Part shown: positions 1-64,000 of the stretch, in pieces
Numbering within the stretch: position 1 is the first letter of the stretch
Layout of the letters: each line of letters begins with the position of its first letter
Origin: an uncultured Fibrobacteraceae bacterium
Lineage (GTDB): Bacteria; Krumholzibacteriota; Krumholzibacteriia; LZORAL124-64-63
Assembly: GCA_964559455.1 (NCBI GenBank)
Contig: CAZLHO010000003.1
Location: forward strand, 42,963-106,962
DNA length: 64,000 bases
Direction: 5' to 3'
Program-made: the position numbers and the translations under genes
Notes under the pieces: generated by a model
Told to the model about the DNA's origin: nothing
Database searches by the model: none
Seen by the model: the letters and a program-made list of their open reading frames with translations, nothing else

Positions 1-596
1 AGGCATTCCGTGTAGCGGTTCCAGTGCAGGATCTTGGTCGTCTCGGAGATGATCTGGATGATGCCCTTGGGACAGGCGCGGGCGCAGGAGCCGCAGCCGA
101 CGCAGCGGTCGGGGTCGAAGATCGGCAACCCCAGCGGGCCCATCGTGATCGCGCCGAACTTGCAGGCGCGCACGCAGGTGCCCAGGCCCAGGCAGCCGTG
201 GTCGCAGCGCACGGGACCGTGGTAGAAGAGCATCGCGGCGCGGCAGTCGTCGAAGCCGGCGTAGACGTACTTGCGCAGGGCGCGCACGCCGCCCTGGCAG
301 TCCGGACAGGCGATCTGCGGCTCGGTGTCGACCAGCTCCATGCCCAGGAACGCGGCGACCTGGGTCGCGACCTCGGTCTGGCCGACGACGCAGGCGTTGG
401 GTTCGGCCTGGGCCTTGACGATCGCCTCGGCGCAGGCGGCGCAGCCGGCGAAGCCGCAGCCGCCGCAGTTGGCGCCGGGCAGCAGGTCGGCCACCCCCTT
501 GATGCGGGGGTCCTCGGCGACGAAGAAGATGCGCGCGGCGACGCCCAGTCCGACGGCGGCGACGGCGGCGATCCCGCCCAGGATGGCGGCTGGCAT
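1..596 (-). CDS. rnfB: Rnf electron-transport complex subunit B (RnfB), C-terminal part runs off window edge
   Basis: Minus-strand reading frame open to position 1; ATG at 596..594. N-terminal TM helix (MPAAILGGIAAVAAVGL), then GANCGGCGFAGC-type Cys cluster and several CxxCxxC ferredoxin motifs. Positioned after rnfA as in rnfCDGEAB clusters. Confidence 0.8.
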   Translation of the reverse strand, partial: MPAAILGGIAAVAAVGLGVAARIFFVAEDPRIKGVADLLPGANCGGCGFAGCAACAEAIVKAQAEPNACVVGQTEVATQVAAFLGMELVDTEPQIACPDCQGGVRALRKYVYAGFDDCRAAMLFYHGPVRCDHGCLGLGTCVRACKFGAITMGPLGLPIFDPDRCVGCGSCARACPKGIIQIISETTKILHWNRYTEC

Positions 597-627
597 CCAC
601 ATATCCAGACTCCCGTCTCTACGGTCC

Positions 628-1203
628 CTACTGCACCATTCCGGCGAAGCCCAGGAACGCCAGCGACATGACGCCGGCGGTGACCAGGGCGATGGCGGTT
701 CCCTGCATCGAACGCGGCACCGGCGAGAGGAAGAGCCTCTCGCGCACGCCGGCGAAGAGCACGATCGCCAGGGCGAAACCGGCGGCGCTGGCCGCCGCGA
801 AGACCACCGTCTGCAGCAGGTTGAACTCGTGTTTGATGTTGAGCAACGCGATGCCCATCACGGCGCAGTTCGTCGTGATCAGCGGCAGGTAGATTCCCAG
901 CGAGTCGTAGAGGGCGCGGCTCTGCTTCTTCAGGAAGATCTCGACGAATTGCACCAGGGCGGCGATGACCAGGATGAAGACCAGCGTCTGCAGGTACTCC
1001 ATGCCCTGGGGCGCCAGGATGTAGTAGTAGGCCAGCCAGGTGAAGATCGAGGCCAGGGTGGCCACGAAGATCACGGCCAGCCCCATGCCCATGGCCGTGC
1101 CCAGCTTCTTCGAGACGCCGCAGAAGGGGCAGTTCCCCAGGTACTGCGCCAGCAGGATGTTGTTGACGAAGATGGCGCCGACGGCCAGCAGGATCAGGTT
1201 CAC
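628..1203 (-). CDS. rnfA: Rnf complex subunit A (RnfA/RsxA)
   Basis: 191 aa polytopic membrane protein with strong similarity to E. coli RsxA (VNNILLAQYLGNCPF.GVSKKL..AMGMGLAV...LPLITTNCAV). Confidence 0.95.
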   Translation of the reverse strand: MNLILLAVGAIFVNNILLAQYLGNCPFCGVSKKLGTAMGMGLAVIFVATLASIFTWLAYYYILAPQGMEYLQTLVFILVIAALVQFVEIFLKKQSRALYDSLGIYLPLITTNCAVMGIALLNIKHEFNLLQTVVFAAASAAGFALAIVLFAGVRERLFLSPVPRSMQGTAIALVTAGVMSLAFLGFAGMVQ

Positions 1204-1213
1204 GAGCCGCCCC

Positions 1214-1825
1214 CTAGGTCTGGATGAAAATCTCGCCGCGCTTGCGGCTCCAGGCGTTCATCAGCCCGAGCAGGACGCCCAGGCAGAGGAAGGCGCCGGG
1301 CGCCTTCACCATGAAACCGAAGGGCTCGTAGCCCTCGCCGAAGACCGGCATGGCGAACCAGGTGCCGGCGCCCAGGATCTCGCGCAGCGAGCCCACCAGC
1401 GTCAGCGACATGGTGAAGCCCAGGCCCACGCTGAGGCCGTCGGCCATCGAGATCGCCACCGGGTTGCGCGAGGCGAAGGCCTCGGCGCGGCCCAGGATGA
1501 TGCAGTTCACCACGATCAGCGGGATGTAGATGCCCAGCTGCTGCGAGAGCGGGAAGAAGAAGGCCTTCATCACCAGCTCGACCAGCACGACCAGGGTGGC
1601 GATCAGCACGATGTAGCTGGCGATGCGGACCTTGTCCGGGATCACCTTGCGCAGCATCGAGATGAACATGTTCGAGAAGATCAGGACGAAGGTCACGGCC
1701 ACCCCCATGCCCAGGCCGTTCTCGGCCGTGGCGGTCACGGCCAGCGAGGGGCAGAGCCCCAGCACCAGCCGGAAGGGGGGCAGGTCGCGCCAGAATCCGT
1801 GGGTCAGCGCCTGTCGGAAGTTCAT
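1214..1825 (-). CDS. rnfE: Rnf complex subunit E (RnfE/RsxE)
   Basis: 203 aa membrane protein, RnfA paralogue pattern (LVLGLCPSLAVT..GLGMG; IPLIVVNCIILGRAEAFA). Confidence 0.95.
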   Translation of the reverse strand: MNFRQALTHGFWRDLPPFRLVLGLCPSLAVTATAENGLGMGVAVTFVLIFSNMFISMLRKVIPDKVRIASYIVLIATLVVLVELVMKAFFFPLSQQLGIYIPLIVVNCIILGRAEAFASRNPVAISMADGLSVGLGFTMSLTLVGSLREILGAGTWFAMPVFGEGYEPFGFMVKAPGAFLCLGVLLGLMNAWSRKRGEIFIQT

Positions 1826-1828
1826 CGT

Positions 1829-2443
1829 CTACGCTCCCTCGGCGGGCCGGTCGTCGCCGGCGGCCGCGATCAGCTCCAGGATCTCGGCCTTGCGGCCGCG
1901 GACCAGGTCCAGCACCTGGTTCGTACCGTCGATCATCGCCCGGGACGAGTAGGTGGCGCCGGTGATGGCGTCCACCGATCCGCCGTCCGTGCGCAGGGCC
2001 GCCGGGGCGGCGACCGTCATTCCCGTCCACTGGCGGCGGAAGGAGGGGGTCTCGACCCGCGCCCCGACGCCGGGGGTCTCGCCGTGGGCGACGATCTCCA
2101 CGCCGAGCAGCCGCTCGCGGGGCAGGTCGACGCCGATCATGATCACGATGTCGCCGGCGTAGCCGCCGTGGCCGGGGGCCTCGACGGCGATGCCGGTCAC
2201 CTCGCCGTTCTCGCGGGTGAAGAAGACGGGGTAGGACAGGCCGTCGGATTCGATCACGACCTTGTTGGCCAGCAGTTCGTCGGCGGGGCGTTCGAAGAGC
2301 CGCTCGAGGGCGGGTCCCCGCACGTAGAAGTCGCTCTGCTGTTCGATGCGCGGGGCCAGGGCCTCGCGCACGTAGGCCAGCGCGGCGGCGCTCAGCGAGC
2401 AGATCAGGCCCAGGACGACGACCAGACGCAGGATCTCACGCAT
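1829..2443 (-). CDS. rnfG: Rnf complex subunit G (RnfG), FMN-binding
   Basis: Internal ATG at 2443 gives MREILRLVVVLGLICSLSAAALA signal-anchor. FMN-binding region with conserved S/TGATYSSRA motif. 8-nt overlap with rnfD. Confidence 0.9.
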   Translation of the reverse strand: MREILRLVVVLGLICSLSAAALAYVREALAPRIEQQSDFYVRGPALERLFERPADELLANKVVIESDGLSYPVFFTRENGEVTGIAVEAPGHGGYAGDIVIMIGVDLPRERLLGVEIVAHGETPGVGARVETPSFRRQWTGMTVAAPAALRTDGGSVDAITGATYSSRAMIDGTNQVLDLVRGRKAEILELIAAAGDDRPAEGA

Positions 2444-3416
2444 CGCTCGGCACCTCCAATCCCACGATCCGGGGCGTGAAGCGATCCAGCAGCGGACTCG
2501 CCAGGTTCGCCAGCAGCACGGCGAAGACCACGCCGTCGACATGGCTGGAGAAGGCGCGGATCAGCACCAGCAGGCAGCCGGCGAGCAGGCCGTAGATCAG
2601 CATCGGCCAGGGGTTCACCGGCGAGGTGGTGGACTCCGGCGCCAGGAAGAAGGCGGCCATCACGGTGCCGCCGGCCAGGATCTGGAAGAGGGGCGACGCG
2701 GTCAGCCCCGGGGCGGCCAGCCCGACGATCCAGGCGCAGAGCGCGACCCCGCCCAAAAATCCCAGGGGCACCTGCCAGGGGATCTGGCGCAGCACCAGCA
2801 GCAGCAGCCCGCCGGCCAGCAGCCAGAGGACCATGGCGCTGCCCGCGCCGGCGGCCTGGAAGCCCAGCAGCAGGTCCAGCTTGTCGTAGGCGCCCTCGGC
2901 GCCGGCGCCCAGGGTCTTCACCAGGCGCATCGGCTCGACGATGCTGCGCTCCCAGCCGATCCCCACCAGCGAGGCGGTGGCGTCCAGGCGGGCCGGCCAG
3001 GACACCGAGAGCATGGCGTAGCTCAGGGCCACCGGGTGGACCGGGTAGCCGCCCCAGCCGCCGAAGAGCTTCTTGCCGAAGATGATCATCAGGAAGCAGC
3101 CGACCAGGACCAGCCACCAGGGCGTGTCCAGGGGCAGCATCATGGCCAGCAGCACGCCCAGGGTGGCGCTGCTCCAGTTCCCGGTGTGGTCCTTGGCGGC
3201 CAGGAAGCGGTTGCCCAGCGCGTCGAAGACGATCGAGGCGCCGACGGCCAGTCCGATCACGCGCAGCGCGCGCACGCCGAAGACGGCCACGGCCGCGACC
3301 ACGGCCGGCAGCAGGGCCAGCAGCCACAGCAGCTGCATCCGGCTCAGGGAGCTGCCGTCGTGCAGGTGGGGGCTCGAGGCGACGCTCAGCGTGGTGGTTT
3401 CGAGATCCTGGTTCAT
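2436..3416 (-). CDS. rnfD: Rnf complex subunit D (RnfD)
   Basis: 326 aa polytopic membrane protein with RnfD/NqrB-like sequence (GGTVMAAFFLAPE.TTSP). Confidence 0.95.
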   Translation of the reverse strand: MNQDLETTTLSVASSPHLHDGSSLSRMQLLWLLALLPAVVAAVAVFGVRALRVIGLAVGASIVFDALGNRFLAAKDHTGNWSSATLGVLLAMMLPLDTPWWLVLVGCFLMIIFGKKLFGGWGGYPVHPVALSYAMLSVSWPARLDATASLVGIGWERSIVEPMRLVKTLGAGAEGAYDKLDLLLGFQAAGAGSAMVLWLLAGGLLLLVLRQIPWQVPLGFLGGVALCAWIVGLAAPGLTASPLFQILAGGTVMAAFFLAPESTTSPVNPWPMLIYGLLAGCLLVLIRAFSSHVDGVVFAVLLANLASPLLDRFTPRIVGLEVPSDA

Positions 3417-3419
3417 CGC

Positions 3420-4700
3420 TCAACCCCCGTACTTCTTGGCCATCTTCACCAGCTGCACCAGCGGCCGGTGAGCGGGGCAGACGAAGGCGCAGAGACCGCA
3501 TTCGTGGCAGGCTTCGGGATGCAGGGCCAGGGCGTCGGCCATCTGGTCGTATTCGACGCAGCGGCCGAGCAGGTGGACCTGGATGTTCTGGGGGCAGGCC
3601 TGGGTGCAGCGCCCGCAGTTGACGCAGGTCAGGTTCAGCTCCGTATGCAGGCGGTCGGCCGCCATCAGGTAGACGCCGTGCTGCAGCTTGGTCAGGGGCG
3701 TCTCGTCGGTGTACTGCGCCGTGCCGTGCATCGGCCCGCCCGCGATCAGCCGTCCGCCCTCGGGCAGGGACAGCCCCCGGTTCGCCAGCAGGTCGCGCAG
3801 CCGGGTGCCCAGCGGCGCGCGCAGCGTCACCGGACGGGGCAGCGAGTCGCCGGTCAGGGTCACCGTCTTGTGGGTGAAGGGCCGGCCGGAGAGGGCGTCC
3901 AGGGCGGCCAGGGCGTTCTCCACGGTGAGCACGCCCACGCCGTGGCTGCGGTAGGCCTGGTCGACGGGGATCCGGATGCCGGTCAGCCGCGGGATCACCA
4001 CGCGCTTGAGCCGGTTCCGGTAGTCGTCGGGCAGGCCCACGACCTCCACCGCGTCGCCGAAGGTCTCGGCCGCCCAATCCCGCAACGAGCGGGAGGTCAG
4101 CAGCCACAGCTTGGCCTGGGGCTCGATCTCCGTCACGCGGCGCACGCCGTCGCGGATGTCGTCGGCGCGGGCGCGCAGCAGCAGTTCCTGGTTGGAGATC
4201 GTCGGCTCCTGATGCATCGCCAGCAGCACGATGTGCCGGATGGGCGGGTAGGCGTCCAGGTCGCCCTCGCAGTCCATGTGGCCGGGCGTGGTCCAGGGTG
4301 TGATGACGCCGCCGACGCGCAGCAGTTCCAGGCGCGAGGCCGAGGCCAGATCGAGGCCGCTCTGGGCCAGGGTCTCCTCGGGGGCCAGGGCGGGCGGCGA
4401 GCCGCGGACGATCTCGACCGCCGGCACGTGGTACCCGCGGGCGGTCCAGACGGCGCGGATCTCGTCGACCCGGCCGCCGATCGAGGCGTGGATGCAGTTG
4501 CCCAGTTCCGAGCGGCCGATCACCTGGTTGCGGGCGACCTCGTCGCCGGCCTGTACCGTGGGGCGGAAGAGGATCCGGCCCGGGTACTCCAGGGGAATGA
4601 CGACCGACTCGGGATCGGGCAGGTCGACGATCTCGGGGTCGCCCTCGATGCGGCGCGGCACGCGCGCGGCGGGTGGTTTCAACAGGTCGAGCAGGCTCAT
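3420..4700 (-). CDS. rnfC: Rnf complex subunit C (RnfC), NADH-binding, 2x[4Fe-4S]
   Basis: 426 aa. C-terminal CVNCGRCTQACP and CHECGLCAFVCP ferredoxin motifs. RnfC N-terminal domain. Confidence 0.95.
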   Translation of the reverse strand: MSLLDLLKPPAARVPRRIEGDPEIVDLPDPESVVIPLEYPGRILFRPTVQAGDEVARNQVIGRSELGNCIHASIGGRVDEIRAVWTARGYHVPAVEIVRGSPPALAPEETLAQSGLDLASASRLELLRVGGVITPWTTPGHMDCEGDLDAYPPIRHIVLLAMHQEPTISNQELLLRARADDIRDGVRRVTEIEPQAKLWLLTSRSLRDWAAETFGDAVEVVGLPDDYRNRLKRVVIPRLTGIRIPVDQAYRSHGVGVLTVENALAALDALSGRPFTHKTVTLTGDSLPRPVTLRAPLGTRLRDLLANRGLSLPEGGRLIAGGPMHGTAQYTDETPLTKLQHGVYLMAADRLHTELNLTCVNCGRCTQACPQNIQVHLLGRCVEYDQMADALALHPEACHECGLCAFVCPAHRPLVQLVKMAKKYGG

Positions 4701-4716
4701 GGACTCTCGCTTCCGC

Positions 4717-5337
4717 TCACTTCAGGTGGCAGGCCCCGCACATGACCTCGCCCTTCGCGTCGGCGAAGCGGGTCGCGGCCGCCGCCAGGTGGCAGGCGTT
4801 GCATTGGGCGTGATAGGCGTCGGCGACCGAGCGCGGCGTGTGGCAGCCCACGCATTCGTGGCCGTCGATCGCCAGCAGTTCGGCGTGGGTCGCCATGTCG
4901 GGACCGAAGTCGTCGTCGTGGCAGGAGTCGCAGCCCAGGAAGGCGGCGCCCTCGGCGGCGGCGGCCGGGTGGCAGGCGCGGCAGCCGCGAGCCTGTCCGG
5001 AGTCCGCCAGCTCGTGGCAGCCCTCGCAGCTGTGGCCGTCGATCGCGGTCAACTCGTCGTGCCCGGCCAGGTCCGGTGTGTAGTCGTCGTCGTGACAGTC
5101 GGCGCAGGGACCGGCCTCGCCGACGAGCTCGTGGTGGCAGACCGCACAGGCGTCGGTCGCTTCCTGGTGTCCCGCATGCGCGAAGAGGACCGCGCCGCTG
5201 GAGTTGCGCAGGTAGACGGTGTCGGCGCCGGCTTCGGGGGCCGGCAGCAGGTAGCCGACCAGGCCGCAGACGCAGGCCGCGACGGCGACCGTCGTCAGCG
5301 CCAGCAGCTTCCCGCGGGGATTGGAGGGATTGGCCAT
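4717..5337 (-). CDS. Periplasmic multiheme c-type cytochrome (8 CxxCH motifs) encoded immediately upstream of rnfC
   Basis: Start at ATG 5337 (MANPSNPRGKLLALTTVAVAACVCGLVGYLL signal/anchor). Eight CxxCH motifs in ~150 residues with an internal tandem duplication (C.DCHDDD[YF].PD...H.EL.AIDGH.C.GCH). Stop lies 16 bp upstream of the rnfC start. Confidence 0.8.
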   Translation of the reverse strand: MANPSNPRGKLLALTTVAVAACVCGLVGYLLPAPEAGADTVYLRNSSGAVLFAHAGHQEATDACAVCHHELVGEAGPCADCHDDDYTPDLAGHDELTAIDGHSCEGCHELADSGQARGCRACHPAAAAEGAAFLGCDSCHDDDFGPDMATHAELLAIDGHECVGCHTPRSVADAYHAQCNACHLAAAATRFADAKGEVMCGACHLK

Positions 5338-5342
5338 CTTCG

Positions 5343-5816
5343 TCACCACTCCATGCTGTCGTCGAGGATGATCTTGTGCTGGTCGTCGGGATCGATGCGG
5401 TGCCAGTGGCAGCCTTCGCGCATGCAGAAGTAGAAGGGCACCTTGATGCTCGAGATCGCGACCATCACGCAGGCGACCTGGGCGTCGCCCCGCTCGCATA
5501 GGTGGCCTTCGACCCGCAGCGAGCGGTGGCAGTGGTCACAGCGCAGGTCGGCGACCTCCTGCCCGTCGGGCAGGCGGATGTCGCTGCGCCGCTCGAAGAC
5601 GTTCAGGAAGGGGCTGAGCTCGACCCACCCCGTCCGGCCGTCCTGGGTGACGGTCTCCAGATGGATCATGTGCTCGCGAACCAGGCTCTCGCCGCAATGC
5701 GGGCAGAAGGAGTTCAGGAAGGAGCCGGTCTTGAGCACCGTCCGCTCGTTGTAGCGGTGCGCCTTCCAGTAGATCTCCTCCCAGCGGTCACCCTTGTCGT
5801 TCTTGTCGGGGGCCAT
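5343..5816 (-). CDS. Cys-rich hypothetical protein (CPHC/CDHC zinc-ribbon-like), first gene of the cytochrome-rnf operon
   Basis: 157 aa, no signal peptide, eight Cys including CxxC pairs. 5-bp gap to the cytochrome gene. GC3-rich coding frame. Confidence 0.6.
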   Translation of the reverse strand: MAPDKNDKGDRWEEIYWKAHRYNERTVLKTGSFLNSFCPHCGESLVREHMIHLETVTQDGRTGWVELSPFLNVFERRSDIRLPDGQEVADLRCDHCHRSLRVEGHLCERGDAQVACVMVAISSIKVPFYFCMREGCHWHRIDPDDQHKIILDDSMEW

Positions 5817-5883
5817 GGGTCCACCTCGATTCCGCGCCCGGAGGCGGGCGCCGTGAAATTGCTCGCTCGTCCCTAAAGAGCGA

Positions 5884-5912
5884 TGTGAACGCTAGGTGAA
5901 CAAGCGTTCACG
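5884..5912. promoter_or_regulatory. Inverted repeat TGTGAACGCT-N9-AGCGTTCAC containing a Rex-like core GTGAA-N6-TTCAC (5897..5912) in the rnf operon upstream region
   Basis: Read directly: 5885 tgtgaacgct aggtgaaca agcgttcac 5912. Arms GTGAA/TTCAC with 6-nt spacer match the Rex operator core TTGTGAA-N6-TTCACAA. Lies in an AT-rich island between the epimerase stop (5981) and the rnf operon. Confidence 0.4.
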
Positions 5913-5980
5913 ATGAGAAATAATATCATATATCACCACAATGATATGACTTAGGCGGATGGCGGAGGCCGGCCCGGGGG

Positions 5981-7621
5981 TCAGCAGCCTCCGCGCAGGC
6001 GGACCGGCAGGGCATCCTCGCAGATGTTCTCGAGTTGCCGGACCATATGCTCAAGGTCGCCGGGGGAGGTCGGGAGCTCGCCCAGGTTCCGGATCCGGTC
6101 GAGGAACTCGGGCGACGGGTCCGCCAGCAGGTCGTAGGCGTCCTCGACCCCGTCCCCGGCCAGCTGGAAGCTGAGGTTGACGTGGTCGTGGATCTGCTGG
6201 TGGAAGTCGGCGAGGTCCGGCGTCTCGCGCAGGGAGGCGCCGATGATCTCGCCGACGGTCAGCAGGAAGTCGCGGACCTGCTCGGCCGAGAACCCTTCCT
6301 GGCGGCGGCGGACGGCGATCGCCTGGGCGTAGTTGCGGACCAGCTGCCGGTCGCGCGTCCTCACGGCGGTCACCAGCACCTGGTAGACCAGGGTGATGAA
6401 CCAGCGCAGCACTTCGGGGGCCATCTTGTGATAGCCGCAGAAGCGCTGCGCGTTCTCGGGGGCGGAGACGACCTGGGCGATGCGCTCGACCAGGGCCTCG
6501 CGCTGGTCGGTCAGGATCTCGCTGATCAGCAGGTTCGGACGGCGGGCGGTGCGGTGCAGGGCCGTCTCGTTGCGCAGGCTCCAGGCGCCGTGGTGGGATT
6601 TCATGTTCTCGATCATCACCAGCAGGCGGCGCTGGATGTCCAGACGCGGGGTCGGGCGCCAGCCCGTCTCGGCCTGGGTCCGCGTCGCGTCCACGCGCAG
6701 CTGCTTGTCGAGGTAGCGCATCATCCAGGGGGCCTCGAAGGGCGGCGAGCCGGTCAGGCGGCCCAGCCACCAGCGGGCGGCGACGCCGGGCGCGGCCAGC
6801 CACTTCGGCATCAGCCGGGGCTTGCCTTCCTCTCCGTAGAAGTAGCGCGTGGCCGAACGGAAGAGGTCCTTGTGGGTGGTGACGTGGTTCGGGCTGGCGT
6901 TCAGGACGTGGATCCGCGGCAGCTGGTCGCTGATCTCCAGGGTCCGGTGGATCAGCCGCATCAGGTCCTGGATGTGGATGTAGGTGACGGCGGAATCGCC
7001 GCGGCCGCCCAGGATGCGCGCGTTCCAGTGCTCCGAGAGCCATGTCCGCAGGAAGACGTAGACCGGAGGATACTCGCACCAGTCGCTGAAGACCGCCGCG
7101 AAGCGCAGGATCGAGGCCGGGAACCACTCGGCGAATTCGTTCACCATGTCCTCGCCGCGGCGCTTGCTCCAGGCGTAGGCGAAGTCGGCGTCGGGCGGGG
7201 TCTGCTCATCGACGACCGCGTCGCCCTCGGGGAAGCGGCAGGCGGCGAGCGAGCTGGCGAAGAGGAAGCGCTTGACGCTGAGCTGCTGGGTCAGCTTCAG
7301 CACGTTGCGCGTGCCCTGCACGTTGGTCCGCTCGTACTCGGGGTGGTTCATGTGCTGGAAGTCGTAGTAGCCCGCCAGGTGCAGCACGTAGTCGGCGCCG
7401 CCGTGGTCCTTGATGCAGCGCACGACCTCGCGCATCGTGCTCCAGTTGGCGATGTCGACCTGGGTCCAGCGCAGGTTGTCGTCGGGGGGGACGCCTACCT
7501 CGCGGCGGGAGCGCCGCGCCAGGCAGAACAGTCGGTAGCGGCCGGTGGCGCTGGCGAGGAAGTGGCGTCCGACGAAGCCCGAGGCTCCGGTGACCACGAT
7601 GCCGGGCAGGCTCTTGTCCAT
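5981..7621 (-). CDS. NAD-dependent epimerase/dehydratase (SDR) family protein with long C-terminal extension
   Basis: Start at ATG 7621 (MDKSLPGIVVTGASGFVGRH = Rossmann GxxGxxG). ~250-aa SDR core followed by ~290-aa extra domain. Confidence 0.8.
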   Translation of the reverse strand: MDKSLPGIVVTGASGFVGRHFLASATGRYRLFCLARRSRREVGVPPDDNLRWTQVDIANWSTMREVVRCIKDHGGADYVLHLAGYYDFQHMNHPEYERTNVQGTRNVLKLTQQLSVKRFLFASSLAACRFPEGDAVVDEQTPPDADFAYAWSKRRGEDMVNEFAEWFPASILRFAAVFSDWCEYPPVYVFLRTWLSEHWNARILGGRGDSAVTYIHIQDLMRLIHRTLEISDQLPRIHVLNASPNHVTTHKDLFRSATRYFYGEEGKPRLMPKWLAAPGVAARWWLGRLTGSPPFEAPWMMRYLDKQLRVDATRTQAETGWRPTPRLDIQRRLLVMIENMKSHHGAWSLRNETALHRTARRPNLLISEILTDQREALVERIAQVVSAPENAQRFCGYHKMAPEVLRWFITLVYQVLVTAVRTRDRQLVRNYAQAIAVRRRQEGFSAEQVRDFLLTVGEIIGASLRETPDLADFHQQIHDHVNLSFQLAGDGVEDAYDLLADPSPEFLDRIRNLGELPTSPGDLEHMVRQLENICEDALPVRLRGGC

Positions 7622-7732
7622 GGGCGTCCCTCCGCGCGGGGGTCTGGCGTCTATCTCTATCATGATGGTTGGATTTCATCAGCGCAAGGCCGGTGTCGCG
7701 GCGGGGCCCCGGCGGGGGGAAACAACGGATCC

Positions 7733-7753
7733 GGTCGTGCGTAGGTCGTGCGT
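7733..7753 (+). promoter_or_regulatory. Tandem direct repeat GGTCGTGCGT-a-GGTCGTGCGT, 25-45 bp upstream of the 7778 start codon
   Basis: Exact 10-bp unit repeated twice with 1-nt spacer in the divergent intergenic region between the epimerase and the secreted HExxH protein. Confidence 0.35.
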
Positions 7754-7777
7754 CGACTCCAGAGAAAGGAATTCACC

Positions 7778-8827
7778 ATGACACTGCCCGCCCGGGTCCA
7801 CCTCCTCCTCTTCGCATCCGCGGTGATCCTGCTCGCCGCCCCGCCCGTCGCGGCCCGGCCCGACGGCGTCGTGCTCGACACGGCCGAACCCGAGGCCGTC
7901 CTGGCCATCCTCGACGCGCTGAACGCGGGCGCCGATCCCGCCGACGCGGCCTGGGACCGCCTCTTCGCCACCGTCGGCTACCGCCGCCTGAAGGAGCGTG
8001 AGGCCGCCATGAAGCGCGACTTCACCGACGACGACTTCCGCGCCTTCGTGCTCGACCCCGCTCTGCGCGCCCGCGCCCCCGAACTGTGGACCTCGCTGGA
8101 GGCCTGGCGCCGCGTCGATATCGCAGGCGCCGTCACGTCCGCCCGGGCCTACCTGCCGCCGGACGCGCCCATCGACGTCACCATCCACCCTTCGATCAAG
8201 CCCAAGGGCAACAGCTTTGTCTGGGACCTGGGCGGCGACCCGACGATCTTCATGTACCTGGACCCGGCGGTGCCCTCGGAGCAGCTGGCCAACACCCTGG
8301 CCCACGAGCTGCACCACATCGGCCTGGGCGCCGCCTGCGACGGCGAGGGGGAAGAACCGCCGGAGCCCCTGGACAGCTTCGCGACCTGGCTGGGCGCCTT
8401 CGGCGAGGGCATGGCCATGCTCGCCGCCGCCGGCGGGCCGGACATCCACCCGCTGGCGACCCACCCGGACACGGCGCAGTCCCGCTGGGACCGCGACGCG
8501 GCCGCGATGCCGGCGGACCTGGATCGCGTCGACGCCTTCTTCCGCGGAATCCTGGACGGCACGCTGGCCGGCGGCGCGGTTCGCAAGGCCGGCTTCGCCT
8601 TCTTCGGCTGGCAGGGTCCCTGGTACACCGTCGGCTGGAAGATGTGGACGCTGGTCGAGCGCGAGCGGGGCCGCGCGGTCCTGGTCGAGCACGCCTGCGA
8701 CTACCCCCGCCTGATCCTGATCTACGACGCATGCGCCCGCGCCCGCAACGCCGCCGGCGCCGATCCGGCCTGGCCCCTCTGGTCCGACGCCGTGCTGGCG
8801 GCTTGCAGACGAATCGCCGAAAGCTGA
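7778..8827 (+). CDS. Secreted HExxH-motif protein (putative zinc-dependent peptidase-like)
   Basis: ATG 7778 with RBS aaagga. Signal peptide MTLPARVHLLLFASAVILLAAPPVAA. HELHH motif. Confidence 0.7.
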   Translation: MTLPARVHLLLFASAVILLAAPPVAARPDGVVLDTAEPEAVLAILDALNAGADPADAAWDRLFATVGYRRLKEREAAMKRDFTDDDFRAFVLDPALRARAPELWTSLEAWRRVDIAGAVTSARAYLPPDAPIDVTIHPSIKPKGNSFVWDLGGDPTIFMYLDPAVPSEQLANTLAHELHHIGLGAACDGEGEEPPEPLDSFATWLGAFGEGMAMLAAAGGPDIHPLATHPDTAQSRWDRDAAAMPADLDRVDAFFRGILDGTLAGGAVRKAGFAFFGWQGPWYTVGWKMWTLVERERGRAVLVEHACDYPRLILIYDACARARNAAGADPAWPLWSDAVLAACRRIAES

Positions 8828-8829
8828 AC

Positions 8830-8966
8830 AGGACGCGGACCACGCCTTCGCGGAAGGCCCGCGAGGCCGTCGCGGCGGCAGGACGCCGCCGCAGGCCGAG
8901 CGAGAGACGGGGAGACTCACGATGAGTCTCCCCGTTGTCCTTCCTCGAAGGCGTGGTCCGCGTCCT
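8830..8966. repeat. Nested inverted-repeat element filling the convergent intergenic gap (21-bp perfect outer IR enclosing 8-bp and 12-bp perfect hairpins)
   Basis: Outer IR AGGACGCGGACCACGCCTTCG (8830..8850) pairs with CGAAGGCGTGGTCCGCGTCCT (8946..8966). Inner hairpins GCGGCGGC-aggac-GCCGCCGC (~8870..8890) and ACGGGGAGACTC-acgat-GAGTCTCCCCGT (8906..8934). Occupies exactly the space between stop codons at 8827 and 8969. Confidence 0.5.
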
Positions 8967-8968
8967 CG

Positions 8969-9190
8969 TCAGTCTTTGCGCTTGCCTCCGGCCATCCCCA
9001 GCAGCGCATGCGCGATGCAGAAGAGCACGCTGACGGCGGCGAATTCGACCAGGCGGCCGGGGCTGTAGTCCATGAAGCGCAGGGTCTGGCCGTTCCAGTT
9101 CACGATCTTCTCGACGAGGGCGAGCAGCAGCAGCAGGTAGGCCAGCCACAGGAAGACCCCGCCGCCGCGGAAGCGATTGTCGCGGTTCAT
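8969..9190 (-). CDS. Small two-TM membrane protein (73 aa), unknown function
   Basis: ATG at 9190 overlaps the stop of the upstream lipoprotein gene (ATGA). Hydrophobic helices (VFLWLAYLLLLLALV; FAAVSVLFCIAHALLGMA). It is the only coherent part of a 787-aa artefactual ORF. Confidence 0.5.
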   Translation of the reverse strand: MNRDNRFRGGGVFLWLAYLLLLLALVEKIVNWNGQTLRFMDYSPGRLVEFAAVSVLFCIAHALLGMAGGKRKD

Positions 9191-9486
9191 GGCGCACCTC
9201 CCGGGCTCGCGGCGGGCAGCCGGTCGACGATCTTGACGTGGTCGGGGTTGTACTGCCAGGACGTGCGGTAGACGGGCACGTAGGTGATGACGCCCGTCTC
9301 GGGGTTGCTGAACCAGAGCTCGTACCAGTGCGGCTTGCTGTGATGCTGGGTCACGGAGATGAGCTGACCGTACTCGGCGGGCACCTGGTCGAAAGCGACG
9401 AGGCCCTCCAGGGACTCCTGCATCGGGCTGCAGGAGAGCAGCAGAAGAACCCCGCAGGACAAGAGAAGAACGGGCCACATGCGCAT
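9187..9486 (-). CDS. Small lipoprotein (99 aa), unknown function
   Basis: Signal peptide with lipobox (LLLLSCS). Translationally coupled (ATGA) to the downstream membrane protein. Confidence 0.55.
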   Translation of the reverse strand: MRMWPVLLLSCGVLLLLSCSPMQESLEGLVAFDQVPAEYGQLISVTQHHSKPHWYELWFSNPETGVITYVPVYRTSWQYNPDHVKIVDRLPAASPGGAP

Positions 9487-9771
9487 GGCGCTCCTCCTTT
9501 CGCAGGGCCGGACTCCAGGGCCCGACGCTAGCCGATGGGGTGAGAGTTGGCAACGGCGGTTCTTCCCCGGGCCCGCGGGGCTGGGGCGGGGGCCTCCGGT
9601 CGGGACGGCGTGGGGGTGGGTCAGGCCAGACGCGGGGGGCGATGCTTCCGGCTCCAGAGGGGATCCGGGAGCGTGGCCCGGGGCACGAGGCCCCGGGCCC
9701 GCGGACGAATAGGCGGCCGGGCGCAGGAAGCGCCGGCCGCCGTCCCCGATGGAGCCGGAAGCATCGCCCCC

Positions 9772-10191
9772 CTACTCGTCGTCGACCTTCCCCCGCGCCC
9801 GCTTGACCGACGACCGCCGCTTCTTCTCCTCCAGCCGCTTCCGCTGCGACGCAGCCGAAGGCTTCGTCGCCCTGCGCGGGCGGGGCTGCTCCGTGGCCCT
9901 GCGGATCAGTTCGGCCAGGCGGTCCAGGGCGTCCTGGCGGTTGCGCTCCTGGGTGCGGCGGCGGCGGGCGTCGATCACGATCACGCCCTCGTTGGTGGCG
10001 CGGGCGCCGGCCAGCGACAGCAGGCGCGCGCGGACGTCGTCGGGAAGCGAAGGTGAGTGGAGGGCGTCGAAGCGCAGCTGGACGGCGGTGGCCACCTTGT
10101 TCACGTTCTGGCCGCCGGGCCCGCTGGCGCGGACGAAGGCGAACTCCAGCTCTTCGTCGGGAATGGCGATGCGGTTCGTGACGCGGAGCAA
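9772..10191 (-). CDS. arfB: Alternative ribosome-rescue factor ArfB (peptidyl-tRNA hydrolase, GGQ motif); probable TTG start
   Basis: GPGGQNVNKV motif and Lys/Arg-rich C-terminal tail, collinear with E. coli ArfB. No in-frame ATG near the N-terminus; TTG at 10191..10189 preceded by GGGAGG (6-nt spacer) gives MLRVTNRIAIPDEEL. Confidence 0.75.
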   Translation of the reverse strand: MLRVTNRIAIPDEELEFAFVRASGPGGQNVNKVATAVQLRFDALHSPSLPDDVRARLLSLAGARATNEGVIVIDARRRRTQERNRQDALDRLAELIRRATEQPRPRRATKPSAASQRKRLEEKKRRSSVKRARGKVDDE

Positions 10192-10351
10192 GGCGGCCTC
10201 CCGGAGGGTGCGGGGCGCGGGACGGATCGCCGCCAGTATGGTCGCTGGGGGGCGATCCTGTCCAGGACGCCAGGGGGGTTGACGCGGACGGAAGCCGCGA
10301 CGAAACTGGGAGCTCCCGCAGACCGCCACCGCATTCCGAGGAGAGCGCCTC

Positions 10352-11722
10352 ATGCCCGAGATCCCCAACTGCTTCAAGGCCTATGACATCCGCGGCCGCG
10401 TGCCCGATGAGCTGGACGCCGGCCTGGCCCGGCGCATCGGCCGCGCCGCCGTCGCCCACCTGGGCGGACGCCGCTTCTGCGTGGGGCGCGACATCCGCGA
10501 CAGCAGCCCCGAACTGGCCGCGGCCGTGGCGGCGGGGCTGACCGACGCCGGCGCCGACGTCCAGGACCTGGGCCTCTGCGGCACCGAGCAGGTCTATTTC
10601 GCGACCTTCAGCCGGAAGCTGGACGGCGGCGTGATGGTCACCGCCAGCCACAATCCGGTCGGCTACAACGGCCTGAAGATCGTCCGCGAGCAGGCCCGCC
10701 CGGTCAGCGGCGACTCGGGGCTGCGCGACATCGGCGCCCTGGCCGTGGGCGGCGGGCTGGAACCGGCCGCGCAGCCGGGAACCGTCACCGCCGCGCCCTG
10801 CGACGAGGCCTTCGTGCGCTTCCTGCTGGACCTGGTCGATCCCGCCTCGCTGCCGCCGCTGAAGATCGTGGTCAACGCCGGCAACGGCTGCGCCGGACCG
10901 ATCCTGGACCGGCTGGAGCCCGCCCTGCCCGTCAGTTTCGTGCGCGTCAACCACGAGCCCGACGGCAGCTTCCCCAACGGCGTGCCCAACCCCCTGCTGC
11001 CCGGGAACCGGGCCGCCACCGCCGACGCCGTCCGCGCCCACGGCGCCGACCTGGGCCTGGCCTGGGACGGCGATTTCGACCGCTGCTTCTTCTTCGACGA
11101 GAGCGGCGCCTTCGTCGAGGGCTACTACCTGGTCGGCCTGCTGGCCCGCGCCGCCCTGCGCCGCGCCCCGGGGGCGAGCGTCGTCCACGACCCGCGCCTG
11201 GTCTGGAACACCCGGGCCGTGGTCGAGGCCGGCGGCGGCGTGGCGGTGCAGCACAAGGCAGGCCACGCCTTCATCAAGGAGCGCATGCGCGCCGAGGACG
11301 CCGTCTACGGCGGCGAGATGTCGGCCCACCACTACTTCCGCGAGTTCGCCTACTGCGACAGCGGCATGATCCCCTGGCTCTTCGTGCTGCAGGAGATGGC
11401 CGCGACCGGGAAGCCCCTGTCGGCCCTGGTGGCCGAGATGCAGCGCGATTTCCCGGCCAGCGGCGAGATCAACCGCCGCGTCGCCGATCCCGCGGCCGTG
11501 CTGGCCGCGATCGAGAAGCGCTACGGGCCCGAGGCGCGGGAGCTGGACCGCACCGACGGCCTGTCCTTCGACATGGGGCAGTGGCGTTTCAACCTGCGGG
11601 CCTCGAACACCGAGCCCCTGCTGCGTCTGAACGTCGAGGCCCGGGGCGACGCCGACCTGATGCGCCGGCGCACCGACGAGGTCCTGGCCGTGCTCCGGGA
11701 TCTGGGCGCCGAGGATTCCTGA
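10352..11722 (+). CDS. manB: Phosphomannomutase/phosphoglucomutase
   Basis: MPEIPNCFKAYDIRGRV N-terminus, active-site TASHNP, ~456 aa alpha-D-phosphohexomutase. Confidence 0.9.
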   Translation: MPEIPNCFKAYDIRGRVPDELDAGLARRIGRAAVAHLGGRRFCVGRDIRDSSPELAAAVAAGLTDAGADVQDLGLCGTEQVYFATFSRKLDGGVMVTASHNPVGYNGLKIVREQARPVSGDSGLRDIGALAVGGGLEPAAQPGTVTAAPCDEAFVRFLLDLVDPASLPPLKIVVNAGNGCAGPILDRLEPALPVSFVRVNHEPDGSFPNGVPNPLLPGNRAATADAVRAHGADLGLAWDGDFDRCFFFDESGAFVEGYYLVGLLARAALRRAPGASVVHDPRLVWNTRAVVEAGGGVAVQHKAGHAFIKERMRAEDAVYGGEMSAHHYFREFAYCDSGMIPWLFVLQEMAATGKPLSALVAEMQRDFPASGEINRRVADPAAVLAAIEKRYGPEARELDRTDGLSFDMGQWRFNLRASNTEPLLRLNVEARGDADLMRRRTDEVLAVLRDLGAEDS

Positions 11723-11742
11723 GCCGCGCCGGGGAGGCCGCC

Positions 11743-12651
11743 ATGCGGATGCGGACGACGACCCTGATCCTGCTGGCCGCAGTCCTGGTCGCCCTGGCGG
11801 CCCTGCGGCCCGGCGCGCCGGCGGCCGACGCCGCCGACGAGGTCGCGTCGCCGGCGGATGCGTCCCCGGGCGAGGGCTGGAGCCGGCTGGAGCCCGGCCT
11901 GGAGCTGGGCGTCTTCACGGCGCCGGTCCCCGCCGCCTCGGGCGAGTCCCGCATCCGCGTCCTGCGCGTGGACGTCCGCCGCTGGGAGCTGGTCCTCTGC
12001 AACACCTCGGCGCCGGGCGAGGGCGAGCTCCATTCGGCCCGGGAATGGTGCCGGCGCCGGGGGCTGGCCGCGGCGATCAACGCCGGCATGTTCCAGGCCG
12101 ACGGCCAGACCGGCGTCTCGCTGATGCGCACCCGCGACCACGTCAACAATCCCCGGTTGAGCAGGGACAACAGCGTGCTCGCCTTCGACGCCGGCGACGC
12201 CGCCCTGCCGCCGGTCACGCTCATCGACCGCCAGTGCGACGATTTCGAGGCCCTGGCCGAAGGCTACGGAACCCTGGTCCAGGGCATCCGCATGGTCTCG
12301 TGCCGCGGCAACAACGTCTGGGCCCCGCAGGAGCGCCGCTACAGCACGGCCGCCCTGGCCGTCGACGGCGCCGGCCGGGTCCTGCTGATCCACTGCCGCT
12401 CTCCCTACAGCACCCACGACCTGATCGAGAACCTGCTCGCCCTGCCCCTGGACATCGCGCGGGCGATGTACCTCGAGGGCGGGCCCCAGGCCCAGCTGGC
12501 CGTCGAGGCGGGCGGACGCAGCCTGGAGTTCGTGGGCAGCTATCGGACGGGATTGCTGGAGAGCGACCTCAACACGATCGGCTGGCCGGTGCCCAACGTC
12601 CTGGGCGTGGCGCGCCGCAAGGCGATCCAGCAGGGCGGCGGCGAGCAGTAG
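11743..12651 (+). CDS. Secreted hypothetical protein (possibly phosphodiester-glycosidase/DUF2233-like)
   Basis: ATG 11743 with RBS ggggagg. Signal peptide MRMRTTTLILLAAVLVALAAL. Function assignment weak. Confidence 0.55.
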   Translation: MRMRTTTLILLAAVLVALAALRPGAPAADAADEVASPADASPGEGWSRLEPGLELGVFTAPVPAASGESRIRVLRVDVRRWELVLCNTSAPGEGELHSAREWCRRRGLAAAINAGMFQADGQTGVSLMRTRDHVNNPRLSRDNSVLAFDAGDAALPPVTLIDRQCDDFEALAEGYGTLVQGIRMVSCRGNNVWAPQERRYSTAALAVDGAGRVLLIHCRSPYSTHDLIENLLALPLDIARAMYLEGGPQAQLAVEAGGRSLEFVGSYRTGLLESDLNTIGWPVPNVLGVARRKAIQQGGGEQ

Positions 12652-12668
12652 GCGGGCTCGAAAACGAC

Positions 12669-12706
12669 GAAGCGGGCGCCCCCTTGTTCGAGGGGACGCC
12701 CGCTTC
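12669..12706. terminator. Bidirectional intrinsic-terminator-like hairpin between convergent genes
   Basis: GAAGCGGGCGCCCCC-ttgttcga-GGGGACGCCCGCTTC (14/15 bp). On the minus strand it is followed by GUCGUUUUCG. Confidence 0.5.
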
Positions 12707-12731
12707 TCCATGTCGGCCATCGGCCGTTCTG

Positions 12732-13271
12732 CTAGCGGAACAATTCCTTCACGCCGCCCCAGGTCGTGTCCGCGTCGTCGACGGGGACCGTCAGGTAGGC
12801 GCAGGTGCCGGCGGCGGGCGTCGAGGCGCCCTGGCCGTCGCTCAGCGAGACGAAGCTGAAGCTGGGGTGGGGGATGGTGTTCAGGCGGCCGTAGTAGACC
12901 AGGAACTCGCCGGTGAAGAGGGTCAGCTCGCCGAGCACGACGGGCTGGCCGGCCGGATCCACGGGAACGTCCAGGGTCAGTTCGAGGCCGGTCTTGGCGC
13001 TGCCGATCGCCGTGCCGCCGAAGTAGATCTCGTCCAGGATCGTGATGTCGGGAAGGATGTCCAGCATGAAGGCCGCCCCGGCGATGGGGGTGTCGCTGAA
13101 GGCCAGGACCCAGGCGGTGTGCGTCTCGTCGTTGCCGCCGTTCAGGACCGCGTGGGCCTGCAGGCCGTCGGTGTCGAAGTAGACGCCGACCGAAGGGGTC
13201 TGGGCGACGGCGAGGACGGGGGTCAGGCCCAGGGCGAGGGCCAGGATCAGGATCGTTCGCATTCTCTTCAT
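12732..13271 (-). CDS. Small secreted protein (179 aa) ending in conserved tail ...VPVDDADTTWGGVKELFR
   Basis: ATG 13271. Signal peptide MKRMRTILILALALGLTPVLAVAQ. Beta-rich composition. C-terminal tail shared with the 36574..37617 protein. Confidence 0.65.
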   Translation of the reverse strand: MKRMRTILILALALGLTPVLAVAQTPSVGVYFDTDGLQAHAVLNGGNDETHTAWVLAFSDTPIAGAAFMLDILPDITILDEIYFGGTAIGSAKTGLELTLDVPVDPAGQPVVLGELTLFTGEFLVYYGRLNTIPHPSFSFVSLSDGQGASTPAAGTCAYLTVPVDDADTTWGGVKELFR

Positions 13272-13363
13272 GGGGGGCTCCTTTGGCTGCGGTCGTCCCG
13301 GCGGGGTTAAGCCGCCGGCGGGGGCGGCCGGTAAATACCGGATTATTTCCGTCTCTTTTACAA

Positions 13364-13392
13364 ACAATATTCGCATCGTCGCAGATAGTCAA
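13364..13392 (-). promoter_or_regulatory. Sigma-70-like promoter (TTGACT-N17-TATTGT, minus strand) in an AT-rich island upstream of the 13271 gene
   Basis: Minus-strand reading ttgactatctgcgacgatgcgaatattgt. Region 13290..13450 is markedly AT-rich relative to the window. Confidence 0.4.
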
Positions 13393-13474
13393 TATTAAAT
13401 TTGAGTATTATTGTCTTTTTTTAAATGGGCGTCGATGTTGCCATAGATCAACAAGTTGGGCGAATGGATGGAAA

Positions 13475-13498
13475 GGGCCGCGTCAGAGGACGCGGCCC
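13475..13498 (-). terminator. Intrinsic-terminator-like hairpin downstream of the 13528 gene
   Basis: GGGCCGCGTC-agag-GACGCGGCCC perfect 10-bp stem, followed on the minus strand by UUUCC. Confidence 0.5.
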
Positions 13499-13527
13499 GT
13501 AGGGAGGCAGGCGGCGGGCGCGCCGGG

Positions 13528-14673
13528 CTAGAAGACGTCCACGTAGAGCCCGTCGCGCATCAGGGGGCGCGGGCCGTCGGGGCCGTCGAGGTCGACCGAG
13601 ACGACCCGGATGCGGGGCTGCACCTCGGGGATGTAGACGCGGTCGATGTGGACCACGGCCTCCGGCGAGGAGAAGTCGCCCGGGCCCACGACGCCGCCGA
13701 AGTGGTCGCTGCGCCCGAAGGCCACGTGCAGGCCCAGCTTCTCGTCCAGCAGGATGCTGCCGGTCGGCGCCAGGCCGAAGTCGCCGAGCACGCCCAGGCC
13801 CAACTCCGAGAGGTTGGCGTAGGCCGGCTCGTCGACGATGCGGCGGGCCTCGGCCCTGCTCGCCTCGCCCTCGCTCAGCACTGCGACGGCGCGGTTGCCC
13901 TCGATGCGGTAGACGACGACCTCGTCGCCGAACTGCACGGGCAGCTCGCCGCGGCCGCCGCTGGGGTCGCCCGGGCGCTCGCCCTCGTAGGGCACGATGT
14001 AGGTCTCGCCCGAGGGCAGGTTGCCGGCGACGCCGTTGGCGGGGAAGAGGCCGCCCGAGGCGTGGCTCTCGCGGTGGCGCAGGTCCAGGTCGAGCCGGTG
14101 CTCGCGGCCGTCGGCGGCCAGGACCAGGCGGGCCCCGACGGCCGGATCCAGCAGCTCCTTGAGCGCCAGCACGCGCCGGTTGACCTCGCCGTAGTCGATC
14201 CTCAGGGCGGGGATCATCGACGGCAGGAAGCCGGGCATCGTCGCGGCCCGCAGGGCGCGCCCGCGGCAGGCCACCTTCATCGGCGCGGTGGCCGAGAGCT
14301 CGGTCGGGGCCAGCACCATGCTGTGGGCCGCGAAGAGCTCGGCGAAGGGCAGGGTCGCGCGGCCGGCCAGCTCGTCGGCGTGGTGCAGCGCCGCGCCACC
14401 GGGGGCCGGGACGCAGTCCGGCGGCAGGTCGGCGTTGTTGCCCCCGGCGTTGCGGTACCAGGCCAGGGTCACCGTTGCCGGGGCGCCGGCGGCGCCGTCC
14501 AGCAGGCGGACCCACTCGGCGGCCATCCCGCGCCGGGCGCGCCAGTCGGGGTTGTCGGCCACGCGGGCGTCGGGCAGGTCCACGATCACGGCCAGGCCGC
14601 GATCGTCGTCGCCGGGAAGGAAGACGCGCCGGACCAGTTGGACGAGGTCGTCTGCGGACAGGGATTCGTTCAT
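13528..14673 (-). CDS. Hypothetical protein, possibly aminopeptidase-like (M29-type)
   Basis: ATG at 14673 (MNESLSADDLVQLV...). 381 aa. Upstream part of the longer ORF is Arg-rich artefact. Functional call is weak. Confidence 0.5.
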   Translation of the reverse strand: MNESLSADDLVQLVRRVFLPGDDDRGLAVIVDLPDARVADNPDWRARRGMAAEWVRLLDGAAGAPATVTLAWYRNAGGNNADLPPDCVPAPGGAALHHADELAGRATLPFAELFAAHSMVLAPTELSATAPMKVACRGRALRAATMPGFLPSMIPALRIDYGEVNRRVLALKELLDPAVGARLVLAADGREHRLDLDLRHRESHASGGLFPANGVAGNLPSGETYIVPYEGERPGDPSGGRGELPVQFGDEVVVYRIEGNRAVAVLSEGEASRAEARRIVDEPAYANLSELGLGVLGDFGLAPTGSILLDEKLGLHVAFGRSDHFGGVVGPGDFSSPEAVVHIDRVYIPEVQPRIRVVSVDLDGPDGPRPLMRDGLYVDVF

Positions 14674-14854
14674 GGGGATCGCTCCGGAGTCTGGAGAGGT
14701 GGGATGACCGTGCCGGGCGGCAGTATAGCATCGTCCCCGGGCCGCGGGAAGGATTTGGGTGGCACTCCACGCGCCCATGTGGCTATGTTGCAACCGGAAA
14801 ACGGCGCGGCCCCCTTCCGGGACTCCGCCCCGCAACGTCTGCAAGGAGCTCCGC

Positions 14855-15979
14855 ATGAGCCAGAACCGCGAGACCAACCTCGCCCTTTTCATCGATTTCG
14901 ACAACGTCGCCCTGGGCGCGCGCGACGCGCGCAAGCGCTTCGACATCCGCCCCGTGCTCGAGCGCATCCTCGAGAAGGGCAAGATCATCATCAAGAAGGC
15001 CTATGCGGACTGGAGCTACTACCAGGACTACATGGCCGACCTGCACGGGGCCGCGATCGAGCTGATCGAGGTGCCCTCGCCCCGGGTCAGCGGCAAGAAC
15101 AGCGCCGACATCCGCCTGGTCGTGGACGCCATGGACCTGTGCTACAGCAAGGACCACATCGACACCTTCGTCATCATCTCGGGCGACTCCGACTTCTCGC
15201 CCCTGGTGTCGAAGCTGCGCGAGAACAACAAGTCGGTCATCGGCATCGGCATGAAGGATTCCAGCTCGAAGCTGCTGATCCGCAACTGCGACGAGTTCAT
15301 CTTCTACGACGACATCATGCACGCGCCGGCGCCGGCTCGCGCGGTGCGTCTGGACGACGTCCCGCCCGAGAAGCGCAAGCTCTTCAGCCTGATCCTGACC
15401 ACCCTGCAGGGCCTGATGCTCGAGCACAAGGGCGTGCTCTACTCGTCGCTGATCAAGGACACGATCAAGCGCAAGAAGCCCGACTTCAATGAGGGCAACT
15501 GGGGCTACGGCTCGTTCGGCGAGCTGCTGGAGGACGCCCAGGCCCACGGCCTGCTCTCCGCCCGCCGCGACGAGGCCGCCGGCGGCACCTGGGTCGTCGA
15601 GGCCCTGGGCGGCGAGGCCGCGCCGGCGCGCCAGGGCAACGGACGCAAGACCTCGCGCCGGCGTTCGCGCCGCCGGGGTGGCGCCGGAGCCCGCGAGGGC
15701 GCCGACAGCCAGGCCGCGGCCGAGACCCCGGCCGAGAAGAAGGCGTCGGCCGCAGCGGCCGAGAAGAAGGCGCCGGCTCCCGCGGCGGAGGCCGCCCCGG
15801 CGAAGAAGGGCGCGAAGAAGACGACGGCCGCCAAGGCCACGGCCGCGAAGAAGAAGACGACGGCGAAGAAGACGACCGCCGCCAAGAAGACGACGGCGAA
15901 GAAGACGACGGCCAAGAAGACCACCACGCGCAAGAAGACCGCCAAGAAGGCCGCGACGAAGAAGGCGGCCGGCAGCTAG
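14855..15979 (+). CDS. NYN-domain (LabA-like) + OST-HTH/LOTUS protein with Lys/Ala/Thr-rich histone-H1-like C-terminal tail
   Basis: ATG 14855 with RBS aaggag. LALFIDFDNVALG NYN signature. KRKLFSLILTTLQGLM...GYGSFGELLEDAQ OST-HTH-like region. ~110-aa tail of AKK/TTAKK repeats. Confidence 0.8.
   Translation: MSQNRETNLALFIDFDNVALGARDARKRFDIRPVLERILEKGKIIIKKAYADWSYYQDYMADLHGAAIELIEVPSPRVSGKNSADIRLVVDAMDLCYSKDHIDTFVIISGDSDFSPLVSKLRENNKSVIGIGMKDSSSKLLIRNCDEFIFYDDIMHAPAPARAVRLDDVPPEKRKLFSLILTTLQGLMLEHKGVLYSSLIKDTIKRKKPDFNEGNWGYGSFGELLEDAQAHGLLSARRDEAAGGTWVVEALGGEAAPARQGNGRKTSRRRSRRRGGAGAREGADSQAAAETPAEKKASAAAAEKKAPAPAAEAAPAKKGAKKTTAAKATAAKKKTTAKKTTAAKKTTAKKTTAKKTTTRKKTAKKAATKKAAGS
15700..15976 (+). 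repeat. Low-complexity coding repeat (AAKK/TTAKK units) encoding the Lys/Ala-rich tail
   Basis: Reiterated gccaagaag / acgacggcgaagaag units. Confidence 0.6.
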
Positions 15980-16003
15980 CCGGCCGCGCCGCCGGTCTTC
16001 GCG

Positions 16004-18328
16004 ATGGAGAGAGCGATGCCGCAGCCCACGGCCAAGACGCCCTGGCGCCAGGACTTGAACCATTTCCGTCGCCGCGACCCGGTCCTCTACGAGAAGATCA
16101 TCCGCTTCCTGATGCTCACCCTGCACAAGGAGGGCATCATGCGGATGGAGCAGATCGAGCTGAACGTCAGCCGCATCCTGGGCAACCCCGACTTCCTGCA
16201 CTGGACCGATCCCAACCGCCTCGAGCCCGCCCTGACCATGAAGGAGCTGCAGGCCCTGCGGGAGCTGGTGATCCAGTACGCGTCGCACCACTGGGACGAC
16301 GCCCGCATGAAGCAGCTGATCATGCTCGCGATCACGAAGGACGTCGCCCTGCGCCTCGAGGAGAAGGCCGACGACCCCTTCAGCACCTGGGACGGGATCC
16401 GCGCCGAGGTGCTGAAGTTCTGCGACCTGGCGCCGGGCGGCCCCGCGCTGCCCATGTCCGCCGTCCGCGGCGCCCGCGTGGCCCTGATTCGCCGCCTGCT
16501 CACCGACCAGCTCGAGCTGCTGCGCGTGGCTCGCGACACCCTGACCGTCCGCGACATCGCCGACATCATCACGCGCGTGATCGGCCCGGCGCGGGGCCTG
16601 GGCAAGCTGGGCGGCAAGGCCACCGGCTTCATCCTGGCCCACGACGTGCTGAACAAGGCCCGCGACGAGGGCCGTCCGGTCGGCGACTTCACGACCCCCC
16701 TGACCTACTACGTCCGCTCCGACGTGATGCTCGAGTTCGTCAAGATGAACGGGCTCGAGGAGGTCATCGACATCAAGTACGGCGACGTCGAGGAGCTGCG
16801 CAGCGAGTACCGTCTGCTCAAGCAGTTCTTCCGCAACGGACGCTTCCCGCGCTACGTCGTCTCGAACCTGGCGCGGATGCTGCGTCGGCTGGGCGAGGTG
16901 CCGCTGGTGGTGCGCTCGAGCAGCCTGCTCGAGGATCGCCTGGGCGCCGCCTTCTCGGGCAAGTACCAGAGCGTCTTCGTGGCCAACCAGGGTCCCCTGA
17001 GGCAGCGGCTGAGCGAACTGCTGGGCGCGATCACGCAGGTCTACGCCAGCATCTTCACGCCGGACGCCATCCAGTACCGCGACGAGCGGGGCCTGCTGGA
17101 CTTCAAGGAGGAGATGGCCTGCATCATCCAGCCGGTCGTGGGCCAGCGCCTGGGCCGCTACTGGCTGCCGGCCTTCGCGGGTGTCGCCTTCAGCCTGAAC
17201 GAGTACCGCTGGTCGCCGCGGCTCGAGCGCGGGAACGGCATGGTGCGGCTGGTGGCCGGCCTGGGCACGCGCGCCGTCGACCGCGTGGGCGAGGACTATC
17301 CCCGCCTCTTCAGCCCCGGCCAGCCCCGCCTGCGCACCAACGTGCATCCCGACGAAGTGCTGCGCTACAGCCAGCGCCTGGTCGACGTCATCGACCTGGA
17401 GGAGAACAAGTTCGCCACGATCCCCCTGGAGGCCCTGCTGCGGGAGCGGGGGGGGCGCTTCCCGGCCGGCGAGCGCATCTTCTCGGTCTTCCGCGACGGC
17501 GACCTGCTGCCGCAGACGGGCATGCTCTTCAACATCGACCCCCGCGACCTGATCGTCACCTTCAACGGCTTGATCGAGCGCACGCCCTTCGCCGCGCAGA
17601 TGAAGGCGATCCTGGACACCCTGGCCGAATCCTGGCGGGCGCCCGTCGACGTGGAGTTCGCCCACGACGGCCGCAAGCTCTACATCCTGCAGTGCCGCCC
17701 CCAGAGCCGCGGCGAGAAGCACGAGAAGGTGCGCATCCCCGGCGGCGTGCCTTCCGCCGACCGCATCTTCTCGGCGAACCGCTTCGTGCAGATGGCCCAC
17801 GTGCGCGACATCGACTACGTGGTCTACGTGCCGCCCGAGGCCTACGAGCAGGTGGAGTTCTACGACGACCTGGTGGAGATCGGCCGCGCGGTGGGCGAAC
17901 TGAACCGGCTGCTGCCCCACCGCCGCTTCATCCTGATCGGTCCCGGGCGCTGGGGAAGCCGCGGCGACATCAAGCTGGGCGTGCGCGTGGAGTACGCGGA
18001 CATCAACCACTCGCGGATGCTGGTCGAGGTGGCCCGCCGCAAGGGCGGCTACGTGCCCGACGTCTCCTTCGGCACGCACTTCTTCCAGGACCTGGTCGAG
18101 GCCGACATCGCCTACCTGCCCCTCTACCCCGACGAGCCGGACGTGGTCTTCAACGACGACTTCCTGGCCCGCTCCCCGAGCGTCCTGGCCGAGGTCCTGC
18201 CCCGCCGCGCCGAGCTGGCCGACGTGGTGCGCGTGATCCGCGTGCCGGACGTGACCGGGGGCCGCCGCCTGCATGTGGCCATGGACGCCGACCGCGACCG
18301 GGCGCTGGCCTACATCGGCGAGGGGTAG
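16004..18328 (+). CDS. PEP/pyruvate-binding (PPDK_N, PEP-synthase N-terminal-like ATP-grasp) domain protein, 774 aa, without phospho-His domain
   Basis: Central region matches the pyruvate phosphate dikinase nucleotide-binding domain (GKLGGKATGF; LVVRSSSLLEDRLGAAFSGKYQSVFV). ~190-aa N-terminal and ~250-aa C-terminal regions of unknown function. Begins 24 bp after the NYN gene. Confidence 0.8.
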   Translation: MERAMPQPTAKTPWRQDLNHFRRRDPVLYEKIIRFLMLTLHKEGIMRMEQIELNVSRILGNPDFLHWTDPNRLEPALTMKELQALRELVIQYASHHWDDARMKQLIMLAITKDVALRLEEKADDPFSTWDGIRAEVLKFCDLAPGGPALPMSAVRGARVALIRRLLTDQLELLRVARDTLTVRDIADIITRVIGPARGLGKLGGKATGFILAHDVLNKARDEGRPVGDFTTPLTYYVRSDVMLEFVKMNGLEEVIDIKYGDVEELRSEYRLLKQFFRNGRFPRYVVSNLARMLRRLGEVPLVVRSSSLLEDRLGAAFSGKYQSVFVANQGPLRQRLSELLGAITQVYASIFTPDAIQYRDERGLLDFKEEMACIIQPVVGQRLGRYWLPAFAGVAFSLNEYRWSPRLERGNGMVRLVAGLGTRAVDRVGEDYPRLFSPGQPRLRTNVHPDEVLRYSQRLVDVIDLEENKFATIPLEALLRERGGRFPAGERIFSVFRDGDLLPQTGMLFNIDPRDLIVTFNGLIERTPFAAQMKAILDTLAESWRAPVDVEFAHDGRKLYILQCRPQSRGEKHEKVRIPGGVPSADRIFSANRFVQMAHVRDIDYVVYVPPEAYEQVEFYDDLVEIGRAVGELNRLLPHRRFILIGPGRWGSRGDIKLGVRVEYADINHSRMLVEVARRKGGYVPDVSFGTHFFQDLVEADIAYLPLYPDEPDVVFNDDFLARSPSVLAEVLPRRAELADVVRVIRVPDVTGGRRLHVAMDADRDRALAYIGEG

Positions 18329-18350
18329 GCCGGGGCGCGGTCCCGGGCGG

Positions 18351-18388
18351 AGAAAAGAAAACCGGCGGCCCCTCCGGGACCGCCGGTT
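18351..18388. terminator. Bidirectional intrinsic terminator (A-tract + hairpin)
   Basis: AAAAGAAA then AACCGGCGG-cccctccggga-CCGCCGGTT then TCTTC. On the minus strand the hairpin is followed by UUUCUUUUCU, downstream of gdhA. Confidence 0.6.
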
Positions 18389-18474
18389 CTTCACTCTGCG
18401 GGAGGTCGCGACCGATTCGCGAGCGACTTTCGCGAAGCGAGGAGTCGAGCGGATCGCGTCGCGGCCGAGCCCGC

Positions 18475-19761
<1,287 letters not shown>

Positions 19762-19858
19762 GCCGATCCCCTTCCGGGAAACAACTCGTTATATGTGCGC
19801 GGGACGTGGCGCGCCGGCGGAAGTGGCGCGGCGCGGGACGGGCCGCAGGGGGGTACAG

Positions 19859-19873
19859 GTGGCGTAACGCCAC
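19859..19873. promoter_or_regulatory. Perfect 15-bp palindrome GTGGCGT-A-ACGCCAC ~100 bp upstream of gdhA
   Basis: Read directly; self-complementary. Lies in the gdhA 5' region. Confidence 0.3.
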
Positions 19874-19904
19874 GACAAATCTAGTCAGCCGAAGGCCGGG
19901 GACC

Positions 19905-19935
19905 AAAGGAAATCGGACCCGCTCGCGCAGGTCCG
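19905..19935 (-). terminator. Terminator-like hairpin downstream of the TPR gene
   Basis: CGGACC-cgctcgcgca-GGTCCG. On the minus strand followed by AUUUCCUUUGG. Confidence 0.4.
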
Positions 19936-19969
19936 ACTCCTTGGTGAGGGATCGTTTACGTCTTTGATT

Positions 19970-21034
19970 CTATTCGGTTACGGCGGCGACCGAGGTGTCG
20001 GGGGCCTCGGCCTCGACGGCTTCGGCGACCGTGTCGGTCGTTTCGCCGGGCGCGAAGGACGCGGCGAGGGCGACCAGGTCCGCGCGCGCGCCCGTGTCGG
20101 CCTCGGCCAGCGGCGCCAGGCGCTCCAGGCTGTCGCCGGCGAGCGCGTGGCCCGCATCGGCGGCCAGGGCGTAGGCCTCGGCGGCGTCGCGCAGGTGGCC
20201 GGTGCGCTCCAGCGCCACGCCCAGGTTGTTGCGGATGCGGCCCTGGTCGGCGGCGAGTTGAGCGGCCCGGGCCAGCGGCGCCAGGGCGTCGGCGAAGCGC
20301 TCGGCCTCGATATGCAGCAGGCCGAGGTTGTTCAGGGCCCAGACGTCGTCGTCGTCGCGGCGCAGCACCTGCTCGTAGGCGTCGACGGCCTCGTCGCCGC
20401 GGCCCAGGTTGTGGTAGACGCGGCCCAGCACCCGCCAGGCCTCGACCGACTCGGGGTCGCTGTCGAGCGCGGCCTCGACCAGGGGCAGGGCGTCGGCGGG
20501 ACGCCGCTGGTCGAGCAGCACCCGGGCCAGGTTGACGCGGCTCTTCTGGTGGTCGGGCATGATCTCGAGCGCGCGGCCGAAAGCGTCCTCGGCGTCCTCG
20601 AGCGCACCCTGCTTCCACAGCGCCAGGCCGAGCATGTACGGACCCCAGGCGTTGCCGGGCTTGCGGTCGGCGTAGGCGGCGAAGAGGCGGGCGGCCTCGG
20701 AGTGGTCGCCGGCGAAGTAGGCGGCCTCGCCATCGGCGTAGAGCATGTGGTCGGGCACGAAGGGGCCGATGGCCTCGGGCTCTTCCGCGGCCTCGGCGAC
20801 GACAACGGCGTCGTCGTCGACGGGCGCGGCCTCGGGCTCGGGCTGCGGCTCGGCCAGGGCGACGGTCGGGGCGGGGTCGGCCACGGAGGCGACCGTGGCC
20901 TCGCCGCCGCCGCCGGCCAGCTTCATGCCGATGAGGACGACGGCGGCCAGGGCGAAGACGAAGGCCAGGCCGGCCTCGGCGAACTTGATGTGCCGCTGGC
21001 GGCGGCTCGATCCGGTGGCTTCCTGCTGCTTCAT
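19970..21034 (-). CDS. TPR-repeat protein with N-terminal membrane anchor
   Basis: 354 aa. TM helix LAFVFALAAVVLIGM. Multiple TPR-like units (AW.VLG.VYHNLG, ALNNLG). Confidence 0.8.
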   Translation of the reverse strand: MKQQEATGSSRRQRHIKFAEAGLAFVFALAAVVLIGMKLAGGGGEATVASVADPAPTVALAEPQPEPEAAPVDDDAVVVAEAAEEPEAIGPFVPDHMLYADGEAAYFAGDHSEAARLFAAYADRKPGNAWGPYMLGLALWKQGALEDAEDAFGRALEIMPDHQKSRVNLARVLLDQRRPADALPLVEAALDSDPESVEAWRVLGRVYHNLGRGDEAVDAYEQVLRRDDDDVWALNNLGLLHIEAERFADALAPLARAAQLAADQGRIRNNLGVALERTGHLRDAAEAYALAADAGHALAGDSLERLAPLAEADTGARADLVALAASFAPGETTDTVAEAVEAEAPDTSVAAVTE

Positions 21035-21103
21035 GGCGAGCTCCTTTCGCTCGTGGGTCGTCGGGGCCGGAGCCCCGGGGTGGACGGTCGTTGCCCCAGG
21101 AAG

Positions 21104-21119
21104 CGCAAGGGAGCGGCCA
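21104..21119 (-). promoter_or_regulatory. Candidate sigma-54 (-24/-12) promoter TGGCCG-N5-TTGCG ~70-85 bp upstream of the TPR gene
   Basis: Minus-strand tggccgctcccttgcg. GG and GC dinucleotides at the canonical spacing of TGGCAC-N5-TTGC. Confidence 0.45.
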
Positions 21120-21157
21120 GAAGAGCGGCGGCAGCAGATTGTTTATAAGATGTTCTA

Positions 21158-21170
21158 TATCAATTGGTTG
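21158..21170. promoter_or_regulatory. IHF-like site TATCAATTGGTTG (WATCAA-N4-TTR) between UAS and the sigma-54 promoter
   Basis: Direct read. AT-rich segment 21140..21175. Confidence 0.35.
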
Positions 21171-21175
21171 AAGGG

Positions 21176-21256
21176 TGTACACGTACACGACTTCGCCGCA
21201 ATGAAGCAGAAGTGTGTCTGACGGGACACGTCGACTTGTGTTTGATTGGACACGTT
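21176..21256. promoter_or_regulatory. Candidate enhancer (UAS): repeated ACACGT motifs (TACACGTACACG; GGACACGT x2 spaced 24 bp)
   Basis: GGACACGT at 21224..21231 and 21248..21255, plus tandem ACACGT at 21178..21189. Lies 57-137 bp upstream of the -24/-12 element and immediately 3' of the sigma-54 activator gene. Confidence 0.4.
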
Positions 21257-21302
21257 GCGGGATGGTCGCGGTACCCCTCGTCGGACCAGGGGCCGAACGT
21301 CC

Positions 21303-24535
<3,233 letters not shown>

Positions 24536-24576
24536 AGGCCCGCGAGAGCGACTTTGGAGGGAGGCATAAGTAATTG

Positions 24577-24606
24577 TTGAAGATTCGTGAATACTTTTGA
24601 TATAAT
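24577..24606 (+). promoter_or_regulatory. Strong sigma-70 promoter TTGAAG-N18-TGaTATAAT (extended -10)
   Basis: Direct read: ttgaag attcgtgaatacttttga tataat. Lies in a low-GC island. Confidence 0.55.
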
Positions 24607-24612
24607 CGCCCC

Positions 24613-24800
24613 TAGCCCACGATCGGGTTTCCGGGTTTCTTGAGTCGCATTAAGGAGCAGTCTACCGGAAATGTTCTTCGTGGGGGCAGCGATCTAGGCA
24701 TCGCTAAGCTTCGGCCGGCCACGATCCCGCCCGTTCCGCGGTCGGGGGGTGGCCGGCTCGAAACTTCCTTCCTCGCCTCTTTTTCCGCTTCCGCTTTCCC
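24613..24800 (+). ncRNA. Candidate structured leader / small RNA downstream of promoter P1 (hairpins + pyrimidine tract)
   Basis: AGCGAT-ctaggc-ATCGCT hairpin (24689..24706). GGCCGGCCAC...GTGGCCGGC 9-10-bp stem (24713..24757). Then CCUCUUUUUCCGCUUCCGCUUUCCC tract (24775..24800). The overlapping 79-aa TTG ORF has atypically low GC3. Confidence 0.3.
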
Positions 24801-24809
24801 GCCGTCGGG

Positions 24810-24837
24810 TTGCTGTCTTGTAAAACTGGACTATTAT
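24810..24837 (+). promoter_or_regulatory. Second promoter-like element TTGCTG-N16-TATTAT immediately upstream of the CDGSH gene
   Basis: Direct read. RBS GGAGGG at 24871..24876 precedes ATG 24882. Confidence 0.4.
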
Positions 24838-24881
24838 GGTCAATATTATCTCCCGCCCATTCGGATCCTGGAGGGATAGAC

Positions 24882-25139
24882 ATGGAACATCCACGAGTCG
24901 TGGCCAAGCGCCCCGATGTCCGCGAGCTGGAACCGGGCACCTACCACTACTGCACCTGCGGCCTTTCGCAGAACCAGCCCTTCTGTGACGGCGGCCACGC
25001 CGGCTCCAGCTTCCGCCCCCACACGTTCACGGTCGAGGAGACCTGCAGGATGGCCCTGTGCCTCTGCAAGCATTCCAAGGAGAACCAGTGCTGCGACGGC
25101 TCGCATCGCATGGTGATGGAAGAAGGAGAAGAGCGATGA
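24882..25139 (+). CDS. CDGSH-type iron-sulfur domain protein (two CDG[GS]H motifs)
   Basis: 85 aa. CDGGH and CDGSH motifs with flanking Cys/His ligands (mitoNEET-like zf-CDGSH). Confidence 0.8.
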   Translation: MEHPRVVAKRPDVRELEPGTYHYCTCGLSQNQPFCDGGHAGSSFRPHTFTVEETCRMALCLCKHSKENQCCDGSHRMVMEEGEER

Positions 25140-25732
25140 CGAAGATCACTCGGACGATCCTGATGACGGCGGTCGCCGCGCTGCTGACCGCCGGTTCCGT
25201 GACCGCCGCCCCCTACGACCTGGACGCCTCGCATTCGAGCGTGGGCTTCAAGGTCAAGCACCTGGTGATCAGCAAGGTCACCGGCTCCTTCGGCGAATTC
25301 ACCGCCGAGCTGGACCTGGACGTCCAGGACATGACGAAGTCCAGCGTCAAGGCGACGATCGCCGTGGCGTCGATCGACACCGGCAACAAGGACCGCGACG
25401 ACCACCTGCGCGGCGCCGACTTCTTCGACGTGGAGCAGCACCCGGAGATGAGCTTCGTCTCGACCGGAGTCACCGCCCGCGAGGACGGCGGCTACGACCT
25501 GGCCGGCGAGCTGACCCTGCACGGAGTGACCAAGCCCGTCGTGCTGGACCTGACGTTCAACGGCACGGTCACCGACCCCTGGGGCAACGACCGCGCCGGG
25601 TTCAGCGCCGAGGGGAAGATCGACCGCAGCGAGTTCGGCCTGACCTGGAACAAGGCCCTGGAGACCGGCGGCGTGGTCGTCGGCGACGAGGTGGAGATCG
25701 AGATCGAGCTCGAGGCGATCAAGCGCAAGTGA
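25136..25732 (+). CDS. YceI-family periplasmic protein (polyisoprenoid-binding-like)
   Basis: ATGA overlap with the CDGSH gene stop. Signal peptide MTKITRTILMTAVAALLTAGSVTA. YceI-like 8-strand barrel sequence pattern. Confidence 0.85.
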   Translation: MTKITRTILMTAVAALLTAGSVTAAPYDLDASHSSVGFKVKHLVISKVTGSFGEFTAELDLDVQDMTKSSVKATIAVASIDTGNKDRDDHLRGADFFDVEQHPEMSFVSTGVTAREDGGYDLAGELTLHGVTKPVVLDLTFNGTVTDPWGNDRAGFSAEGKIDRSEFGLTWNKALETGGVVVGDEVEIEIELEAIKRK

Positions 25733-25767
25733 GGGGCGCCGGACGGCGCGACCTCGACGGGACGAAG

Positions 25768-25797
25768 GGGCGGCGCTTCCGGGCGCCGCCTCTTCTC
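25768..25797 (+). terminator. Intrinsic-terminator-like hairpin after the YceI gene
   Basis: GGCGGCGC-ttccgg-GCGCCGCC followed by TCTTCT. Confidence 0.5.
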
Positions 25798-26042
25798 GCG
25801 CTCCGGCTGCGCCGGCGTCCTGCCGGCGCGACGCCTCCGCGAGCCCGTCCCGGTCGCGCCGTCCGACGCCCAGGGGTAGGGCGGCCGTCGCTTCGCGCCC
25901 GGCGAAGATCATGGCGTCCCGCCGGCCCCGAAAATGTCCTCCGGGGTGCATCTCTGACCCCCTGGAGCGGGCTTCCCCCCGCTGCGAGGGGCTCGTGAGG
26001 GCGCGGCTCCGGCAGGACGCCGGAGCAGCCCGAACGCGAGAC

Positions 26043-26068
26043 GGGGCGACACCAGGAGGTGTCGCCCC
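26043..26068 (-). terminator. Perfect 11-bp hairpin downstream of mdh
   Basis: GGGGCGACACC-agga-GGTGTCGCCCC. Weak U-tract. Confidence 0.4.
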
Positions 26069-26097
26069 GTCGTCCCCGAGTAGCGGGGGGAACCCGC

Positions 26098-27051
26098 TCA
26101 GCCCAGCTTGTCGACCTCCGCGCAGGTCTTCTTGACCGCGTTGACCGACTTGCGGAAGCCCGCCTTCTCGGCCGGCGTCATCTTGACCTCGACGAACTTC
26201 TCGATGCCCTTCTTGCCCAGCACGACGGGCACGCCGACGAAGAGGCCCTTCACGCCGAACTCGCCCTGGAGCAGGGCGCAGGCGGCCATGATCTTCTTCT
26301 TGTCGAAGACGATGGCCTCGAGCATCTCGAGCGCCGACCAGGCCGGGCTGACGAAGGCCGAGCCGCTGCCCAGCAGGCCGACGATCTCGCCGCCCGCCTT
26401 GCGGGTGCGGAGCTCGATCGCCTCGAGCGTCTTCTTGTCGACGAACTGCTCCACGGGCAGGCCGGCGATGCGGCAGGTGCTGCGGATCGGCACCATGGTG
26501 TCGCCGTGGCCGCCCAGGACCATCGCCTCGACGTTCTCCACCGAAACGCCCGCGGCCTGGGCCACGAAGTAGCGGTAGCGCGCCGAGTCCAGCACGCCGG
26601 CCATGCCCATCAGGCGGCCGCGGGCCGGGCGCAGCTTCTGGTGCAGCCGGTAGACGATCGCGTCCAGGGGGTTGGCGATCGAGATCACCAGGGCCTTGGG
26701 GCAGTACTTCTTGATGCCCTCGGCCACGGCGTCGGTGATCTTCAGGTTGACGGCCAGCAGCTCCTCGCGGCTGGGGAAGGTGCCGTCGGGGCGCACGGTG
26801 CGGGGCACGCCGGCCGTGTTGATCACGTACTCGGCGCCGCGCAGGGCGCTGAAGTTCTTGGACGCCTTGTAGGCGATGTCGGCGCCGATCACCGCCGAGC
26901 CCTCGGCCACGTCCAGGCACTTGCCCTCGGCCAGGGCGGGGGGCTTGACGTCGACGAGGCCGACCTCGCGGGCCAGGCCGCGGGAGACGATTTCCGACAG
27001 CAGCACGCCGCCGATCTGGCCGCCGCCGACGAGTCCGATCTTGTTGACCAT
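26098..27051 (-). CDS. mdh: Malate dehydrogenase (LDH-like family)
   Basis: 317 aa. N-terminal KIGLVGGGQIGG Rossmann. Full-length similarity to LDH-type NAD-MDH. Confidence 0.95.
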   Translation of the reverse strand: MVNKIGLVGGGQIGGVLLSEIVSRGLAREVGLVDVKPPALAEGKCLDVAEGSAVIGADIAYKASKNFSALRGAEYVINTAGVPRTVRPDGTFPSREELLAVNLKITDAVAEGIKKYCPKALVISIANPLDAIVYRLHQKLRPARGRLMGMAGVLDSARYRYFVAQAAGVSVENVEAMVLGGHGDTMVPIRSTCRIAGLPVEQFVDKKTLEAIELRTRKAGGEIVGLLGSGSAFVSPAWSALEMLEAIVFDKKKIMAACALLQGEFGVKGLFVGVPVVLGKKGIEKFVEVKMTPAEKAGFRKSVNAVKKTCAEVDKLG

Positions 27052-27181
27052 GAGCCTATCTCCTCGCTCGCGTGGGACGACCCCCCGTGGACGTCGGGGG
27101 GCAGGGGATGTTATTTGTGCAACGTTGCGAATCTACTGGACTTCGCGACGGTTTTCCACGGAAAACTGACCGCGCCCGGAG

Positions 27182-27844
27182 CTAGGCGCCGGAGCCGAAG
27201 ATCCCCTCGATCGCGATCCGCGACCAGTCCTCGAAGCTGCCGCCGTCGGGCGCGGCGCCGGGACCGGTCATGCCGACCAGGTCGCCGACGGGCAGCCACA
27301 GCGCCCGGTGGGGCTCGGCCTGGGCCGAGACCAGGGCGACCAGCGCGTCGTCATCCTCGGGCCGCGCATCCAGGTCCACCCGGAAGACCACGCCGAAGTG
27401 CACGCTCGAGACGTCCTCGCGGTCGGAGTTGATGAACCCCGCCGGGCGCAGGGCCTCCGAAGCCACCGACAGTCCGGTCTCCTCGTCCAGTTCGCGCAGG
27501 GCGCCGGCCAGCACCAGGCCGTGCACCGCGGCCTCGCCCCGATCGCGGTCCAGGGGCTCGATGTGTCCGCCGAAGCCCACCGACCACAGGCCGCCCAGCC
27601 GGCTCTCGGAGTGGTCGCCGCGCCGCTGGTAGGCCAGCACGCGCGCCTGGGCCCCGCGGCCGCGCTGCAGCACGAGGTAGGGGATGATCTGCTTGAAGTG
27701 CGAGTTGCGCTCCATGAAGTCGCGCTCGGCGAAGAAGAGGTGGGGATGGATCGCCTCGAGGTCGATGGAGACCTCGGGCAGGAAGCCCTGGGGGCTCAGC
27801 CCCGGAAAGAGGTGCTTGCGGTCGAGGACGAGGATGCTGCGCAA
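27182..27844 (-). CDS. NUDIX hydrolase
   Basis: NUDIX box GGHIEPLDRDRGEAAVHGLVLAGALRELDEETGL. Confidence 0.8.
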   Translation of the reverse strand: MRSILVLDRKHLFPGLSPQGFLPEVSIDLEAIHPHLFFAERDFMERNSHFKQIIPYLVLQRGRGAQARVLAYQRRGDHSESRLGGLWSVGFGGHIEPLDRDRGEAAVHGLVLAGALRELDEETGLSVASEALRPAGFINSDREDVSSVHFGVVFRVDLDARPEDDDALVALVSAQAEPHRALWLPVGDLVGMTGPGAAPDGGSFEDWSRIAIEGIFGSGA

Positions 27845-27871
27845 TGTGGCCTCCGTAGCGTGGGCGCGGCG

Positions 27872-28708
27872 TCAGTCGGCGGCGCGCAGGCCGGCCGTGG
27901 CGGCCCGGAAGGCCTGGCGCTCGCGGCGGCGGGGGTGGTCGTTCATGTCGTAGGCCGCCAGCTCGGCGCGGGCCCTCGCGATGCGGTCGTCGGTGTTCGG
28001 ATGGGTGCTGAGCCAGCCGGCGAAGCCGGTGGGGCCGACGCCGTGCATCTGCGCCAGCTTGCCGAAGAAGTCCAGCATCGCGGCCGGGTCGTAGCCCGCC
28101 ATGTAGGCGTGCTTGACGCCGAACTGGTCGGCCTGGAATTCGTGGTCGCGGCTGTTCTTCATCATGAAGAGCCCGCCGCCCATGCCGGCCACCTGGCTCC
28201 AGAGCTGCTCGCCGGCGGCGTCGCCGAGCACGAGCTGGGCGGCCATCTGCAGGCCCATGGCGCTCTGCATCTGCCGCACCGAGTGGCGGCCGACCACGTG
28301 GCCGACCTCGTGGCTCAGGACGCAGGCCAGCTCGGCCTCGTCGTCGGCCATGGCCAGCAGGCCGGTCGTCACGTAGATGAAGCCGCCGGGCGCGGCGAAG
28401 GCGTTGACCACGTCGCTCTGCAGCACGGTGAAGGTGTAGTCCACGTCCTTGCGCTCGCTGTGGGCGGCGACCTGCGCGCCCACGCCCTGCACGTAGGCGC
28501 TCAGGGCCGCGTCCTGGACCACGGGGTATTCCTGGCGGATCCCCTTGTCGGTCTCCAGGCCCATGCGGACCTCGGTGGGGGTGTCGATCAGGATCAGGCT
28601 GCGCTCGCCGTGCGGGCCGGTGGTGGCGCAGCCGGCCAGCAGCGCGGCCAGCGCGGCGAGAAGGACCAGCGCGGACGCGGCGGCCGGGATTCGACGACGG
28701 CGGTTCAT
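27872..28708 (-). CDS. M48-family zinc metalloprotease lipoprotein
   Basis: Lipobox ALLAGC. HEVGHVVGRH HExxH motif. M48/BepA-like length and pattern. Confidence 0.85.
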   Translation of the reverse strand: MNRRRRIPAAASALVLLAALAALLAGCATTGPHGERSLILIDTPTEVRMGLETDKGIRQEYPVVQDAALSAYVQGVGAQVAAHSERKDVDYTFTVLQSDVVNAFAAPGGFIYVTTGLLAMADDEAELACVLSHEVGHVVGRHSVRQMQSAMGLQMAAQLVLGDAAGEQLWSQVAGMGGGLFMMKNSRDHEFQADQFGVKHAYMAGYDPAAMLDFFGKLAQMHGVGPTGFAGWLSTHPNTDDRIARARAELAAYDMNDHPRRRERQAFRAATAGLRAAD

Positions 28709-28778
28709 GGCGTTCCTTTCCCTCGGAAGGCGGCGGCGGGCGACGCCGCACAGGATAGCAGATCGAGGCGGCCCCGGC

Positions 28779-30083
28779 CTAGGGCAGGAAGCCGCGCACG
28801 TCCGAGAGCTTCTGCGGCAGGTACTCCTCGATCACGTAGTTCAGCCCGTGCTTGGCCAGGGCCTGCTGCTCGGCGCGCACCCCCATCTTGATCATCTGCA
28901 GCAGCGCCAGCTGCCACGGCTTGTGGTGGATCACGAAGGGGTCGTTCTTCAGGGCGTCCTTGGCCCGCTTGATGTCCACGTCCTTCAGGGGGTGGGTGGG
29001 CAGCTCGTAGTCCACGATGTCCTGCGGCGTGATGCCCAGGAAACGGGCCTGGGGCACGCAGAAGAAGCGGTTCAGGTGGGCGGCGTTGCCGCTGCCCACC
29101 TTCAGGGTGCGGTAGATGTTCATGAAGCCGTAGGGGTCGCCGTCGACGAAGACGTAGACCGGGATCTTCTTGGCGTCCGACAGGCGGCGCACGAAGCGGC
29201 GGCAGGCGCGCGTGGGCACGCCGCCCATCGAGATCAGGATGCAGCCGGCGTGCTTCCAGTAGTTGTGCTTCACCAGGCGCTGGAACATGCCCGCGGTCTC
29301 GATGCAGAGGATGAACTTGGCGTCGGTCTCGAAGCCCAGCTCCTCGACCGAGATCGGGATCGAGTAGGCGCCGCTGCCGAACTTCGTGCAGTCGATGCGC
29401 AGCTCCTCGCCGGTCTCGCCGTCGCGGTCGATCACGACCAGGCGCCCGGCCACGTCGCCGCCCTTCTCCTCGGGCACGAAGCCCATCTGCTCGCGGTTCA
29501 CGCCGTAGAAGGCCTCGACGTCCTCCATCACCGCGTCCGACTCGGGCTGCTCGCCGAAGCGGGCGTCCGCCCAGTTCTTGCTGACGTAGTAGGCCTCTCG
29601 CTTGGTGGCGATGTCGTCGGTCTCGACCAGTTCCTTGGACAGGGCCATCATCTTCAGGGTCTGGGCGAAGGTCTTGACCGTGCTCACGGTCAGGGTGCGC
29701 TCCTTGGTGCGGCCGCGCAGCTCGAAGAAGCCGACCTTGGGCTGGTAGCTGACGTTCTGCAGCGAGCGCAGCGGGAAGCGCAGCGACGGCTTGTCGCCCT
29801 TCAGGATCCGGCCTCGCACCGTGGCCGCCTCGTCGTGGATGCGCCCGAGCAGGGCGCCGCGGTCGTCGGGACCCTTCTTGGCGGCTCCGGCGGCCTTGCC
29901 CACGGCGGCCTTTGCCTGAGCGGTCTTCACGGGGGCCGTCCTGGCCGGCGCTTTTCCGGCGGCGGCCTTCTTCGCCGGCGCCGTCTTCTTCGGCGGCGGC
30001 CCGAAGGCCAGCTCGGCCTGCTTGTCGCCGGCCTTGGCGGGCGCCTTCTTCCCGGCGGTCTTCTTGCGCTTGTCCTGCGGCAA
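28779..30083 (-). CDS. top6A: Type IIB DNA topoisomerase VI subunit A (Spo11/Top6A homologue) with Lys/Ala-rich N-terminal extension
   Basis: TKREAYYVS (catalytic Tyr, 5Y-CAP). ILCIETAGMF and YVFVDGDPYG (Toprim DxD). ~75-aa KKAPAKAG/KTAPAKKAAAGK tail. TTG start at 30083. Confidence 0.8.
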   Translation of the reverse strand: MPQDKRKKTAGKKAPAKAGDKQAELAFGPPPKKTAPAKKAAAGKAPARTAPVKTAQAKAAVGKAAGAAKKGPDDRGALLGRIHDEAATVRGRILKGDKPSLRFPLRSLQNVSYQPKVGFFELRGRTKERTLTVSTVKTFAQTLKMMALSKELVETDDIATKREAYYVSKNWADARFGEQPESDAVMEDVEAFYGVNREQMGFVPEEKGGDVAGRLVVIDRDGETGEELRIDCTKFGSGAYSIPISVEELGFETDAKFILCIETAGMFQRLVKHNYWKHAGCILISMGGVPTRACRRFVRRLSDAKKIPVYVFVDGDPYGFMNIYRTLKVGSGNAAHLNRFFCVPQARFLGITPQDIVDYELPTHPLKDVDIKRAKDALKNDPFVIHHKPWQLALLQMIKMGVRAEQQALAKHGLNYVIEEYLPQKLSDVRGFLP

Positions 30084-30110
30084 CGCTTTGCCTCCGTGCG
30101 CGGCGAGGGG

Positions 30111-31619
30111 CTAGAGCCCGTAGAGCTCGCCGTACTTCTGGTTCAGGTAGTCCGCGAAGGGCGCGATCGACAGGTCGCGTCCGGTGACCTCGCGGCACAG
30201 GTCGGGGGCGGCCAGCAGCCGGCCCTTGACGTGGATCCGGCCCCGCAGCCAGTTCAGCAGCGGCGCGAACTCGCCCCGCGACGCCTGCTGCTGCAGGTCG
30301 CCCAGGTCCTCGGCGGCCTTCGCGTAGAACTGCGCCGCGTAGAGGTTCCCCAGGCTGTAGGTCGGGAAGTAGCCGAAGCTGCCGAAGGCCCAGTGGATGT
30401 CCTGCAGCACGCCCTCGGCGTCGTCGGTCGGCGTCAGCCCCAGGTACTCGCGCATCTTCTCGTTCCAGAGCCCGGGCAGGTCGGCCACGGCGATCTCGTC
30501 GCGGAAGAGCGCCGTCTCGAGCTCGGTGCGCAGCACGATGTGCAGGTTGTAGGTCATCTCGTCGGCCTCGATGCGCACGGGCGAGCGGCGCACGACGTTG
30601 GCGGCGCGATACAGGGCCTCGTCGTCGGCGTCGCCGAAGGCCTCGGGGAAGAGGCGCGTCAGCAGCGGCCGGCAGTGGGACAGGAAGGCGCGGCTGCGGC
30701 CGACCATGTTCTCCCAGAGCCGGGACTGCGATTCGTGGATGCCCAGGCTCGCCGCCTCTCCCATCGGGGTGCCGGCGTGCTCGACCGGGAAGCCCTGCTC
30801 GTAGAGGCCATGGCCGCCCTCGTGCAGGGTCGAGAAGAGCGAGTTCGAAAGGTCGCCGGTGTCGTAGTGGGTCGTCAGGCGCACGTCGCGCGGATCGACT
30901 CCCGAGGTGAAGGGATGCCGCGAGACGTCCAGGCGGCCGCGCCGGAAATCGAAGCCCATGATCTCCAGCACCCGCGTCGCTAGCTCCTGCTGCCGGGCGA
31001 CGGGGAAGCTGCCGCGCAGCAGGGCGTCGTCGTGGCGTTCGCCGCGGTCCACGACGGCCGCGACCAGGGGCACGAGCAGATTCTTCAGCTCGGCCAGCAG
31101 GGGCAGCAGGGCCGCGGTGGTCATGCCGGGCTCGTATTCGTCGAGCATGGCGTCGTAGGGCTCGCCGGCGTAGCCCACGCATTCGGCCTCGCGGCGGCGC
31201 AGCGCCGCCAGGCGCTCCAGGTTGGGGGCGAAGCGCGCCCAGTCGCGGGCGGCGCGGGCCTCGGCCCAGGCCTGCTGGGCCAGGCTGCCTTCGCGGGTCA
31301 GCTCGGTCACCAGCTCCTTCGGCACCTTCACGGCCCGGTCGCGGTCGCGGCGCGCCTCGCGCACGTTGGCCGCCTGCTCGGGCGTCAGGCCGTCGGCGGC
31401 CGCGAGCTCGTCGATCATCGCGCCCAGGGCCGGGTCGACCACCCGGTCGTGGACGATGCCGGACAGGGTGGCCCGCGAGCGGGCCCGCCCGGCGATCCCC
31501 TCGGGGGGCATGTAGGTCTCCTGATCCCAGGACAGCAGGGACTGGGCGGCGTTCAGGTCGTGGACCTCGCGGATATGCGCGAGGAAATCGGCATGGATTC
31601 CGGCGATACGTTCGGACAT
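30111..31619 (-). CDS. M32 carboxypeptidase (Taq-type thermostable carboxypeptidase family)
   Basis: HEGGHGLYE HExxH motif, HESQSRLWEN and DIHW motifs. ATG 31619 preceded by GGGAGG. Confidence 0.85.
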   Translation of the reverse strand: MSERIAGIHADFLAHIREVHDLNAAQSLLSWDQETYMPPEGIAGRARSRATLSGIVHDRVVDPALGAMIDELAAADGLTPEQAANVREARRDRDRAVKVPKELVTELTREGSLAQQAWAEARAARDWARFAPNLERLAALRRREAECVGYAGEPYDAMLDEYEPGMTTAALLPLLAELKNLLVPLVAAVVDRGERHDDALLRGSFPVARQQELATRVLEIMGFDFRRGRLDVSRHPFTSGVDPRDVRLTTHYDTGDLSNSLFSTLHEGGHGLYEQGFPVEHAGTPMGEAASLGIHESQSRLWENMVGRSRAFLSHCRPLLTRLFPEAFGDADDEALYRAANVVRRSPVRIEADEMTYNLHIVLRTELETALFRDEIAVADLPGLWNEKMREYLGLTPTDDAEGVLQDIHWAFGSFGYFPTYSLGNLYAAQFYAKAAEDLGDLQQQASRGEFAPLLNWLRGRIHVKGRLLAAPDLCREVTGRDLSIAPFADYLNQKYGELYGL

Positions 31620-31680
31620 GGGGAACCTCCCGGGTTCGGGCACGGGGAGGAAAAGGTGACGCCGCCGGGAGGGGGCGGCC

Positions 31681-33393
31681 TTACATCTTGCGGCTGCGTT
31701 CCAGGGTGTCGGTGAGCGTGACGATGATGTCCTCGCGCTCGTCCTCCTTCAGGCCCAGGATGTCGCGCAGGGCATCCCCGATGTGCGGGATGTACTTCTG
31801 GATGTAGCTCTGCTTCTTCAGGGCCTCGCGCTCGCGCACCCGGCGCCGGATGTGGCGCTGCAGCTGCCGGCCGGCCTCCTGCAGGCCCAGCCGGATCTCC
31901 TTGACGATCTCCGGGTAGTGGGCCACGGCCTCCTTGCTCTCCGACGTGAAGGGCACCCACACCGAGGCCATGTGCACCAGGATCACCAGCGGGCCGGTGG
32001 GCAGCGCGCCCCGCGACTGCTGCATGCCGTAGCTGCGCCAGTTGTTGGCGAGCACCGCCTTGTGGATGGCGCAGGCCGAGGCCTGGTAGAGCAGGGGCAC
32101 GCGGTTGGCGAAGCGCAGCACCTCGGCCAGCTCGTCGCCGGGCAGGTCGCCGCCGTAGGCCAGCCCGACCTCGATCTGGAAGGGGTTGCCGCGGTAGACG
32201 GCCGCGGGACGGGTCACCGCCGTGTAGAAGTCGGCCCGGATGCGCTGCTCCAGGCCCTTGAGCACCAGCTCGGCCCCGATCGGCGACAGGCAGTCGGTGG
32301 GCGGCGAGGGGATGCGCGTCTCGCCGATGGCGTCCAGCAGCGCCTGCACGTCCTCCTGGCCCAGCAGCCGCGGATTCTTGCGGGCGGGAAAGCCCGCGGC
32401 CTCCAGGACCTGGCCCGCGGTCTTCGGGCCGACGCGGCAGAATTCGTTGCGCAGGAACGCGGTCAGGTTGCGGCTCTTGGTCTCCTTGAGCATCTGCAGC
32501 ATGCGGCCCAGCTCGACCCCGTAGGGGTGGGGCCGGATCTCGGCGGCCTCGACCGGCAGCTCGTCGGCGGCCCGGGCGTAGACCACCTCCTCGCCGCGCG
32601 GGTTGCGGTAGACCAGGCGCACGTGGGGGTTGGCCACGGCCGTCTGCTGCAGGTAGGTGTCGACGGAGTGGTGGCCGCGCTTGTACGAACCCGCCAGCTC
32701 GATCTCCACGCGGGTGCCGTGCTCCACGTCCCAGGGCGCGGTCTCGTCCTTCTGGACCACGGGCTCGTTGCGCTTCATGTCCAGGGTCAGCTCGCAGCGC
32801 CGGGCCTCGGGCATGTCCTTGGTGCGGCTCAGGACGACCACCGGCTTGCCCGTGGTCAGCTGCCCGTACATGCCGGCGGCCGAGATGCCGATGCCCTGCT
32901 GGCCCCGGCTCTGGCGCAGGCTGTGGAACTTCGAGCCGTAGAGCAGCTTGCCGAAGATGCGCGGCACCTGGGCGCGCACGATGCCCGGGCCGTTGTCCTG
33001 GACCACGACCCGGAAGCGCTCCTCGCGCTGCGGAGGGGCGGCGCCGCGGCGTCGGCCGTTGCTCTTGCCGTTGCCGTTGTCCTCGGCGTGGGCCTCGCCG
33101 CCGTCCATCTCCAGGGAGGCCGCCGCGCGGTTCTTGCCGTTGCCGTTGGCCTGCACGGGCTGGATCTCGACCAGGATGTCGGGCAGGATCCCGGCCTCCT
33201 CGCAGGCGTCCAGGGCGTTGTCGACGGCTTCCTTGATCGTGGTCAACAGGGCCTTGGCCGGGGAGTCGAAGCCCAGCAGGTGGCGGTTCTTCGTGAAGAA
33301 CTCGCTGATCGAGATCTCCCGCTGCTTCTTCGCCATGCTCTGCGCGGTGGCGGCGGTGTGGTTGCGGGATGACTTGCGCGCGGTGGCAGGCAT
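31681..33393 (-). CDS. top6B: DNA topoisomerase VI subunit B (GHKL ATPase + transducer)
   Basis: Bergerat-fold N-box EAVDNALDA, G1 DNGPGI, G2 GQQGIGISAAG, H2TH-like and transducer regions. ATG 33393 with RBS aaggaacggag. Low-complexity insert between the N-box and G1. Confidence 0.8.
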   Translation of the reverse strand: MPATARKSSRNHTAATAQSMAKKQREISISEFFTKNRHLLGFDSPAKALLTTIKEAVDNALDACEEAGILPDILVEIQPVQANGNGKNRAAASLEMDGGEAHAEDNGNGKSNGRRRGAAPPQREERFRVVVQDNGPGIVRAQVPRIFGKLLYGSKFHSLRQSRGQQGIGISAAGMYGQLTTGKPVVVLSRTKDMPEARRCELTLDMKRNEPVVQKDETAPWDVEHGTRVEIELAGSYKRGHHSVDTYLQQTAVANPHVRLVYRNPRGEEVVYARAADELPVEAAEIRPHPYGVELGRMLQMLKETKSRNLTAFLRNEFCRVGPKTAGQVLEAAGFPARKNPRLLGQEDVQALLDAIGETRIPSPPTDCLSPIGAELVLKGLEQRIRADFYTAVTRPAAVYRGNPFQIEVGLAYGGDLPGDELAEVLRFANRVPLLYQASACAIHKAVLANNWRSYGMQQSRGALPTGPLVILVHMASVWVPFTSESKEAVAHYPEIVKEIRLGLQEAGRQLQRHIRRRVREREALKKQSYIQKYIPHIGDALRDILGLKEDEREDIIVTLTDTLERSRKM

Positions 33394-33501
33394 GAGACTC
33401 CGTTCCTTCCTGCCGGGAAGGGCTGACCAGAGGTTGCTGTTCGTGCGGCCCAACAGTACGGGAGGGCCCGGGCGATTGCAAGCCGGGCCTGACGGCGGGG
33501 G

Positions 33502-34350
33502 TCAGATCTCGGCGATGATGAAGAACGGGCTGAGCCGGAACAGGTCGACGGCCAGCCGGCGGAGGCGGCCACGGGGGATGCGGGCGGCCAGGGCCTCGCT
33601 CGGAAGGTAGCAGGCGCCGGGCAGGACGGTGAAGCGGGGCAGCCAGGGCAGGCGGCGGTACATCCGGTCCCGGAACAGCGGCGAGCGGACCCGCCGGAAC
33701 CCCGCCGCGCGGAGCATCGGCAGCAGGGAGCGGAAATCGTATTCCCGCAGGTGGAAGCAGGTGCTCTCGGCGTCGAAATGGCGCGAGACGTCGTGGGGGC
33801 CGGTCAGGCGGGAGGGGGTGTCGAAGACGTAGCGGCCGCCGGGCCGCAGCACGCGGCGCACCGCGGCCAGGTGGCGCGGCGCGTCGTCGGGGTGCAGGTG
33901 CTCCAGCAGCTGGTTGCTGATCACCACGTCGAAGCTCGCGTCGGGGATGACGGCCAGGTCCACGGCGTCGCCGAGCACGAAGGAGATGTTGGCGGGACGC
34001 TCGGCCTCGGGCATCAGCACCTCGGCCGAGACGTCCAGGCCCACGCAGCGGCGGTGCTGCGCGGCCAGCGCGATCAGCTGGTCGCCGCGGCCGCAGCCGA
34101 TGTCCAGCAGTTCCTTGTCCCGACCCGTGAAGCGCATGAAGGGTGCGTAGCCGACCTCCAGGTAACGCTTCTGGGCCTCGCCGCGGCGGAGGCCGTCGTG
34201 CCAGGTCACCTTGCGGAAGAGCTCGTCGTAGGCGGCGATCGTCACCTGCCGGCGCTCGTCGGCCGGGGCGTTGCGGATGCGGTCGGCCAGCTCCCGTTCC
34301 AGCCGGTAGTGGAACTCGATCTGCTCGGGAGTGGGTGGAATCGGCGGCAC
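33502..34350 (-). CDS. Class I SAM-dependent methyltransferase (paralogue 2), GTG start overlapping upstream stop
   Basis: LLDIGCGRGDQ motif I. VISNQLLEHLHPDD...LRPGG. GTG 34350..34348 shares a base with the TAG of the upstream gene. Confidence 0.75.
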   Translation of the reverse strand: MPPIPPTPEQIEFHYRLERELADRIRNAPADERRQVTIAAYDELFRKVTWHDGLRRGEAQKRYLEVGYAPFMRFTGRDKELLDIGCGRGDQLIALAAQHRRCVGLDVSAEVLMPEAERPANISFVLGDAVDLAVIPDASFDVVISNQLLEHLHPDDAPRHLAAVRRVLRPGGRYVFDTPSRLTGPHDVSRHFDAESTCFHLREYDFRSLLPMLRAAGFRRVRSPLFRDRMYRRLPWLPRFTVLPGACYLPSEALAARIPRGRLRRLAVDLFRLSPFFIIAEI

Positions 34351-35234
34351 TACTTGCGTCCGACGATGAAGATCGAGCTCGGCCCGTCGTCCGGAAGCCG
34401 GGTTCCGGAGAAGAGGGGATCGAACCAGCTGAAACCGAACATCAGGCGGCGGAACAGGCGTACGAGCCGCCGGAAGAGGGTCGGGTTCCCGAACGAGAAG
34501 ATCGCGGCCAGGAACTCGGAATTGACGGTCGCCGCCGCGGTGCCCAGTCCCGCGTTCACGCCCTGGCGGACAACCGTGAAGTCCTTCATCAGCTCGGACA
34601 GCCCTCGCGGCGTGTAGCGCCAAAAGTCGGAGTACATGTGGACGCACTGCAGGAAGGGCACGTCGACGAAGATCCAGCCGCCGGGCTTGAGCACCCGGCG
34701 CATCTCGGCGACCACCCGCCGGGGATCGCGGACGTGCTCCAGGACCGCCTGGGAAACCACGAAGTCGAAGCTCGCGTCGGGGAAGGGGATGGCGTGGCCG
34801 TCGGCGACGATGTCGACGACCGGACCCGGCTCGACTTCGAGGTTGACGAAATTGGCGAGGATCTTGCCGCCGAGAAGATCGATGTCCTTGCCGTAGCTCT
34901 GGATCCCGCCGCCCACGGCCAGGGTGACGGGGCGGGAGGGAAGGTTCTCGGCGATGAAGGCCATGTTCTCGCGGGTGACCGGCGAGCGATAGCTGTCGGG
35001 CAGGGCCTCGATCAGGCGGTCGAAGGTCCGCTTGAGGGGGCCGCGTCGCCGTGGCGGCTTGCCGGCCTCGGGATGGAGCAGGACCTCGTTGTGTTCCGCC
35101 AGCAGGACCGGGACGCCCGCGATGAAGCGATAGGTCCGATCGCAGCCGGGACAGTTCAGTTCCTCATCGCCGCGCACCAGATCGTGACGGCAGGCTGGAC
35201 AGATGAGGTTGTCCATCAGGGCGGATTTGCTCAT
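34350..35234 (-). CDS. Class I SAM-dependent methyltransferase (paralogue 1) with N-terminal Trm112-like zinc ribbon
   Basis: ATG 35234. CPACRHDL...CPGCDRTY Zn ribbon. TLAVGGG...VVSQAVLEHVRDP...LKPGG. Confidence 0.75.
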   Translation of the reverse strand: MSKSALMDNLICPACRHDLVRGDEELNCPGCDRTYRFIAGVPVLLAEHNEVLLHPEAGKPPRRRGPLKRTFDRLIEALPDSYRSPVTRENMAFIAENLPSRPVTLAVGGGIQSYGKDIDLLGGKILANFVNLEVEPGPVVDIVADGHAIPFPDASFDFVVSQAVLEHVRDPRRVVAEMRRVLKPGGWIFVDVPFLQCVHMYSDFWRYTPRGLSELMKDFTVVRQGVNAGLGTAAATVNSEFLAAIFSFGNPTLFRRLVRLFRRLMFGFSWFDPLFSGTRLPDDGPSSIFIVGRK

Positions 35235-35421
35235 GTTCGACTCTAGAATTAAGTTCACGCATCGCTGGATCGTTGACCCCGGATTTCGACGATGATAGCA
35301 TCCGCCCGCCGCAGGAAGCGATTGTTTTCGCTGACATTTATGTGATACCGGAGTCCCGCGGGGCAGGAGCGGCCGGGGAGCTTTCGCGCAGCGGCCGGTC
35401 CAGTCCAGCGAGGGGTGCCCG

Positions 35422-36540
35422 ATGTCCAGGCCGGTCCTGCTCCAGCTCACGGGTCTCACCAGCCTCAAGTACGGCGGCATCGAACGCTACCTGTGCGCAG
35501 TGTCCGCGGAATGCAGCCGGCGCGGCTGGAGCACCATCGTCCAGTTCGAAGCCCCGCCCGCTACGGAGAATATCGTCGCCGATTTCACGGCCGCCGGAGC
35601 GCGGCTGGAGTACTTCCCCACGAATCGTAACGGCTGGTCCGCGCGGCGGGGCATCATTTCCTGCCTGCGCCGCCACCGACCGGACATTCTCCACGTCCAT
35701 TTCACGAGCCGAGACAGCCTGCTGCTCACGCCGCGCCTGGCCCGGCTGCTCGGGACGAAGACGTCCGTCTCGACCCTTCACGGATTGGTCCATGATCAGG
35801 CTGGATGGGTCTGGCGGGTCGGCTACCGGGCCTTCGACCACATCGTTCCCGTCAGCGACGCCGTCGCCCGGTCCGCCGAGAGGGGCGGGTTCGGGCGCAA
35901 CCTGCGGCAACCCCTGTATCTGGGGCTCTTCGGCGACCCCGCGCCCGATCCGGCGCGCCGGGCGAGCACGCGGGCGGAGTTCGGCATTCCCGAACAGGCG
36001 CCCGTCGCCGCCTGCATCACCTTCGATGCGCGCATCAAGGGCGTCGACGTCCTGATGAGGGGCTTCGCGCTGCTCCGGGAGTCCGTGCCCGAGGCGAGGC
36101 TTCTCGTCGTGGGAATCGATCCGCGCAATTCTGATCTGCCGCGGATGGCAGACGAACTGGGTGCCGGGGACGGAGTGATCTGGGCGGGAATCCGGGACGA
36201 TGCCTGGCGCCTGTTCGACGCCGCCGACGTCTATGTCCAGCCCTCGCGATCCGAGGGGCTGCCGCTGGCCATCCTGGAGGCGATGGCGCTCGCCCTGCCC
36301 GTCGTGGGCAGCGATGTGGGCGGCATCCCCGAGGCGGTGGTCGATGGGGAGACGGGCCGCCTCGTGCCGGTCGAGGACCCGGTCGCCCTGGCCGACGCCG
36401 TGCAGGGGCTCTTCGCCGACGCCGGTCGAAGACGGGCCTGGGGCGAGGCCGGGCGCCGCCGCTACCAGGACATCTTCAAAGGGCCCGAATCCGTGCGGCG
36501 GCTGGTTTCCGAGTATTACGGCATTCCCGAACTGCAGTAG
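35422..36540 (+). CDS. GT4-family glycosyltransferase
   Basis: C-terminal EGLPLAILEAMA...PVVGSDVGGIPE signature. Confidence 0.85.
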   Translation: MSRPVLLQLTGLTSLKYGGIERYLCAVSAECSRRGWSTIVQFEAPPATENIVADFTAAGARLEYFPTNRNGWSARRGIISCLRRHRPDILHVHFTSRDSLLLTPRLARLLGTKTSVSTLHGLVHDQAGWVWRVGYRAFDHIVPVSDAVARSAERGGFGRNLRQPLYLGLFGDPAPDPARRASTRAEFGIPEQAPVAACITFDARIKGVDVLMRGFALLRESVPEARLLVVGIDPRNSDLPRMADELGAGDGVIWAGIRDDAWRLFDAADVYVQPSRSEGLPLAILEAMALALPVVGSDVGGIPEAVVDGETGRLVPVEDPVALADAVQGLFADAGRRRAWGEAGRRRYQDIFKGPESVRRLVSEYYGIPELQ

Positions 36541-36573
36541 AGAGACGCGACCCGCCCGGCGGCATGGCGCTTC

Positions 36574-37617
36574 CTAGCGGAAGAGGGCCTTGACGCGGCC
36601 CAGGGTCCGGGACTCGGCCGGCACCGGCACGTTGTCGCAGAGGATCTCGAGAGTGAAGGCGCCGTCGCCCTCGAAGTCGCCGCCCTCGGTGGTCAGGGGG
36701 CGGAAGGCGTCCACGCCCAGGTAGAAGACCCCGGCTTCGCCGGTGTCGTTCTCGTAGTCCAGCACCTCGCCGACCCCGGCCAGGCCCCGGTCGACGGCGG
36801 CCACGCAGACGGCGTCGGGGCCGACTCCGGAGAAAAGCCAGAGGGCGCCGTCGAAGACGATCTGGCTCAGCTCGGCGCGGAAGACGGCGGTATCCGGCAG
36901 GGTGACGGCGAACCAGACCTCGCCGCCCTTCTCCAGGTAGTCGGAGCAGCCGGCCGCGGCCGTCAGCAGGTCGGGCCGGTCGAAGATGTTGTCCAGGGCC
37001 GTGGCCCCCTCGACGTTGCAGGCCAGCGGCCGGGCGGCGGCGGCGACGGCGGGGTCCAGCCCCGCGGCGCCGGCGGCCAGGCTCAGCTCGTAGGCGCCCG
37101 CCGCGGCCGTGGCCGGATCCTGGCCCAGCCCGTCGACCACCAGCAGGTAGTCGCCGGCCTCGAGCTCGACGGCGAATTCGGCGTTGGCCCAGGCCACGCA
37201 GGCGTCGCTGTCGCAGTCCGAGAGCAGCAGCACGTCCAGGTCGGGCACCGGGTCCAGCAGCACGTGCAGCCGGGCGGCCTCGGGCAGGTGCAGGCGATAG
37301 AGATCCTCGCCGCCGGCCAGGAACCAGGCGGCGCAGGGGTAGTCCGAGACGCGGTCGGGCGCGGTCGAGGTGTCGCCGCTCCACGTGGTGTCGAATCCGG
37401 CGGTCACGGTGATCAGGGGCGCGGCGGCGCAGTCGATGGGCACGCGCAGCGGCGCGACGGCCGGCTTCGCGGGCAGGACGCGGGCGGGCTCGTCCTTGGG
37501 GAGCGCGACGGGGGGATGAGTGACGGGGACGCCGGCGCCTTGGCCCGGGCCTGCGGCGGCCAGGACCCAGAGGGCGATAGCGAACGGGATCGAGCTGTCT
37601 AAACGAAGGCGGCGCAT
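36574..37617 (-). CDS. Secreted protein with two PPC-like repeats, ending in conserved tail ...VPVPAESRTLGRVKALFR
   Basis: ATG 37617 with RBS gagga. Signal peptide. Internal duplication (SDYPCAAWF... / CSDYLEKGGEVWF...). C-terminal tail shared with the 12732..13271 protein. Confidence 0.65.
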   Translation of the reverse strand: MRRLRLDSSIPFAIALWVLAAAGPGQGAGVPVTHPPVALPKDEPARVLPAKPAVAPLRVPIDCAAAPLITVTAGFDTTWSGDTSTAPDRVSDYPCAAWFLAGGEDLYRLHLPEAARLHVLLDPVPDLDVLLLSDCDSDACVAWANAEFAVELEAGDYLLVVDGLGQDPATAAAGAYELSLAAGAAGLDPAVAAAARPLACNVEGATALDNIFDRPDLLTAAAGCSDYLEKGGEVWFAVTLPDTAVFRAELSQIVFDGALWLFSGVGPDAVCVAAVDRGLAGVGEVLDYENDTGEAGVFYLGVDAFRPLTTEGGDFEGDGAFTLEILCDNVPVPAESRTLGRVKALFR

Positions 37618-37831
37618 CGAGGTCCTCACTGGGGGTACGGGAAGGCGGCGTCCTCAAACGATAGCACATGAGCGCGCAGGCGGCCAAGGTCCAGGGTCTG
37701 GGCCGGGATGCGGGCGCCGTCTCCACCGCTTGACCGGGTCGGAAAGGCGATGATACTATTCCCGGCGGTCGCCAAACCCTGATGAATCAGGGCGATGGGC
37801 GCACAAGCCGGGGCGGCGCCGCACGAAGTCA

Positions 37832-37860
37832 GTTGAGATTTAGTTTGAAAAAATGTACAA
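37832..37860 (+). promoter_or_regulatory. Near-consensus sigma-70 promoter TTGAGA-N17-TACAAT upstream of gtrA
   Basis: Direct read. AT-rich island 37830..37900. RBS aggaag before ATG 37903. Confidence 0.55.
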
Positions 37861-37902
37861 TAGTCACCTTCGGCGCCTCGAATCCCGAAACAGGAAGCGC
37901 AA

Positions 37903-38331
37903 ATGATCGATAGACTCCTGCGCCAGCCTACCGACAACACCCTGATCCAGCTCTTCCGCTACACCTTCGTCGGCGGTTTCGCCTTCGTGGTGGATTTCGG
38001 CTCCCTCTACGCGCTGACCGAATTCGCCGGCCTCCACTACCTGGTGTCGGCGGCCGTCGCCTTCCTGCTCGGGCTCTGCGTCAACTACCTGCTGAGCGTG
38101 CGCTGGGTCTTCAATTCCCGCACCATGAGCAACCGCTGGCTCGAGTTCGGGCTCTTCGCCCTGGTCGGCGTCGTGGGTCTGGGGCTGAACGAACTGATCA
38201 TCTGGTTCTTCACCGAGAAGGTCGGCCTGCACTACATGGGCTCGAAGGCGGTCTCCGCGATCATCGTCTACCTTTGGAACTTCTTCGCCCGCAAGCGCCT
38301 CCTATTCAGCCGGGAGCAAAACGATTCATGA
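37903..38331 (+). CDS. GtrA-family membrane protein
   Basis: 142 aa, 4 TM, GtrA-like pattern ([16 protein letters not shown]; [22 protein letters not shown]). Confidence 0.85.
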
Positions 38332-39935
38332 AGAAAGCCGTGATCATCGGGGCGGGCCCCGCCGGTCTGACCGCCGCCTGGGAACTGCTCGACCGCACCG
38401 ACGTGAAGCCGGTCGTCTTCGAGGCGACCGGGGCCATCGGCGGCATCTCGCAGACGGTCGAGCACAACGGCAACCGCATGGACATCGGCGGGCACCGTTT
38501 CTTCTCGAAGTCGGACCGCGTCATGGACTGGTGGCGCAACATCATGCCGCTGCAGGGGGCGCCCGCCCGCGACGATCTCGCCCTCGGCCGCGAGGTGCCG
38601 CTCGCGCAATCGACGCGCCAGCGGCCCCTGGGCGACGGCGGCGCGGTCGATGTCCCGGCCCCCGATCCCGAGCGGACCGACAAGGTGATGCTCTACCGCC
38701 AGCGCCTGTCGCGGATCTTCTACCTGCGCAGCTTCTTCAGCTACCCCGTCTCGCTCACGTTGCAGACGATGCGCAACCTGGGCCTGGTCCGGATGGCCCG
38801 CATCGGGATCAGCTACGTCTGGGCGCGGCTGTTCCCGATCCGCGAGGAGAAGTCGCTCGAGGACTTCTTCATCAACCGCTTCGGCCGCGAGCTCTACGCC
38901 ACCTTCTTCAAGGACTACACCGAGAAGGTCTGGGGCGTGCCCTGCGACATCATCAAGCCCGAGTGGGGCGCCCAGCGGATCAAGGGCCTGAGCATCACCA
39001 AGGCCGTCATCCACGCCGTCGGCCAGCTGACCCGCCGCGACCGGTCCATCGACCAGAAGAACATCGAGACCAGCCTGATCGAGCAGTTCCTCTATCCCAA
39101 GCTGGGCCCGGGGCAGATGTGGGAGGAGGTCGCCCGGCAGGTCGCCGGCGGCGGCGGCGAGGTGCACTTGCACAGCGAGGTCAGCGGCCTGATCCTGCGC
39201 GACGGAGCCGTTGTCGGGGTGCGCGTGCGCGACGCGCGGACCGGGCAGACCGTCGATCACGACTGCGACCTGGTCTTCTCCACGATGCCGATCAAGGACC
39301 TGGTCGAGCGCGTCGACGGCGAGGTCCCGGCCGAGGCGCAGGAGGTCGCCGGCGGCCTGATGTACCGAGACTTCATCACGGTCGGGCTGCTGCTGGACAA
39401 GCTGCTGATCAGCAACGAGACCGACCGGCCGACCGTCGGCGGCATCGTCCCCGACAACTGGATCTACATCCAGGAGCGCGACGTCAGGCTGGGGCGCCTG
39501 CAGATCTTCAACAACTGGAGCCCCTACATGGTCGCCGATCCGTCCCAGACCTGGATCGGCATGGAGTATTTCTGCAACGAGGGCGATGATCTGTGGTCGA
39601 TGTCCGACGCCGACTTCGCCGACTTCGCCGTCGCCGAGCTCGCCAAGATCGACATCTGCGATCCGGCGGACGTCCGCGACAGCGTCGTGATCCGGATGCC
39701 CAAGACCTACCCCGCCTATTTCGGCACCTACGACCGCTTCGACGAGCTGCGCCGCTGGGCCGACGGGATCGGGAACCTCTATCTGATCGGCCGCAACGGG
39801 ATGCACCGCTACAACAACCAGGACCACTCCATGCTCACCGCCATGACCGCGGTCGACAACATCCTCGCCGGGCGCCTGGACAAGGCGAACATCTGGGACG
39901 TGAACGCGGAAGAGGAGTACCATGAGCAGAAGTGA
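38328..39935 (+). CDS. FAD/NAD(P)-binding oxidoreductase (amine-oxidase/UDP-galactopyranose-mutase-like)
   Basis: ATGA overlap with gtr[17 protein letters not shown] dinucleotide-binding motif. ~535 aa. Confidence 0.8.
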
Positions 39936-41499
39936 TCGGGACTGGCCGGCGCCGCGGTCCGGCCGCTACGTGCTGCTCTACCTGATCCTCGGCGCGGTCC
40001 TGCTGCCCTTCTTCCGGCACCAGATCAACTCGGACGGCCTGTCCTACATCTCCATCGCGATGCGTTACGCCGCCGGCGACCTGGCCGGAGCGGTCAACGG
40101 CTACTGGGGGCCGCTGCTCTCGTGGCTGATGGTCCCGCTGATCGCCCTGGGGATCGAACCGCTGCTGGCCGGCAAGATCGTCAGCCTGGGCCTGGGCGCC
40201 GCCGCCGCCGCGGGGCTGGTCCGGTTGGCCCGGTTCATGCCCCTGACCGAGAAGCTGCGGTGGATCACGCTGCTCTCGCTGCTGCCCTTCCTGGCGACGG
40301 CCTCGCTGCGCGCGCTCTTCCCCGACCTGCTGGTGGTGGCCCTCATGCTCCACTACCTGGCCTTCGTCTTCGCCGACGGCTACGAGGACCGCCTGCGCAA
40401 CGGCCTGTGGTGCGGACTCCTGGGCGGCCTGCTCTACTACGCCAAGGCCTACGGCTTCTACGTCTTCCTGCTGCACTTCGCCGTGATGGGCCTGCTGCGC
40501 CTGCTGCGCGCGGACGACGGGCGCCGCCGGCTGGCCCTGGTGCGCAACCACGCCCTCGGGCTGGCGGTCTTCGCCGTGCTGGCGGGCGCCTGGATCGGCG
40601 TGCTCAGCGCCCGCTACGGGGAGCCGACGATCAGCACGACCGGCGTCTTCAACCACGCCCTGGCCGGGCCCGCCTCGCGCGGGCAGCCGATGCATTATCT
40701 GGGCTTCCTGCCGCCCCAGGACGAGCGGGCCTTCAGCGCCTGGGAGACGCCCACCACGATCCCCATCGCCGACTGGTCGCTGCGCGATCCCGGCGGCCTG
40801 CGCCACCAGCTCGGGTTGCTGAAGGACAACCTCAAGCTGCTGGGCAGGGACATCACGGCCTATTCCCGCCTGATGGCGCTGATCCTCGTCGGGTCGCTGC
40901 TGCTGTGCGTCCAGCCGCTCCGCCGGCTGCTGCGCGACGGCCCCACGCTCTATCCCCTGGTCACCGTCGCCGTCTTCCCGGCCGGCTACCTGCTGATGCT
41001 GCTCGAGGTCCGCTACGTCTGGATCTGCCCGCTGCTGATCACCCTGATGGGGGCCCGGCTGCTCGGGATGTTCATGGAATCCGGCCTGGGCACCCGCCCT
41101 CGCCGCATCGCCGCGATCGCCCTGTTCGTCGTCTCGGTGATCATCTATCCGGTCAAGCTGATCGTCCAGGGCGTCGGCCAGGGCGAGCGGGTGCGCGCCG
41201 TCGCGGCGACGCTGGCCGACCTGGGGCTGGAGCGCGGCGCGCGCACGGCGTCGAACCGTGAATGGGCCGACTCCCTGTACCTGGCCTACCATCTGGATTC
41301 GCGATATTACGGCGAGCGGGGCGACCTGACCGACGAGCAGGTCGCGGCCGCGCTGCAAGAGTACCGGGTGCGCTACTATCTGGTCTGGGATCCGGAGCCG
41401 GCCGCGGCCGCGCCGCGGGAGGGATGGACCGAGATCACGGCCGGCAGGGTGCCGCGCCTGGCGGTCTACGAGGCGCCCCGGGAAAGCGTGGGACAATGA
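39922..41499 (+). CDS. Polytopic membrane glycosyltransferase (GT-C, ArnT/PMT-like) with C-terminal soluble domain
   Basis: ~11 predicted TM helices. Forms the GtrA/oxidoreductase/GT-C cassette. 14-bp overlap upstream. Confidence 0.7.
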
Positions 41500-42632
41500 A
41501 CGGTAAGGCCCTATTCGTCCGTTTCGGCACCTTTTCCCATACCAATCTCAGCGTTCTGGAGCAGTTGCGGATCAACTTTCCCGACGTCGAGATCGAGGAC
41601 TTCGACCTTCCGTCCGAGATCGGGAAAGGGGTCGGGGATCGATTACTGGCTCTGTGGCGGGTCCTGTTCGAGTACGGCCCGAAAGAACTGTCGAGCCTGA
41701 AGAAGATCCGTCGCGCCCGCTGGACTTCCGCTCCCATGTTCCGCCGTATCCGCGACATGGTGCGGGAAAGGGTCTCGGGATCGGGCGACTACCGCTTCAC
41801 CTTCCAGACCCAGAGCCTCTTCGACGCTTCGGTCCCGGGCATTCCCCATTTCGTCTACACCGACCACACCGTCGCCGTGAACGATCACTATCCGCTACGC
41901 AATCGCCGCCACATCTACTATTCCCGGCGATGGCTGAGGTTGGAGCCGGAGATCTACCGGAACGCAACCGCTGTCTTCACGATGAGCGATCACGTCTCCA
42001 GATCCCTGCGCGATGATTACGGCCTTCCCGCCGGAAGGGCGATCCGGGTCGGGGTGGGGTGCAACGCATTCCGCGACGGCGTGCTGCCCGACCTCGCGGC
42101 GGCCCCGCGGGATCGCTACGAACGCAAGAACATCCTGTTCGTCGGCACCGAATGGGATCTCAAGGGCGGGCCGGAACTTGCCGCGGCTTTCGCGCTCGTG
42201 CTGGAGACCCACCCGGACGCACGCCTGACGGTCGTCGGCGCCTCGCCGGAGCTCGATCTGCCGAACTGCGAAGTCCATGGGGTCGTCCCCTTGGAGAGGG
42301 TGCGGGACTTCTTCAGCGAGGCGACGGTCTTCTGCATGCCCAGCCGCGGCGACGCTTTCGGAATCGTCTTCGTGGAAGCCTTCCTCAGCGGGCTGCCGGT
42401 GGTGGCGCTGAATATCGGGGCGGCTCCCGACATCGTTCGCGATGGAGTGACCGGCCATCTGCTCGACCCCGACGATATCGAGGGTCTTGCACGGAAGCTG
42501 TCCGCGATCCTGGGCGATCCGGAAGGCTGCCGTCGGATGGGCGAGGCGGGACGAAAGCTGGCCGAGGAGTCCTATACGTGGTCCAGAGTCGGCCTGAGGC
42601 TGAAGGAAGAGATCATCAGGCTGATCGGCTGA
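41496..42632 (+). CDS. GT4-family glycosyltransferase
   Basis: ATGA overlap. FGIVFVEAFLSGLPVVALNIGAAPDIV signature. Confidence 0.85.
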   Translation: MNGKALFVRFGTFSHTNLSVLEQLRINFPDVEIEDFDLPSEIGKGVGDRLLALWRVLFEYGPKELSSLKKIRRARWTSAPMFRRIRDMVRERVSGSGDYRFTFQTQSLFDASVPGIPHFVYTDHTVAVNDHYPLRNRRHIYYSRRWLRLEPEIYRNATAVFTMSDHVSRSLRDDYGLPAGRAIRVGVGCNAFRDGVLPDLAAAPRDRYERKNILFVGTEWDLKGGPELAAAFALVLETHPDARLTVVGASPELDLPNCEVHGVVPLERVRDFFSEATVFCMPSRGDAFGIVFVEAFLSGLPVVALNIGAAPDIVRDGVTGHLLDPDDIEGLARKLSAILGDPEGCRRMGEAGRKLAEESYTWSRVGLRLKEEIIRLIG

Positions 42633-42644
42633 TATGCCGCCCCG

Positions 42645-44540
42645 TTACCCGGGTCGGCGATCGATCCAGTGGCGGGCGAAGAGTTCGACGGTACCCAACA
42701 ACCCCAATTCCAGTCCGAAGTCGGTTGTTCCGGCGAGGTGGTCTTCGACCATCCGCCTCGCCTCTTTCCCATCCCAAAGGGGGCGAGCCAGGGCGGGCCC
42801 GTCCAGGATCAGGTGGCGATAATATTCCTTCTGCGCGGGGCAGATTGATTCCGTCACCCTGATCCCGGTGCTGCCGGCGGGATCGAACGCAGGCCTGCCC
42901 GCCATCCGGTTGCGGATCTGGGTCACGATCTTGTGCCGAACCACTCTCGCCGCCGGCGTGTCGGCCGGCATTCCCGTATTGCCGTAGATGATGCCGGCGA
43001 CTTCGGGCATGAGCCGCTTGAACACCTCGATGTAGAGGCGGCGGCCACGGCGGTGCCGGTTGGGAGTCCGGAAGCACCGGTCGGTGAAATCGTAGTCGTA
43101 GAAGTGGGAAGCGTCGTCGAAATAGGGGCGGTCGGAGCGGGATCCCAGCATCGTCCAGCGTCGGACCCGGTTCTGCATCAACCACTGCTCGACCCTGTAC
43201 ACCGACGGAACGTCGGCCAGGGGACCGGCGAAGTCTGTCCGGATGCTTTCGACCAAGTCGGCGGCGGGTGTCGCCACGATGCCTGCCAACCCTGACTTCC
43301 CACCATAGAACGAAGCCATGAAAATGGCCAGAGCGCCATCGTCGTCGTTGTGCTCCAGCCAGGGCGAGGGGAAGTACGGACCGCGGCCGGTTCGGCTTTT
43401 CAGCCACTTGACCACGTCCTTGTACTTGGGCCCGACCATGTATCCGCCGGCGGAGACCTCGCCCGCCAGGCCGTTGAGGACCACGTTGGCCCTTCCGCGC
43501 AAGTCGAGCCTTCGCCCGCGACCATAGGCGTAGGACAGGGAGCAGGAACCGTCGACCGCATCGACGAACTCATCCGCGTACTCGGGCAGTGTCTCAGGGT
43601 CGGGGTCGAATGTCCGGTGGCCGAGCCCCAGGGCTCGGCAGACCTCGCCGGCGATGGTGATGTCGGTGGAGTCCGGGGAGCCGAAGGTCCAGGCTTCCCG
43701 GGGCTTCCCCGTTCTGACGGCCATCGCCGCCACCAGTCGTGAATCCATGCCGCCCGAAAGCCCGCAGAGGTAGGTCCCCTCGCGCCGCATGATCCGGCGA
43801 TTGGCCTCGATCAGCGTGTCACAGACCTCGTCCACGTGCTGAGTCAGCGAAAGCCCCCGCCGCTTCTCGCCGATGTGCCCGAAATGCCAGTAGCGCCGCA
43901 GCGATCGCTCCCTGCCGTCGAGGGGAATGCTCAGGATCGTGGCCGGGTCCATGGGCCGGACGCCCTTGATGAGGGTGTGGTCCCTGAAGAGCTGCCCATA
44001 GGTCAGGAACTCGGCGACGGATGCCGGATCCAGCTCCGGCTCGAAGAGTCCGCCGGCGGTCATCGGCCCCAGGTACGAGCAGAAAAGCGTCCAGTCGTCG
44101 CGCTCCAGTACGTACAGGGGCTCCAGGCCCTGGCGGTCGTTGGCTGCGATCAGCGTCCCGGCGTCGTCGTCGGCCAGCAGCACGGCGAAATGCCCGTGCA
44201 GCCGCGTGGCGAAGTCCGGGCCCAGGGCCCGGTAGGCGCCGACCGCCGCGGCGGCGTAGCGCTCGGCGTCGATGTCGGCGTCGATGCCGCAGCTTTCGTC
44301 GGAATGCCAGATCCAGCCCGAGAGCACGCAGGTCAGGTCGCCGTCGGCGTGGAAATGGGCGTGGGCGGGGTGGGGCGGCTGCGAGTTCCGGACGTGTCCG
44401 AGATACAGCCTTCCCGGCCGCGCTTCGCGCACGGCGGACTCCTGCCACTCGCAGAGGCGCATCCGGTCGGCGATCCGATTTGCTGCTTCACGCGCGCGGG
44501 GGAGGTCGCGAGTGGCGACCAGACCGAGGATTCCAGCCAT
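42645..44540 (-). CDS. Asparagine-synthase-family amidotransferase (PP-loop SGGMDS present; N-terminal nucleophile Cys replaced by Ala)
   Basis: ATG 44540 gives MAGILGLV (cf. MCGI in AsnB). LCGLSGGMDSRLVAA PP-loop. ~630 aa. Confidence 0.8.
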   Translation of the reverse strand: MAGILGLVATRDLPRAREAANRIADRMRLCEWQESAVREARPGRLYLGHVRNSQPPHPAHAHFHADGDLTCVLSGWIWHSDESCGIDADIDAERYAAAAVGAYRALGPDFATRLHGHFAVLLADDDAGTLIAANDRQGLEPLYVLERDDWTLFCSYLGPMTAGGLFEPELDPASVAEFLTYGQLFRDHTLIKGVRPMDPATILSIPLDGRERSLRRYWHFGHIGEKRRGLSLTQHVDEVCDTLIEANRRIMRREGTYLCGLSGGMDSRLVAAMAVRTGKPREAWTFGSPDSTDITIAGEVCRALGLGHRTFDPDPETLPEYADEFVDAVDGSCSLSYAYGRGRRLDLRGRANVVLNGLAGEVSAGGYMVGPKYKDVVKWLKSRTGRGPYFPSPWLEHNDDDGALAIFMASFYGGKSGLAGIVATPAADLVESIRTDFAGPLADVPSVYRVEQWLMQNRVRRWTMLGSRSDRPYFDDASHFYDYDFTDRCFRTPNRHRRGRRLYIEVFKRLMPEVAGIIYGNTGMPADTPAARVVRHKIVTQIRNRMAGRPAFDPAGSTGIRVTESICPAQKEYYRHLILDGPALARPLWDGKEARRMVEDHLAGTTDFGLELGLLGTVELFARHWIDRRPG

Positions 44541-44642
44541 GAGACCTTCCTCTGCGTCGCCTCTCCGGATCGCCCCTGCCATCCGGGATGACGACTTGTC
44601 CCGGTCGGGGCGTGCGGGCGCATGCCGACCCCGTCCCGACTA

Positions 44643-45833
44643 TTAAATGCCCCGTGATCTATGACCGGCCAGCGCCTCTTCCAGCTTGGCCATCATCTCC
44701 GCGGCCCTCGCCGCCCACGACTCGTCCTGCACATGTTCGATGCGCCGCCGGCGCAGTTCGGGGGAATCATCCGCCAGAGCCCTGCGCAGCCCGGCCAGGA
44801 ATTCCTCCGGCGTCGCCGCCAGGTAGACGACGTCGCGATAGCTCTTCTCCAGCTCCTCGATCGGGGTCGATACCACCGGCAGACCGAGGCTGAGGTATTC
44901 CTTCGTCTTCAGCGGGTTGCAGTTGCGGTACCAGTCTGTCTGCGGCCAGACCATGAACGCGCAGTCGAAGTGCTTGGCGTAGAGCGGCAGTTCGGCGTAG
45001 GGCCGGGGCCCCAGGAAATGCACGTTGGGCAGCTTCGCGACGGCCGAGAAGTCGCCGAGGACCGGGCCGATCAGGACGAAATGCAGCAAAGGGTCCGCGA
45101 CGGCGGCGTGACGGATCATCTCCTGGTCGTTGGCGTCGTCCAGCGAGCCGTAGTAGCCGATCCGGGGCTGAGGAATCGTGGCCAGGTCGACGGGCAACGG
45201 CGTTTCGGATGCCAGCGCGGAATTGAAATGTTGGAAATCCACCGCATGGGGCAGGTAGTGCACGTCGGGTCTGGTCCCGGCCAATTCGGCGTAGACCATT
45301 TCGGAGGCGCAGAAGACGGCGTCGGCGGCCTCGAGCAGCATCCGGTCGCAGGCGACGATGGCCGCCCGGGCGGTGATGCTCCGATGGGCGGTGTACTTGT
45401 CGGAATAGTAGTAGATCAGGGCCGAGCGCGGCAGCTTCTCGATCACGCCGGCGAACGCGGGGATCGAGGCGAAGACCACCGGGCGGCCCATGCCGGTCAG
45501 CCGGTAGGCGAGACCGATCTGCAGGCTCATCCAGGCGTTGTTGAGGCGCTCGAGCAGCCGGTTGCCGAACAGCGGCAAGGCGATCGGCGAGAGGACCCAG
45601 AAACCGGGTTCGGCCCGACGCAGCCATCGGCCCCAGCTGCGCAGCCTTTGCAGAACCCGCTTGGCGAGGCGCTTCCGCCGGAGGCTGGGCATGCTCATCC
45701 CGATGTTGTTCACCCAGAGCACACGGTAATCCCGCCGGTGCAGGGCGTGCATCAGGTGGTAGCGGCTGTGGGGATTGCTGAACCAGTAGTTGTCGCCGGC
45801 GTAGCAGACGACGGTTCTCCTATCGGTCGACAT
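44643..45833 (-). CDS. Glycosyltransferase (GT1/GT4-like)
   Basis: 396 aa. GT-B fold pattern (HFLGPRPYAELPLYAKHFDCAFMVW...GLPVVSTP). Confidence 0.75.
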   Translation of the reverse strand: MSTDRRTVVCYAGDNYWFSNPHSRYHLMHALHRRDYRVLWVNNIGMSMPSLRRKRLAKRVLQRLRSWGRWLRRAEPGFWVLSPIALPLFGNRLLERLNNAWMSLQIGLAYRLTGMGRPVVFASIPAFAGVIEKLPRSALIYYYSDKYTAHRSITARAAIVACDRMLLEAADAVFCASEMVYAELAGTRPDVHYLPHAVDFQHFNSALASETPLPVDLATIPQPRIGYYGSLDDANDQEMIRHAAVADPLLHFVLIGPVLGDFSAVAKLPNVHFLGPRPYAELPLYAKHFDCAFMVWPQTDWYRNCNPLKTKEYLSLGLPVVSTPIEELEKSYRDVVYLAATPEEFLAGLRRALADDSPELRRRRIEHVQDESWAARAAEMMAKLEEALAGHRSRGI

Positions 45834-47103
45834 CGCGGGGCCTTTGCTGGAGGCGACGGAAGAAATCCAGGAGCTTGGCCCCTTCGCGGATCAGGTCGAA
45901 ATCCGTTTCGATCTTTTGCCGGCCGGCGGCGGACAGCCGTGACACCGTCCGCGAATCATCGGCGATTGTCTGCAGGGCGTCGGCCAGAGCCCGGGCGTCG
46001 CCCTGGGGAACAGTAAGGCCCGCCCCGTCGCCGATCAACTCGGGGATCGCCGCCACGTCGGTCGAGATCACGGGACAGCCCGCGGCCATGGCTTCCATCA
46101 GCGACACCGGAATGTTGTCGCGGTCGCCGTCCGCCGCCACCACGCAGGGCAGGGCGAAAACGTCGGCCTTCTCCATCAGGGAACGGATCTCGTTCTGCTG
46201 CATGCCCCCCGCGAAATCCAGATCCTTGAGGCCCTCCGCATCGGCGCGGGCCCGCAGTTCGGCCGCGAGCGGTCCTTCGCCGACGATTCGCGCCCGCCAG
46301 GCGACGCCGCGCCGGTCCAGCTCGGCCAGGGCGTCGATCAGGACCGCGAAACCCTTCTTGGGCACCAGCCTGCCGACCGCGAGCACGTCGAGCGGCTTGC
46401 CCGCCCTCTCGCGGCGGTAGCAGGCGACGCTTCCCGAATCGATGCCGCAGCGCACCAGGGCGGTCGGCGGCAGATCGGCGACCAGGCTGTGGAAGTGGCG
46501 CCGGTTGTACTCCGAGATGCAGACGACCCCGGCGGCGCGGCGCAGCTTGGTGTCGAGGGCCGACTCCTCGCGGAAGATGTCCGCGGCGTGGCCGGTGAAG
46601 CTGAACGGAACGCCGGTCAGCTCGGATATCAGCAGCGCAAAGGTTGCCGGCGAGCTGGCGAAGTGGGCGTGGATGTGATCGTAGCCCTGGGCCTCGATCT
46701 CGGGCGCGACGGTCGTGGCGACGGCCAGTTGGTACAGCAGCTTCAGCTTGGTCGTCGCCGAGTCGCGACGGGAGGCCAGGCAGGCGCCCATCGCCGAGAT
46801 GAACCGCCGCGGGCGCCCGATCAGCGCGCGCGCCACTCCCCACAGGACGCGCAGCGGACCGACCGGATAGATCCGGCGCATCCCCGTCAGGTCGCATTCC
46901 GGGCGCGCGGCCCCGCTGCATCCGGAGTGGGTGCGCAGGGAGAGCAGCCCGATCTCGCAACCAGAACGTCGCAACTGGTTGATCTCGCGGGTGATGAAGG
47001 TGTGGGTCAGGGCTGTGAAACTCGTGGAGAGGTAGAGCAGCTTCAAGGCTTCTCCCGCGGTGCGGAGACGGGCGATATCAGAACACTGTCCGCCGCCGAT
47101 CAT
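45820..47103 (-). CDS. GT4-family glycosyltransferase
   Basis: ATG 47103. PKKGFAVLIDA...NIPVSLMEAMAAGCPVISTDVAAIPELI. Confidence 0.85.
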   Translation of the reverse strand: MIGGGQCSDIARLRTAGEALKLLYLSTSFTALTHTFITREINQLRRSGCEIGLLSLRTHSGCSGAARPECDLTGMRRIYPVGPLRVLWGVARALIGRPRRFISAMGACLASRRDSATTKLKLLYQLAVATTVAPEIEAQGYDHIHAHFASSPATFALLISELTGVPFSFTGHAADIFREESALDTKLRRAAGVVCISEYNRRHFHSLVADLPPTALVRCGIDSGSVACYRRERAGKPLDVLAVGRLVPKKGFAVLIDALAELDRRGVAWRARIVGEGPLAAELRARADAEGLKDLDFAGGMQQNEIRSLMEKADVFALPCVVAADGDRDNIPVSLMEAMAAGCPVISTDVAAIPELIGDGAGLTVPQGDARALADALQTIADDSRTVSRLSAAGRQKIETDFDLIREGAKLLDFFRRLQQRPRDVDR

Positions 47104-47205
47104 CGGCACGGAACGAAAACCGGCATGACAGGGAACAGCCGGTATAATACCATGACCCGCGATCCTGGGCAACCTCTCACCATGTCACAACCTACGGGAG
47201 CCGGC

Positions 47206-48372
47206 ATGCCCCGACGCATCCGCATCTGCTACGTCATCAACGCCTTCGCGATCGGGGGAGCGGAGACCGTGGTCCTGGACCTCGCCCGCGGCCTCGACCC
47301 CGAGATCTACGATGTCACCGTCCTGGCCGTCCACGATCGGGCCGGCGGCGAAGAGCCCGAGATGCGGCGCCGATTTCGGGCGGCGGGGGTGCGCACGGCG
47401 GCGATGACTCTGGGTTCGATGCGCAATCCGCTGTCGCTGTACCGGCTCTGGCGGTTCCTGCGGTCCGGCCGCTTCGACATCGTGCACGGTCACAATCGCC
47501 CGAGCGACGCCTGGGCGGTCACCGTCGGGGGCTGGGCCGGGATCCCCCACCGGTTGTGGACTCGGCATCTGGTCTATCGGGACATGAGCCCTCGCCAGTT
47601 GAGTCGCTATTCGGATATCTCGCGCCGGGCCGCGATCGTGCTGGCGGTCTCCGATGCGGTGCGGGAGAACTGCATCCGGGTCGAGGGCGTCTCGCCCGAC
47701 AAGGTGACGACGCTGGTCAACGGCATCGACACGGACCGTTACCGGCCGCTGGGCGCGGAGGCCAGGCGCGCCAAGAGACGCGACCTGGGACTCGCCGAGG
47801 GCCAGCGGATGCTTCTGTTCGTGGGCAGGTTGTCGCATCAGAAGGCCCCGGACGCCTTCGTGCGGCTGATCTGGTCGTTGCGCGAGGAGAGGCCGGAGAT
47901 CCGCGGGTTCGTCTGCGGCGGGGGACCGTTGGCGGCGGATCTGGCGACAATGGTCGCCGGCGGCCCCGGCGGCGTCGATCTGCTCGGTTTCCGGGGGGAT
48001 GTCCCGGCACTGCTCGGGGCCAGCGACCTTTTCGTCTCCACCTCGCGGAACGAGGGGCTGCCCTTGAACATGATGGAGGCCATGTCCTGCGCCGCGCCCT
48101 TCGTCGGGCCGGACATTCCGCAGGTCTCGTGCCTCTTCGCGGGCGAGGCTTCCCTGCGCAGGCGACTCTATGCGCCGCCGCCCCTGGAGGGGGATGTCCC
48201 CGCCGGGACCCTGGCTGCCTGGCGCGACCGGATTATCGCCGCGCTGGACGATCCCATGGCGGTCGCCGTCGGGAATCGGGGACGAGAAATCATCCGCGGG
48301 GAGTACTCGCTCGGCAGGATGATCGAGCGCCATCACGAGATCTACCTAAGTTTCGCGTTGTCAGGGAATTGA
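47206..48372 (+). CDS. GT4-family glycosyltransferase
   Basis: ATG 47206 preceded by GGGAG. ICYVINAFAIGGAE...NEGLPLNMMEAMS. Confidence 0.85.
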   Translation: MPRRIRICYVINAFAIGGAETVVLDLARGLDPEIYDVTVLAVHDRAGGEEPEMRRRFRAAGVRTAAMTLGSMRNPLSLYRLWRFLRSGRFDIVHGHNRPSDAWAVTVGGWAGIPHRLWTRHLVYRDMSPRQLSRYSDISRRAAIVLAVSDAVRENCIRVEGVSPDKVTTLVNGIDTDRYRPLGAEARRAKRRDLGLAEGQRMLLFVGRLSHQKAPDAFVRLIWSLREERPEIRGFVCGGGPLAADLATMVAGGPGGVDLLGFRGDVPALLGASDLFVSTSRNEGLPLNMMEAMSCAAPFVGPDIPQVSCLFAGEASLRRRLYAPPPLEGDVPAGTLAAWRDRIIAALDDPMAVAVGNRGREIIRGEYSLGRMIERHHEIYLSFALSGN

Positions 48373-48397
48373 CAATATGTCCGCAGTGGATTATCAT
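48369..48397 (+). promoter_or_regulatory. Sigma-70 promoter-like TTGACA-N17-TATCAT at the head of a 270-bp lower-GC leader
   Basis: Direct read. Overlaps the stop of the preceding GT4 gene. Confidence 0.45.
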
Positions 48398-48642
48398 AAG
48401 GGAGCGATTTGGACCGGTCCCCGTGCCTTCGGGAGACTTCCGGTTTTCAGCCTTGCCACCCCGCAACGGCTTCGTGAGGAGTTGACTAGAGCGATTTTTG
48501 CTACAGCCAGGCAACTCGCGGACGATTGTATTTTCACGTAGCCGGTGTGCGTCTGCCTTCAGACCAACGCAAGATATTCCAAGGGGGTGTGCCACCCCCC
48601 GCTACCCGGTATTCGCCGCCGGGCCAGGTTGACAGGTGTGCC

Positions 48643-49356
48643 ATGAGCAAGATTCTGGATTCTGTGAAGATCAAATCGGGTGGCGCGGACGAGATCACCC
48701 TGCGGTTGGCCAATATCGGCCGCAGTGCTCTCTTCCCGCTGCCGCATAAGCGTCAAAGGCGCGAATTCGAGAACATCACCAACGCACTGATGAATCTGCA
48801 CAACAGCAGGACCGGCGAGGCGGTGGTTTTCGCGTCGTCGGTCAAGGGAGAGGGCGCGTCCTTCGTTTCCTACAACGTGGCTCGCTTCATCAGCGTGCTT
48901 TTCGACCGGAGCGTGGCCTGGATCGACGCCAACTTCCGTTCTCCCCACCCCCGGCTGAATTCCGACGGCATCGATTTCCGCAGCCTGCTGCTCTATCCCG
49001 AACTCGTGCGCGACATTCCCGACAACGACTCGTTCCAGGTCATTCCCCACGGCACCGCGCCGATCAAATCGGCGGGCCTGCTGACCAGCGAAAACTACCT
49101 TCAGCTGCTGCGGGGACTTCAGGACAGATTCTTCTTCACAGTGATCGACGGCCCCCCGATACTGGACGCTGTGGATTCCGGCCACTTGGCTCTGCCGACG
49201 TTGGGGCTGGTGCTCGTCGTCGAGAGTCGGCGCCTGGACCGCGAGGTGATCCGCCATGGGATCCAGACCGTCAGGTCCAACAACGTGAACGTCCTGGGTT
49301 CGGTGCTCAACAGACGGGTGTACGACATCCCCGATTTCATCTATTCCAGGTTGTAG
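48643..49356 (+). CDS. BY-kinase/CpsD-like P-loop protein with degenerate Walker A (VKGEGAS instead of GxGKT)
   Basis: ATG 48643. VFASSVKGEGASFVSYNVA aligns to the BY-kinase Walker A but lacks Lys/Thr. FFTVIDGPPILD Walker-B-like DxxP region. Confidence 0.65.
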   Translation: MSKILDSVKIKSGGADEITLRLANIGRSALFPLPHKRQRREFENITNALMNLHNSRTGEAVVFASSVKGEGASFVSYNVARFISVLFDRSVAWIDANFRSPHPRLNSDGIDFRSLLLYPELVRDIPDNDSFQVIPHGTAPIKSAGLLTSENYLQLLRGLQDRFFFTVIDGPPILDAVDSGHLALPTLGLVLVVESRRLDREVIRHGIQTVRSNNVNVLGSVLNRRVYDIPDFIYSRL

Positions 49357-49370
49357 CCGGGAGGTCAGCC

Positions 49371-50168
49371 TTGCCCCTGATTCCGCCGAGCAGCGTCCGC
49401 CGCGGTCTTATTCCCCGGTTGACCCAAGCGGTCTTCTGCATCCTTGCGCTGGCTGCGCTTTCGGGATGCGGTTCGACGGGGCCTGCGGTCAGGACCGAGT
49501 TCCGGCCCTTCTCGGCGGAGGAGGCCGCCCTCGACCGGAGCCAGCGGGGAGCCCGCTATACGCTCCAGCCCGGCGATGTGGTCACCGTCAGCTTCAAGTA
49601 CGAGAAGGACCTGGACCAGAATCACCTGCGGGTGCTGCCCGACGGCCGATTCACCATGAGCGGCGCGGAGGACATCAAGGTTGTCGGCATGACCATCTCC
49701 GAGTTGGACAGCGTGCTGACCGGAACCTTCGCAGCGGACTACGTCGCTCCCGAACTGTCGGTCATCATGGAGGAGTTCGGGGCCCAGCAGGTCTTCGTTC
49801 TCGGCGAGGTCGGGGCGCCCGGCCAGTACAAGCTGCCGGACCAGGGGCGCGGCGTGCTGCAGGCGGTGGCGATGGCGGGCGGCTTCAGCCAGCACGCATC
49901 CACTTCCGAGGTCCTGCTGGTGCGGGTCGTGGACGGCGGCTTCGAGTACAAGCTCTTCGACGTCTCCCACCTCGAGAAAGAGGGGTTGCGGTCCTTCGAG
50001 GCCATGGATGTCAGGCCCAACGACATCATCTACGTTCCGCGATCCACACTCGGCGACCTCGGCTATTTCCACCAGACCGTCCTGCGCAACATCGTCGACC
50101 TCGGGGATCTGTTCTGGGACATCTACGCGATCGTGAACATCGAGGATGTGGACCGTCTTTACAGATAA
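49371..50168 (+). CDS. Polysaccharide export outer-membrane lipoprotein (Wza/GumB-like)
   Basis: TTG start with GGGAGG RBS. Lipobox LSGC. Poly_export + SLBB pattern. Confidence 0.8.
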   Translation: MPLIPPSSVRRGLIPRLTQAVFCILALAALSGCGSTGPAVRTEFRPFSAEEAALDRSQRGARYTLQPGDVVTVSFKYEKDLDQNHLRVLPDGRFTMSGAEDIKVVGMTISELDSVLTGTFAADYVAPELSVIMEEFGAQQVFVLGEVGAPGQYKLPDQGRGVLQAVAMAGGFSQHASTSEVLLVRVVDGGFEYKLFDVSHLEKEGLRSFEAMDVRPNDIIYVPRSTLGDLGYFHQTVLRNIVDLGDLFWDIYAIVNIEDVDRLYR

Positions 50169-50182
50169 GCGGGGACGCGACC

Positions 50183-51610
50183 ATGCGCGAGAGCGGTAAT
50201 TACGACGATCAGGTACAGTCGCCCCTTCCGACGCAATCCCGGATCGGGACGAAGGATCTCCTGGCCATTCTCAGCCGTCGCCGCTGGGTGGTCCTGGGCA
50301 TCGCCGTGCCCGTGATCATCATCGCCCTGATCGGCACCCTGAGGACCTCCAACGTCACCACGGCCAGCACCATGGTCATGCTGGAGATGCGCAGCCCCGA
50401 GAACCCGAGCTTCGGCAACCGGATCATCAACTACGACGTCGAGATCGCGTCGGCCGCCCAGGTGGCCATGAGCATCCCGGTGTCGCGCCTCGCCGCCGCC
50501 GCGCTCATAGATTCCCTGCCGGCGCTGGCCGAGAAGATGGAAAACGGCGTGGCGGTCGGGACCGAAGAGGATCTGGTCAATCTCCTGCAGGACGGGATCA
50601 ACTGCACGCAGGTCGGCGAGAGCACCATTCTCAGGATCGCCTACACCCATACCAGCCCCGACTTCGCGCTGCAGGCGGTGGAAGAGTTGACCGAAGCCTA
50701 CATCGAGTACACGATCAGCCGGGAGCACAATCCGCGCGCGGTCGACTACTACACCGACCAGATCGACGACGTCCAGGCCGAGATCGACAGCCTGCTGTCC
50801 CAGCGCGCCGACATCCTGCGGAAGGCCGGCTTCGCGGAAATGGTGACGGACGTGCGCGCGGCCTCGAACCTGATCTGGTCGTTGGAGGACGATTATTACC
50901 GGGCCCGTTCGAACCGCGTGGGATTGGAATCCCGGTACCAGGGCATGCTCGAATCGATCCGGCTGGATCCCGATTATGCCCCCAGCACCAAGACCGGCCA
51001 ATACGTGGAGCTCAGCAACCTGAAGGTGATGCTGTCTTCGGAGAAGGCCAAACTGGCCGCCCTGAGGCTCAAATACACCGAGGACTCGGTGTGGGTGCAG
51101 CGCCAGGCCGAGCTGGTCGAGGAGGCCCGCCGGGCGCTGGCGCATGAGCGCCAGAACATGATCAACGGGATCAAGCTCGACCTGGACGAGGCCCTCAGCA
51201 CCGAGCGGGAATTGAGCCGGATCATCGCCCAGCAGCGTGGGAATCTCGCCGATTATCCGGATGTCGAGCGGCAGGTTTCGTCTCTCCAGTACCAGATCAA
51301 TACCCGCAGCGATCTGATCGAGACCCTGCACATGAAGCGCGGAGAGGTCAGGCTGAAGTCGGCCTCCGACCAGCGAATCAGCAACATCATTCCCCTGAAC
51401 GAACCTTCCATCGGGATGATGGTCGGGGGCAGCAAGAAGGCCATCTACCTGACCCTGTCGACCCTGTTCGCGCTGGCCCTGGGCATCCTGGCGGCCCTGT
51501 TCATCGACAACAGCGACCGCCGGATCTACACCAAGCGCCAGGCGGAGGAAAGCCTCGGCGTCAACGTGTTGGGATACGTGAGCGACGACGGATCCGAACG
51601 TTCGAGGTAA
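50183..51610 (+). CDS. Polysaccharide co-polymerase / chain-length determinant (Wzz/GumC-like PCP, no kinase domain)
   Basis: ATG 50183. N-terminal TM (WVVLGIAVPVIIIAL), long coiled-coil periplasmic region, C-terminal TM (IYLTLSTLFALALGILAALFI). Confidence 0.8.
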   Translation: MRESGNYDDQVQSPLPTQSRIGTKDLLAILSRRRWVVLGIAVPVIIIALIGTLRTSNVTTASTMVMLEMRSPENPSFGNRIINYDVEIASAAQVAMSIPVSRLAAAALIDSLPALAEKMENGVAVGTEEDLVNLLQDGINCTQVGESTILRIAYTHTSPDFALQAVEELTEAYIEYTISREHNPRAVDYYTDQIDDVQAEIDSLLSQRADILRKAGFAEMVTDVRAASNLIWSLEDDYYRARSNRVGLESRYQGMLESIRLDPDYAPSTKTGQYVELSNLKVMLSSEKAKLAALRLKYTEDSVWVQRQAELVEEARRALAHERQNMINGIKLDLDEALSTERELSRIIAQQRGNLADYPDVERQVSSLQYQINTRSDLIETLHMKRGEVRLKSASDQRISNIIPLNEPSIGMMVGGSKKAIYLTLSTLFALALGILAALFIDNSDRRIYTKRQAEESLGVNVLGYVSDDGSERSR

Positions 51611-51615
51611 TCCCG

Positions 51616-53112
51616 ATGAGGCTCGCCACACAAGGCGGCATCGAGCGGCGGCTCCTGGCTGCCGTTTCTTCTCCCGGCTGGTCCGCCGTCCTGCTCTGCA
51701 TCGTCTTCATCTTCCTGGCCCAGTCCGCGGTCACGAAACTCGGCATGTCCGGGCTGGTGCTGGTCCTGGGCGGCCTGCTGGCCATGACCATCCTGACCGC
51801 CATCTCCCTGCACGATCTCACCATGGCCCTGATGATCTGGATGCTGTCGATGTCGGGCTTCCGATACCTCGGCATGGTCCGGATGCCGGTGCTGCCGGAC
51901 TTCTCGATCGATCGCCTGATGCTCGTGTGGATCATGCTGATGTTCCTGCTGCACTCCGTGGTCGAGAGGCGCAGACTGAAAGGTCCTTTCGGGGCCGACA
52001 TCGTCATGTTGGCTGGAGCCATTCTGGTCCTGTTCCAGGCCCAGCGAGGGGGCTTCACCCATTTCCACGAATGGGTCCTCAGCACCCTGTCGCCGCTCTT
52101 CGCCTACTTCTACGGGAAGAACGTGATCAACAAGGAAAGGGAGATCCGCAACATCATGATCTTCCTGTCCGGCCTGTGCCTGTATTACACGATCCAGGCC
52201 ATCGCCGAACACTTCATGTGGCGGCCCCTGATCTGGCCCAAGACGATCATCGACTACACGACCGGCTTCGTCGCCCCCGGGCGTTCGCGCGGCCCGATGC
52301 TGCACCCGCCCCTGTTCGGGCAGTTGGTGGGGATGGTGGTGATGGTCCAGTTCCTGTTCCTGGTCAAGGCCCGGACCATGCCCGCCCGGCTCGGGATGTT
52401 CGTGCTGCTCGGCGCCGGCCTGCTGGCGCTGTTCTTCTCGTACACCCGCGGCCCCTGGTTGGCCGCCGGCGTGGCCCTGGTGCTCCTGACCGTCCTGCGG
52501 CCAGGTTTCCGCCGCGTGACGATGGTGCTGGGCGTGGTCCTGTTCATCGGCGCGCTTTTCGGCGCACTCCAGATGGCTAACACCGAATTCTTCCAGGACC
52601 GGATGAACTCGCAGAACACGGTGGAAAACCGGCTCGGGATCTTTGCGAACACCCTGCGCATCATCCGGGACCATCCTTTCCTGGGCATCGGCTACTTCGA
52701 GTGGCAGAACGTGGTCGGCCTCTACAACCAGGCGGTCTACGTACCCCTCTACGGCTTCGTGAAGAAGTCGCTCGGGGCCGGCATGCCCATCCACGACATC
52801 TATCTCGGCCGGCTGGCGGAGGAGGGCATCTTCAGCTCGATCCTCCAGTTCACGTTCTACTTCATGGTCCTCAGGGCGTGGCTCCGCAAGTGGCGCCTGG
52901 ATCCCCGGGGGGATTGGTTCAACCGGGATACCCTGGCCGTCATGGCTGCGACCATGGTCTGCTATCTGGTCGGCGGCATGGTCATCGACTACCGCTACTT
53001 CGATCTCGTCAACGTCATCTTCTACTTCTTCGCCGGCATCATTTGCGGCTATTCGCCTCGAATCGCAAACAACGCTCTCGCTGAGGGCCGCGCCATGACG
53101 GCGCGTTCCTGA
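51616..53112 (+). CDS. O-antigen-ligase/Wzy-like polysaccharide polymerase
   Basis: ~11 TM helices. Wzy_C-type SYTRGPWLAAG motif. Confidence 0.75.
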   Translation: MRLATQGGIERRLLAAVSSPGWSAVLLCIVFIFLAQSAVTKLGMSGLVLVLGGLLAMTILTAISLHDLTMALMIWMLSMSGFRYLGMVRMPVLPDFSIDRLMLVWIMLMFLLHSVVERRRLKGPFGADIVMLAGAILVLFQAQRGGFTHFHEWVLSTLSPLFAYFYGKNVINKEREIRNIMIFLSGLCLYYTIQAIAEHFMWRPLIWPKTIIDYTTGFVAPGRSRGPMLHPPLFGQLVGMVVMVQFLFLVKARTMPARLGMFVLLGAGLLALFFSYTRGPWLAAGVALVLLTVLRPGFRRVTMVLGVVLFIGALFGALQMANTEFFQDRMNSQNTVENRLGIFANTLRIIRDHPFLGIGYFEWQNVVGLYNQAVYVPLYGFVKKSLGAGMPIHDIYLGRLAEEGIFSSILQFTFYFMVLRAWLRKWRLDPRGDWFNRDTLAVMAATMVCYLVGGMVIDYRYFDLVNVIFYFFAGIICGYSPRIANNALAEGRAMTARS

Positions 53113-53121
53113 GGGGGCGGC

Positions 53122-54690
53122 GTGAAGCTCGGGGATCTCAGACGCCAGTTGTTCGAGGGGGAAGTCCTGCGCCTGATGGGCATCACCCTGGTGACCAAGC
53201 CCATCGGCCTGGCGGTGCAGATGCTCATCGCCGGGATCTTCGGCGCCGGCTACAGCTACGACGCCTACGCCTTCTCCCTGTTCCTGGTCGGCCTCGTCGA
53301 CACTCCGCTGGCCTGCATCTACGATTCGGCCATCATCCCCCTGATCGCCAACCTGCGTCGGGAGTTGCCTCGCGACAAGCTGCTCGCGGTGCAGAACGCC
53401 ACCCTGCTGCTCTTCCTGGCGCCCGGTACCCTCTATGCCCTGTTGATGATCTTCCGTCCGGAAATCGTCATCGATGTCATCGGCGGCCGGCTGCCGCCGG
53501 AAACCAGGGCCTACGTCCTGCAGATGGTGCGGGTGATGGCGGTGCCTTCGCTGGTGATGCAGGCGGTGGCGATGCTCAAGTCCCTGCTGAACCTCTCGCG
53601 CCGGTTCCGGGTGCCGGCCGTGATGCCGCTGCTGAACAGCGTGACGATGCTGGTCGCGGTCCTGGCCGCCTACAAACCGCTGGGGATCTGGGCGCTGCCG
53701 CTCGGCTTCGTCGTCTCCTACATGATCCAATTGATTGCCACTTCGGTCTTCGCCGTGGGTTCCGGCACCCTGTCGCCGGTCAGGCCGAGGCTGCCGGCCG
53801 GCATGCTCGCGCGCATCTGGCGCCAGGGCCGGCTGCTGATCCTCTCGCAGGGCATGCTGATGGTGAATCTGTCGGTCGACCGGTTCTTCGCCGCGATGCT
53901 GGTCGCGGGCAGCATCTCCGCCGTCACCTACTCCTCGACGATCATGAACCTGGGCTGCCAGATGATCGGCTACAGCCTGGGCGTGGTGATGTTCACCCGC
54001 ATGGCCGAACTCTTCGCCGCCAGGGACTACCGGGTCTGCGGCGACTATATCCTCGTGAATCTGAGCCGCCTCATGCGCATCATCATGCCCGTCTGCCTGG
54101 CCCTGGTCCTGTCCGGCCCGGAGGTGGTGCGGGTCCTGTTCCAGCGCGGCGCCTTCGACGCCGAGGCGGCGGTCCGCACTTCGGGCGTCCTGGCGATGTA
54201 CCTGATCGGGATGCCGGCCACCCTGCTCAACCTGATCGTCGCGCGGGCCTTGAACGCGATGCAGAAGTATCGCGACAAGCTGTGGCTCGATGGGCAATAC
54301 ATGCTCACCAACATCATCGGCAACGCCATTCTGGTCCGCTACCTGGCGGTTAAGGGTCTGGCCATTTCCTCCGCCTTCGCGATCACCCTGCACGTGTCCC
54401 TGTCGCTCCTGGTGATGCATCGCTACCGGACAGGCATGGCCACCGGGGCCATCGGCCGCGTCGTGTTCCGCTCGTACTTGCTGGCTGCGGCAGCCTATGC
54501 GGTCTATTCACTCAGCGGTTTCGGCCGCTTCGTCGACAGCCTCGACCTGCTGCCGACCGTGCCGGGCGCCATCGGATCGGCGCTGCTGCGATTCGCTTTC
54601 GTGGCCGGCGTCTACTACCTGATGGATGTCGGCGCCGTCCTGTGGCGGCGCCGGAACCGCCGGCGGAGGGCGGAGGTGGGGACATCGTGA
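53122..54690 (+). CDS. MOP-superfamily flippase (MurJ/Wzx-like polysaccharide biosynthesis protein)
   Basis: GTG start with RBS gaggggg. 522 aa, ~14 TM. Confidence 0.8.
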   Translation: MKLGDLRRQLFEGEVLRLMGITLVTKPIGLAVQMLIAGIFGAGYSYDAYAFSLFLVGLVDTPLACIYDSAIIPLIANLRRELPRDKLLAVQNATLLLFLAPGTLYALLMIFRPEIVIDVIGGRLPPETRAYVLQMVRVMAVPSLVMQAVAMLKSLLNLSRRFRVPAVMPLLNSVTMLVAVLAAYKPLGIWALPLGFVVSYMIQLIATSVFAVGSGTLSPVRPRLPAGMLARIWRQGRLLILSQGMLMVNLSVDRFFAAMLVAGSISAVTYSSTIMNLGCQMIGYSLGVVMFTRMAELFAARDYRVCGDYILVNLSRLMRIIMPVCLALVLSGPEVVRVLFQRGAFDAEAAVRTSGVLAMYLIGMPATLLNLIVARALNAMQKYRDKLWLDGQYMLTNIIGNAILVRYLAVKGLAISSAFAITLHVSLSLLVMHRYRTGMATGAIGRVVFRSYLLAAAAYAVYSLSGFGRFVDSLDLLPTVPGAIGSALLRFAFVAGVYYLMDVGAVLWRRRNRRRRAEVGTS

Positions 54691-55715
54691 TCGTCCACGA
54701 ACTCGATCCCCTGCGCGATCCCCGCTGGCCGCGGTTCCTCGACCGGCAGGCCGCGGCGTCGATCTTCCACGGCCGGGGCTGGCTGACGGCGCTGCGCCGC
54801 AGCTACGGTTTCGAGCCCGTCGTCCTGACGACGACGCCGGCGGGACGCGAGCTCGACGACGGGATCGCGCTCTGCCGCGTGAACAGCCGCCTGACCGGTC
54901 GCCGGCTGGTCTCGCTGCCGTTTTCGGACCACTGCCAGCCGCTGTGCCAAGATGCCGGTGCCGCGGCCGCGCTGGCCGCCGGCCTGACGGCCATGGTCGA
55001 CGGCGGCGGCTGGCGGCGCTGCGAGCTGCGGCCCCTGGAGCCGGTCCCCTTCCCGGCGTCCCTGGCGCCCGGCGAGACCTTCCGCTTCCACGCGCTCGAC
55101 CTGACGCCGGACGAGGACGCGCTCTGGTCGGGCTTGCACAAGACGGCCGTCCGTCAGATGATCGGCCGCGGCGAGCGGGAGGATCTCCAGGTGAGCGCGG
55201 GCCGCGACGCCCGGCATATCGACCTCTTCTACGAGCTGCTGCTCAAGACCCGCCGCAAGCATCGGTTGCCGCCGCAGCCGCGGAGCTGGTTCCGGAACCT
55301 GGCCGCCTGCCTCGGCGACGCGGTCGGCTTCCGCGTGGCGCTGAAGGACGAACGCCCGGTGGCGGCGATCGTCACGACCCGGTATCGGGACGTCGTCACG
55401 CACAAGTACGGCTGTTCCGACGCGGCCTTCAGCGGCCTGGGCGGCACCCAGCTGCTGCTGTGGCGGGCCATGCTCGAGGGTCGGGCCGAGGGCGCCCGGG
55501 TCTTCGACATGGGCCGCAGCGATCCGGAGAACGAAGGGCTCGTCCGCTTCAAACGCCGCTGGGGCGCCGCGGAGCGGGAGATCGTCTACCTGGGCTACCC
55601 GGCGGCGGAATCCGGCGGCGGTCGCTTGACCGGCCTGGCCGGCGCCGTCTTCGCCCGCCTGCCCGATCCGTTGCTGGAGGCTGCCGGCAGGCTGCTGTAC
55701 CGACACGTCGGCTGA
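54687..55715 (+). CDS. FemAB-like/GNAT (CelD/BioF2-like) acyltransferase-fold protein
   Basis: GTG start with AGGTGG RBS, GTGA overlap with upstream stop. ~340 aa Acetyltransf_6/FemAB-like pattern. Confidence 0.65.
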
Positions 55716-55725
55716 GGAGAGGACC

Positions 55726-56220
55726 ATGGCCTACACGCGCGACGCCCGGCCCTTGAGCGCCGGTGACCGCCTCTGGATGCTGCGCAAGCGCCTGGCCAAG
55801 ATCGGCGGCCGCTTCTGGCCCATGCTGGGGATGCGTCTGCGCTGCCTGCGCGGCGCCGGCTACGTCATCGGCCGCGAGGTCTATATCGGCGAGGACTTCA
55901 TGGTGACCGACCTTCTCGAGGACCGGAGCCCCTCGCTGTTCGTGGGCGACCGCGTGGCGATCGCCCAGCGCGTGACGATCGTCACCGCGTCGGACCCGAA
56001 CTGGTCGCGTCTCTACCCCCATGTGCGCATCGAACGGGCGCCGGTGCGCATCGAGGACGACGCCTGGATCGGCGCCGGCGTCATCATCCTGCCGGGCGTG
56101 ACCGTCGGCGCGGGCGCGATCGTCGCCGCCGGAGCCGTCGTGAATCGCGACGTGCCGCCGTTGACCGTGGTCGGCGGAGTGCCCGCCCGCACCATCAAGA
56201 AGCTGGACGTGGAACTGTGA
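55726..56220 (+). CDS. Hexapeptide-repeat (LbH) sugar O-acetyltransferase
   Basis: [25 protein letters not shown] hexapeptide repeats. Confidence 0.85.
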
Positions 56221-57413
56221 GCGACAAGCGACGCATCGCGATGGTGGCCTACACCTTCTTCGCGCCGGACGCCAGGGTCCGCCGCCACGTCAAGGCCCTG
56301 CTCGAGGCCGGCTACGCCGTCGACGTCTTCTGCCTGCGCAATCCCGACGGGGACGGCGTGCCGCCCACGCCCGGGCTCGAATTCTTCTATCCCCGCTTCC
56401 GACGCTACGACAAGACCAGCCAGCTGAACGTCGTGACGGAGTACCTGCTCTTCGCCCTGATCTGCGGGGCGCGCCTGCTGCGGCATCAGCTGGGCGGTCG
56501 CCGCTACGCCCTGGTCCACGTCAACAACATGCCGAATTTCCTGGTCTTCGCGGCCTTGCCCCTGCGCCTGTTCGGCGTGCCCGTGCTGCTGGACATCCAC
56601 GACACGATGCCCGAGATCTACCAGGACCGCTTCGCCGTCGGCCCCGGGCATCCCGTGATCCGGATGCTGCGGCTCGAGGAGCGGCTGTCGATGGCGGCGG
56701 CCGGATTCGTGATGACCACGGAGCACACCAAGTGGGAGCGGCTGTTGCGGAACGGCCTGCGGCGCGGGAAGTCGGCCGTGACCCTGAACCTGCCCGACGC
56801 CGACCTCTTCCCCGACCTGCCGGTGCCCGCAGCGCCGCCGGCGGGCGACGGCTTCCGGCTGATCTACCACGGGACCTTCGCCCGACGCCTGGGCCTGGAC
56901 CTGGCCGTCCGGGCCGTGGCCCGGGTCCGCGACCGGATCCCCGGCCTGCGCTTCGACATCATCGGCGACGGCGAGCAGCGCTCCGAGCTCGAGGCCCTGG
57001 TCGCCGAGCTGGACGTCGCCGACGTGGTGCGCCTGAGCCCGGGCTTCGTGCCCACCTGCGATCTGCCCGCCATGGTGCGCGGGGCGGACCTGGCGCTGAT
57101 CCCCTCGCGCAACACGATCGGCACGAGCCTGATGCTGCCGACCAAGATGCTGGAATACGTCTGCATGGGAATCCCCTGCCTGACCGTGCCCACGCCGACG
57201 ATCACGCACTACTTCGACGAGCGGGCGGCGTATTTCGTGCCGACCGAGGACGTCGCGGCCATCGCCGACGGGATCGTCCGGCTTCACGCCGACCCGGAAC
57301 GGCGGCTGGCCCTGGCCCGGTCCGCCAAGCGTTTCTTCGCCGACCACGATTTCGCCGCGGAGCGCAGGCGCTACCTGGACTGCGTGGCGCGGATGTCGGG
57401 AGGAGAGTCGTGA
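56217..57413 (+). CDS. GT4-family glycosyltransferase
   Basis: GTGA overlap. [23 protein letters not shown] motif. Confidence 0.85.
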
Positions 57414-58750
57414 GCGTCGCCAGCCTGCACGAACGCTTCCGCATCGCCGGGGAGCCGCGCCTGGACAGCGCCGGGCCGGGGCACGGCGACGCCGGCTTCT
57501 TCGCCTTCGGCCCGGACGCCCTGGGCTTCGGGCGCCTTTCCGGACTCAGCCCCGCGTCGCGGGCGGACGCGCCGTTGCCCGACGCCTTGAGCCGCGTCGA
57601 ACTGTCCCCCGACGGCTGCCGCCTGCCCTTCGATCTCGACGAGGTCGTCGAGGCCCTGCGCCGCGAGCGGCACGCCGGCAGCGCCGGCGAGACCCAGGTC
57701 GCCGCGGGCCGGCGCTCGTTGCTGCGCACGCTCTACTATGCGGTTCGTCCCCTTTTGCCGGTGGACGTGCGCAAGCATCTGCAGCGCGTCTTTCTCTCGG
57801 GTTGGCGGCGGATCCCGTTCCCGGCCTGGCCCGTCGACGCCAGCGTCGACCTGATCCTGGAGCGTGCGCTCGAGTTGGCGATCAAGGCGTCGGGTGAGGG
57901 TTCCGTTCCCTTCATCTGGTTCTGGCCCGAGGGCCGCAGCGGCTGCCTGACCCTGACCCACGACGTCGAGACGGCCGACGGCCTGGCCGCCTGCCCCGAC
58001 ATGATGAACCGCGACGCCGCGCGGGGCTTCCGGGCCTCCTACCAGCTGGTGCCCGAGAAGTATCCGGTGGAGTTCGGCCACCTGGACGCTTTCCGGCAGG
58101 GCGGCTGCGAGATCAACGTCCACGGCCTGAGCCACGACGGGCTGCTCTTCCGCGACCGCGCGACGTTCCGCGAGCGGGTCGGCGCCATGCGCGGCTACGC
58201 CGAGCGCTGGGGGGCGCGCGGTTTCCGGTCCCCGGTGCTGTACCGCAACCTCGAATGGTTCGACGAACTGCCCTTCGACTACGACATGTCGGTGCCGAAC
58301 ACCGCCCGCCTGGATCCGCAGCGGGGAGGCTGCTGCACGGTCTTTCCCTACTTCGTGGGGAACGTCCTCGAGATCCCGTTGACGACGACCCAGGACTACT
58401 CCCTGATCCACGTCCTGGGCCGCGGCGACGCCGGGCTTTGGCGCGATCAGACGGAACGGATCCTGGCGCGCCACGGTCTGATCAGCGTGAATACCCATCC
58501 CGACTATCTCGCCGACAAGGCCGGCCGCGCGATCTACGCCGAGCTCCTGGACCTGCTCGCCCACCTGCGGGACGAGCGGAACCTCTGGGCGGCCCTGCCC
58601 GGGGAGATCGAGGCCTGGTGGCGGCGGCGCGCTGCGATGAGGCCCGTGCGCCGGGACGGCGAATGGGCGATCGAGGGGCCCCGGGACGAGCGCGCCCGCG
58701 TGGCCCTGGCCCGCAGCGGTACGCACGGTCTGGAGTTCGAGATCGTCTAG
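57410..58750 (+). CDS. Polysaccharide-deacetylase-like (CE4-related) protein
   Basis: GTG start with GGGAGGAGAG RBS, overlapping the upstream stop. LTLTHDVE and NVHGLSHD motifs. Assignment tentative. Confidence 0.55.
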   Translation: MSVASLHERFRIAGEPRLDSAGPGHGDAGFFAFGPDALGFGRLSGLSPASRADAPLPDALSRVELSPDGCRLPFDLDEVVEALRRERHAGSAGETQVAAGRRSLLRTLYYAVRPLLPVDVRKHLQRVFLSGWRRIPFPAWPVDASVDLILERALELAIKASGEGSVPFIWFWPEGRSGCLTLTHDVETADGLAACPDMMNRDAARGFRASYQLVPEKYPVEFGHLDAFRQGGCEINVHGLSHDGLLFRDRATFRERVGAMRGYAERWGARGFRSPVLYRNLEWFDELPFDYDMSVPNTARLDPQRGGCCTVFPYFVGNVLEIPLTTTQDYSLIHVLGRGDAGLWRDQTERILARHGLISVNTHPDYLADKAGRAIYAELLDLLAHLRDERNLWAALPGEIEAWWRRRAAMRPVRRDGEWAIEGPRDERARVALARSGTHGLEFEIV

Positions 58751-58862
58751 CCTCAGCGGTGCGGCGTCCTCGTTGTTGCCCGGAGCCCGCCGCTCGGCTA
58801 GATTCTGTTGCGCGACCATCGGCGCCGGACATCGACGGCGGGCCCCTTCGATTCGAGGAAGC

Positions 58863-60434
58863 ATGTACCTGGAACACTTCGGACTCTCGGCATCGCCGTT
58901 CATGCTCGGGCCCGAGACCCGCTTCGCCTATTCATCCACCGCCTACGGCGAGACGATGGCGCACCTCCTCTACGGATTGGAGGGCGGCGAGGAGATCGTC
59001 CTGATCACCGGGGAGATCGGCACCGGCAAGACGCTGGCCCTGCACTGCCTGATCGAGAACCTCAATCCCCTCTACCGGATCGCGTTCATCAACGTCACGG
59101 ACCTGAACTTCAACGAGTTCCTGAAGCTCGTTCTCGCGGAGCTCGATCTCGAGATCGCCGGCGGCGCCGACCGCGCCGATCTGCTGACAGCCCTGCGCCG
59201 GGAACTGGTGGCCAGCCGATCGCGCGCGGCAAAGATCCTGCTGATCGTCGACGAAGCCCAGAACCTCGAGATGCAGATTCTCGAGGATCTCAGGATGCTG
59301 ACGAACCTCGCCCAGCCCGGCGCCCAGGCCCTGCAGATCGTGTTCTCGGGGCAACCTTCGCTGGCCGCGAAAATCGACCATCCGGAGCTGGCCCAGCTCA
59401 AGCAGCGCATCAGGGTGCGCTATGAACTGGAGCCGCTTTCCCGCGACGAGATCGCGGACTACATCACCCACCGCATGCAGGTGGCGGGCGCCAGCTTGGA
59501 TCCCTTCGCGCGCTCGGCCGTCGACCGCATCTTTGTCCTGAGCGGCGGGATCCCGCGGCTGGTGAACTTCCTGGCCGACGGCGCCCTGCTCTCGGCCTTC
59601 GTCTCCGGCAGGAGCAAGGTGACCGCCGAGGATGTCGAGGACCGCGACCTCGCCCGCGCCTCTGCGGCGGCCCGGGTGTCCATCTCGCCGCCCTCGCCGG
59701 CGACGGAATCGCTCCCGGGCGGCAAGAGCGTCGAACCAGCGGGCCCGCCGCCGGAACCCGAGCCGGAGCCCGACCCGGAGCCCGACCCGGAACCCGAGCC
59801 CGAACGATCCGTCCCCCTGGCCGTGCGCCGCCCCCGTCGGGGAGGGGCCGGACGCGTCCTGGGCGTGGCGGCCGCGATCCTGGTCCTGGCCGCGGCGGCC
59901 TGGTTCTTCCGCGCCGGACTGGCCGACCTCTACGCGGGCCTGCGCGGGTCCGGGCCGGCGCCCGTCGCCGTCCAGCCGGTCCCGGACATCCCCAGCGACG
60001 TCGTGCCCGACGACGCACTCGACGAGGAGAGGGACGCCGCTGTCGACACGGCCGTCGCCGACGATACCGAGACCGACACGTCGGCGCCGACCGTCGTCCC
60101 GGCCGGGAACGAGGCCGAACCCGCCGCCGAATCCATCGCCGCGACACCCGAAGAGACCCCGCCGGCGGCGACCGCCGCCGCGCCCGCGCCCCTGGCGCCG
60201 GGCTTCTACATCCATGTCGGCTCGTTCCTGGATCCGGTCCGGGCCGAGGCCTACCGGCTGCGGCTGGAGGGCTCCGGCCACCCCACCGTCGTGCGCGACC
60301 GGAGCTTCGACGGCAGCCTCTGGCACCGGGTCTACGTGGGCCCCTTCGTCGACCTCGGCGCCGCCCGCGAGGCCGAGCTCGTCCTGAAGCGCGAGCACGC
60401 GATCACCTACACGATGATCCACGAGATCGGATGA
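58863..60434 (+). CDS. ExeA/GspA-like AAA ATPase fused to Pro/Glu-repeat linker, TM segment and C-terminal SPOR domain
   Basis: Walker A GEIGTGKT. Walker B LLIVDEAQ. (PEPEPEPDPEPDPEPEPE) linker. TM VLGVAAAILVLAAAAWFF. C-terminal FYIHVGSFLDP...WHRVYVGPF SPOR-like domain. Confidence 0.8.
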   Translation: MYLEHFGLSASPFMLGPETRFAYSSTAYGETMAHLLYGLEGGEEIVLITGEIGTGKTLALHCLIENLNPLYRIAFINVTDLNFNEFLKLVLAELDLEIAGGADRADLLTALRRELVASRSRAAKILLIVDEAQNLEMQILEDLRMLTNLAQPGAQALQIVFSGQPSLAAKIDHPELAQLKQRIRVRYELEPLSRDEIADYITHRMQVAGASLDPFARSAVDRIFVLSGGIPRLVNFLADGALLSAFVSGRSKVTAEDVEDRDLARASAAARVSISPPSPATESLPGGKSVEPAGPPPEPEPEPDPEPDPEPEPERSVPLAVRRPRRGGAGRVLGVAAAILVLAAAAWFFRAGLADLYAGLRGSGPAPVAVQPVPDIPSDVVPDDALDEERDAAVDTAVADDTETDTSAPTVVPAGNEAEPAAESIAATPEETPPAATAAAPAPLAPGFYIHVGSFLDPVRAEAYRLRLEGSGHPTVVRDRSFDGSLWHRVYVGPFVDLGAAREAELVLKREHAITYTMIHEIG

Positions 60435-60437
60435 GGC

Positions 60438-61628
60438 ATGGGGACTGCTGACGGGACATCCTCCCTGCGCGTCGCCCAGCTGATCGAGACCCTGGACATG
60501 GGCGGCGCCGAGCGCCTGGCGGTCCAGATCGCGAACGCCCGCGCCGCGGCGGGCGACGCCTCGCACCTCTACGTCCTGACCGATCCGGGCCCTCTCTCCG
60601 CCGCCATCGCTCCCGAGGTGCGCGTGCGCTACTTCGGCTATCGCCGGGTGCCGATCGGTCGGCCCTGGGCCTTTCTGGTCTCGCTGCGCCGCGGCTGGCG
60701 GCTGCTTTCGGAGCAGGCGGCCCGCGACGGGATCGCGATCATCCAGACCCACCTGCCGGCGGCAAACTTCTGGGGTCTGCTCCTGCAATGGCGGGGACGC
60801 TGCGCCGCGGTCCCCACCGTGCACAACAACCGGGAGTTCGACTACGGCGAGGCCGACGCCCCGCTGCGCCGCCGCCTGCGTCGACGCGCCTACGCCGAGA
60901 TGCTGCGCCGCTGCCCCGCAATCGTCGCGGTCAGCGAACGGGTGCGCGCCTCGCTGCTGACCGAGCTGGGCGCGGCCGACCCCGGTCCCGAACGCCTGCT
61001 GTCGGTGCCCAACGGCGTGCCCGAACCGCCGCCGCGCGACGACGCCTACCGCGCCGCCGTGCGCGAGCGCCACGGCGTCGGCGCCGACGAGTCCCTGGTC
61101 CTGGCCGCGGGCCGGCACTGCGAGCAGAAGGATTTCCGCACCCTGGTCGAGGCCGCCGCCCGGCTGCGCGATCGCGGCGTGTCCTGCCGGGTGCTGATCG
61201 CCGGCGACGGCCCGCTGCGCGCCGACCTGCGCCGGCGCGCGCGGCGCCTGGGTCTCGAGAGCGTCGTGCTTTTTCCCGGCAACGTGGACGACCTGGGCGA
61301 CCTGATGCAGGCCGCGGACATCTTCGTGCTCTCCTCGCTCTGGGAGGGCCTGCCCCTGGTCCTGCTCGAGGCCATGGCGGCCGCCCTGCCCGTGGTCGGC
61401 ACCCGCATCGACGGCATCGGCGAGATCCTGCGCGACGGCGAGACCGGTCGCCTGGTCTCGCCCGCCGATCCGGAGGTCATGGCCGACGCCGTCGCCGAGC
61501 TGCTGGCCGACCCTCAGCGGCGACGGGCCCTCGGCGAGGGGGGACGCGACCTGGTGCGGGAACGCTTTTCCTTCGCCCGCGTCGACCGCGACCTGGCGGC
61601 GCTGTACCATCGCATCGCCGGCGTCTGA
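60438..61628 (+). CDS. GT4-family glycosyltransferase
   Basis: WEGLPLVLLEAMAAALPVVGTRIDGIGE signature. Confidence 0.85.
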   Translation: MGTADGTSSLRVAQLIETLDMGGAERLAVQIANARAAAGDASHLYVLTDPGPLSAAIAPEVRVRYFGYRRVPIGRPWAFLVSLRRGWRLLSEQAARDGIAIIQTHLPAANFWGLLLQWRGRCAAVPTVHNNREFDYGEADAPLRRRLRRRAYAEMLRRCPAIVAVSERVRASLLTELGAADPGPERLLSVPNGVPEPPPRDDAYRAAVRERHGVGADESLVLAAGRHCEQKDFRTLVEAAARLRDRGVSCRVLIAGDGPLRADLRRRARRLGLESVVLFPGNVDDLGDLMQAADIFVLSSLWEGLPLVLLEAMAAALPVVGTRIDGIGEILRDGETGRLVSPADPEVMADAVAELLADPQRRRALGEGGRDLVRERFSFARVDRDLAALYHRIAGV

Positions 61629-61673
61629 GCCGCTTCGTCCCGAACACCGCCCGCGTCCGAACCGAGGACCGCC

Positions 61674-62528
61674 ATGCCCCTGCGCATCGCCAACGTCGCC
61701 TTCCTGAACACGCGCCCTCTCGTGGCTGGTCTGGCCGACGATCCCGGGGTGGAGCTGGTCGCCGACCTGCCCAGCCGCCTGGGCGCCCTGCTCGACGAGG
61801 ACCGGGCCGACGTGGCCATGCTCCCGGTCGTCGAGCACCTGCGCGGGGTCGGCGCCTGCCTGGTGCCGGGGGCGGCCATCGCGGCCCGGGGGCCCGTGGC
61901 CAGCGTCAAGCTCTTCCACCGGGGCGACGCCGCGGGGCTGGACCGCGTGGTCGTCGATCGGGGCAGCCGCACCAGCGCCGCCCTGCTCCGGGTGCTGCTG
62001 GACGAGCGGCACGGCGTCCGCCCCGATTTCGTCGAGGTGGCGCCCGATCCACGCGATCCCCTGGCCGGCGCCGACGGCGCGCTGGTCATCGGCGACCGCT
62101 GCTTCGCGGTCGAGGGGGCGCTGCGGCGGTCCGGCCGGCTGGGCCGCGACCTGTCGGCCATGGACCTGGGCGAGGCCTGGCACGCGATGACGGGCCTGCC
62201 CTTCGTCTTCGCCGCCTGGGTCGTGGGCGAGGGTTTCGCCCGGCGGGCCGGCGATGACGGACTACGCACCCTGACGGCGATGCTGCAGCGGGCCCGCAAC
62301 GCCGGGCTGGCGACCCTGGACGCGATCGCCGACCGGGCCGCCGCCGAGGGGCATGTCGGCCCCGGCGGGGAGCCCTCGGCGGCCGCCCTGCGCCGCTACT
62401 ACCGCGACAACCTGGATTTCGACCTCGGCGACGAGGAGCTGGCGGGCCTGGCGCGCTTCCGCGACCTGGCCGCGGCGCGGGGGCTCTGCCCGGCGGACCG
62501 GCCGCTGCGGCTGGCGCCCGGCCCCTAG
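61674..62528 (+). CDS. mqnA: Chorismate dehydratase MqnA (futalosine pathway)
   Basis: IANVAFLNTRPLVAGL N-terminus and overall MqnA (VitK2_biosynth) pattern. Confidence 0.8.
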   Translation: MPLRIANVAFLNTRPLVAGLADDPGVELVADLPSRLGALLDEDRADVAMLPVVEHLRGVGACLVPGAAIAARGPVASVKLFHRGDAAGLDRVVVDRGSRTSAALLRVLLDERHGVRPDFVEVAPDPRDPLAGADGALVIGDRCFAVEGALRRSGRLGRDLSAMDLGEAWHAMTGLPFVFAAWVVGEGFARRAGDDGLRTLTAMLQRARNAGLATLDAIADRAAAEGHVGPGGEPSAAALRRYYRDNLDFDLGDEELAGLARFRDLAAARGLCPADRPLRLAPGP

Positions 62529-62600
62529 CAGGCGTTGGCGGCCGCGGCGCCCCGGACTTAGCTTTCCCCGACCGCGCACGACCGCGCGGCGCACCCCTCC

Positions 62601-63779
62601 GTGGAGGACCCGATGGACGCCCGGACCCCGGAACCGACGACCGCCGCCATCGCCGACGCCGTGCCCCCGACCTCGTCGCCCGAGGCGCTGGAGATCCTGG
62701 CCGAGGCCGGTCGCCGCCGCCTCTCCGGCGGCGAGATCCTGCTGCTCTTCGAGGAGGCCGCCCTGCCCGACCTGGGCCGCGTCGCCCACGCCCTGCGCCT
62801 GGAGCGCGCCGACGCCGGCCTGGCCACCTACGTCGTCGACCGCAACGTCACCTACACGAACCTCTGCTACGTCGACTGCGAGTTCTGCGCCTTCAACCGG
62901 CACAAGGGCGACGCGGACGCCTACCTGTTGGAGCCGGACGAGATCCGCGCCAAGGTCGCCAGCGTCTTCGCCGCCGGCGGCAACCAGATCCTGCTGCAGG
63001 GGGGCCACCACCCGACGCTGAAGATCGACTGGTACGAGGATCTGCTGCGCGACCTCAAGCGTGAGTTTCCGGAGCTGTGGGTGCACGGCTTCTCGCCGAA
63101 CGAGGTGTTGCACGTGGCCAAGGTCACGCGCATCGCCACGCTCGAGGTCCTGAAGCGTCTGAGGGAGGCCGGCCTGGACTCGATCCCGGGCGGCGGCGCC
63201 GAGATCCTCAGCCCCCGCGTCCGCGAGCTGCTGGCCGCGCGCAAGACCACGGCCGACGAGTGGATCGCGATCATGGAGGAGGCCCACTTCCTGGGCCTGC
63301 CCACGACGGCGACCATGATGTTCGGCCACGTCGAGACCCTGGCCGAGCGGGTCGAGCACCTGCTGCGCCTGCGCGAGAGCCAGGACAAGACCCGCGGCTA
63401 TACAGCCTTCATCCCCTGGACCTTCCAGCCCGGCAACACCCCGCTGAGCCGCAAGCCGGAGCTGATGGCCGCCGTGACCGCCCGCGGCTACGCCGGCGCC
63501 CTGGACTACCTGCGCACCCTGGCGGTCTCGCGCATCGCCCTGGACAACTTCGCGAACATCCAGGCCTCGTGGGTCACGCAGGGCAAGGCCGTGGGCCAAC
63601 TGACCCTGCTCCACGGCGCCAACGACCTGGGCAGCACGATGATGGAGGAGAGCGTCGTCTCGGCCGCCGGCACGACCCACCCCCTGACCCGGACGGACCT
63701 GCACGAGATGATCCGCGGCGCCGGTTTCCGGCCCGCCCGGCGCGACAACGGCTACAACGTGCTCGAGCTCATCGACTGA
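62601..63779 (+). CDS. Radical SAM enzyme of the futalosine pathway (MqnC/MqnE family)
   Basis: CYVDCEFCAF radical-SAM CxxxCxxC. ~390 aa with MqnC/MqnE-like C-terminal region. Confidence 0.75.
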   Translation: MEDPMDARTPEPTTAAIADAVPPTSSPEALEILAEAGRRRLSGGEILLLFEEAALPDLGRVAHALRLERADAGLATYVVDRNVTYTNLCYVDCEFCAFNRHKGDADAYLLEPDEIRAKVASVFAAGGNQILLQGGHHPTLKIDWYEDLLRDLKREFPELWVHGFSPNEVLHVAKVTRIATLEVLKRLREAGLDSIPGGGAEILSPRVRELLAARKTTADEWIAIMEEAHFLGLPTTATMMFGHVETLAERVEHLLRLRESQDKTRGYTAFIPWTFQPGNTPLSRKPELMAAVTARGYAGALDYLRTLAVSRIALDNFANIQASWVTQGKAVGQLTLLHGANDLGSTMMEESVVSAAGTTHPLTRTDLHEMIRGAGFRPARRDNGYNVLELID

Positions 63780-63850
63780 TCCGAGTTCGGGGAACGCGAC
63801 GAGGCCGGCTTCCCGCGGGGGAGGCCGGCCTTCTCGCGTGCGGCGGCGGC

Positions 63851-64000
63851 CTATTCCAGGCGCAGCCAGTCCGTTCCGTAGATGGCGCGGGGGAAGAGGC
63901 GGGGCACCAGCCCGTAGAGGAACTGGCGCAGCTTCAGGGCCAGGTGGCTGGCGGCGTGGGCGCCGTGGACGGTGCGCAGGAAGCCCTCGAGGGTGTAGAT
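63851..64000 (-). CDS. Partial CDS (C-terminal 49 aa), unknown product
   Basis: Minus-strand ORF entering from the right edge, stop at 63851..63853. GC3-rich. Confidence 0.35.
   Translation of the reverse strand: MYTLEGFLRTVHGAHAASHLALKLRQFLYGLVPRLFPRAIYGTDWLRLE

What the first reader, a model, noticed from the sequence alone, without database searches (positions are those of the whole stretch)
1..5980. Rnf complex operon with a dedicated octaheme c-type cytochrome and a Cys-rich cytoplasmic protein
Seen in sequence: a single minus-strand operon encodes a 157-aa cytoplasmic Cys-rich protein (CPHC...CDHC), a signal-peptide octaheme cytochrome (8 CxxCH motifs, internal tandem duplication) and rnfC-D-G-E-A-B. 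Gaps are 5, 16, 3, -8, 3, 10 and 31 bp. Established: Rnf normally couples ferredoxin to NAD+. A multiheme cytochrome co-encoded with rnf (MmcA-rnfCDGEAB) is known from Methanosarcina, where it links Rnf to quinone-like or extracellular acceptors. Inference: this bacterial locus may encode an Rnf that exchanges electrons with a periplasmic cytochrome, for example ferredoxin:cytochrome electron flow. This is unusual for bacteria and testable.
Basis: partly seen in the sequence, partly recalled or inferred. Interest (0 to 1): 0.6.

Follow-up and report, generated by a model that had tools for sequence, protein, structure and literature searches.

The report
Cytochrome-linked Rnf with NAD(P)H-binding RnfB
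This is a real eight-gene operon for an unusual membrane electron pump (a "large-RnfB" Rnf complex) that most likely connects cytoplasmic NAD(P)H, not just ferredoxin, to a membrane-anchored eight-heme cytochrome; the type was already noted in sulfate reducers but has never been tested, and this version carries a previously undescribed small cysteine-rich partner protein.

Summary
Window 1-5980 (minus strand) carries eight tightly packed genes: Cys-rich 157 aa, octaheme cytochrome (8 CxxCH), then rnfC-D-G-E-A-B. The window edge cuts rnfB at residue 200. Contigs identical to the window show RnfB is 698 aa, with a C-terminal NfnB/GltD-type 2x[4Fe-4S]-FAD-NAD(P)H module.

RnfC has lost the FMN/NADH motifs. 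RnfD has Glu where the flavinylated Thr should be. RnfG keeps its Thr. The same eight-gene module is syntenic in about 20 genomes from Krumholzibacteriia, Zixibacteria, Calditrichota, CSSED10-310 and Desulfocapsaceae.

The wider class is already in the literature. It combines a c3-type cytochrome, a degenerate RnfC and a roughly 700-aa RnfB. It corresponds to the "Desulfobacula toluolica Tol2-type" Rnf and the Desulfovibrio dhcA-rnfCDGEAB operon. So "unusual for bacteria" is wrong.

Most likely mechanism (inferred, about 0.45): an ion-translocating NAD(P)H:cytochrome c oxidoreductase. Electrons would run from the RnfB flavin through RnfA/E and the RnfG FMN to the hemes.

What appears new is the Cys-rich protein. 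It has no Pfam family and no fold match. It always sits beside an NfnB/GltD-type module: large RnfB, NfnAB or Stn-like genes.

Verdict: a new variant of a known but uncharacterised kind, of moderate interest.

The parts
5817..5980 (-). Upstream intergenic region with the probable promoter and operator. It is relatively AT-rich in a roughly 70% GC genome and has a GAGGTG ribosome-binding site 6 nt before the Cys-rich ATG. It contains inverted repeats GTGAACGCT/AGCGTTCAC (5885-5893 and 5903-5911) and ATATCA/TGATAT.
   Evidence: Sequence and inverted repeats. A related GTTAAC...CTTGTT motif lies upstream of orthologous operons L001, L008, L009, L013 and L014. The simple sigma-70 scan found no minus-strand promoter. 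Function is inferred.
5343..5816 (-). Cys-rich 157-aa cytoplasmic protein. It is an all-beta, double zinc-ribbon-like protein with two four-ligand sites: C38/C41/C93/C96, and C107/(C110 in paralogues)/C131/C136. The C-terminal tail ILDDSxEW is invariant and predicted disordered. It belongs to no described family.
4717..5337 (-). Octaheme c-type cytochrome of 206 aa from the c3/c7 family. It has an N-terminal hydrophobic anchor helix and an internal duplication of a roughly 50-aa, three-heme unit.
   Evidence: 8 CxxCH. Cytochrome_C7, 33.8 bits above the cut-off; partial hits to HmcA, TmcA and nine-heme models; orthologues have 8 hemes in 16 of 21 loci and 4-6 in the rest; internal repeat E 2e-19.
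3420..4700 (-). RnfC variant of 426 aa. It keeps the RnfC_N domain and both CxxCxxCxxxCP [4Fe-4S] motifs. The FMN/NADH motifs are replaced: GxGGAxFPTHVK becomes GGVITPWTTPG, and NxAECEPY becomes AMHQEPT.
   Evidence: no Complex1_51K hit; 178.7 bits against TIGR01945, below the 245.95 cut-off; alignment to solved RnfC 7zc6_C, 9eri_C and 8ahx_C; variant motif conserved in all orthologues, while the canonical RnfC of L014 has GLGGASFPTHVK; that control scores 179 bits on Complex1_51K.
2436..3416 (-). RnfD variant of 326 aa. The Thr that carries covalent FMN (T156 in A. woodii RnfD, motif TATPL) is Glu here (IVEPM). The positions matching the riboflavin-contact residues N123 and D249 are His and Glu.
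   Evidence: HMMER alignment to 9eri_D and 7zc6_D, with residue numbering counted from it. PMC11889175 gives T156, N123 and D249. Glu is conserved in all orthologues; Poribacteria have Asp and Desulfovibrionaceae have Ala.
1829..2443 (-). RnfG of 204 aa, a membrane-anchored periplasmic FMN-binding subunit. The flavinylation motif is intact (DAITGATYSS).
   Evidence: FMN_bind; best NCBIfam model is RnfG_DVU2794 (Desulfovibrio type) at 170 bits, below the 205 cut-off; TIGR01947 at 106.9, above 102; the Thr aligns with T185 of A. woodii RnfG.
1214..1825 (-). RnfE of 203 aa, a membrane subunit. The conserved Cys pair (LCPSLAVT and VVNCIILG) is present.
   Evidence: above the cut-off for TIGR01948 and PRK12405; 77-95% identical among orthologues.
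628..1203 (-). RnfA of 191 aa, a membrane subunit. The conserved Cys pair (NCPFCG and TTNCAVMG) is present.
   Evidence: above the cut-off for TIGR01943; 72-89% identical among orthologues.
1..602 (-). First 200 codons of rnfB: a membrane helix, the PF04060 Fe-S domain and two [4Fe-4S] motifs. The window edge cuts the gene exactly where a Fer4_20 + Pyr_redox_2 (NfnB/GltD-type, FAD + NAD(P)H) domain begins. The full protein is 698 aa.
   Evidence: contig L033 is 100% identical to window 1-7203 and L032 is 99.986% identical; both carry the full 698-aa RnfB. Pfam domains; 691-705 aa in all 15 complete orthologues; the C-terminal half matches NfnB 4ylf_B (E 8e-92), 5jca_L and GltD.

Best explanation
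The locus encodes a 'large-RnfB' (Desulfobacula Tol2 / Desulfovibrio DhcA type) Rnf complex. It most likely works as an ion-translocating NAD(P)H:cytochrome c oxidoreductase rather than as ferredoxin:NAD+ oxidoreductase.

Proposed electron path:
1. NAD(P)H is oxidised at the FAD of the NfnB/GltD-like C-terminal half of RnfB.
2. Electrons pass through that domain's two [4Fe-4S] clusters and the RnfB clusters to the RnfA/E iron-sulfur centre in the membrane. In canonical Rnf this is the ion-coupling step.
3. They continue to the covalently bound FMN of periplasmic RnfG.
4. They leave to the membrane-anchored octaheme cytochrome, which passes them to periplasmic or outer acceptors. The reaction could also run in reverse, importing electrons from the cytochrome pool to make NAD(P)H.

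The return branch of canonical Rnf runs RnfD FMN -> riboflavin -> RnfC -> NAD+. It is disabled here and is kept mainly as scaffold, as NqrA is in Na+-NQR.

The 157-aa Cys-rich protein is a metal-binding accessory subunit or regulator that docks on the NfnB/GltD-type module, probably through its invariant C-terminal tail.

Shown: gene content, domain architecture, motif losses and their conservation, synteny, and co-occurrence.

Inferred: substrates, direction, ion pumping, complex membership of the cytochrome and the Cys-rich protein, and co-transcription.
For: - Eight genes lie on one strand with gaps of 25 bp or less.
- The same order is found in 19 loci across four or more phyla, plus Desulfocapsaceae.
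- RnfB is 698 aa with Fer4_20 + Pyr_redox_2 + NAD_binding_8. It is 691-705 aa in all 15 complete orthologues. The NfnB-like half is 69-91% identical among the L001-L019 orthologues (60% in L020, 52% in L028), which makes it among the best conserved parts. Its closest solved relatives are NfnB and GltD-type NADPH flavoproteins.
- RnfC lacks the FMN/NADH motifs and has no Complex1_51K hit. The canonical RnfC encoded 6 kb away in L014 scores 179 bits.
- The flavinylated Thr of RnfD is replaced by Glu in every orthologue. The RnfG Thr is retained.
- ApbE flavin transferase genes flank the operon in L004, L008, L009, L010, L015 and L031.
- The cytochrome carries an N-terminal anchor and sits on the same side of the membrane as RnfG.
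- Literature: attempts to show Fd:NAD+-coupled ion gradients with D. alaskensis vesicles failed (PMC4841214).
- Literature: dhcA is cotranscribed with rnf (PMC4841214).
- Analogy: in Na+-NQR, NADH enters at the subunit that occupies the RnfB position, and the RnfC homologue NqrA has no cofactors (established knowledge; PMC12174285).
- For the Cys-rich protein: an NfnB/GltD-type module lies within 6 kb in 24 of 24 loci with enough flank, in three unrelated architectures.
Against: - There is no biochemical or expression data for this locus or any close relative.
- RnfC keeps all eight Cys of its two [4Fe-4S] motifs and a new, strongly conserved motif (GV[I/V]SPWTTPG). This argues for a retained function, possibly a third redox partner, rather than a mere scaffold.
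- In D. alaskensis, rnf mutants have strong phenotypes but dhcA mutants do not (PMC4215793). At least there, the cytochrome is dispensable or redundant.
- A non-covalently bound flavin in RnfD cannot be excluded from sequence.
- The redox span between NAD(P)H and low-potential c3-type hemes may be too small to drive ion pumping unless the final acceptor is much more positive.
- The NADPH versus NADH preference rests only on a YRRS motif seen by eye in the RnfB sequence.
- Export or anchoring of the cytochrome was not tested with a predictor.
Confidence: 0.45

Rival explanations
1. An 'inverted' ferredoxin:NAD(P)+ oxidoreductase. The pyridine-nucleotide site has moved from RnfC to the long RnfB. 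RnfC, through its two [4Fe-4S] clusters, has become the docking site for ferredoxin or another low-potential carrier, possibly the Cys-rich protein. The complex would still link ferredoxin and NAD(P)H pools with ion translocation, and the cytochrome would be only a side branch or overflow valve.
For: - RnfC keeps both cluster motifs and a conserved new motif.
- D. alaskensis rnf phenotypes fit ferredoxin oxidation, and dhcA is dispensable (PMC4215793).
Against: - The RnfD flavinylation Thr is lost in every member (Glu, Asp or Ala). This removes the cofactor that connects RnfG to the RnfD/RnfC branch in solved structures (PMC11889175).
- Fd:NAD+ assays in Desulfovibrio vesicles failed (PMC4841214).
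- The cytochrome gene is conserved as part of the operon across phyla.
Confidence: 0.2
2. One reading: a ferredoxin:cytochrome c oxidoreductase like the Methanosarcina MmcA-Rnf. Ferredoxin would donate to RnfB and electrons would leave through RnfG to the cytochrome.
For: - The gene order, with cytochrome first and then rnfCDGEAB, matches mmcA-rnfCDGEAB (10.1101/2022.07.20.500911).
- The N-terminal 200 aa of RnfB align with solved RnfB and with the Methanosarcina RnfB model.
- The exit route through RnfG is intact.
Against: - The C-terminal ferredoxin-like domains of canonical RnfB are replaced by a 500-aa NfnB/GltD-type FAD/NAD(P)H module that is highly conserved.
- The Methanosarcina Rnf is reported to keep the cofactor sites of RnfC and RnfD, whereas this one does not.
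- Ferredoxin could still be an additional donor, so this model is incomplete rather than excluded.
Confidence: 0.15
3. A flavin-based electron-bifurcating or confurcating device. The NfnB-type FAD on RnfB would split the two electrons of NADPH between a high-potential branch (RnfA/E -> RnfG -> cytochrome) and a low-potential branch (ferredoxin or the Cys-rich metalloprotein). In reverse it would combine them.
For: - The RnfB extension is most similar to NfnB and Stn-type bifurcating modules.
- The Cys-rich protein also accompanies NfnAB and Stn-like gene sets, which are known bifurcating enzyme families.
Against: - No second cofactor branch next to the FAD, equivalent to the NfnA [2Fe-2S], is evident in the operon.
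- GltD-type modules also work without bifurcation.
- Whether the Cys-rich protein binds iron rather than zinc is unknown.
Confidence: 0.1
4. A decaying or non-functional Rnf paralogue whose lost motifs reflect pseudogenisation.
For: Canonical cofactor motifs are lost in RnfC and RnfD.
Against: - All ORFs are intact.
- Replacement motifs are themselves conserved across phyla.
- RnfE, RnfA and the RnfB flavin domain are 70-95% identical among the Krumholzibacteriia, Zixibacteria and Calditrichota orthologues L001-L019.
- The Cys-rich gene is under purifying selection.
- Rnf2 subunits of the same type are detected by proteomics in D. multivorans (PMC5109826).
Confidence: 0.02

Closest known systems
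Desulfobacula toluolica Tol2-type Rnf ('Rnf2' of Desulfococcus multivorans), as described in PMC5109826
   Same: RnfB is about 700 aa with an added NAD-binding region. RnfC lacks the NADH-dehydrogenase (Complex1_51K) and SLBB domains. A cytochrome gene sits in the cluster. It coexists with a canonical Rnf in the same genome; here that is seen in relative L014.
   Different: - It occurs in a different phylum: relatives here are labelled Krumholzibacteriia, Zixibacteria and Calditrichota.
- The cytochrome is an anchored octaheme of 206 aa rather than a small 15-kDa protein.
- There is an extra conserved Cys-rich gene at the head of the operon.
- I could not obtain the Tol2 or D. multivorans sequences, so the comparison rests on the paper's description.
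Desulfovibrio dhcA-rnfCDGEAB(F) operon (D. alaskensis G20, D. vulgaris; PMC4841214, PMC4215793). Checked here in Salidesulfovibrio onnuriiensis CP040751.1 (L036).
   Same: A multiheme c3-family cytochrome is the first gene, followed by rnfCDGEAB on one strand. It is cotranscribed in G20. In L036, RnfC has the FMN loop deleted, RnfD has no Thr at the flavinylation site, and RnfB is 708 aa with Fer4_20 + Pyr_redox_2. The best NCBIfam model for RnfG here is the Desulfovibrio-specific one.
   Different: - The cytochrome is decaheme (10 CxxCH, 270 aa) rather than octaheme.
- RnfC is shorter (390 aa).
- There is no Cys-rich gene.
- apbE (rnfF) is inside the G20 operon but absent from this window.
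- RnfD has Ala rather than Glu at the lost Thr position.
- RnfG here scores below that model's cut-off (170 vs 205 bits).
Methanosarcina acetivorans MmcA-RnfCDGEABX
   Same: A multiheme cytochrome gene heads the rnf operon. Electrons are thought to leave Rnf through the cytochrome rather than to NAD+.
   Different: It is archaeal, the donor is ferredoxin and the acceptor is methanophenazine. The cofactor sites of RnfC and RnfD are reported conserved. RnfB is short (the NCBIfam rnfB_Methano profile is 265 positions). There is no Cys-rich protein. Homology between MmcA and this cytochrome was not tested.
Canonical Rnf (A. woodii 9eri, C. tetanomorphum 7zc6, A. vinelandii 8ahx): ferredoxin:NAD+ oxidoreductase
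   Same: The six homologous subunits are present. The RnfA/E Cys pairs, the RnfG flavinylation site, the N-terminal RnfB clusters and the RnfC [4Fe-4S] motifs are all present.
   Different: The RnfC FMN/NADH site is absent. The RnfD covalent-FMN Thr is absent. The RnfB C-terminal ferredoxin-like domains are replaced by an NfnB/GltD-type flavoprotein domain. Two extra genes are present: the cytochrome and the Cys-rich protein.
Na+-NQR (NqrABCDEF)
   Same: The logic is similar. NADH enters through a flavoprotein at the RnfB position (NqrF). The RnfC homologue NqrA has lost its redox cofactors. Electrons cross through NqrD/E to the periplasmic flavoprotein NqrC, the RnfG homologue.
   Different: The NADH module is unrelated (an FNR-like NqrF rather than NfnB/GltD-like). 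NqrB keeps covalent FMN and riboflavin and reduces quinone. Here RnfD has lost the FMN site and the likely acceptor is a cytochrome. The resemblance is convergent and does not indicate membership.
NfnB / GltD small-subunit family (4ylf_B, 5jca_L, 2vdc_G) and Stn/Hyl-type fusions (8oh5_C, 9bov_A)
   Same: The C-terminal 500 aa of RnfB has the same Fer4_20 + FAD + NAD(P)H architecture, with E 1e-68 to 1e-133.
   Different: Here the module is fused to a membrane-anchored RnfB and has no NfnA or GltB partner in the operon.

Membership tests
Canonical Rnf (ferredoxin:NAD+ oxidoreductase) | Six subunits RnfA, B, C, D, E and G encoded together | tested here: met
   Pfam and NCBIfam hits for all six. 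RnfA and RnfE score above the curated cut-offs. RnfC and RnfD score below the TIGR cut-offs.
Canonical Rnf (ferredoxin:NAD+ oxidoreductase) | RnfC with an FMN/NADH-binding Complex1_51K domain (GxGGAxFP and ECEP motifs) | tested here: not met
   No PF01512 hit at E<0.01. Motifs are replaced in the alignment to 7zc6_C, 9eri_C and 8ahx_C. The control canonical RnfC from L014 scores 179 bits.
Canonical Rnf (ferredoxin:NAD+ oxidoreductase) | RnfD Thr carrying covalent FMN (T156 in A. woodii) | tested here: not met
   Glu aligns with T156. It is conserved as Glu in all orthologues.
Canonical Rnf (ferredoxin:NAD+ oxidoreductase) | RnfG Thr carrying covalent FMN (T185 in A. woodii) | tested here: met
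   The Thr of TGAT aligns with T185 of 9eri_G.
Canonical Rnf (ferredoxin:NAD+ oxidoreductase) | Ferredoxin-dependent NAD+ reduction coupled to Na+/H+ transport | not testable with these tools
   This needs biochemistry.
Large-RnfB ('Tol2-type' / DhcA-type) Rnf | RnfB of about 700 aa with an added NAD(P)-binding flavoprotein region | tested here: met
   Not visible in the window, where the gene is cut at residue 200. Contigs 100% and 99.986% identical to the window give 698 aa with Fer4_20 + Pyr_redox_2 + NAD_binding_8.
Large-RnfB ('Tol2-type' / DhcA-type) Rnf | [quoted passage not shown] | tested here: met
   No Complex1_51K hit. SLBB scores only 19.7 bits, below the cut-off of 27.
Large-RnfB ('Tol2-type' / DhcA-type) Rnf | c-type cytochrome gene in the cluster | tested here: met
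   The octaheme cytochrome lies immediately upstream of rnfC.
Large-RnfB ('Tol2-type' / DhcA-type) Rnf | Sequence relatedness to the Desulfobacula and Desulfococcus proteins themselves | not tested
   Those sequences could not be fetched. Relatedness was shown only to Desulfovibrionaceae (L036), Desulfocapsaceae (L028), Poribacteria (L031) and Syntrophobacterales (L030) members.
Cytochrome c3/c7 superfamily (multiheme, periplasmic) | Multiple CxxCH heme-attachment motifs and a profile match | tested here: met
   8 CxxCH. PF14522 scores 33.8 bits, above the 24.8 cut-off.
Cytochrome c3/c7 superfamily (multiheme, periplasmic) | Export to the periplasm (signal peptide or signal anchor) | tested here: inconclusive
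   The N-terminal hydrophobic helix is conserved, but no predictor was available and cleavage is undetermined.
MmcA-type Rnf cytochrome (Methanosarcina) | Homology of the cytochrome to MmcA | not tested
Only the gene-order analogy is known.
Double zinc ribbon (Pfam DZR, PF12773), for the Cys-rich protein | Profile match above the gathering threshold | tested here: not met

The most novel reading that the evidence does not exclude
The large-RnfB Rnf would be a third functional class of the Rnf/Nqr family. It would be a quinone-independent, ion-pumping NAD(P)H:cytochrome c oxidoreductase that wires cytoplasmic pyridine nucleotides directly to periplasmic or extracellular multiheme electron transfer, or the reverse. 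It would be widespread in uncultured FCB-group phyla as well as in sulfate reducers. The 157-aa Cys-rich protein would be a previously unrecognised dedicated subunit or regulator of NfnB/GltD-type flavin modules, shared by Rnf, Nfn and Stn-like enzymes.
Probability: 0.3. Interest if true: 0.8.

Novelty: new variant of a known kind. Interest (0 to 1): 0.5.

Why it matters
Rnf in sulfate reducers and many uncultured anaerobes is routinely annotated and modelled as ferredoxin:NAD+ oxidoreductase. This locus and its relatives lack the NADH site on RnfC and the FMN site on RnfD. They carry an NfnB-type NAD(P)H flavoprotein on RnfB and a dedicated cytochrome.

If they are NAD(P)H:cytochrome c pumps, metabolic reconstructions for Desulfobacterota, Krumholzibacteriota, Zixibacteria, Calditrichota and Poribacteria would need revising. 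A quinone-free route between cytoplasmic NAD(P)H and periplasmic or extracellular electron transfer would be added to bioenergetics.

The Cys-rich protein gives a concrete, testable handle. It links three enzyme systems (large-RnfB Rnf, NfnAB and Stn-like complexes) through their shared flavin module.

Tried and rejected
- Regulatory RNA or tRNA in or near the operon: none found. The Rfam gathering scan of the whole window gave 0 hits and ARAGORN gave 0.
- Sigma-70 promoter and intrinsic terminator scan of 5300-6200: no minus-strand promoter and no terminator. This is uninformative for a lineage that may use other promoter types.
- Rex- or CRP-like operator: the GTGAAC-N-GTTCAC repeats have the wrong spacing for the Rex or CRP consensus I recall, and the exact palindrome is not conserved. 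It is kept only as a passing note.
- Cytochrome c oxidase as part of the system: the caa3-type cox genes lie next to rnfB only in the window's own population, not in any other locus. They are not counted as part of the module.
- A second rnf cluster or other multiheme cytochromes in the window: none.
- Pereira et al. 2011 could not be read; it is not held. One literature query was malformed. Searches for 'RnfB + GltD', 'RnfB + glutamate synthase' and 'Rnf + Krumholzibacteri' gave nothing relevant.
- A MAFFT run timed out and was repeated with faster settings.
- The idea that degenerate RnfC is unique to this clade was rejected. Only 53 of the 150 best RnfC-like cluster representatives carry the canonical GxGGxxFP motif.

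Full report
**1. What is in the sequence**

Window 1-5980 carries eight ORFs on the minus strand of a roughly 70% GC genome:
- Cys-rich protein, 157 aa (5343-5816).
- c-type cytochrome, 206 aa (4717-5337).
- rnfC (3420-4700).
- rnfD (2436-3416).
- rnfG (1829-2443).
- rnfE (1214-1825).
- rnfA (628-1203).
- rnfB, starting at 602 and running off the window.

The rnfA-rnfB gap is 25 bp, or 31 bp if the second ATG is used. Pfam and NCBIfam identify all six Rnf subunits.

The cytochrome has exactly eight CxxCH motifs and matches Cytochrome_C7 above the cut-off. It is the only ORF in the 64-kb window with two or more CxxCH motifs. Its two halves share a roughly 50-aa repeat: 57% identity, E 2e-19. 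Its N-terminus is a single hydrophobic helix, conserved in orthologues. I read this as a membrane anchor. No signal-peptide predictor was available.

The Cys-rich ORF is a real gene. It has 52 homologues, nearly all exactly 157 aa, at 44-79% identity. Seven Cys are invariant. dN/dS is 0.14-0.57.

**2. What the window hides**

Two metagenome contigs overlap window 1-7203, one at 100% identity (L033) and one at 99.986% (L032). Both continue past coordinate 1. They show that RnfB is 698 aa.

The 200 residues visible in the window are the usual membrane helix, the PF04060 Fe-S domain and two [4Fe-4S] motifs. The window edge falls exactly where a Fer4_20 + Pyr_redox_2 + NAD_binding_8 region begins. 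That region is most similar to NfnB and to the glutamate synthase small subunit, with E 1e-68 to 1e-92. It is also similar to the same module in Stn/Hyl-type fusion proteins, with E down to 1e-133. It therefore brings two more [4Fe-4S] clusters, an FAD and a NAD(P)H site. A YRRS motif after the second Rossmann strand suggests NADPH; that is my inference from the sequence.

In all 15 orthologous loci with a complete gene, RnfB is 691-705 aa. The flavoprotein half is 69-91% identical among the L001-L019 orthologues.

**3. Cofactor sites**

I aligned the subunits to the solved RnfC proteins 7zc6_C, 9eri_C and 8ahx_C.
- The FMN loop GxGGAxFPTHVK reads GGVITPWTTPG here.
- The NxAECEPY motif reads AMHQEPT.
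- There is no Complex1_51K hit.
- Both CxxCxxCxxxCP [4Fe-4S] motifs are kept.

In RnfD, the Thr that carries covalent FMN in A. woodii (T156; PMC11889175) aligns with Glu. RnfG keeps its flavinylated Thr, which aligns with T185.

These are not private mutations. Every orthologue has G(V/A)(I/V)SPW in RnfC and (V/I)EP(M/L/V) in RnfD. One relative (L014) also encodes a canonical rnfABCDGE 6 kb away, with GLGGASFPTHVK, ECEP and TGATPL. The RnfC of that control scores 179 bits on Complex1_51K.

**4. Distribution**

I searched one genome per species with the Cys-rich alignment and found 27 loci.
- In 19 loci the order Cys-rich, cytochrome, rnfC, D, G, E, A, B is identical. These MAGs are labelled Krumholzibacteriia, Zixibacteria or Calditrichota, plus some with doubtful labels.
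- In CSSED10-310 (L020) the Cys-rich gene sits directly after the long rnfB instead.
- A Desulfocapsaceae genome (L028) has the same eight genes. Its Cys-rich protein is 34% identical and its cytochrome is octaheme.
- The cytochrome has eight hemes in 16 of 21 loci.
- ApbE genes flank the operon in six loci.

The architecture without the Cys-rich gene is wider:
- Poribacteria (L031): tetraheme c3, rnfCDG, rnfEA, a 705-aa RnfB and apbE.
- Syntrophobacterales (L030): a tetraheme c3 cytochrome with rnfC, rnfD, rnfG and a truncated rnfE; the locus holds no rnfA or rnfB.
- Desulfovibrionaceae, Salidesulfovibrio onnuriiensis (L036): a decaheme cytochrome, a 390-aa RnfC with the FMN loop deleted, an RnfD without the Thr, and a 708-aa RnfB.

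Among the 150 best RnfC-like cluster representatives in 1.8 billion proteins, only 53 have the canonical FMN loop. Degenerate RnfC is therefore common.

**5. What is already known**

A decaheme cytochrome gene (dhcA) heads and is cotranscribed with rnfCDGEABF in Desulfovibrio alaskensis. The rnf mutants fail to grow on H2, formate or ethanol with sulfate, whereas dhcA mutants show almost no phenotype. Attempts to show Fd:NAD+-coupled ion gradients in vesicles failed (PMC4841214, PMC4215793).

For Desulfobacula toluolica Tol2 and Desulfococcus multivorans, the literature already describes 'a different type of Rnf complex'. It has a roughly 700-aa RnfB containing NAD-binding sites, an RnfC lacking the NADH-dehydrogenase and SLBB domains, and a small cytochrome in the cluster. 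The authors state that a different mode of action 'awaits experimental verification' (PMC5109826).

The Methanosarcina MmcA-Rnf is the archaeal analogue. It is reported to keep the RnfC and RnfD cofactor sites.

The window's operon belongs to a class that has been noticed but never characterised. I found no paper mentioning the Cys-rich protein, the RnfD Thr loss, or this class outside Desulfobacterota. My searches were limited to the held open-access library.

**6. The Cys-rich protein**

The invariant residues form two four-ligand knuckle sites: C38/C41/C93/C96, and C107/(C110 in paralogues)/C131/C136. The invariant C-terminal tail ILDDSxEW is predicted disordered.

Its genomic company is informative.
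- In Syntrophales, a fused two-domain version directly follows nfnA- and nfnB-like genes.
- In Acidobacteriota, it lies next to NuoE-like and NuoF-like genes and a 1276-aa Fer2_4 + Fer4_20 + Pyr_redox_2 + molybdopterin protein, which resembles the Stn/Hyl type.

An NfnB/GltD-type module lies within 6 kb in all 24 loci that have enough flanking sequence. In the tandem forms only the last domain keeps the tail.

I infer that it is an accessory subunit or regulator of that flavin module, docking by its C-terminus. Whether it binds Zn or Fe, and whether it is redox-active, is unknown.

**7. Most likely mechanism**

In solved Rnf complexes electrons run in this order:
1. ferredoxin
2. RnfB clusters
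3. RnfA/E cluster
4. RnfG FMN
5. RnfD FMN
6. RnfD riboflavin
7. RnfC clusters
8. RnfC FMN
9. NAD+ (PMC11889175).

Here the second half of that path lacks two flavin sites. The first half has gained a NAD(P)H-FAD entry, and RnfG faces a co-encoded anchored cytochrome. The simplest reading is an ion-translocating NAD(P)H:cytochrome c oxidoreductase that is reversible in principle. RnfC and RnfD would be retained largely as scaffold. This resembles Na+-NQR, where NADH enters at the RnfB position and NqrA has no cofactors. I give this reading about 0.45.

The main caveats:
- RnfC keeps its clusters and has a conserved new motif, which suggests a third partner.
- dhcA is dispensable in Desulfovibrio.
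- The redox span between NAD(P)H and c3-type hemes is small.

Decay is excluded by conservation.

**8. Verdict**

This is a new variant of a known but biochemically uncharacterised kind. It occurs in a new set of phyla, with an octaheme anchored cytochrome and a previously undescribed Cys-rich partner that also accompanies Nfn- and Stn-type enzymes.

Interest is moderate (0.5). It would be high if the NAD(P)H:cytochrome pump function or the role of the Cys-rich protein were shown experimentally.

Noticed in passing
L032:9021-12576 (minus strand; the same population as the window, just beyond window coordinate 1): A caa3-type cytochrome c oxidase cluster lies convergent to rnfB, about 320 bp after its stop. 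It comprises COX4_pro, COX3, COX1 and a COX2 with a fused cytochrome c domain. In this organism the cytochrome pool could therefore be drained to O2. The adjacency is not seen in any other locus.
   Followed up: partly
window 5885-5911 and 5918-5952: Operator-like inverted repeats lie in the promoter region. They include GTGAACGCT/AGCGTTCAC (perfect 9-nt arms, 9 nt apart), a third GTGAAC half-site, and ATATCA/TGATAT. A related GTTAAC...CTTGTT motif lies upstream of the orthologous operons in L001, L008, L009, L013 and L014.
   Followed up: partly
L014:1-4463 (minus strand): A Krumholzibacteriia MAG carries a canonical rnfABCDGE cluster with normal RnfC and RnfD motifs about 6 kb upstream of the cytochrome-linked variant. 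This mirrors the colocalised rnf1 and rnf2 clusters reported for Desulfococcus multivorans (PMC5109826).
   Followed up: partly
L021:7594-10873, L025, L026, L027 (Syntrophales); L022:3105-10405, L023, L024 (Acidobacteriota): Proteins with two fused Cys-rich domains (about 300 aa) lie directly after nfnA- and nfnB-like genes in Syntrophales. In Acidobacteriota they lie divergent from a NuoE/NuoF/Fer4_20-Pyr_redox_2-molybdopterin (Stn/Hyl-like) gene set. No rnf genes are nearby in either case.
   Followed up: yes
Best 150 RnfC-like cluster representatives (P0173-P0316 plus six earlier ids: P0067, P0075, P0092, P0125, P0141, P0142): Only 53 of the 150 RnfC-like proteins most similar to the window's RnfC carry the canonical GxGGxxFP FMN loop. 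Many different degenerate versions exist, for example in Poribacteria, Syntrophobacterales and Desulfohalobiaceae. The last of these (L037) has a short RnfB, no cytochrome and an RseC gene after rnfB. Many genes annotated as 'RnfC' may therefore not bind NADH.
   Followed up: partly
L031:11270-11819: A MazE-antitoxin-like gene and a small ORF are inserted between rnfG and rnfE in the Poribacteria rnf operon.
   Followed up: no
L034:679-2733: In one assembly of the same population as the window, the long rnfB is called as two ORFs (254 aa and 380 aa) separated by about 150 bp. This is either a frameshift or assembly error, or a genuine split variant.
   Followed up: no
window 5981-7663 (minus) and 7748-8827 (plus): The upstream neighbour is a 560-aa NAD-dependent epimerase/dehydratase-family protein with a roughly 300-aa C-terminal extension that has no Pfam match. 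It is syntenic in L001, L003, L004 and L007, where it ends immediately before the Cys-rich gene. Beyond it lies a DUF5700 putative zinc peptidase, which is also near the operon in L001.
   Followed up: partly
L001, L002 (record titles): The two closest relatives of the window's operon are MAGs labelled 'uncultured Fibrobacteraceae'. Most other relatives are labelled Krumholzibacteriia, and single ones Gemmatimonadales or Thermoanaerobaculales. The taxonomic labels of these MAGs look inconsistent, so the window's lineage is probably Krumholzibacteriota-like.
   Followed up: no
L004:17251-18162, L008:17387-18367, L009:13186-14106, L010:4824-5603, L015:331-1176: ApbE flavin-transferase genes lie immediately next to the operon, convergent after rnfB or upstream, in five relatives. 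None is found in the 64-kb window.
   Followed up: partly

What the first reader, a model, noticed from the sequence alone, without database searches (positions are those of the whole stretch)
5884..5950. Rex-like operator (GTGAA-N6-TTCAC) nested in a longer inverted repeat upstream of the cytochrome-rnf operon
Seen: TGTGAACGCT-aggtgaaca-AGCGTTCAC (5885..5912). The inner GTGAA-caagcg-TTCAC (5897..5912) matches the core of the Rex operator TTGTGAA-N6-TTCACAA. A second repeat ATATCAT-N12-ATGATAT (5924..5949) lies in the same AT-rich island. Established: Rex represses rnf and other NADH-linked operons in several phyla in response to NADH/NAD+. Inference: redox control of this Rnf/cytochrome operon. 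Alternatively the 9-bp-arm repeat may be the intrinsic terminator of the upstream epimerase gene.
Basis: partly seen in the sequence, partly recalled or inferred. Interest (0 to 1): 0.5.

Follow-up and report, generated by a model that had tools for sequence, protein, structure and literature searches.

The report
Rex-like operator in rnf operon promoter
A short inverted repeat sits on the predicted promoter of a cytochrome/Rnf energy operon in an uncultured Krumholzibacteria-like bacterium and is most likely a repressor binding site with Rex-type half-sites, but its spacing is 2 bp wider than any validated Rex site, so it is an ordinary regulatory element whose regulator is unconfirmed.

Summary
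On the + strand, GTGAACGCT (5885-5893) pairs with AGCGTTCAC (5903-5911). The inner palindrome GTGAAC-AAGC-GTTCAC is at 5896-5911.

Validated sites are TTGTGAA-N4-TTCACAA; this site is GTGAA-N6-TTCAC.

Comparative evidence still ties Rex to this operon family. Canonical N4 boxes lie upstream of orthologous operons in 9 of 45 loci, against about 0.35 in shuffles. A rex gene is the divergent neighbour in three loci. The window's 6-4-6 palindrome recurs with at most one mismatch at -95 to -108 in four of the closest lineages, over a conserved -35-like TTG. The outer 9-bp arm is not conserved. There is no U-tract and no rex gene in the 64 kb.

Verdict: a promoter-embedded operator, probably Rex or Rex-like with non-canonical spacing; not a terminator. 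The second AT-rich repeat is not significant. Interest is low to moderate.

The parts
5896..5911 (.). Inner 6-4-6 palindrome GTGAAC-AAGC-GTTCAC. Read in the direction of the genes it is GTGAAC-GCTT-GTTCAC. This is the conserved core of the element and the candidate operator.
   Evidence: unique exact match in 64 kb; the same 6-4-6 pattern, with at most 1 mismatch, lies at -95 to -108 from the ATG in L026, L030, L052 and L056. Shuffles give a mean of 0.12 loci, maximum 2.
5885..5893 (.). Outer arm GTGAACGCT, the third Rex-type half-site. It pairs with 5903-5911 to give the 9-bp-arm, 9-nt-loop inverted repeat. It is also a direct repeat of 5896-5901 at 11-bp spacing.
   Evidence: 0.7% of shuffles. 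Not conserved: absent in L026 and 3 bp closer in L001.
5853..5857 (-). Fourth Rex-type pentamer (TTCAC on the minus strand), in the predicted 5' UTR.
   Evidence: it completes the only cluster of 3 or more such pentamers within 60 bp in the window. L052 has GTTCAC at the same offset.
5898..5903 (-). Predicted -35 hexamer TTGTTC, lying inside the spacer and right arm of the palindrome.
   Evidence: anchored alignment: TTG is conserved in all 8 sequences. In six of them (L052, L030, L056, L001, L006, L028) a TATnnT hexamer follows 17 bp later. One search confirms the TTG conservation (G invariant, preceding T nearly so).
5874..5880 (-). Position where the -10 hexamer is expected (CTCTTT at 17 bp or TCTTTA at 18 bp). 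It is a poor match in this window.
   Evidence: window and L026 deviate from TATnnT; no strict TTGNNN-N16-18-TANNNT in the intergenic region; no minus-strand promoter called.
5923..5947 (.). AT-rich second repeat ATATCAT-N11-ATGATAT. It also contains ATATCA-N6-TGATAT.
   Evidence: within chance (7-bp repeats in about 12% of shuffles). Not conserved in orthologs. No stable RNA fold, z = -0.2.
5962..5994 (-). GC-rich hairpin GCGGAGGC-N17-GCCTCCGC overlapping the epimerase stop codon (5981-5983).
   Evidence: -23.9 kcal/mol, z = -1.8, no U-tract; not called as a terminator.
5834..5851 (-). 5'-UTR hairpin GCGCCCG-CCTC-CGGGCGC, just upstream of the ribosome-binding site GAGGTGG (5821-5827).
   Evidence: -15.8 kcal/mol, z = -1.7.
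5343..5816 (-). Conserved 157-aa Cys-rich ORF, the first gene downstream of the element.
   Evidence: 52 homologs, seven invariant Cys; no Pfam or NCBIfam family.
4717..5337 (-). Octahaem c-type cytochrome (8 CxxCH motifs).
628..4700 (-). rnfC (3420-4700), rnfD (2436-3416), rnfG (1829 to about 2440), rnfE (1214-1825), rnfA (628-1203). rnfB begins below 627 and runs off the window.
5981..7663 (-). Upstream epimerase/SDR-like gene (560 aa) with a C-terminal extension. It is a conserved neighbour of the operon.
   Evidence: It abuts the 157-aa gene directly in L003, L004, L007, L029, L033, L051 and L053-55.

Best explanation
The inverted repeat is a transcription-factor operator built into the promoter of the orf157 - octahaem cytochrome c - rnfCDGEAB operon. 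Its conserved core is the inner 6-4-6 palindrome GTGAAC-GCTT-GTTCAC (gene orientation). The right half of that palindrome contains the conserved -35-like TTG, so a bound dimer would block RNA polymerase.

The half-sites are of the Rex type (GT[G/T]AA), and orthologous operons in related lineages carry canonical Rex boxes. The most likely factor is therefore the NADH/NAD+-sensing repressor Rex or a Rex-like variant. It would hold the operon off when NADH is low and release it when NADH rises.

Shown here: the repeat, its uniqueness, its conservation, its position over a conserved promoter-like block, and the Rex-box enrichment in orthologs.

Inferred, not shown: that it is bound at all, that the binder is Rex, and that a Rex dimer can span a spacer 2 bp longer than in every validated site.
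For: - Gene layout and orientation.
- Uniqueness and significance of the repeat and of the half-site cluster.
- Conservation of the 6-4-6 palindrome at the same distance from the ATG in L026, L030, L052 and L056, and partly in L001, while the flanks are unalignable.
- A conserved TTG, followed 17 bp later by TATnnT in six orthologs, puts the palindrome at about -43 to -28.
- Validated Streptomyces Rex footprints cover -39/-17, -50/-22 and -42/-16 and include the -35: PMC5355995.
- Canonical TTGTKAA-N4-TTMACAA boxes with 2 or fewer mismatches: 16 hits in 434 kb of orthologous loci, 13 of them within 450 bp upstream of orf157. That is 9 of 45 non-redundant loci, against a mean of 0.35 (maximum 2) in 300 local shuffles.
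- The rex gene (Pfam PF06971 + PF02629) is the divergent neighbour of orf157 in L041-L043, with two canonical boxes.
- The G/T alternation at half-site position 3 is the same in the N4 and N6 sites.
- dhcA-rnf is a predicted Rex target in Desulfovibrio: PMC4045070.
- Rex can also touch isolated half-sites next to full sites: PMC5355995.
Against: - The spacing is N6, not the N4 found in all validated Rex operators. For a rigid dimer, 2 extra bp is a large change.
- No N4 box exists in this upstream region or anywhere in the window.
- No rex gene is in the 64 kb. No Krumholzibacteria-labelled Rex appeared among the top 120 Rex homologs, though that list is too short to be informative.
- The lineages with the 6-4-6 site and those with N4 boxes do not overlap, which could mean two different factors.
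- The spacer bases TT are as conserved as the arms. The -35 requirement alone would explain that.
- The -10 in this window is poor, so the promoter model is weakest for the window itself.
- The same core, TGAAC-N4-GTTCA, also fits ArsR/SmtB 12-2-12 operators and the GAAC-N4-GTTC core of the Gram-positive LexA box (recalled from memory).
Confidence: 0.5

Rival explanations
1. The palindrome is an operator, but for a different dimeric winged-helix regulator (unknown; possibly ArsR/SmtB-like or another redox or metal sensor). In this sub-lineage that regulator has replaced canonical Rex control of the operon.
For: - The 6-4-6 geometry (TGAAC-N4-GTTCA) is the core of ArsR/SmtB 12-2-12 operators, for example AATACCTGAACA-GA-TGTTCAAGTATT (PMC8790569).
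- The N6 and N4 lineages do not overlap.
- Other lineages carry unrelated palindromes in the same promoter: L050 has CAACATGTTG and L052 has ATCACAC-CCT-GTGTGAT. This suggests operator turnover.
- A FUR-family gene is the divergent neighbour on the P0015 contig.
Against: - No regulator gene lies next to the operon in the window.
- The 12-bp ArsR arms (AATA...TATT) are not present.
- The half-site alphabet GT[G/T]AA is the same as in the canonical Rex boxes of sister lineages.
- The operon is not a metal-efflux operon.
Confidence: 0.22
2. There is no dedicated factor. The conserved block is just promoter architecture (-35 TTGTTC plus an upstream GTTAAC-like element), and the palindromic symmetry and the 9-bp outer arm are fortuitous.
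For: - TTG and the upstream GTTAnC are conserved even where there is no palindrome: L006, L028 and the L008 group.
- 6-bp palindromes are common by chance.
- The outer arm is not conserved.
Against: - The right-arm bases beyond the -35 (the 'AC' of GTTCAC, GATCAC and GTTAAC) are conserved in all five 6-4-6 lineages but not in others.
- The pattern recurs with at most 1 mismatch in 4 lineages, against 0.12 expected.
- The 9-bp repeat appears in 0.7% of shuffles and the cluster of four half-sites is unique in 64 kb.
Confidence: 0.13
3. The 9-bp-arm hairpin acts in RNA as the terminator, or a 3'-end stabiliser, of the upstream epimerase transcript.
For: - The minus-strand RNA folds into the 9-bp stem at -14.6 kcal/mol, z = -3.4 against shuffles.
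- It lies about 70 nt downstream of the epimerase stop codon.
- High-GC bacteria are reported to use terminators with poor U-tracts (my own knowledge, not checked here).
Against: - The tail is AUCGCUCU, only 3 U in 8 nt, and the terminator scan found nothing.
- One arm is absent in L026 and shifted in L001, so the hairpin is not conserved.
- In many lineages the two genes abut and are probably co-transcribed.
- There is no Rfam match.
Confidence: 0.07

Closest known systems
Rex operator (ROP) of the NADH/NAD+-sensing repressor Rex, e.g. Streptomyces TGTGAACGCGTTCACA and S. aureus TTGTGAA-W4-TTCACAA
   Same: - Inverted GTGAA/TTCAC half-sites. The hexamer GTGAAC is identical to the Streptomyces half-site.
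- Extra isolated half-sites lie nearby.
- The predicted position covers the -35.
- The target is an NADH-linked respiratory operon. Cytochrome-rnf is a predicted Rex target in Desulfovibrio.
- Orthologous operons carry canonical boxes.
   Different: The spacer between GTGAA and TTCAC is 6 bp, not 4. No canonical 18-mer is present. A rex gene was not seen. Binding is untested.
ArsR/SmtB 12-2-12 operators (core TGAACA-NN-TGTTCA)
   Same: Identical core geometry, TGAAC-N4-GTTCA. Both overlap promoter elements.
   Different: The 12-bp arms and AT-rich flanks are missing. There is no adjacent arsR-family gene and no metal-resistance cargo. Orthologs have TTAAC or GATCA in place of TGAAC.
Gram-positive LexA (Cheo) box CGAAC-N4-GTTCG
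   Same: The GAAC-N4-GTTC core matches 8 of 8 positions.
   Different: The flanking C/G are not matched. GAAC is not conserved in orthologs, which have TAAC or GATC. There are no DNA-repair genes nearby. Rejected.
Intrinsic (rho-independent) terminator
   Same: A stable stem-loop downstream of a stop codon.
   Different: No U-tract, a 9-nt loop, not conserved, and it overlaps a conserved promoter-like block.

Membership tests
Rex operator (ROP) | Inverted repeat of TTGTGAA-type half-sites | tested here: met
   TCGTGAA (6/7), AGGTGAA (5/7) and ATGTGAA (6/7), plus a fourth TTCAC. TCGTGAA and ATGTGAA both occur in validated Streptomyces ROPs.
Rex operator (ROP) | 4-bp spacer between GTGAA and TTCAC (18-bp site) | tested here: not met
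   The spacer is 6 bp. There is no N4 match with 3 or fewer mismatches in the upstream region, and none with 2 or fewer in the 64 kb. Consensus taken.
Rex operator (ROP) | Located in or just downstream of the promoter of a redox or energy-metabolism operon | tested here: inconclusive
   It overlaps a conserved -35-like TTG whose -10 partner is clear in six orthologs but weak in the window. The transcription start is not mapped. The cargo is cytochrome c + Rnf.
Rex operator (ROP) | Same motif upstream of orthologous operons or other regulon members | tested here: inconclusive
   Canonical N4 boxes are enriched upstream of orthologs in other lineages. The N6 form recurs in the four closest lineages. 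No second site of either form is in the window.
Rex operator (ROP) | A rex gene in the same genome | not testable with these tools
   None in the 64-kb window or in the flanks of close relatives (tblastn). Present next to the operon only in the distant loci L041-L043. The rest of the genome is not available.
Rex operator (ROP) | NADH-sensitive binding by Rex | not testable with these tools
   Needs EMSA or footprinting.
Intrinsic terminator | G+C-rich stem directly followed by a U-tract | tested here: not met
   The stem is present (-14.6 kcal/mol), but the tail AUCGCUCU is not U-rich. The scan found 0 terminators.
Intrinsic terminator | Hairpin conserved at the 3' end of orthologous genes | tested here: not met
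   The outer arm is absent in L026 and shifted in L001. The genes are fused with no gap in at least 9 loci.
ArsR/SmtB 12-2-12 operator | 12-bp imperfect arms around TGAACA-NN-TGTTCA, next to an arsR-family gene or metal genes | tested here: not met
   Only the 5-bp core with its N4 spacer matches. Symmetry does not extend beyond 6 bp for the inner repeat. No ArsR gene is nearby.
LexA Cheo box | CGAAC-N4-GTTCG conserved upstream of SOS genes | tested here: not met
   The core GAAC-N4-GTTC is present, but the flanks mismatch. GAAC is not kept in orthologs. The cargo is not SOS.
Sigma-70-type promoter | -35 TTGnnn and -10 TAnnnT separated by 16-18 bp | tested here: inconclusive
   The -35 TTG is conserved in all 8 aligned sequences. 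The -10 TATnnT at 17 bp is seen in L052, L030, L056, L001, L006 and L028, but the window has CTCTTT/TCTTTA. A consensus TTGACA-17-TATCAT elsewhere in the window shows this promoter type is plausible in this organism.

The most novel reading that the evidence does not exclude
The 6-4-6 palindrome (GT[G/T]AAC-N4-G[T/A]T[C/A]AC) is a distinct operator class. It would be read either by a Krumholzibacteria Rex variant that tolerates or requires a spacer 2 bp longer, or by a new redox regulator with Rex-like half-site specificity. In one sub-lineage it would have replaced the canonical Rex box at the same promoter of the orf157-cytochrome-rnf operon.
Probability: 0.2. Interest if true: 0.5.

Novelty: new variant of a known kind. 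Interest (0 to 1): 0.3.

Why it matters
If the site is a working operator, NADH-linked redox control of a cytochrome c/Rnf operon extends from Firmicutes, Actinobacteria and Desulfovibrio into the uncultured Krumholzibacteria and related FCB lineages.

Orthologous promoters with N4 or N6 spacing would also give a natural test of how strictly Rex dimers read half-site spacing.

In practice, the result gives a conserved promoter/operator block and a regulon anchor for annotating these genomes.

It also flags a widespread, uncharacterised 157-aa zinc-ribbon-like protein as the first gene of these cytochrome-Rnf operons.

Tried and rejected
- **Canonical Rex box in the window.** None with 2 or fewer mismatches.
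- **rex gene in the window or locus flanks.** It hit only L041-L043, later confirmed as Rex through P0053's Pfam domains.
- **Krumholzibacteria-labelled Rex.** None among the 120 best of 2028 Rex homologs listed. The list is too short, so this is uninformative.
- **Ravcheev 2012 Rex regulon paper (PMC3294762).** Not held. I took the consensus from three other papers instead.
- **Other motifs.** I found no sigma-54 promoter, no FNR site, and only a 3-mismatch CRP-like site. There is a 3-mismatch Fur 7-1-7-like site at 5914-5928, which I did not pursue.
- **LexA.** Rejected on conservation and gene context.
- **ECF-type promoter (GAAC...CGT).** Rejected by eye: the spacing is too short and it is not conserved.
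- **MerR-type long-spacer promoter.** Considered by eye; there is no dyad in the spacer.
- **Rfam.** Nothing relevant.
- **L047.** Same organism with identical DNA, so it adds no conservation evidence.
- **P0015 contig.** It has a FUR-family neighbour, but no DNA was available.
- **Scan caps.** The genome and metagenome scans were each used once, so I could not re-scan for rex in the relatives' genomes.

Full report
**What is there**

The window is high-GC (about 68-70%). Around the finding, every real gene is on the minus strand, so transcription runs from high to low coordinates.
- An epimerase/SDR-like gene of 560 aa occupies 7663..5981.
- A 164-bp intergenic region (5980..5817) contains an AT-rich island with 43% GC.
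- A 157-aa Cys-rich ORF follows at 5816..5343. It has a good ribosome-binding site (GAGGTGG) and no Pfam or NCBIfam family.
- Next comes a c-type cytochrome with eight CxxCH motifs (about 5337..4717).
- Then rnfC, rnfD, rnfG, rnfE and rnfA. The start of rnfB runs off the left end of the window.

**Checking the observation**

The repeats exist, but one base lower than stated.
- GTGAACGCT is at 5885-5893 and AGCGTTCAC at 5903-5911: 9-bp arms with a 9-nt loop.
- The inner GTGAAC-AAGC-GTTCAC is at 5896-5911.
- The second repeat is ATATCAT (5923-5929), 11 nt, then ATGATAT (5941-5947). The gap is N11, not N12.

A 9-bp perfect inverted repeat appears in 0.7% of shuffles of the intergenic region. Three GTGAA/TTCAC pentamers in the island appear in 0.14%. 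With a fourth TTCAC at 5853-5857, this is the only cluster of three or more Rex-type pentamers within 60 bp in the whole 64 kb. The 7-bp second repeat is within chance (about 12% of shuffles) and is not conserved, so I set it aside.

**The Rex consensus**

The published consensus has a 4-bp spacer.
- S. aureus: TTGTGAA-W4-TTCACAA (PMC2883068).
- Eleven footprinted or shifted Streptomyces avermitilis sites are all 18-mers (PMC5355995).
- The cross-phylum consensus TTGTGAANNNNTTCACAA is cited from Ravcheev 2012 (PMC6391272).

The window site is GTGAA-N6-TTCAC. It amounts to a Streptomyces-type ROP (GTGAAC-GC-GTTCAC) with two extra central bases. No N4 site with 3 or fewer mismatches exists in the upstream region. 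None with 2 or fewer exists anywhere in the window.

**Comparative evidence**

The 157-aa protein is a tightly conserved family. There were 52 hits, nearly all exactly 157 aa, with seven invariant Cys. Named sources include Krumholzibacteria, Zixibacteria and CSSED10-310. Using it as an anchor, I collected 56 loci. The same gene order, orf157 - small multihaem cytochrome - rnfCDGEA - long rnfB, is seen wherever the contig is long enough.

Three results matter.

1. *Canonical Rex boxes are enriched upstream of this operon family.* The pattern TTGTKAA-N4-TTMACAA with 2 or fewer mismatches gives 16 hits in 434 kb of loci. Thirteen lie within 450 bp upstream of orf157. That is 9 of 45 non-redundant loci, against a mean of 0.35 (maximum 2) in 300 shuffles that keep local composition.
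   - In L008, L009, L013 and L034 the box is at -39 to -41.
   - In L011 and L048 its left half-site coincides with the -35-like TTG.
2. *A rex gene sits next to the operon in some lineages.* In L041-L043 a 204-aa gene is the divergent neighbour of orf157, and two near-perfect boxes lie in the shared intergenic region. An identical database protein, P0053, carries PF06971 + PF02629.
3. *The window's own 6-4-6 palindrome is conserved in its nearest lineages.* The pattern GTKAAC-N4-GTTMAC with at most 1 mismatch occurs at -95 to -108 from the ATG in L026, L030, L052 and L056. The window's copy is at -95. Shuffles give a mean of 0.12 loci. L001 has a 2-mismatch version.

An alignment anchored on this block shows GTTAnC-NN-TTGtTnaC. 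In six orthologs TATnnT follows exactly 17 bp later, which is a sigma-70-like promoter whose -35 lies inside the right arm of the palindrome. The flanks are otherwise unalignable, so the block is under selection.

It is missing in L026 and 3 bp closer in L001. In L001 it instead forms a degenerate N4 box, TTGTTTC-CTCT-TTAACAT.

**How it most likely works**

The palindrome would span roughly -43 to -28 of the predicted promoter. That is the region covered by validated Rex footprints in Streptomyces: -39/-17, -50/-22 and -42/-16, 'encompassing the -35'. A dimer bound there would exclude RNA polymerase.

The half-site alphabet, GT[G/T]AA, is the same in the N6 sites and in the canonical N4 boxes of sister lineages. 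The operon is an NADH-linked respiratory module, and its Desulfovibrio analogue dhcA-rnf is a predicted Rex target (PMC4045070). Rex, or a Rex-like variant, is therefore the best single candidate.

The binding itself, the identity of the factor, and the tolerance of a +2-bp spacer are all inferences. The weak points are these:
- The non-canonical spacing.
- No rex gene in the 64 kb.
- The N4 and N6 lineages do not overlap.
- The window's -10 hexamer is poor, CTCTTT/TCTTTA.

**Rivals**

- *A different winged-helix regulator.* The core TGAAC-N4-GTTCA is exactly the centre of ArsR/SmtB 12-2-12 operators (PMC8790569). Other lineages show unrelated palindromes in the same promoter (L050, L052). One contig has a FUR-family neighbour. 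However, the long ArsR arms, an adjacent regulator gene and a metal-related cargo are all missing.
- *Promoter architecture plus chance symmetry.* This is possible. But the right-arm bases beyond the -35 are conserved only in the 6-4-6 lineages.
- *Terminator of the epimerase gene.* The RNA hairpin is stable (-14.6 kcal/mol, z = -3.4). It has no U-tract, the scan finds no terminator, it is not conserved, and in at least nine loci the two genes abut.
- *LexA box.* The GAAC-N4-GTTC core is met, but conservation and gene context reject it.

**Verdict**

This is an ordinary kind of object, a promoter-embedded operator. Comparative support for Rex control of the operon family is good. But the site fails the defining spacing of a Rex operator, so I do not file it as a canonical ROP.

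Novelty is a variant of a known kind. Interest is low to moderate (0.3).

The most novel reading that survives is a Rex variant or new redox regulator reading a 6-4-6 site. I give it about 0.2.

Noticed in passing
[not shown]
   Followed up: partly
L047:2400-2700 versus window 5730-5990: A metagenome contig from the same organism has identical intergenic DNA but lacks roughly 150 bp covering the ribosome-binding site, start codon and first ~28 codons of orf157. This may be a natural deletion variant or a misassembly.
   Followed up: no
L043:2924-4000, and the same region in L041/L042: A rex gene is transcribed divergently from orf157. Two near-perfect Rex boxes (TTGTGAATATATTCACCA and ATGTGAAAATATTCACAA) lie 20-62 bp upstream of rex. 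A 377-aa multihaem cytochrome gene sits on the other side of rex.
   Followed up: yes
P0015 contig (no DNA); window 5914-5928: On one relative's contig a FUR-family gene is the divergent neighbour of orf157. The window has a weak Fur 7-1-7-like site, TGATATTATTTCTCA (3 mismatches), just upstream of the palindrome.
   Followed up: no
window 48358-48398: A perfect palindrome TTGTCA-GGGAAT-TGACAA lies in a divergent intergenic region. Its right arm is the -35 of a consensus sigma-70 promoter, TTGACA-17-TATCAT, pointing at the + strand gene that starts at 48526.
   Followed up: partly
L050:5900-6000; L052:600-716: The same promoter carries different palindromes in other lineages. L050 has CAACATGTTG in the spacer, and L052 has ATCACAC-CCT-GTGTGAT overlapping the -35. 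This suggests operator turnover at a conserved promoter.
   Followed up: no
window 5981-7663 (-); L003, L004, L007, L029, L033, L051, L053-L055: The epimerase/SDR-like gene has a roughly 200-aa C-terminal extension and is a conserved upstream neighbour of orf157. In many lineages it abuts or overlaps orf157 with no AT-rich island, so it is probably part of the operon there.
   Followed up: partly
L050:11034-12474; L051:11082-12474; window 1-627 (-): In relatives, RnfB is a protein of about 690-700 aa fused to a Pyr_redox_2/NAD-binding (GltD-like) module. The window's rnfB starts just below 627 and runs off the edge.
   Followed up: no

What the first reader, a model, noticed from the sequence alone, without database searches (positions are those of the whole stretch)
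12732..12788. Conserved ~18-residue C-terminal tail shared by two unrelated secreted proteins (copy 1): possible undescribed sorting tag
Seen: the signal-peptide protein 12732..13271 ends ...TCAYLTVPVDDADTTWGGVKELFR-COOH. The unrelated signal-peptide protein 36574..37617 ends ...LCDNVPVPAESRTLGRVKALFR-COOH. Aligned from VPV, 10 of 18 residues are identical (VPV, T, G, VK, LFR) and both have a Cys 4-5 residues before VPV, with both proteins terminating immediately after LFR. The rest of each protein is different (a small beta-rich domain versus tandem PPC-like domains). Established: short conserved C-terminal modules on otherwise unrelated secreted proteins are the hallmark of dedicated sorting systems such as LPXTG/sortase, PEP-CTERM/exosortase, GlyGly-CTERM/rhombosortase and T9SS CTDs. 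This tail matches none of those: it has no TM helix, no basic cluster and no PEP or LPXTG motif. Inference: a distinct, possibly undescribed C-terminal recognition or processing signal. Notably it sits next to a large exopolysaccharide locus.
Basis: partly seen in the sequence, partly recalled or inferred. Interest (0 to 1): 0.7.

Follow-up and report, generated by a model that had tools for sequence, protein, structure and literature searches.

The report
Undescribed short C-terminal protein tag
The shared tail is real: a roughly 20-residue C-terminal tag ending in ...[ST]WGx[VI]KxL[YF]R sits on hundreds of unrelated secreted proteins in one group of mostly uncultured bacteria, has most hallmarks of a protein-sorting or docking signal, and matches no family in Pfam or NCBIfam.

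Summary
Both genes end in the same module: a Pro/Val/Thr-rich linker followed by [ST]-W-G-x-[VI]-K-[AS]-L-[YF]-R-COOH. Copy 2 carries Leu in place of Trp.

- **Spread.** They returned more than 250 ORFs with the tail.
- **Taxa.** Almost all named hits lie in the Fibrobacterota-Chlorobiota-Bacteroidota (FCB) group: Eisenbacteria, Krumholzibacteriota, Latescibacterota, Gemmatimonadota, Fibrobacteraceae and Ignavibacteria.
- **Carriers.** Most have a signal peptide, and their bodies are unrelated to each other.
- **Position.** The motif is terminal. In a scan that did not require a stop codon, 114 of 131 matches were followed at once by a stop.
- **Known families.** No Pfam or NCBIfam model covers the tail.
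- **Interchange.** Paralogous bodies in the same genomes carry either this tail or a type IX secretion system (T9SS) type A C-terminal domain.
- **Sorting-signal criteria.** It meets six of Haft's eight criteria. It lacks the transmembrane helix and the Arg cluster, so it is not a sortase- or exosortase-type signal.
- **Structure.** AlphaFold models carrier 1 as a cohesin-fold module, a linker and a short terminal helix.

Best reading: a new receptor-recognised sorting or docking tag. The receptor is unknown.

The parts
12732..13271 (-). Carrier 1 gene (179 aa): signal peptide, cohesin-fold body, linker and C-terminal tag
   Evidence: ORF found. The exact protein is on record in public assemblies (P0001). 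The family has 98 clusters at 50% identity.
13203..13271 (-). Signal peptide of carrier 1 (residues 1-23, MKRMRTILILALALGLTPVLAVA|Q)
   Evidence: Read directly from the sequence. The model shows a helix at residues 3-15. The cleavage site is inferred from the AVA-Q motif.
12789..13193 (-). Cohesin-fold beta-sandwich body of carrier 1 (residues 27-161)
12765..12788 (-). Linker of the tag, copy 1 (VPVDDADT, residues 162-169)
   Evidence: It matches the family consensus P(-17)-V/T(-16)-P/A/S-T/V-E at positions the search pattern did not constrain. The model shows no regular secondary structure here, pLDDT about 75.
12735..12764 (-). Core motif of the tag, copy 1 (TWGGVKELFR-COOH, residues 170-179)
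   Evidence: 29.9 bits. Residues 171-177 are modelled as a short helix.
36574..37617 (-). Carrier 2 gene (347 aa): signal peptide, body of unknown fold and C-terminal tag
   Evidence: ORF found. The exact protein is on a JGI contig. It has no homologues beyond itself and no Pfam or NCBIfam hit.
36607..36630 (-). Linker of the tag, copy 2 (VPVPAESR)
   Evidence: P-V-P-x-E matches the family consensus at positions -17 to -13.
36577..36606 (-). Core motif of the tag, copy 2 (TLGRVKALFR-COOH). A divergent member with Leu in place of Trp.
   Evidence: It scores 21.3 bits against the external tail HMM. No other Leu variant occurs among about 134 relaxed-motif matches.

Best explanation
The tail is a modular C-terminal sorting or docking tag about 18-20 residues long. 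It has two parts:
- a flexible Pro/Val/Thr-rich linker, often just after a domain-closing Cys;
- a 9-10-residue amphipathic segment, [ST]-W-G-x-[VI]-K-[AS]-L-[YF]-R, at or within a few residues of the free C-terminus.

Proposed mechanism:
1. The carrier is exported by Sec and its signal peptide is removed. This step is inferred from the signal peptides.
2. The tag has no membrane-spanning part, so the protein is released into the periplasm as a soluble intermediate.
3. The exposed terminal helix is bound in trans by a dedicated envelope receptor encoded elsewhere in the genome, in a one-to-many relationship.
4. The receptor routes or tethers the passenger at the outer membrane or cell surface.

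The tag would thus do the same job that a T9SS C-terminal domain does for paralogous passengers in the same genomes.

Shown here: the motif, its strictly terminal position, its modularity, its taxonomic range and its interchange with T9SS domains.

Inferred: the receptor, the destination, and whether the tag is cleaved.
For: 1. **Real and widespread.** The genome scan gave 123 matches in 119 loci, nearly all closing ORFs of 100-480 aa. The metagenome scan gave 131 more.
2. **Conserved beyond the pattern.** Positions the search pattern left free are also conserved: P at -17, V/T at -16, E at -13 and A/S at -4. Where the pattern allowed a choice, one option dominates: L 122 to F 2 at -3, and no Pro at -10.
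3. **Terminal.** In 842 kb of loci, 131 of 134 relaxed matches sit exactly at a C-terminus. Without any stop requirement, 114 of 131 are followed at once by a stop and 10 more by one residue and then a stop. Chance would give about 5%.
4. **Exported carriers.** 103 of 123 have a classical N-terminal signal peptide.
5. **Unrelated bodies.** Mean column identity is 7%. Bodies hit LTD, CHRD, choice-of-anchor V, DNRLRE, ExeM nuclease, metalloprotease and cupredoxin families. In other phyla several of these carry PEP-CTERM, MYXO-CTERM or GlyGly-CTERM signals.
6. **Interchange with T9SS domains.** Paralogous bodies carry either the tag or a T9SS type A domain. Examples are the adjacent L022 genes (70% identical), L125, L068, L102/L090 and P0095.
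7. **Not part of the fold.** In two-domain members of carrier 1's family the motif occurs once, at the very end. The first repeat ends at ...YLTVP.
8. **Predicted shape.** AlphaFold models a linker (162-170) and a short helix (171-177) after the cohesin fold.
9. **Sorting-signal criteria.** It meets criteria 1, 2, 3, 6, 7 and 8 of Haft's list (10.1101/2023.06.07.544157).
10. **Taxonomic range.** Named hits are almost all from FCB-group lineages.
Against: - No receptor or processing enzyme was identified. No gene recurs next to carriers apart from synteny-specific Maf and MatE genes and T9SS-domain proteins.
- There is no experimental evidence for localisation or cleavage.
- In the cohesin-like family the last residue varies: R in 48 of 89, otherwise GN, Q, N, E, GR or none. 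Recognition of an exact Arg-COOH end is therefore unlikely to be universal.
- The modelled helix has pLDDT 75-79, not below 50. It may pack on its own body and have a structural role.
- In Ignavibacteria the scan found the tag on one small protein family only. That looks more like a dedicated partner than a general signal.
Confidence: 0.55

Rival explanations
1. The tag is a minimal, lineage-specific cargo signal for the T9SS. The T9SS translocon or a shuttle protein such as a PorV-like barrel recognises it, and it stands in for the usual 70-100-residue Ig-like C-terminal domain.
For: - The tag is confined to FCB-group lineages, where T9SS cargo are found.
- T9SS type A domain proteins lie in 29 of 119 tag loci.
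- The same passenger domains carry either signal.
- Both signals end in a hydrophobic stretch followed by a basic residue.
- A conserved Lys and the C-terminal motif matter for T9SS function (PMC11285876).
Against: - TIGR04183 and the other T9SS models do not match the tag.
- The T9SS signal needs a folded Ig-like sandwich (PMC11285876). The tag is about 20 residues and is modelled as a helix.
- Only 1 of 119 loci is labelled Bacteroidia, the class where the T9SS is best known, and that hit is doubtful. This argues against recognition by a core T9SS component.
- T9SS domains tolerate C-terminal extension. The tag is almost always terminal.
Confidence: 0.2
2. The tag is a dockerin-like docking peptide. 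It binds cohesin-fold modules such as the body of carrier 1. Cohesin-plus-tag proteins then chain to each other or act as adaptors, and other tagged proteins are recruited onto them.
For: - A body-only HMM finds 26 such modules in the sampled loci, and all 26 carry the tag. That is about 10% of carriers.
- Two-cohesin members have a single tag, as adaptor scaffoldins have a single dockerin.
- The helix is modelled with moderate confidence, which may reflect contact with the cohesin body.
Against: - There is no Pfam Cohesin or Dockerin match.
- Dockerins are Ca-binding duplicated modules of about 60-70 residues, not a 10-residue helix.
- The model's coordinates could not be inspected, so no contact was shown.
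- The sampled loci were chosen for carrying the tag, which biases the 26 of 26 result.
- Cohesin-like carriers were not seen in the Ignavibacteria loci.
Confidence: 0.15
3. The tag is a receptor-independent in-plane anchor. The short amphipathic helix has a Trp, Val/Ile, Leu, Tyr/Phe face flanked by Lys and Arg. It sits in the interface of a membrane leaflet or on LPS and keeps the protein at the envelope, as the C-terminal helix of PBP5 does.
For: The hydrophobic residues are spaced 3-4 apart (positions -9, -6, -3 and -2) with basic residues beside them. The segment is modelled as a helix on a flexible linker.
Against: - Only about 2.5 turns and four hydrophobic residues are available, which is weak for stable anchoring.
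- The near-invariance of Gly at -8 and Lys at -5 and the strict terminal position suggest a specific protein partner.
- This reading does not explain the narrow taxonomic range.
Confidence: 0.1
4. The tail has no sorting role. It is either a structural C-terminal element that unrelated folds happen to share, or a periplasmic quality-control or degradation tag.
For: No receptor was found. The helix's pLDDT is compatible with packing on its own body.
Against: - It occurs on many unrelated folds.
- It lies outside the repeated domain in tandem members.
- It is conserved across several phyla, which a degradation tag would not explain.
- It is interchangeable with T9SS domains.
Confidence: 0.05

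Closest known systems
T9SS type A C-terminal domain (TIGR04183 / Por_Secre_tail, FlgD_ig-like)
   Same: Both are C-terminal and sit on Sec-exported, otherwise unrelated proteins of FCB-group bacteria. Both occur in the same genomes and loci and on paralogous passenger domains. Both end in a hydrophobic stretch and a basic residue.
   Different: The T9SS domain is a folded Ig-like beta-sandwich, seven-stranded in the solved structures (PMC11285876); the NCBIfam model spans 72 positions. The tag is about 20 residues: a linker and a short modelled helix. No HMM match links them. The tag is almost always at the very end, whereas T9SS domains tolerate extension. The tag is nearly absent from the Bacteroidia hits.
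Tripartite C-terminal sorting signals: PEP-CTERM/exosortase, LPXTG/sortase, GlyGly-CTERM/rhombosortase, MYXO-CTERM/myxosortase
   Same: All are short with several copies per genome. All sit on signal-peptide proteins with unrelated bodies, and homologues carry other anchors. The tag meets Haft criteria 1, 2, 3, 6, 7 and 8. In this window both copies lie beside an XrtA/PEP-CTERM-type EPS locus.
   Different: The tag has no transmembrane helix and no Arg cluster (criteria 4 and 5). It therefore cannot be held in the inner membrane for an intramembrane or membrane-bound sorting enzyme. No exosortase lies in the window. It matches no CTERM model.
Dockerin-cohesin docking (cellulosome-type)
   Same: Both involve a helical C-terminal module on diverse secreted proteins. 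One major carrier family, including carrier 1, has a cohesin fold. Two-cohesin proteins with one terminal module resemble adaptor scaffoldins.
   Different: A dockerin is a duplicated Ca-binding module of about 60-70 residues. There is no Pfam Dockerin or Cohesin hit here. Binding was not tested.
Short C-terminal peptides recognised by their free end: OMP beta-signal, chaperone-usher pilin C-terminus, PBP5 amphipathic anchor
   Same: All are short, terminal, have an aromatic residue near the end, and sit in the cell envelope.
   Different: The carriers are soluble beta-sandwich or enzyme domains, not beta-barrels or pilins. The last residue is basic, not aromatic. The spacing of hydrophobic residues fits a helix, not an alternating strand. 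These comparisons rest on recalled knowledge and were not tested here.

Membership tests
Tripartite C-terminal sorting signals (criteria of Haft 2023, 10.1101/2023.06.07.544157) | 1. [quoted passage not shown] | tested here: met
   131 of 134 matches are exactly terminal. 114 of 131 are followed at once by a stop when none was required.
Tripartite C-terminal sorting signals (criteria of Haft 2023, 10.1101/2023.06.07.544157) | 2. Multiple occurrences in one genome | tested here: met
   There are two in this 64-kb window. At least 18 assemblies have 2-4 separate loci even in a truncated scan. L054 holds at least five carriers in 8 kb.
Tripartite C-terminal sorting signals (criteria of Haft 2023, 10.1101/2023.06.07.544157) | 3. 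[quoted passage not shown] | tested here: met
   W, G, K, L and Y/F. This was confirmed without the DNA pattern in the cohesin-like family.
Tripartite C-terminal sorting signals (criteria of Haft 2023, 10.1101/2023.06.07.544157) | 4. Hydrophobic transmembrane segment | tested here: not met
   Only 9 residues follow the Trp, and they include Lys and Arg.
Tripartite C-terminal sorting signals (criteria of Haft 2023, 10.1101/2023.06.07.544157) | 5. Cluster of 2-5 basic residues at the end | tested here: not met
   There is one Lys at -5 and usually one terminal Arg.
Tripartite C-terminal sorting signals (criteria of Haft 2023, 10.1101/2023.06.07.544157) | 6. Most carriers have an N-terminal signal peptide | tested here: met
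   103 of 123 by a hydrophobicity heuristic. No dedicated predictor was available.
Tripartite C-terminal sorting signals (criteria of Haft 2023, 10.1101/2023.06.07.544157) | 7. Many carrier pairs share nothing but the signal | tested here: met
   Mean column identity is 7% over 105 carriers. The two window proteins align only in the tail.
Tripartite C-terminal sorting signals (criteria of Haft 2023, 10.1101/2023.06.07.544157) | 8. Homologues carry a different sorting signal or none | tested here: met
   Paralogues carry T9SS type A domains. Bodies hit PEP-CTERM-, MYXO-CTERM- and GlyGly-CTERM-associated families.
PEP-CTERM / exosortase | Match to a PEP-CTERM model, and an exosortase gene in the genome | tested here: not met
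   No CTERM model matches. No exosortase lies in the 64-kb window despite an XrtA-type EPS locus. The rest of the genome could not be read.
T9SS type A C-terminal domain | Match to TIGR04183 or PF18962/FlgD_ig | tested here: not met
   Neither window protein, and none of the 105 carriers, matches through the tail. Neighbouring true cargo do match.
T9SS type A C-terminal domain | Folded Ig-like 7-stranded beta-sandwich of about 70-100 residues | tested here: not met
   The tag is 18-20 residues, modelled as a linker and a helix. The fold definition comes from PMC11285876.
T9SS type A C-terminal domain | T9SS machinery present; tag removed by PorU and cargo linked to anionic LPS | not testable with these tools
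T9SS cargo are present in related loci.
Dockerin | Duplicated Ca-binding F-hand; Pfam Dockerin_1 match | tested here: not met
   No hit.
Dockerin | Binds a cohesin module | not testable with these tools
   No complex prediction was available and the model's coordinates could not be inspected.
Cohesin fold (body of carrier 1 only) | Beta-sandwich that superposes on solved cohesins | tested here: met
Cohesin fold (body of carrier 1 only) | Sequence match to Pfam Cohesin (PF00963) | tested here: not met
   No Pfam hit at E <= 1.
Outer-membrane protein beta-signal | Terminal aromatic residue closing a beta-barrel | tested here: not met
   The last residue is Arg or variable. Carrier 1 is a soluble beta-sandwich.

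The most novel reading that the evidence does not exclude
The tag marks a previously unrecognised envelope sorting or docking system of the FCB superphylum outside Bacteroidia. The system would have its own receptor or processing protein. It would work on soluble periplasmic intermediates through a 10-residue terminal helix, and would run in parallel with, and independently of, the T9SS. One version is a cohesin-based, cellulosome-like surface assembly in Gram-negative candidate phyla.
Probability: 0.35. Interest if true: 0.85.

Novelty: new variant of a known kind. Interest (0 to 1): 0.74.

Why it matters
C-terminal sorting tags have repeatedly led to new secretion and anchoring machines: sortase, exosortase, rhombosortase, myxosortase and the T9SS.

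This tag is short and easy to search for. It marks a large set of secreted proteins in phyla that are almost entirely uncultured (Eisenbacteria, Krumholzibacteriota, Latescibacterota, Gemmatimonadota), where surface biology is unknown.

- It gives an immediate way to predict part of their surface or extracellular proteome.
- It gives a precise query for phylogenetic profiling to find the partner protein.
- Because it has no membrane segment, the partner must work differently from all sortase-like enzymes.
- A cultured carrier, Rosettibacter primus, makes the question experimentally testable.
- A 10-20-residue tag that directs localisation could also be useful as a tool.

Tried and rejected
- **AlphaFold of carrier 1 with two sequences.** It failed with pLDDT 30. 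It worked only after the representatives search supplied 66 relatives.
- **afdb50 fold library.** Not available.
- **Solved structures.** No PDB chain contains the tail.
- **Literature.** Searches for the motif strings, and for Eisenbacteria with sorting terms, found nothing relevant. Searches on T9SS and sorting signals gave only comparison material.
- **Candidate sorting enzyme among neighbours.** All-against-all clustering of 2629 ORFs and a Pfam census of 135 nearest neighbours found no recurrent peptidase, outer-membrane protein or PDZ/TPR protein.
- **Exosortase in the window.** None found. The two unassigned ORFs are a multi-TM glycosyltransferase-like protein and a soluble protein with no predicted TM segment that looks like a polysaccharide deacetylase by eye.
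- **Recent partial duplication.** Rejected.
- **Chance.** Rejected.
- **Homology to the last strand of T9SS domains.** Considered by eye and rejected. No formal alignment was made.
- **General link to EPS loci.** Not supported outside this window.

Full report
**1. The observation**

Both ORFs are on the - strand at the stated coordinates.
- Carrier 1 is 12732..13271, 179 aa, ending ...TCAYLTVPVDDADTTWGGVKELFR*.
- Carrier 2 is 36574..37617, 347 aa, ending ...LCDNVPVPAESRTLGRVKALFR*.

A six-frame scan finds no third C-terminus of this kind in the window. The back-translated pattern is expected 0.00 times by chance in the window. BLASTP aligns only the last 19 residues of the two proteins, with 10 identical. 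The two tails use different synonymous codons. They are therefore not a recent partial duplication. Neither protein matches any Pfam or NCBIfam family at E <= 1.

**2. The tail elsewhere**

Carrier 1 has one close homologue, P0002, at 63% identity. Its tail is CAWLTVPVDEQKTSWGGVKTLYR* and it lies in the same gene order.

I scanned one genome per GTDB species for [TSPA]-W-G-x-[VIM]-K-x-[LF]-[YF]-R-stop.
- The 123 matches almost all close ORFs of 100-480 aa.
- 103 of them start with a classical signal peptide.
- Positions that the pattern left free are also conserved: P at -17 (45 of 124), V/T at -16 (92), P/A/S at -15, T/V at -14, E at -13 (47) and A/S at -4 (87).
- Where the pattern allowed alternatives, one dominates: L 122 to F 2 at -3, and T 84, S 30, A 10, P 0 at -10.
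- A Cys lies at -18 to -20 in 46 of 123.

Both window tails fit this consensus. Copy 1 has P-V at -17/-16. Copy 2 has P-V-P-A-E at -17 to -13. A tail HMM built from the external tails alone scores copy 1 at 29.9 bits and copy 2 at 21.3 bits. The next best C-terminus in the window scores 7.3 bits. Copy 2 is atypical in having Leu for Trp. No other Leu variant appeared among about 134 relaxed matches.

**3. The terminal position is intrinsic**

- In the 842 kb of genome loci, a relaxed protein motif occurs 134 times in six frames. Of these, 131 are exactly at a C-terminus, 2 are followed by one more residue, and 1 is internal.
- In an independent metagenome scan that did not require a stop codon, 114 of 131 matches are followed at once by a stop. 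Ten more are followed by one residue and then a stop, and all the rest end within 15 residues. Chance would give about 5%.

**4. Taxonomic range**

The named records are as follows.
- About 24 Eisenbacteria.
- About 13 Krumholzibacteriota.
- About 12 Fibrobacteraceae.
- About 6 Latescibacterota.
- About 11 Ignavibacteria, Melioribacteraceae or Kapaibacteria, including the cultured Rosettibacter primus 4148-Me.
- 4 Gemmatimonadota and 1 Zixibacteria.
- A few probably mis-binned contigs and many unnamed MAGs.

Only one locus is labelled Bacteroidia, and its ORF lacks the upstream consensus. No named locus comes from Actinomycetota or Bacillota, and only one is labelled proteobacterial (Alphaproteobacteria, L093). 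These statements rest on a truncated scan. At least 18 assemblies contribute two to four separate loci.

**5. Carriers and what replaces the tail**

The 105 carriers I aligned share nothing but the tail, with a mean column identity of 7%. No Pfam or NCBIfam family is shared through the tail.

The bodies hit LTD, CHRD, beta-helix, CBM, metalloprotease, cupredoxin, choice-of-anchor V, DNRLRE, ExeM nuclease and several families named for PEP-CTERM or MYXO-CTERM anchoring.

ORF clustering showed that 29 of 119 loci also encode proteins ending in ...SGVYFYRL...RKMVLLR. For three of the four such proteins tested this is a T9SS type A sorting domain above the TIGR04183 cut-off, and the fourth scores just below it.

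Several tail carriers are paralogues of such T9SS cargo over the body only.
- The adjacent L022 genes are 70% identical over 134 aa.
- L125, L068, L117/L125 and L102/L090 show the same relationship.

The same passenger can therefore carry either C-terminal module.

**6. Carrier 1's family and structure**

An exhaustive profile search finds 98 clusters at 50% identity with E <= 0.001. They are about 180 aa, or about 320 aa as a tandem of two domains.
- The last residue is Arg in 48 and otherwise variable.
- In the tandem forms the first repeat ends ...YLTVP and the next repeat starts at once. The motif occurs only once, at the end of the protein. It is therefore not part of the repeated fold.
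- One relative, P0095 (1647 aa), has the same N-terminal domain and a T9SS domain at its end.

**7. Context in the window**

Positions 34-61 kb hold an exopolysaccharide locus. Its best NCBIfam matches, all below the curated cut-offs, are to XrtA/PEP-CTERM-system families.
- The associated ATPase scores 217 bits.
- Other matches are the FemAB-like protein, tyrosine autokinase, export protein, chain-length determinant, O-antigen-ligase-like protein, amidotransferase and stp2-type glycosyltransferases.
- At 20-24.5 kb lie a sigma-54 response regulator, a histidine kinase and a TPR protein.

No exosortase is present in the 64 kb. Elsewhere, nearest neighbours of carriers show no EPS enrichment and no recurrent candidate enzyme. 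Only Maf and MatE (synteny in Ignavibacteria) and FlgD_ig recur.

**8. Interpretation**

Haft's eight attributes of small C-terminal sorting signals (10.1101/2023.06.07.544157) are met for position, multiplicity, signature residues, signal peptides, unrelated carriers and alternative anchors. They are not met for the transmembrane segment and the Arg cluster.

Without a membrane segment the exported protein cannot be held in the inner membrane for a sortase-like enzyme. Recognition must therefore happen on a soluble periplasmic intermediate or at the outer membrane.

The spacing of hydrophobic residues (positions -9, -6, -3 and -2), flanked by Lys and Arg, together with the model, points to a short amphipathic helix on a flexible linker. 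I take this to be a peptide bound in trans by a receptor that routes or tethers the passenger, doing the same job as a T9SS domain. My confidence in this reading is 0.55.

Four rivals remain.
- **A minimal T9SS signal (0.2).** This is weakened by the lack of any model match, the lack of an Ig fold, and the near absence of the tag from Bacteroidia.
- **A dockerin-like ligand of the cohesin-fold family (0.15).** This is attractive but untested.
- **A receptor-free membrane or LPS anchor (0.1).**
- **A non-sorting structural element or degradation tag (0.05).**

**9. Novelty**

Neither Pfam (2025) nor NCBIfam release 20 models the tail. No PDB chain holds it. Full-text searches for the motif found nothing. 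Haft's catalogue paper does not mention these phyla.

It is a new variant of a known kind, the C-terminal protein tag. Its architecture differs from both the tripartite signals and the T9SS domain.

Noticed in passing
window 34350-61628, plus 19970-24535: An exopolysaccharide locus whose best NCBIfam matches are XrtA/PEP-CTERM-system families. These include the associated ATPase at 217 bits, FemAB-like protein, tyrosine kinase, export protein, chain-length determinant, O-ligase-like protein, amidotransferase, stp2 glycosyltransferases, and PrsR/PrsK/PrsT-like regulators. All score below the curated cut-offs. No exosortase lies in the 64 kb.
   Followed up: partly
window 28779-30083 (-) and 31681-33453 (-): Topoisomerase VI subunits A and B in what is evidently a bacterium. 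A 510-aa ORF (30111-31643) lies between them. By eye it looks like an M32 carboxypeptidase; this was not tested.
   Followed up: no
window 14855-15976 (+): A protein with an NYN ribonuclease-like domain fused to a C-terminal region resembling the histone H1-like nucleoprotein HC2.
   Followed up: no
window 48000-53000: G+C falls to 62-65%, against about 70% elsewhere, inside the EPS locus. The segment covers the tyrosine kinase, export protein, chain-length determinant and O-antigen-ligase-like genes.
   Followed up: no
L030, L035, L038, L039, L047, L057, L064, L091, L093, L103, L109, L122: In Ignavibacteria, Melioribacteraceae and Kapaibacteria the tag was found on a single small family (131-145 aa, ending ...VSSVKRTWGSIKALFR). 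Most members lie in conserved synteny with maf and a MatE gene. One is in the cultured Rosettibacter primus 4148-Me (L103).
   Followed up: partly
L247-L255 (IMG/VR contigs): Nine contigs classed as viral carry ORFs with genuine-looking tags, for example ...PSPVDEETWGRVKALYR. They may be prophages, misclassified host DNA, or phage genes that use the host's tag.
   Followed up: partly
L054 (Latescibacteria chromosome OY970173.1), L114, L033, L085, L092, L098, L020/L015/L056/L119: Carriers often lie in tandem arrays of paralogues, with at least five in 8 kb of L054. Some array members have degenerate ends such as SWGQLKRGYR, TWGGIKARYR, SWGAIKASYGTRH and TWSHIKAGFSSE.
   Followed up: partly
window 36577-36606 (copy 2): Copy 2 has Leu where Trp is about 99% conserved, and a 99%-identical protein in the public database (P0003) also has Leu. 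It may be a weakened or specialised version of the tag.
   Followed up: partly
window 13528-14673 (-), upstream of carrier 1: A 381-aa protein with no Pfam or NCBIfam match lies next to carrier 1. An incomplete upstream ORF occupies the same position in the related contig L006, but its homology was not checked.
   Followed up: no
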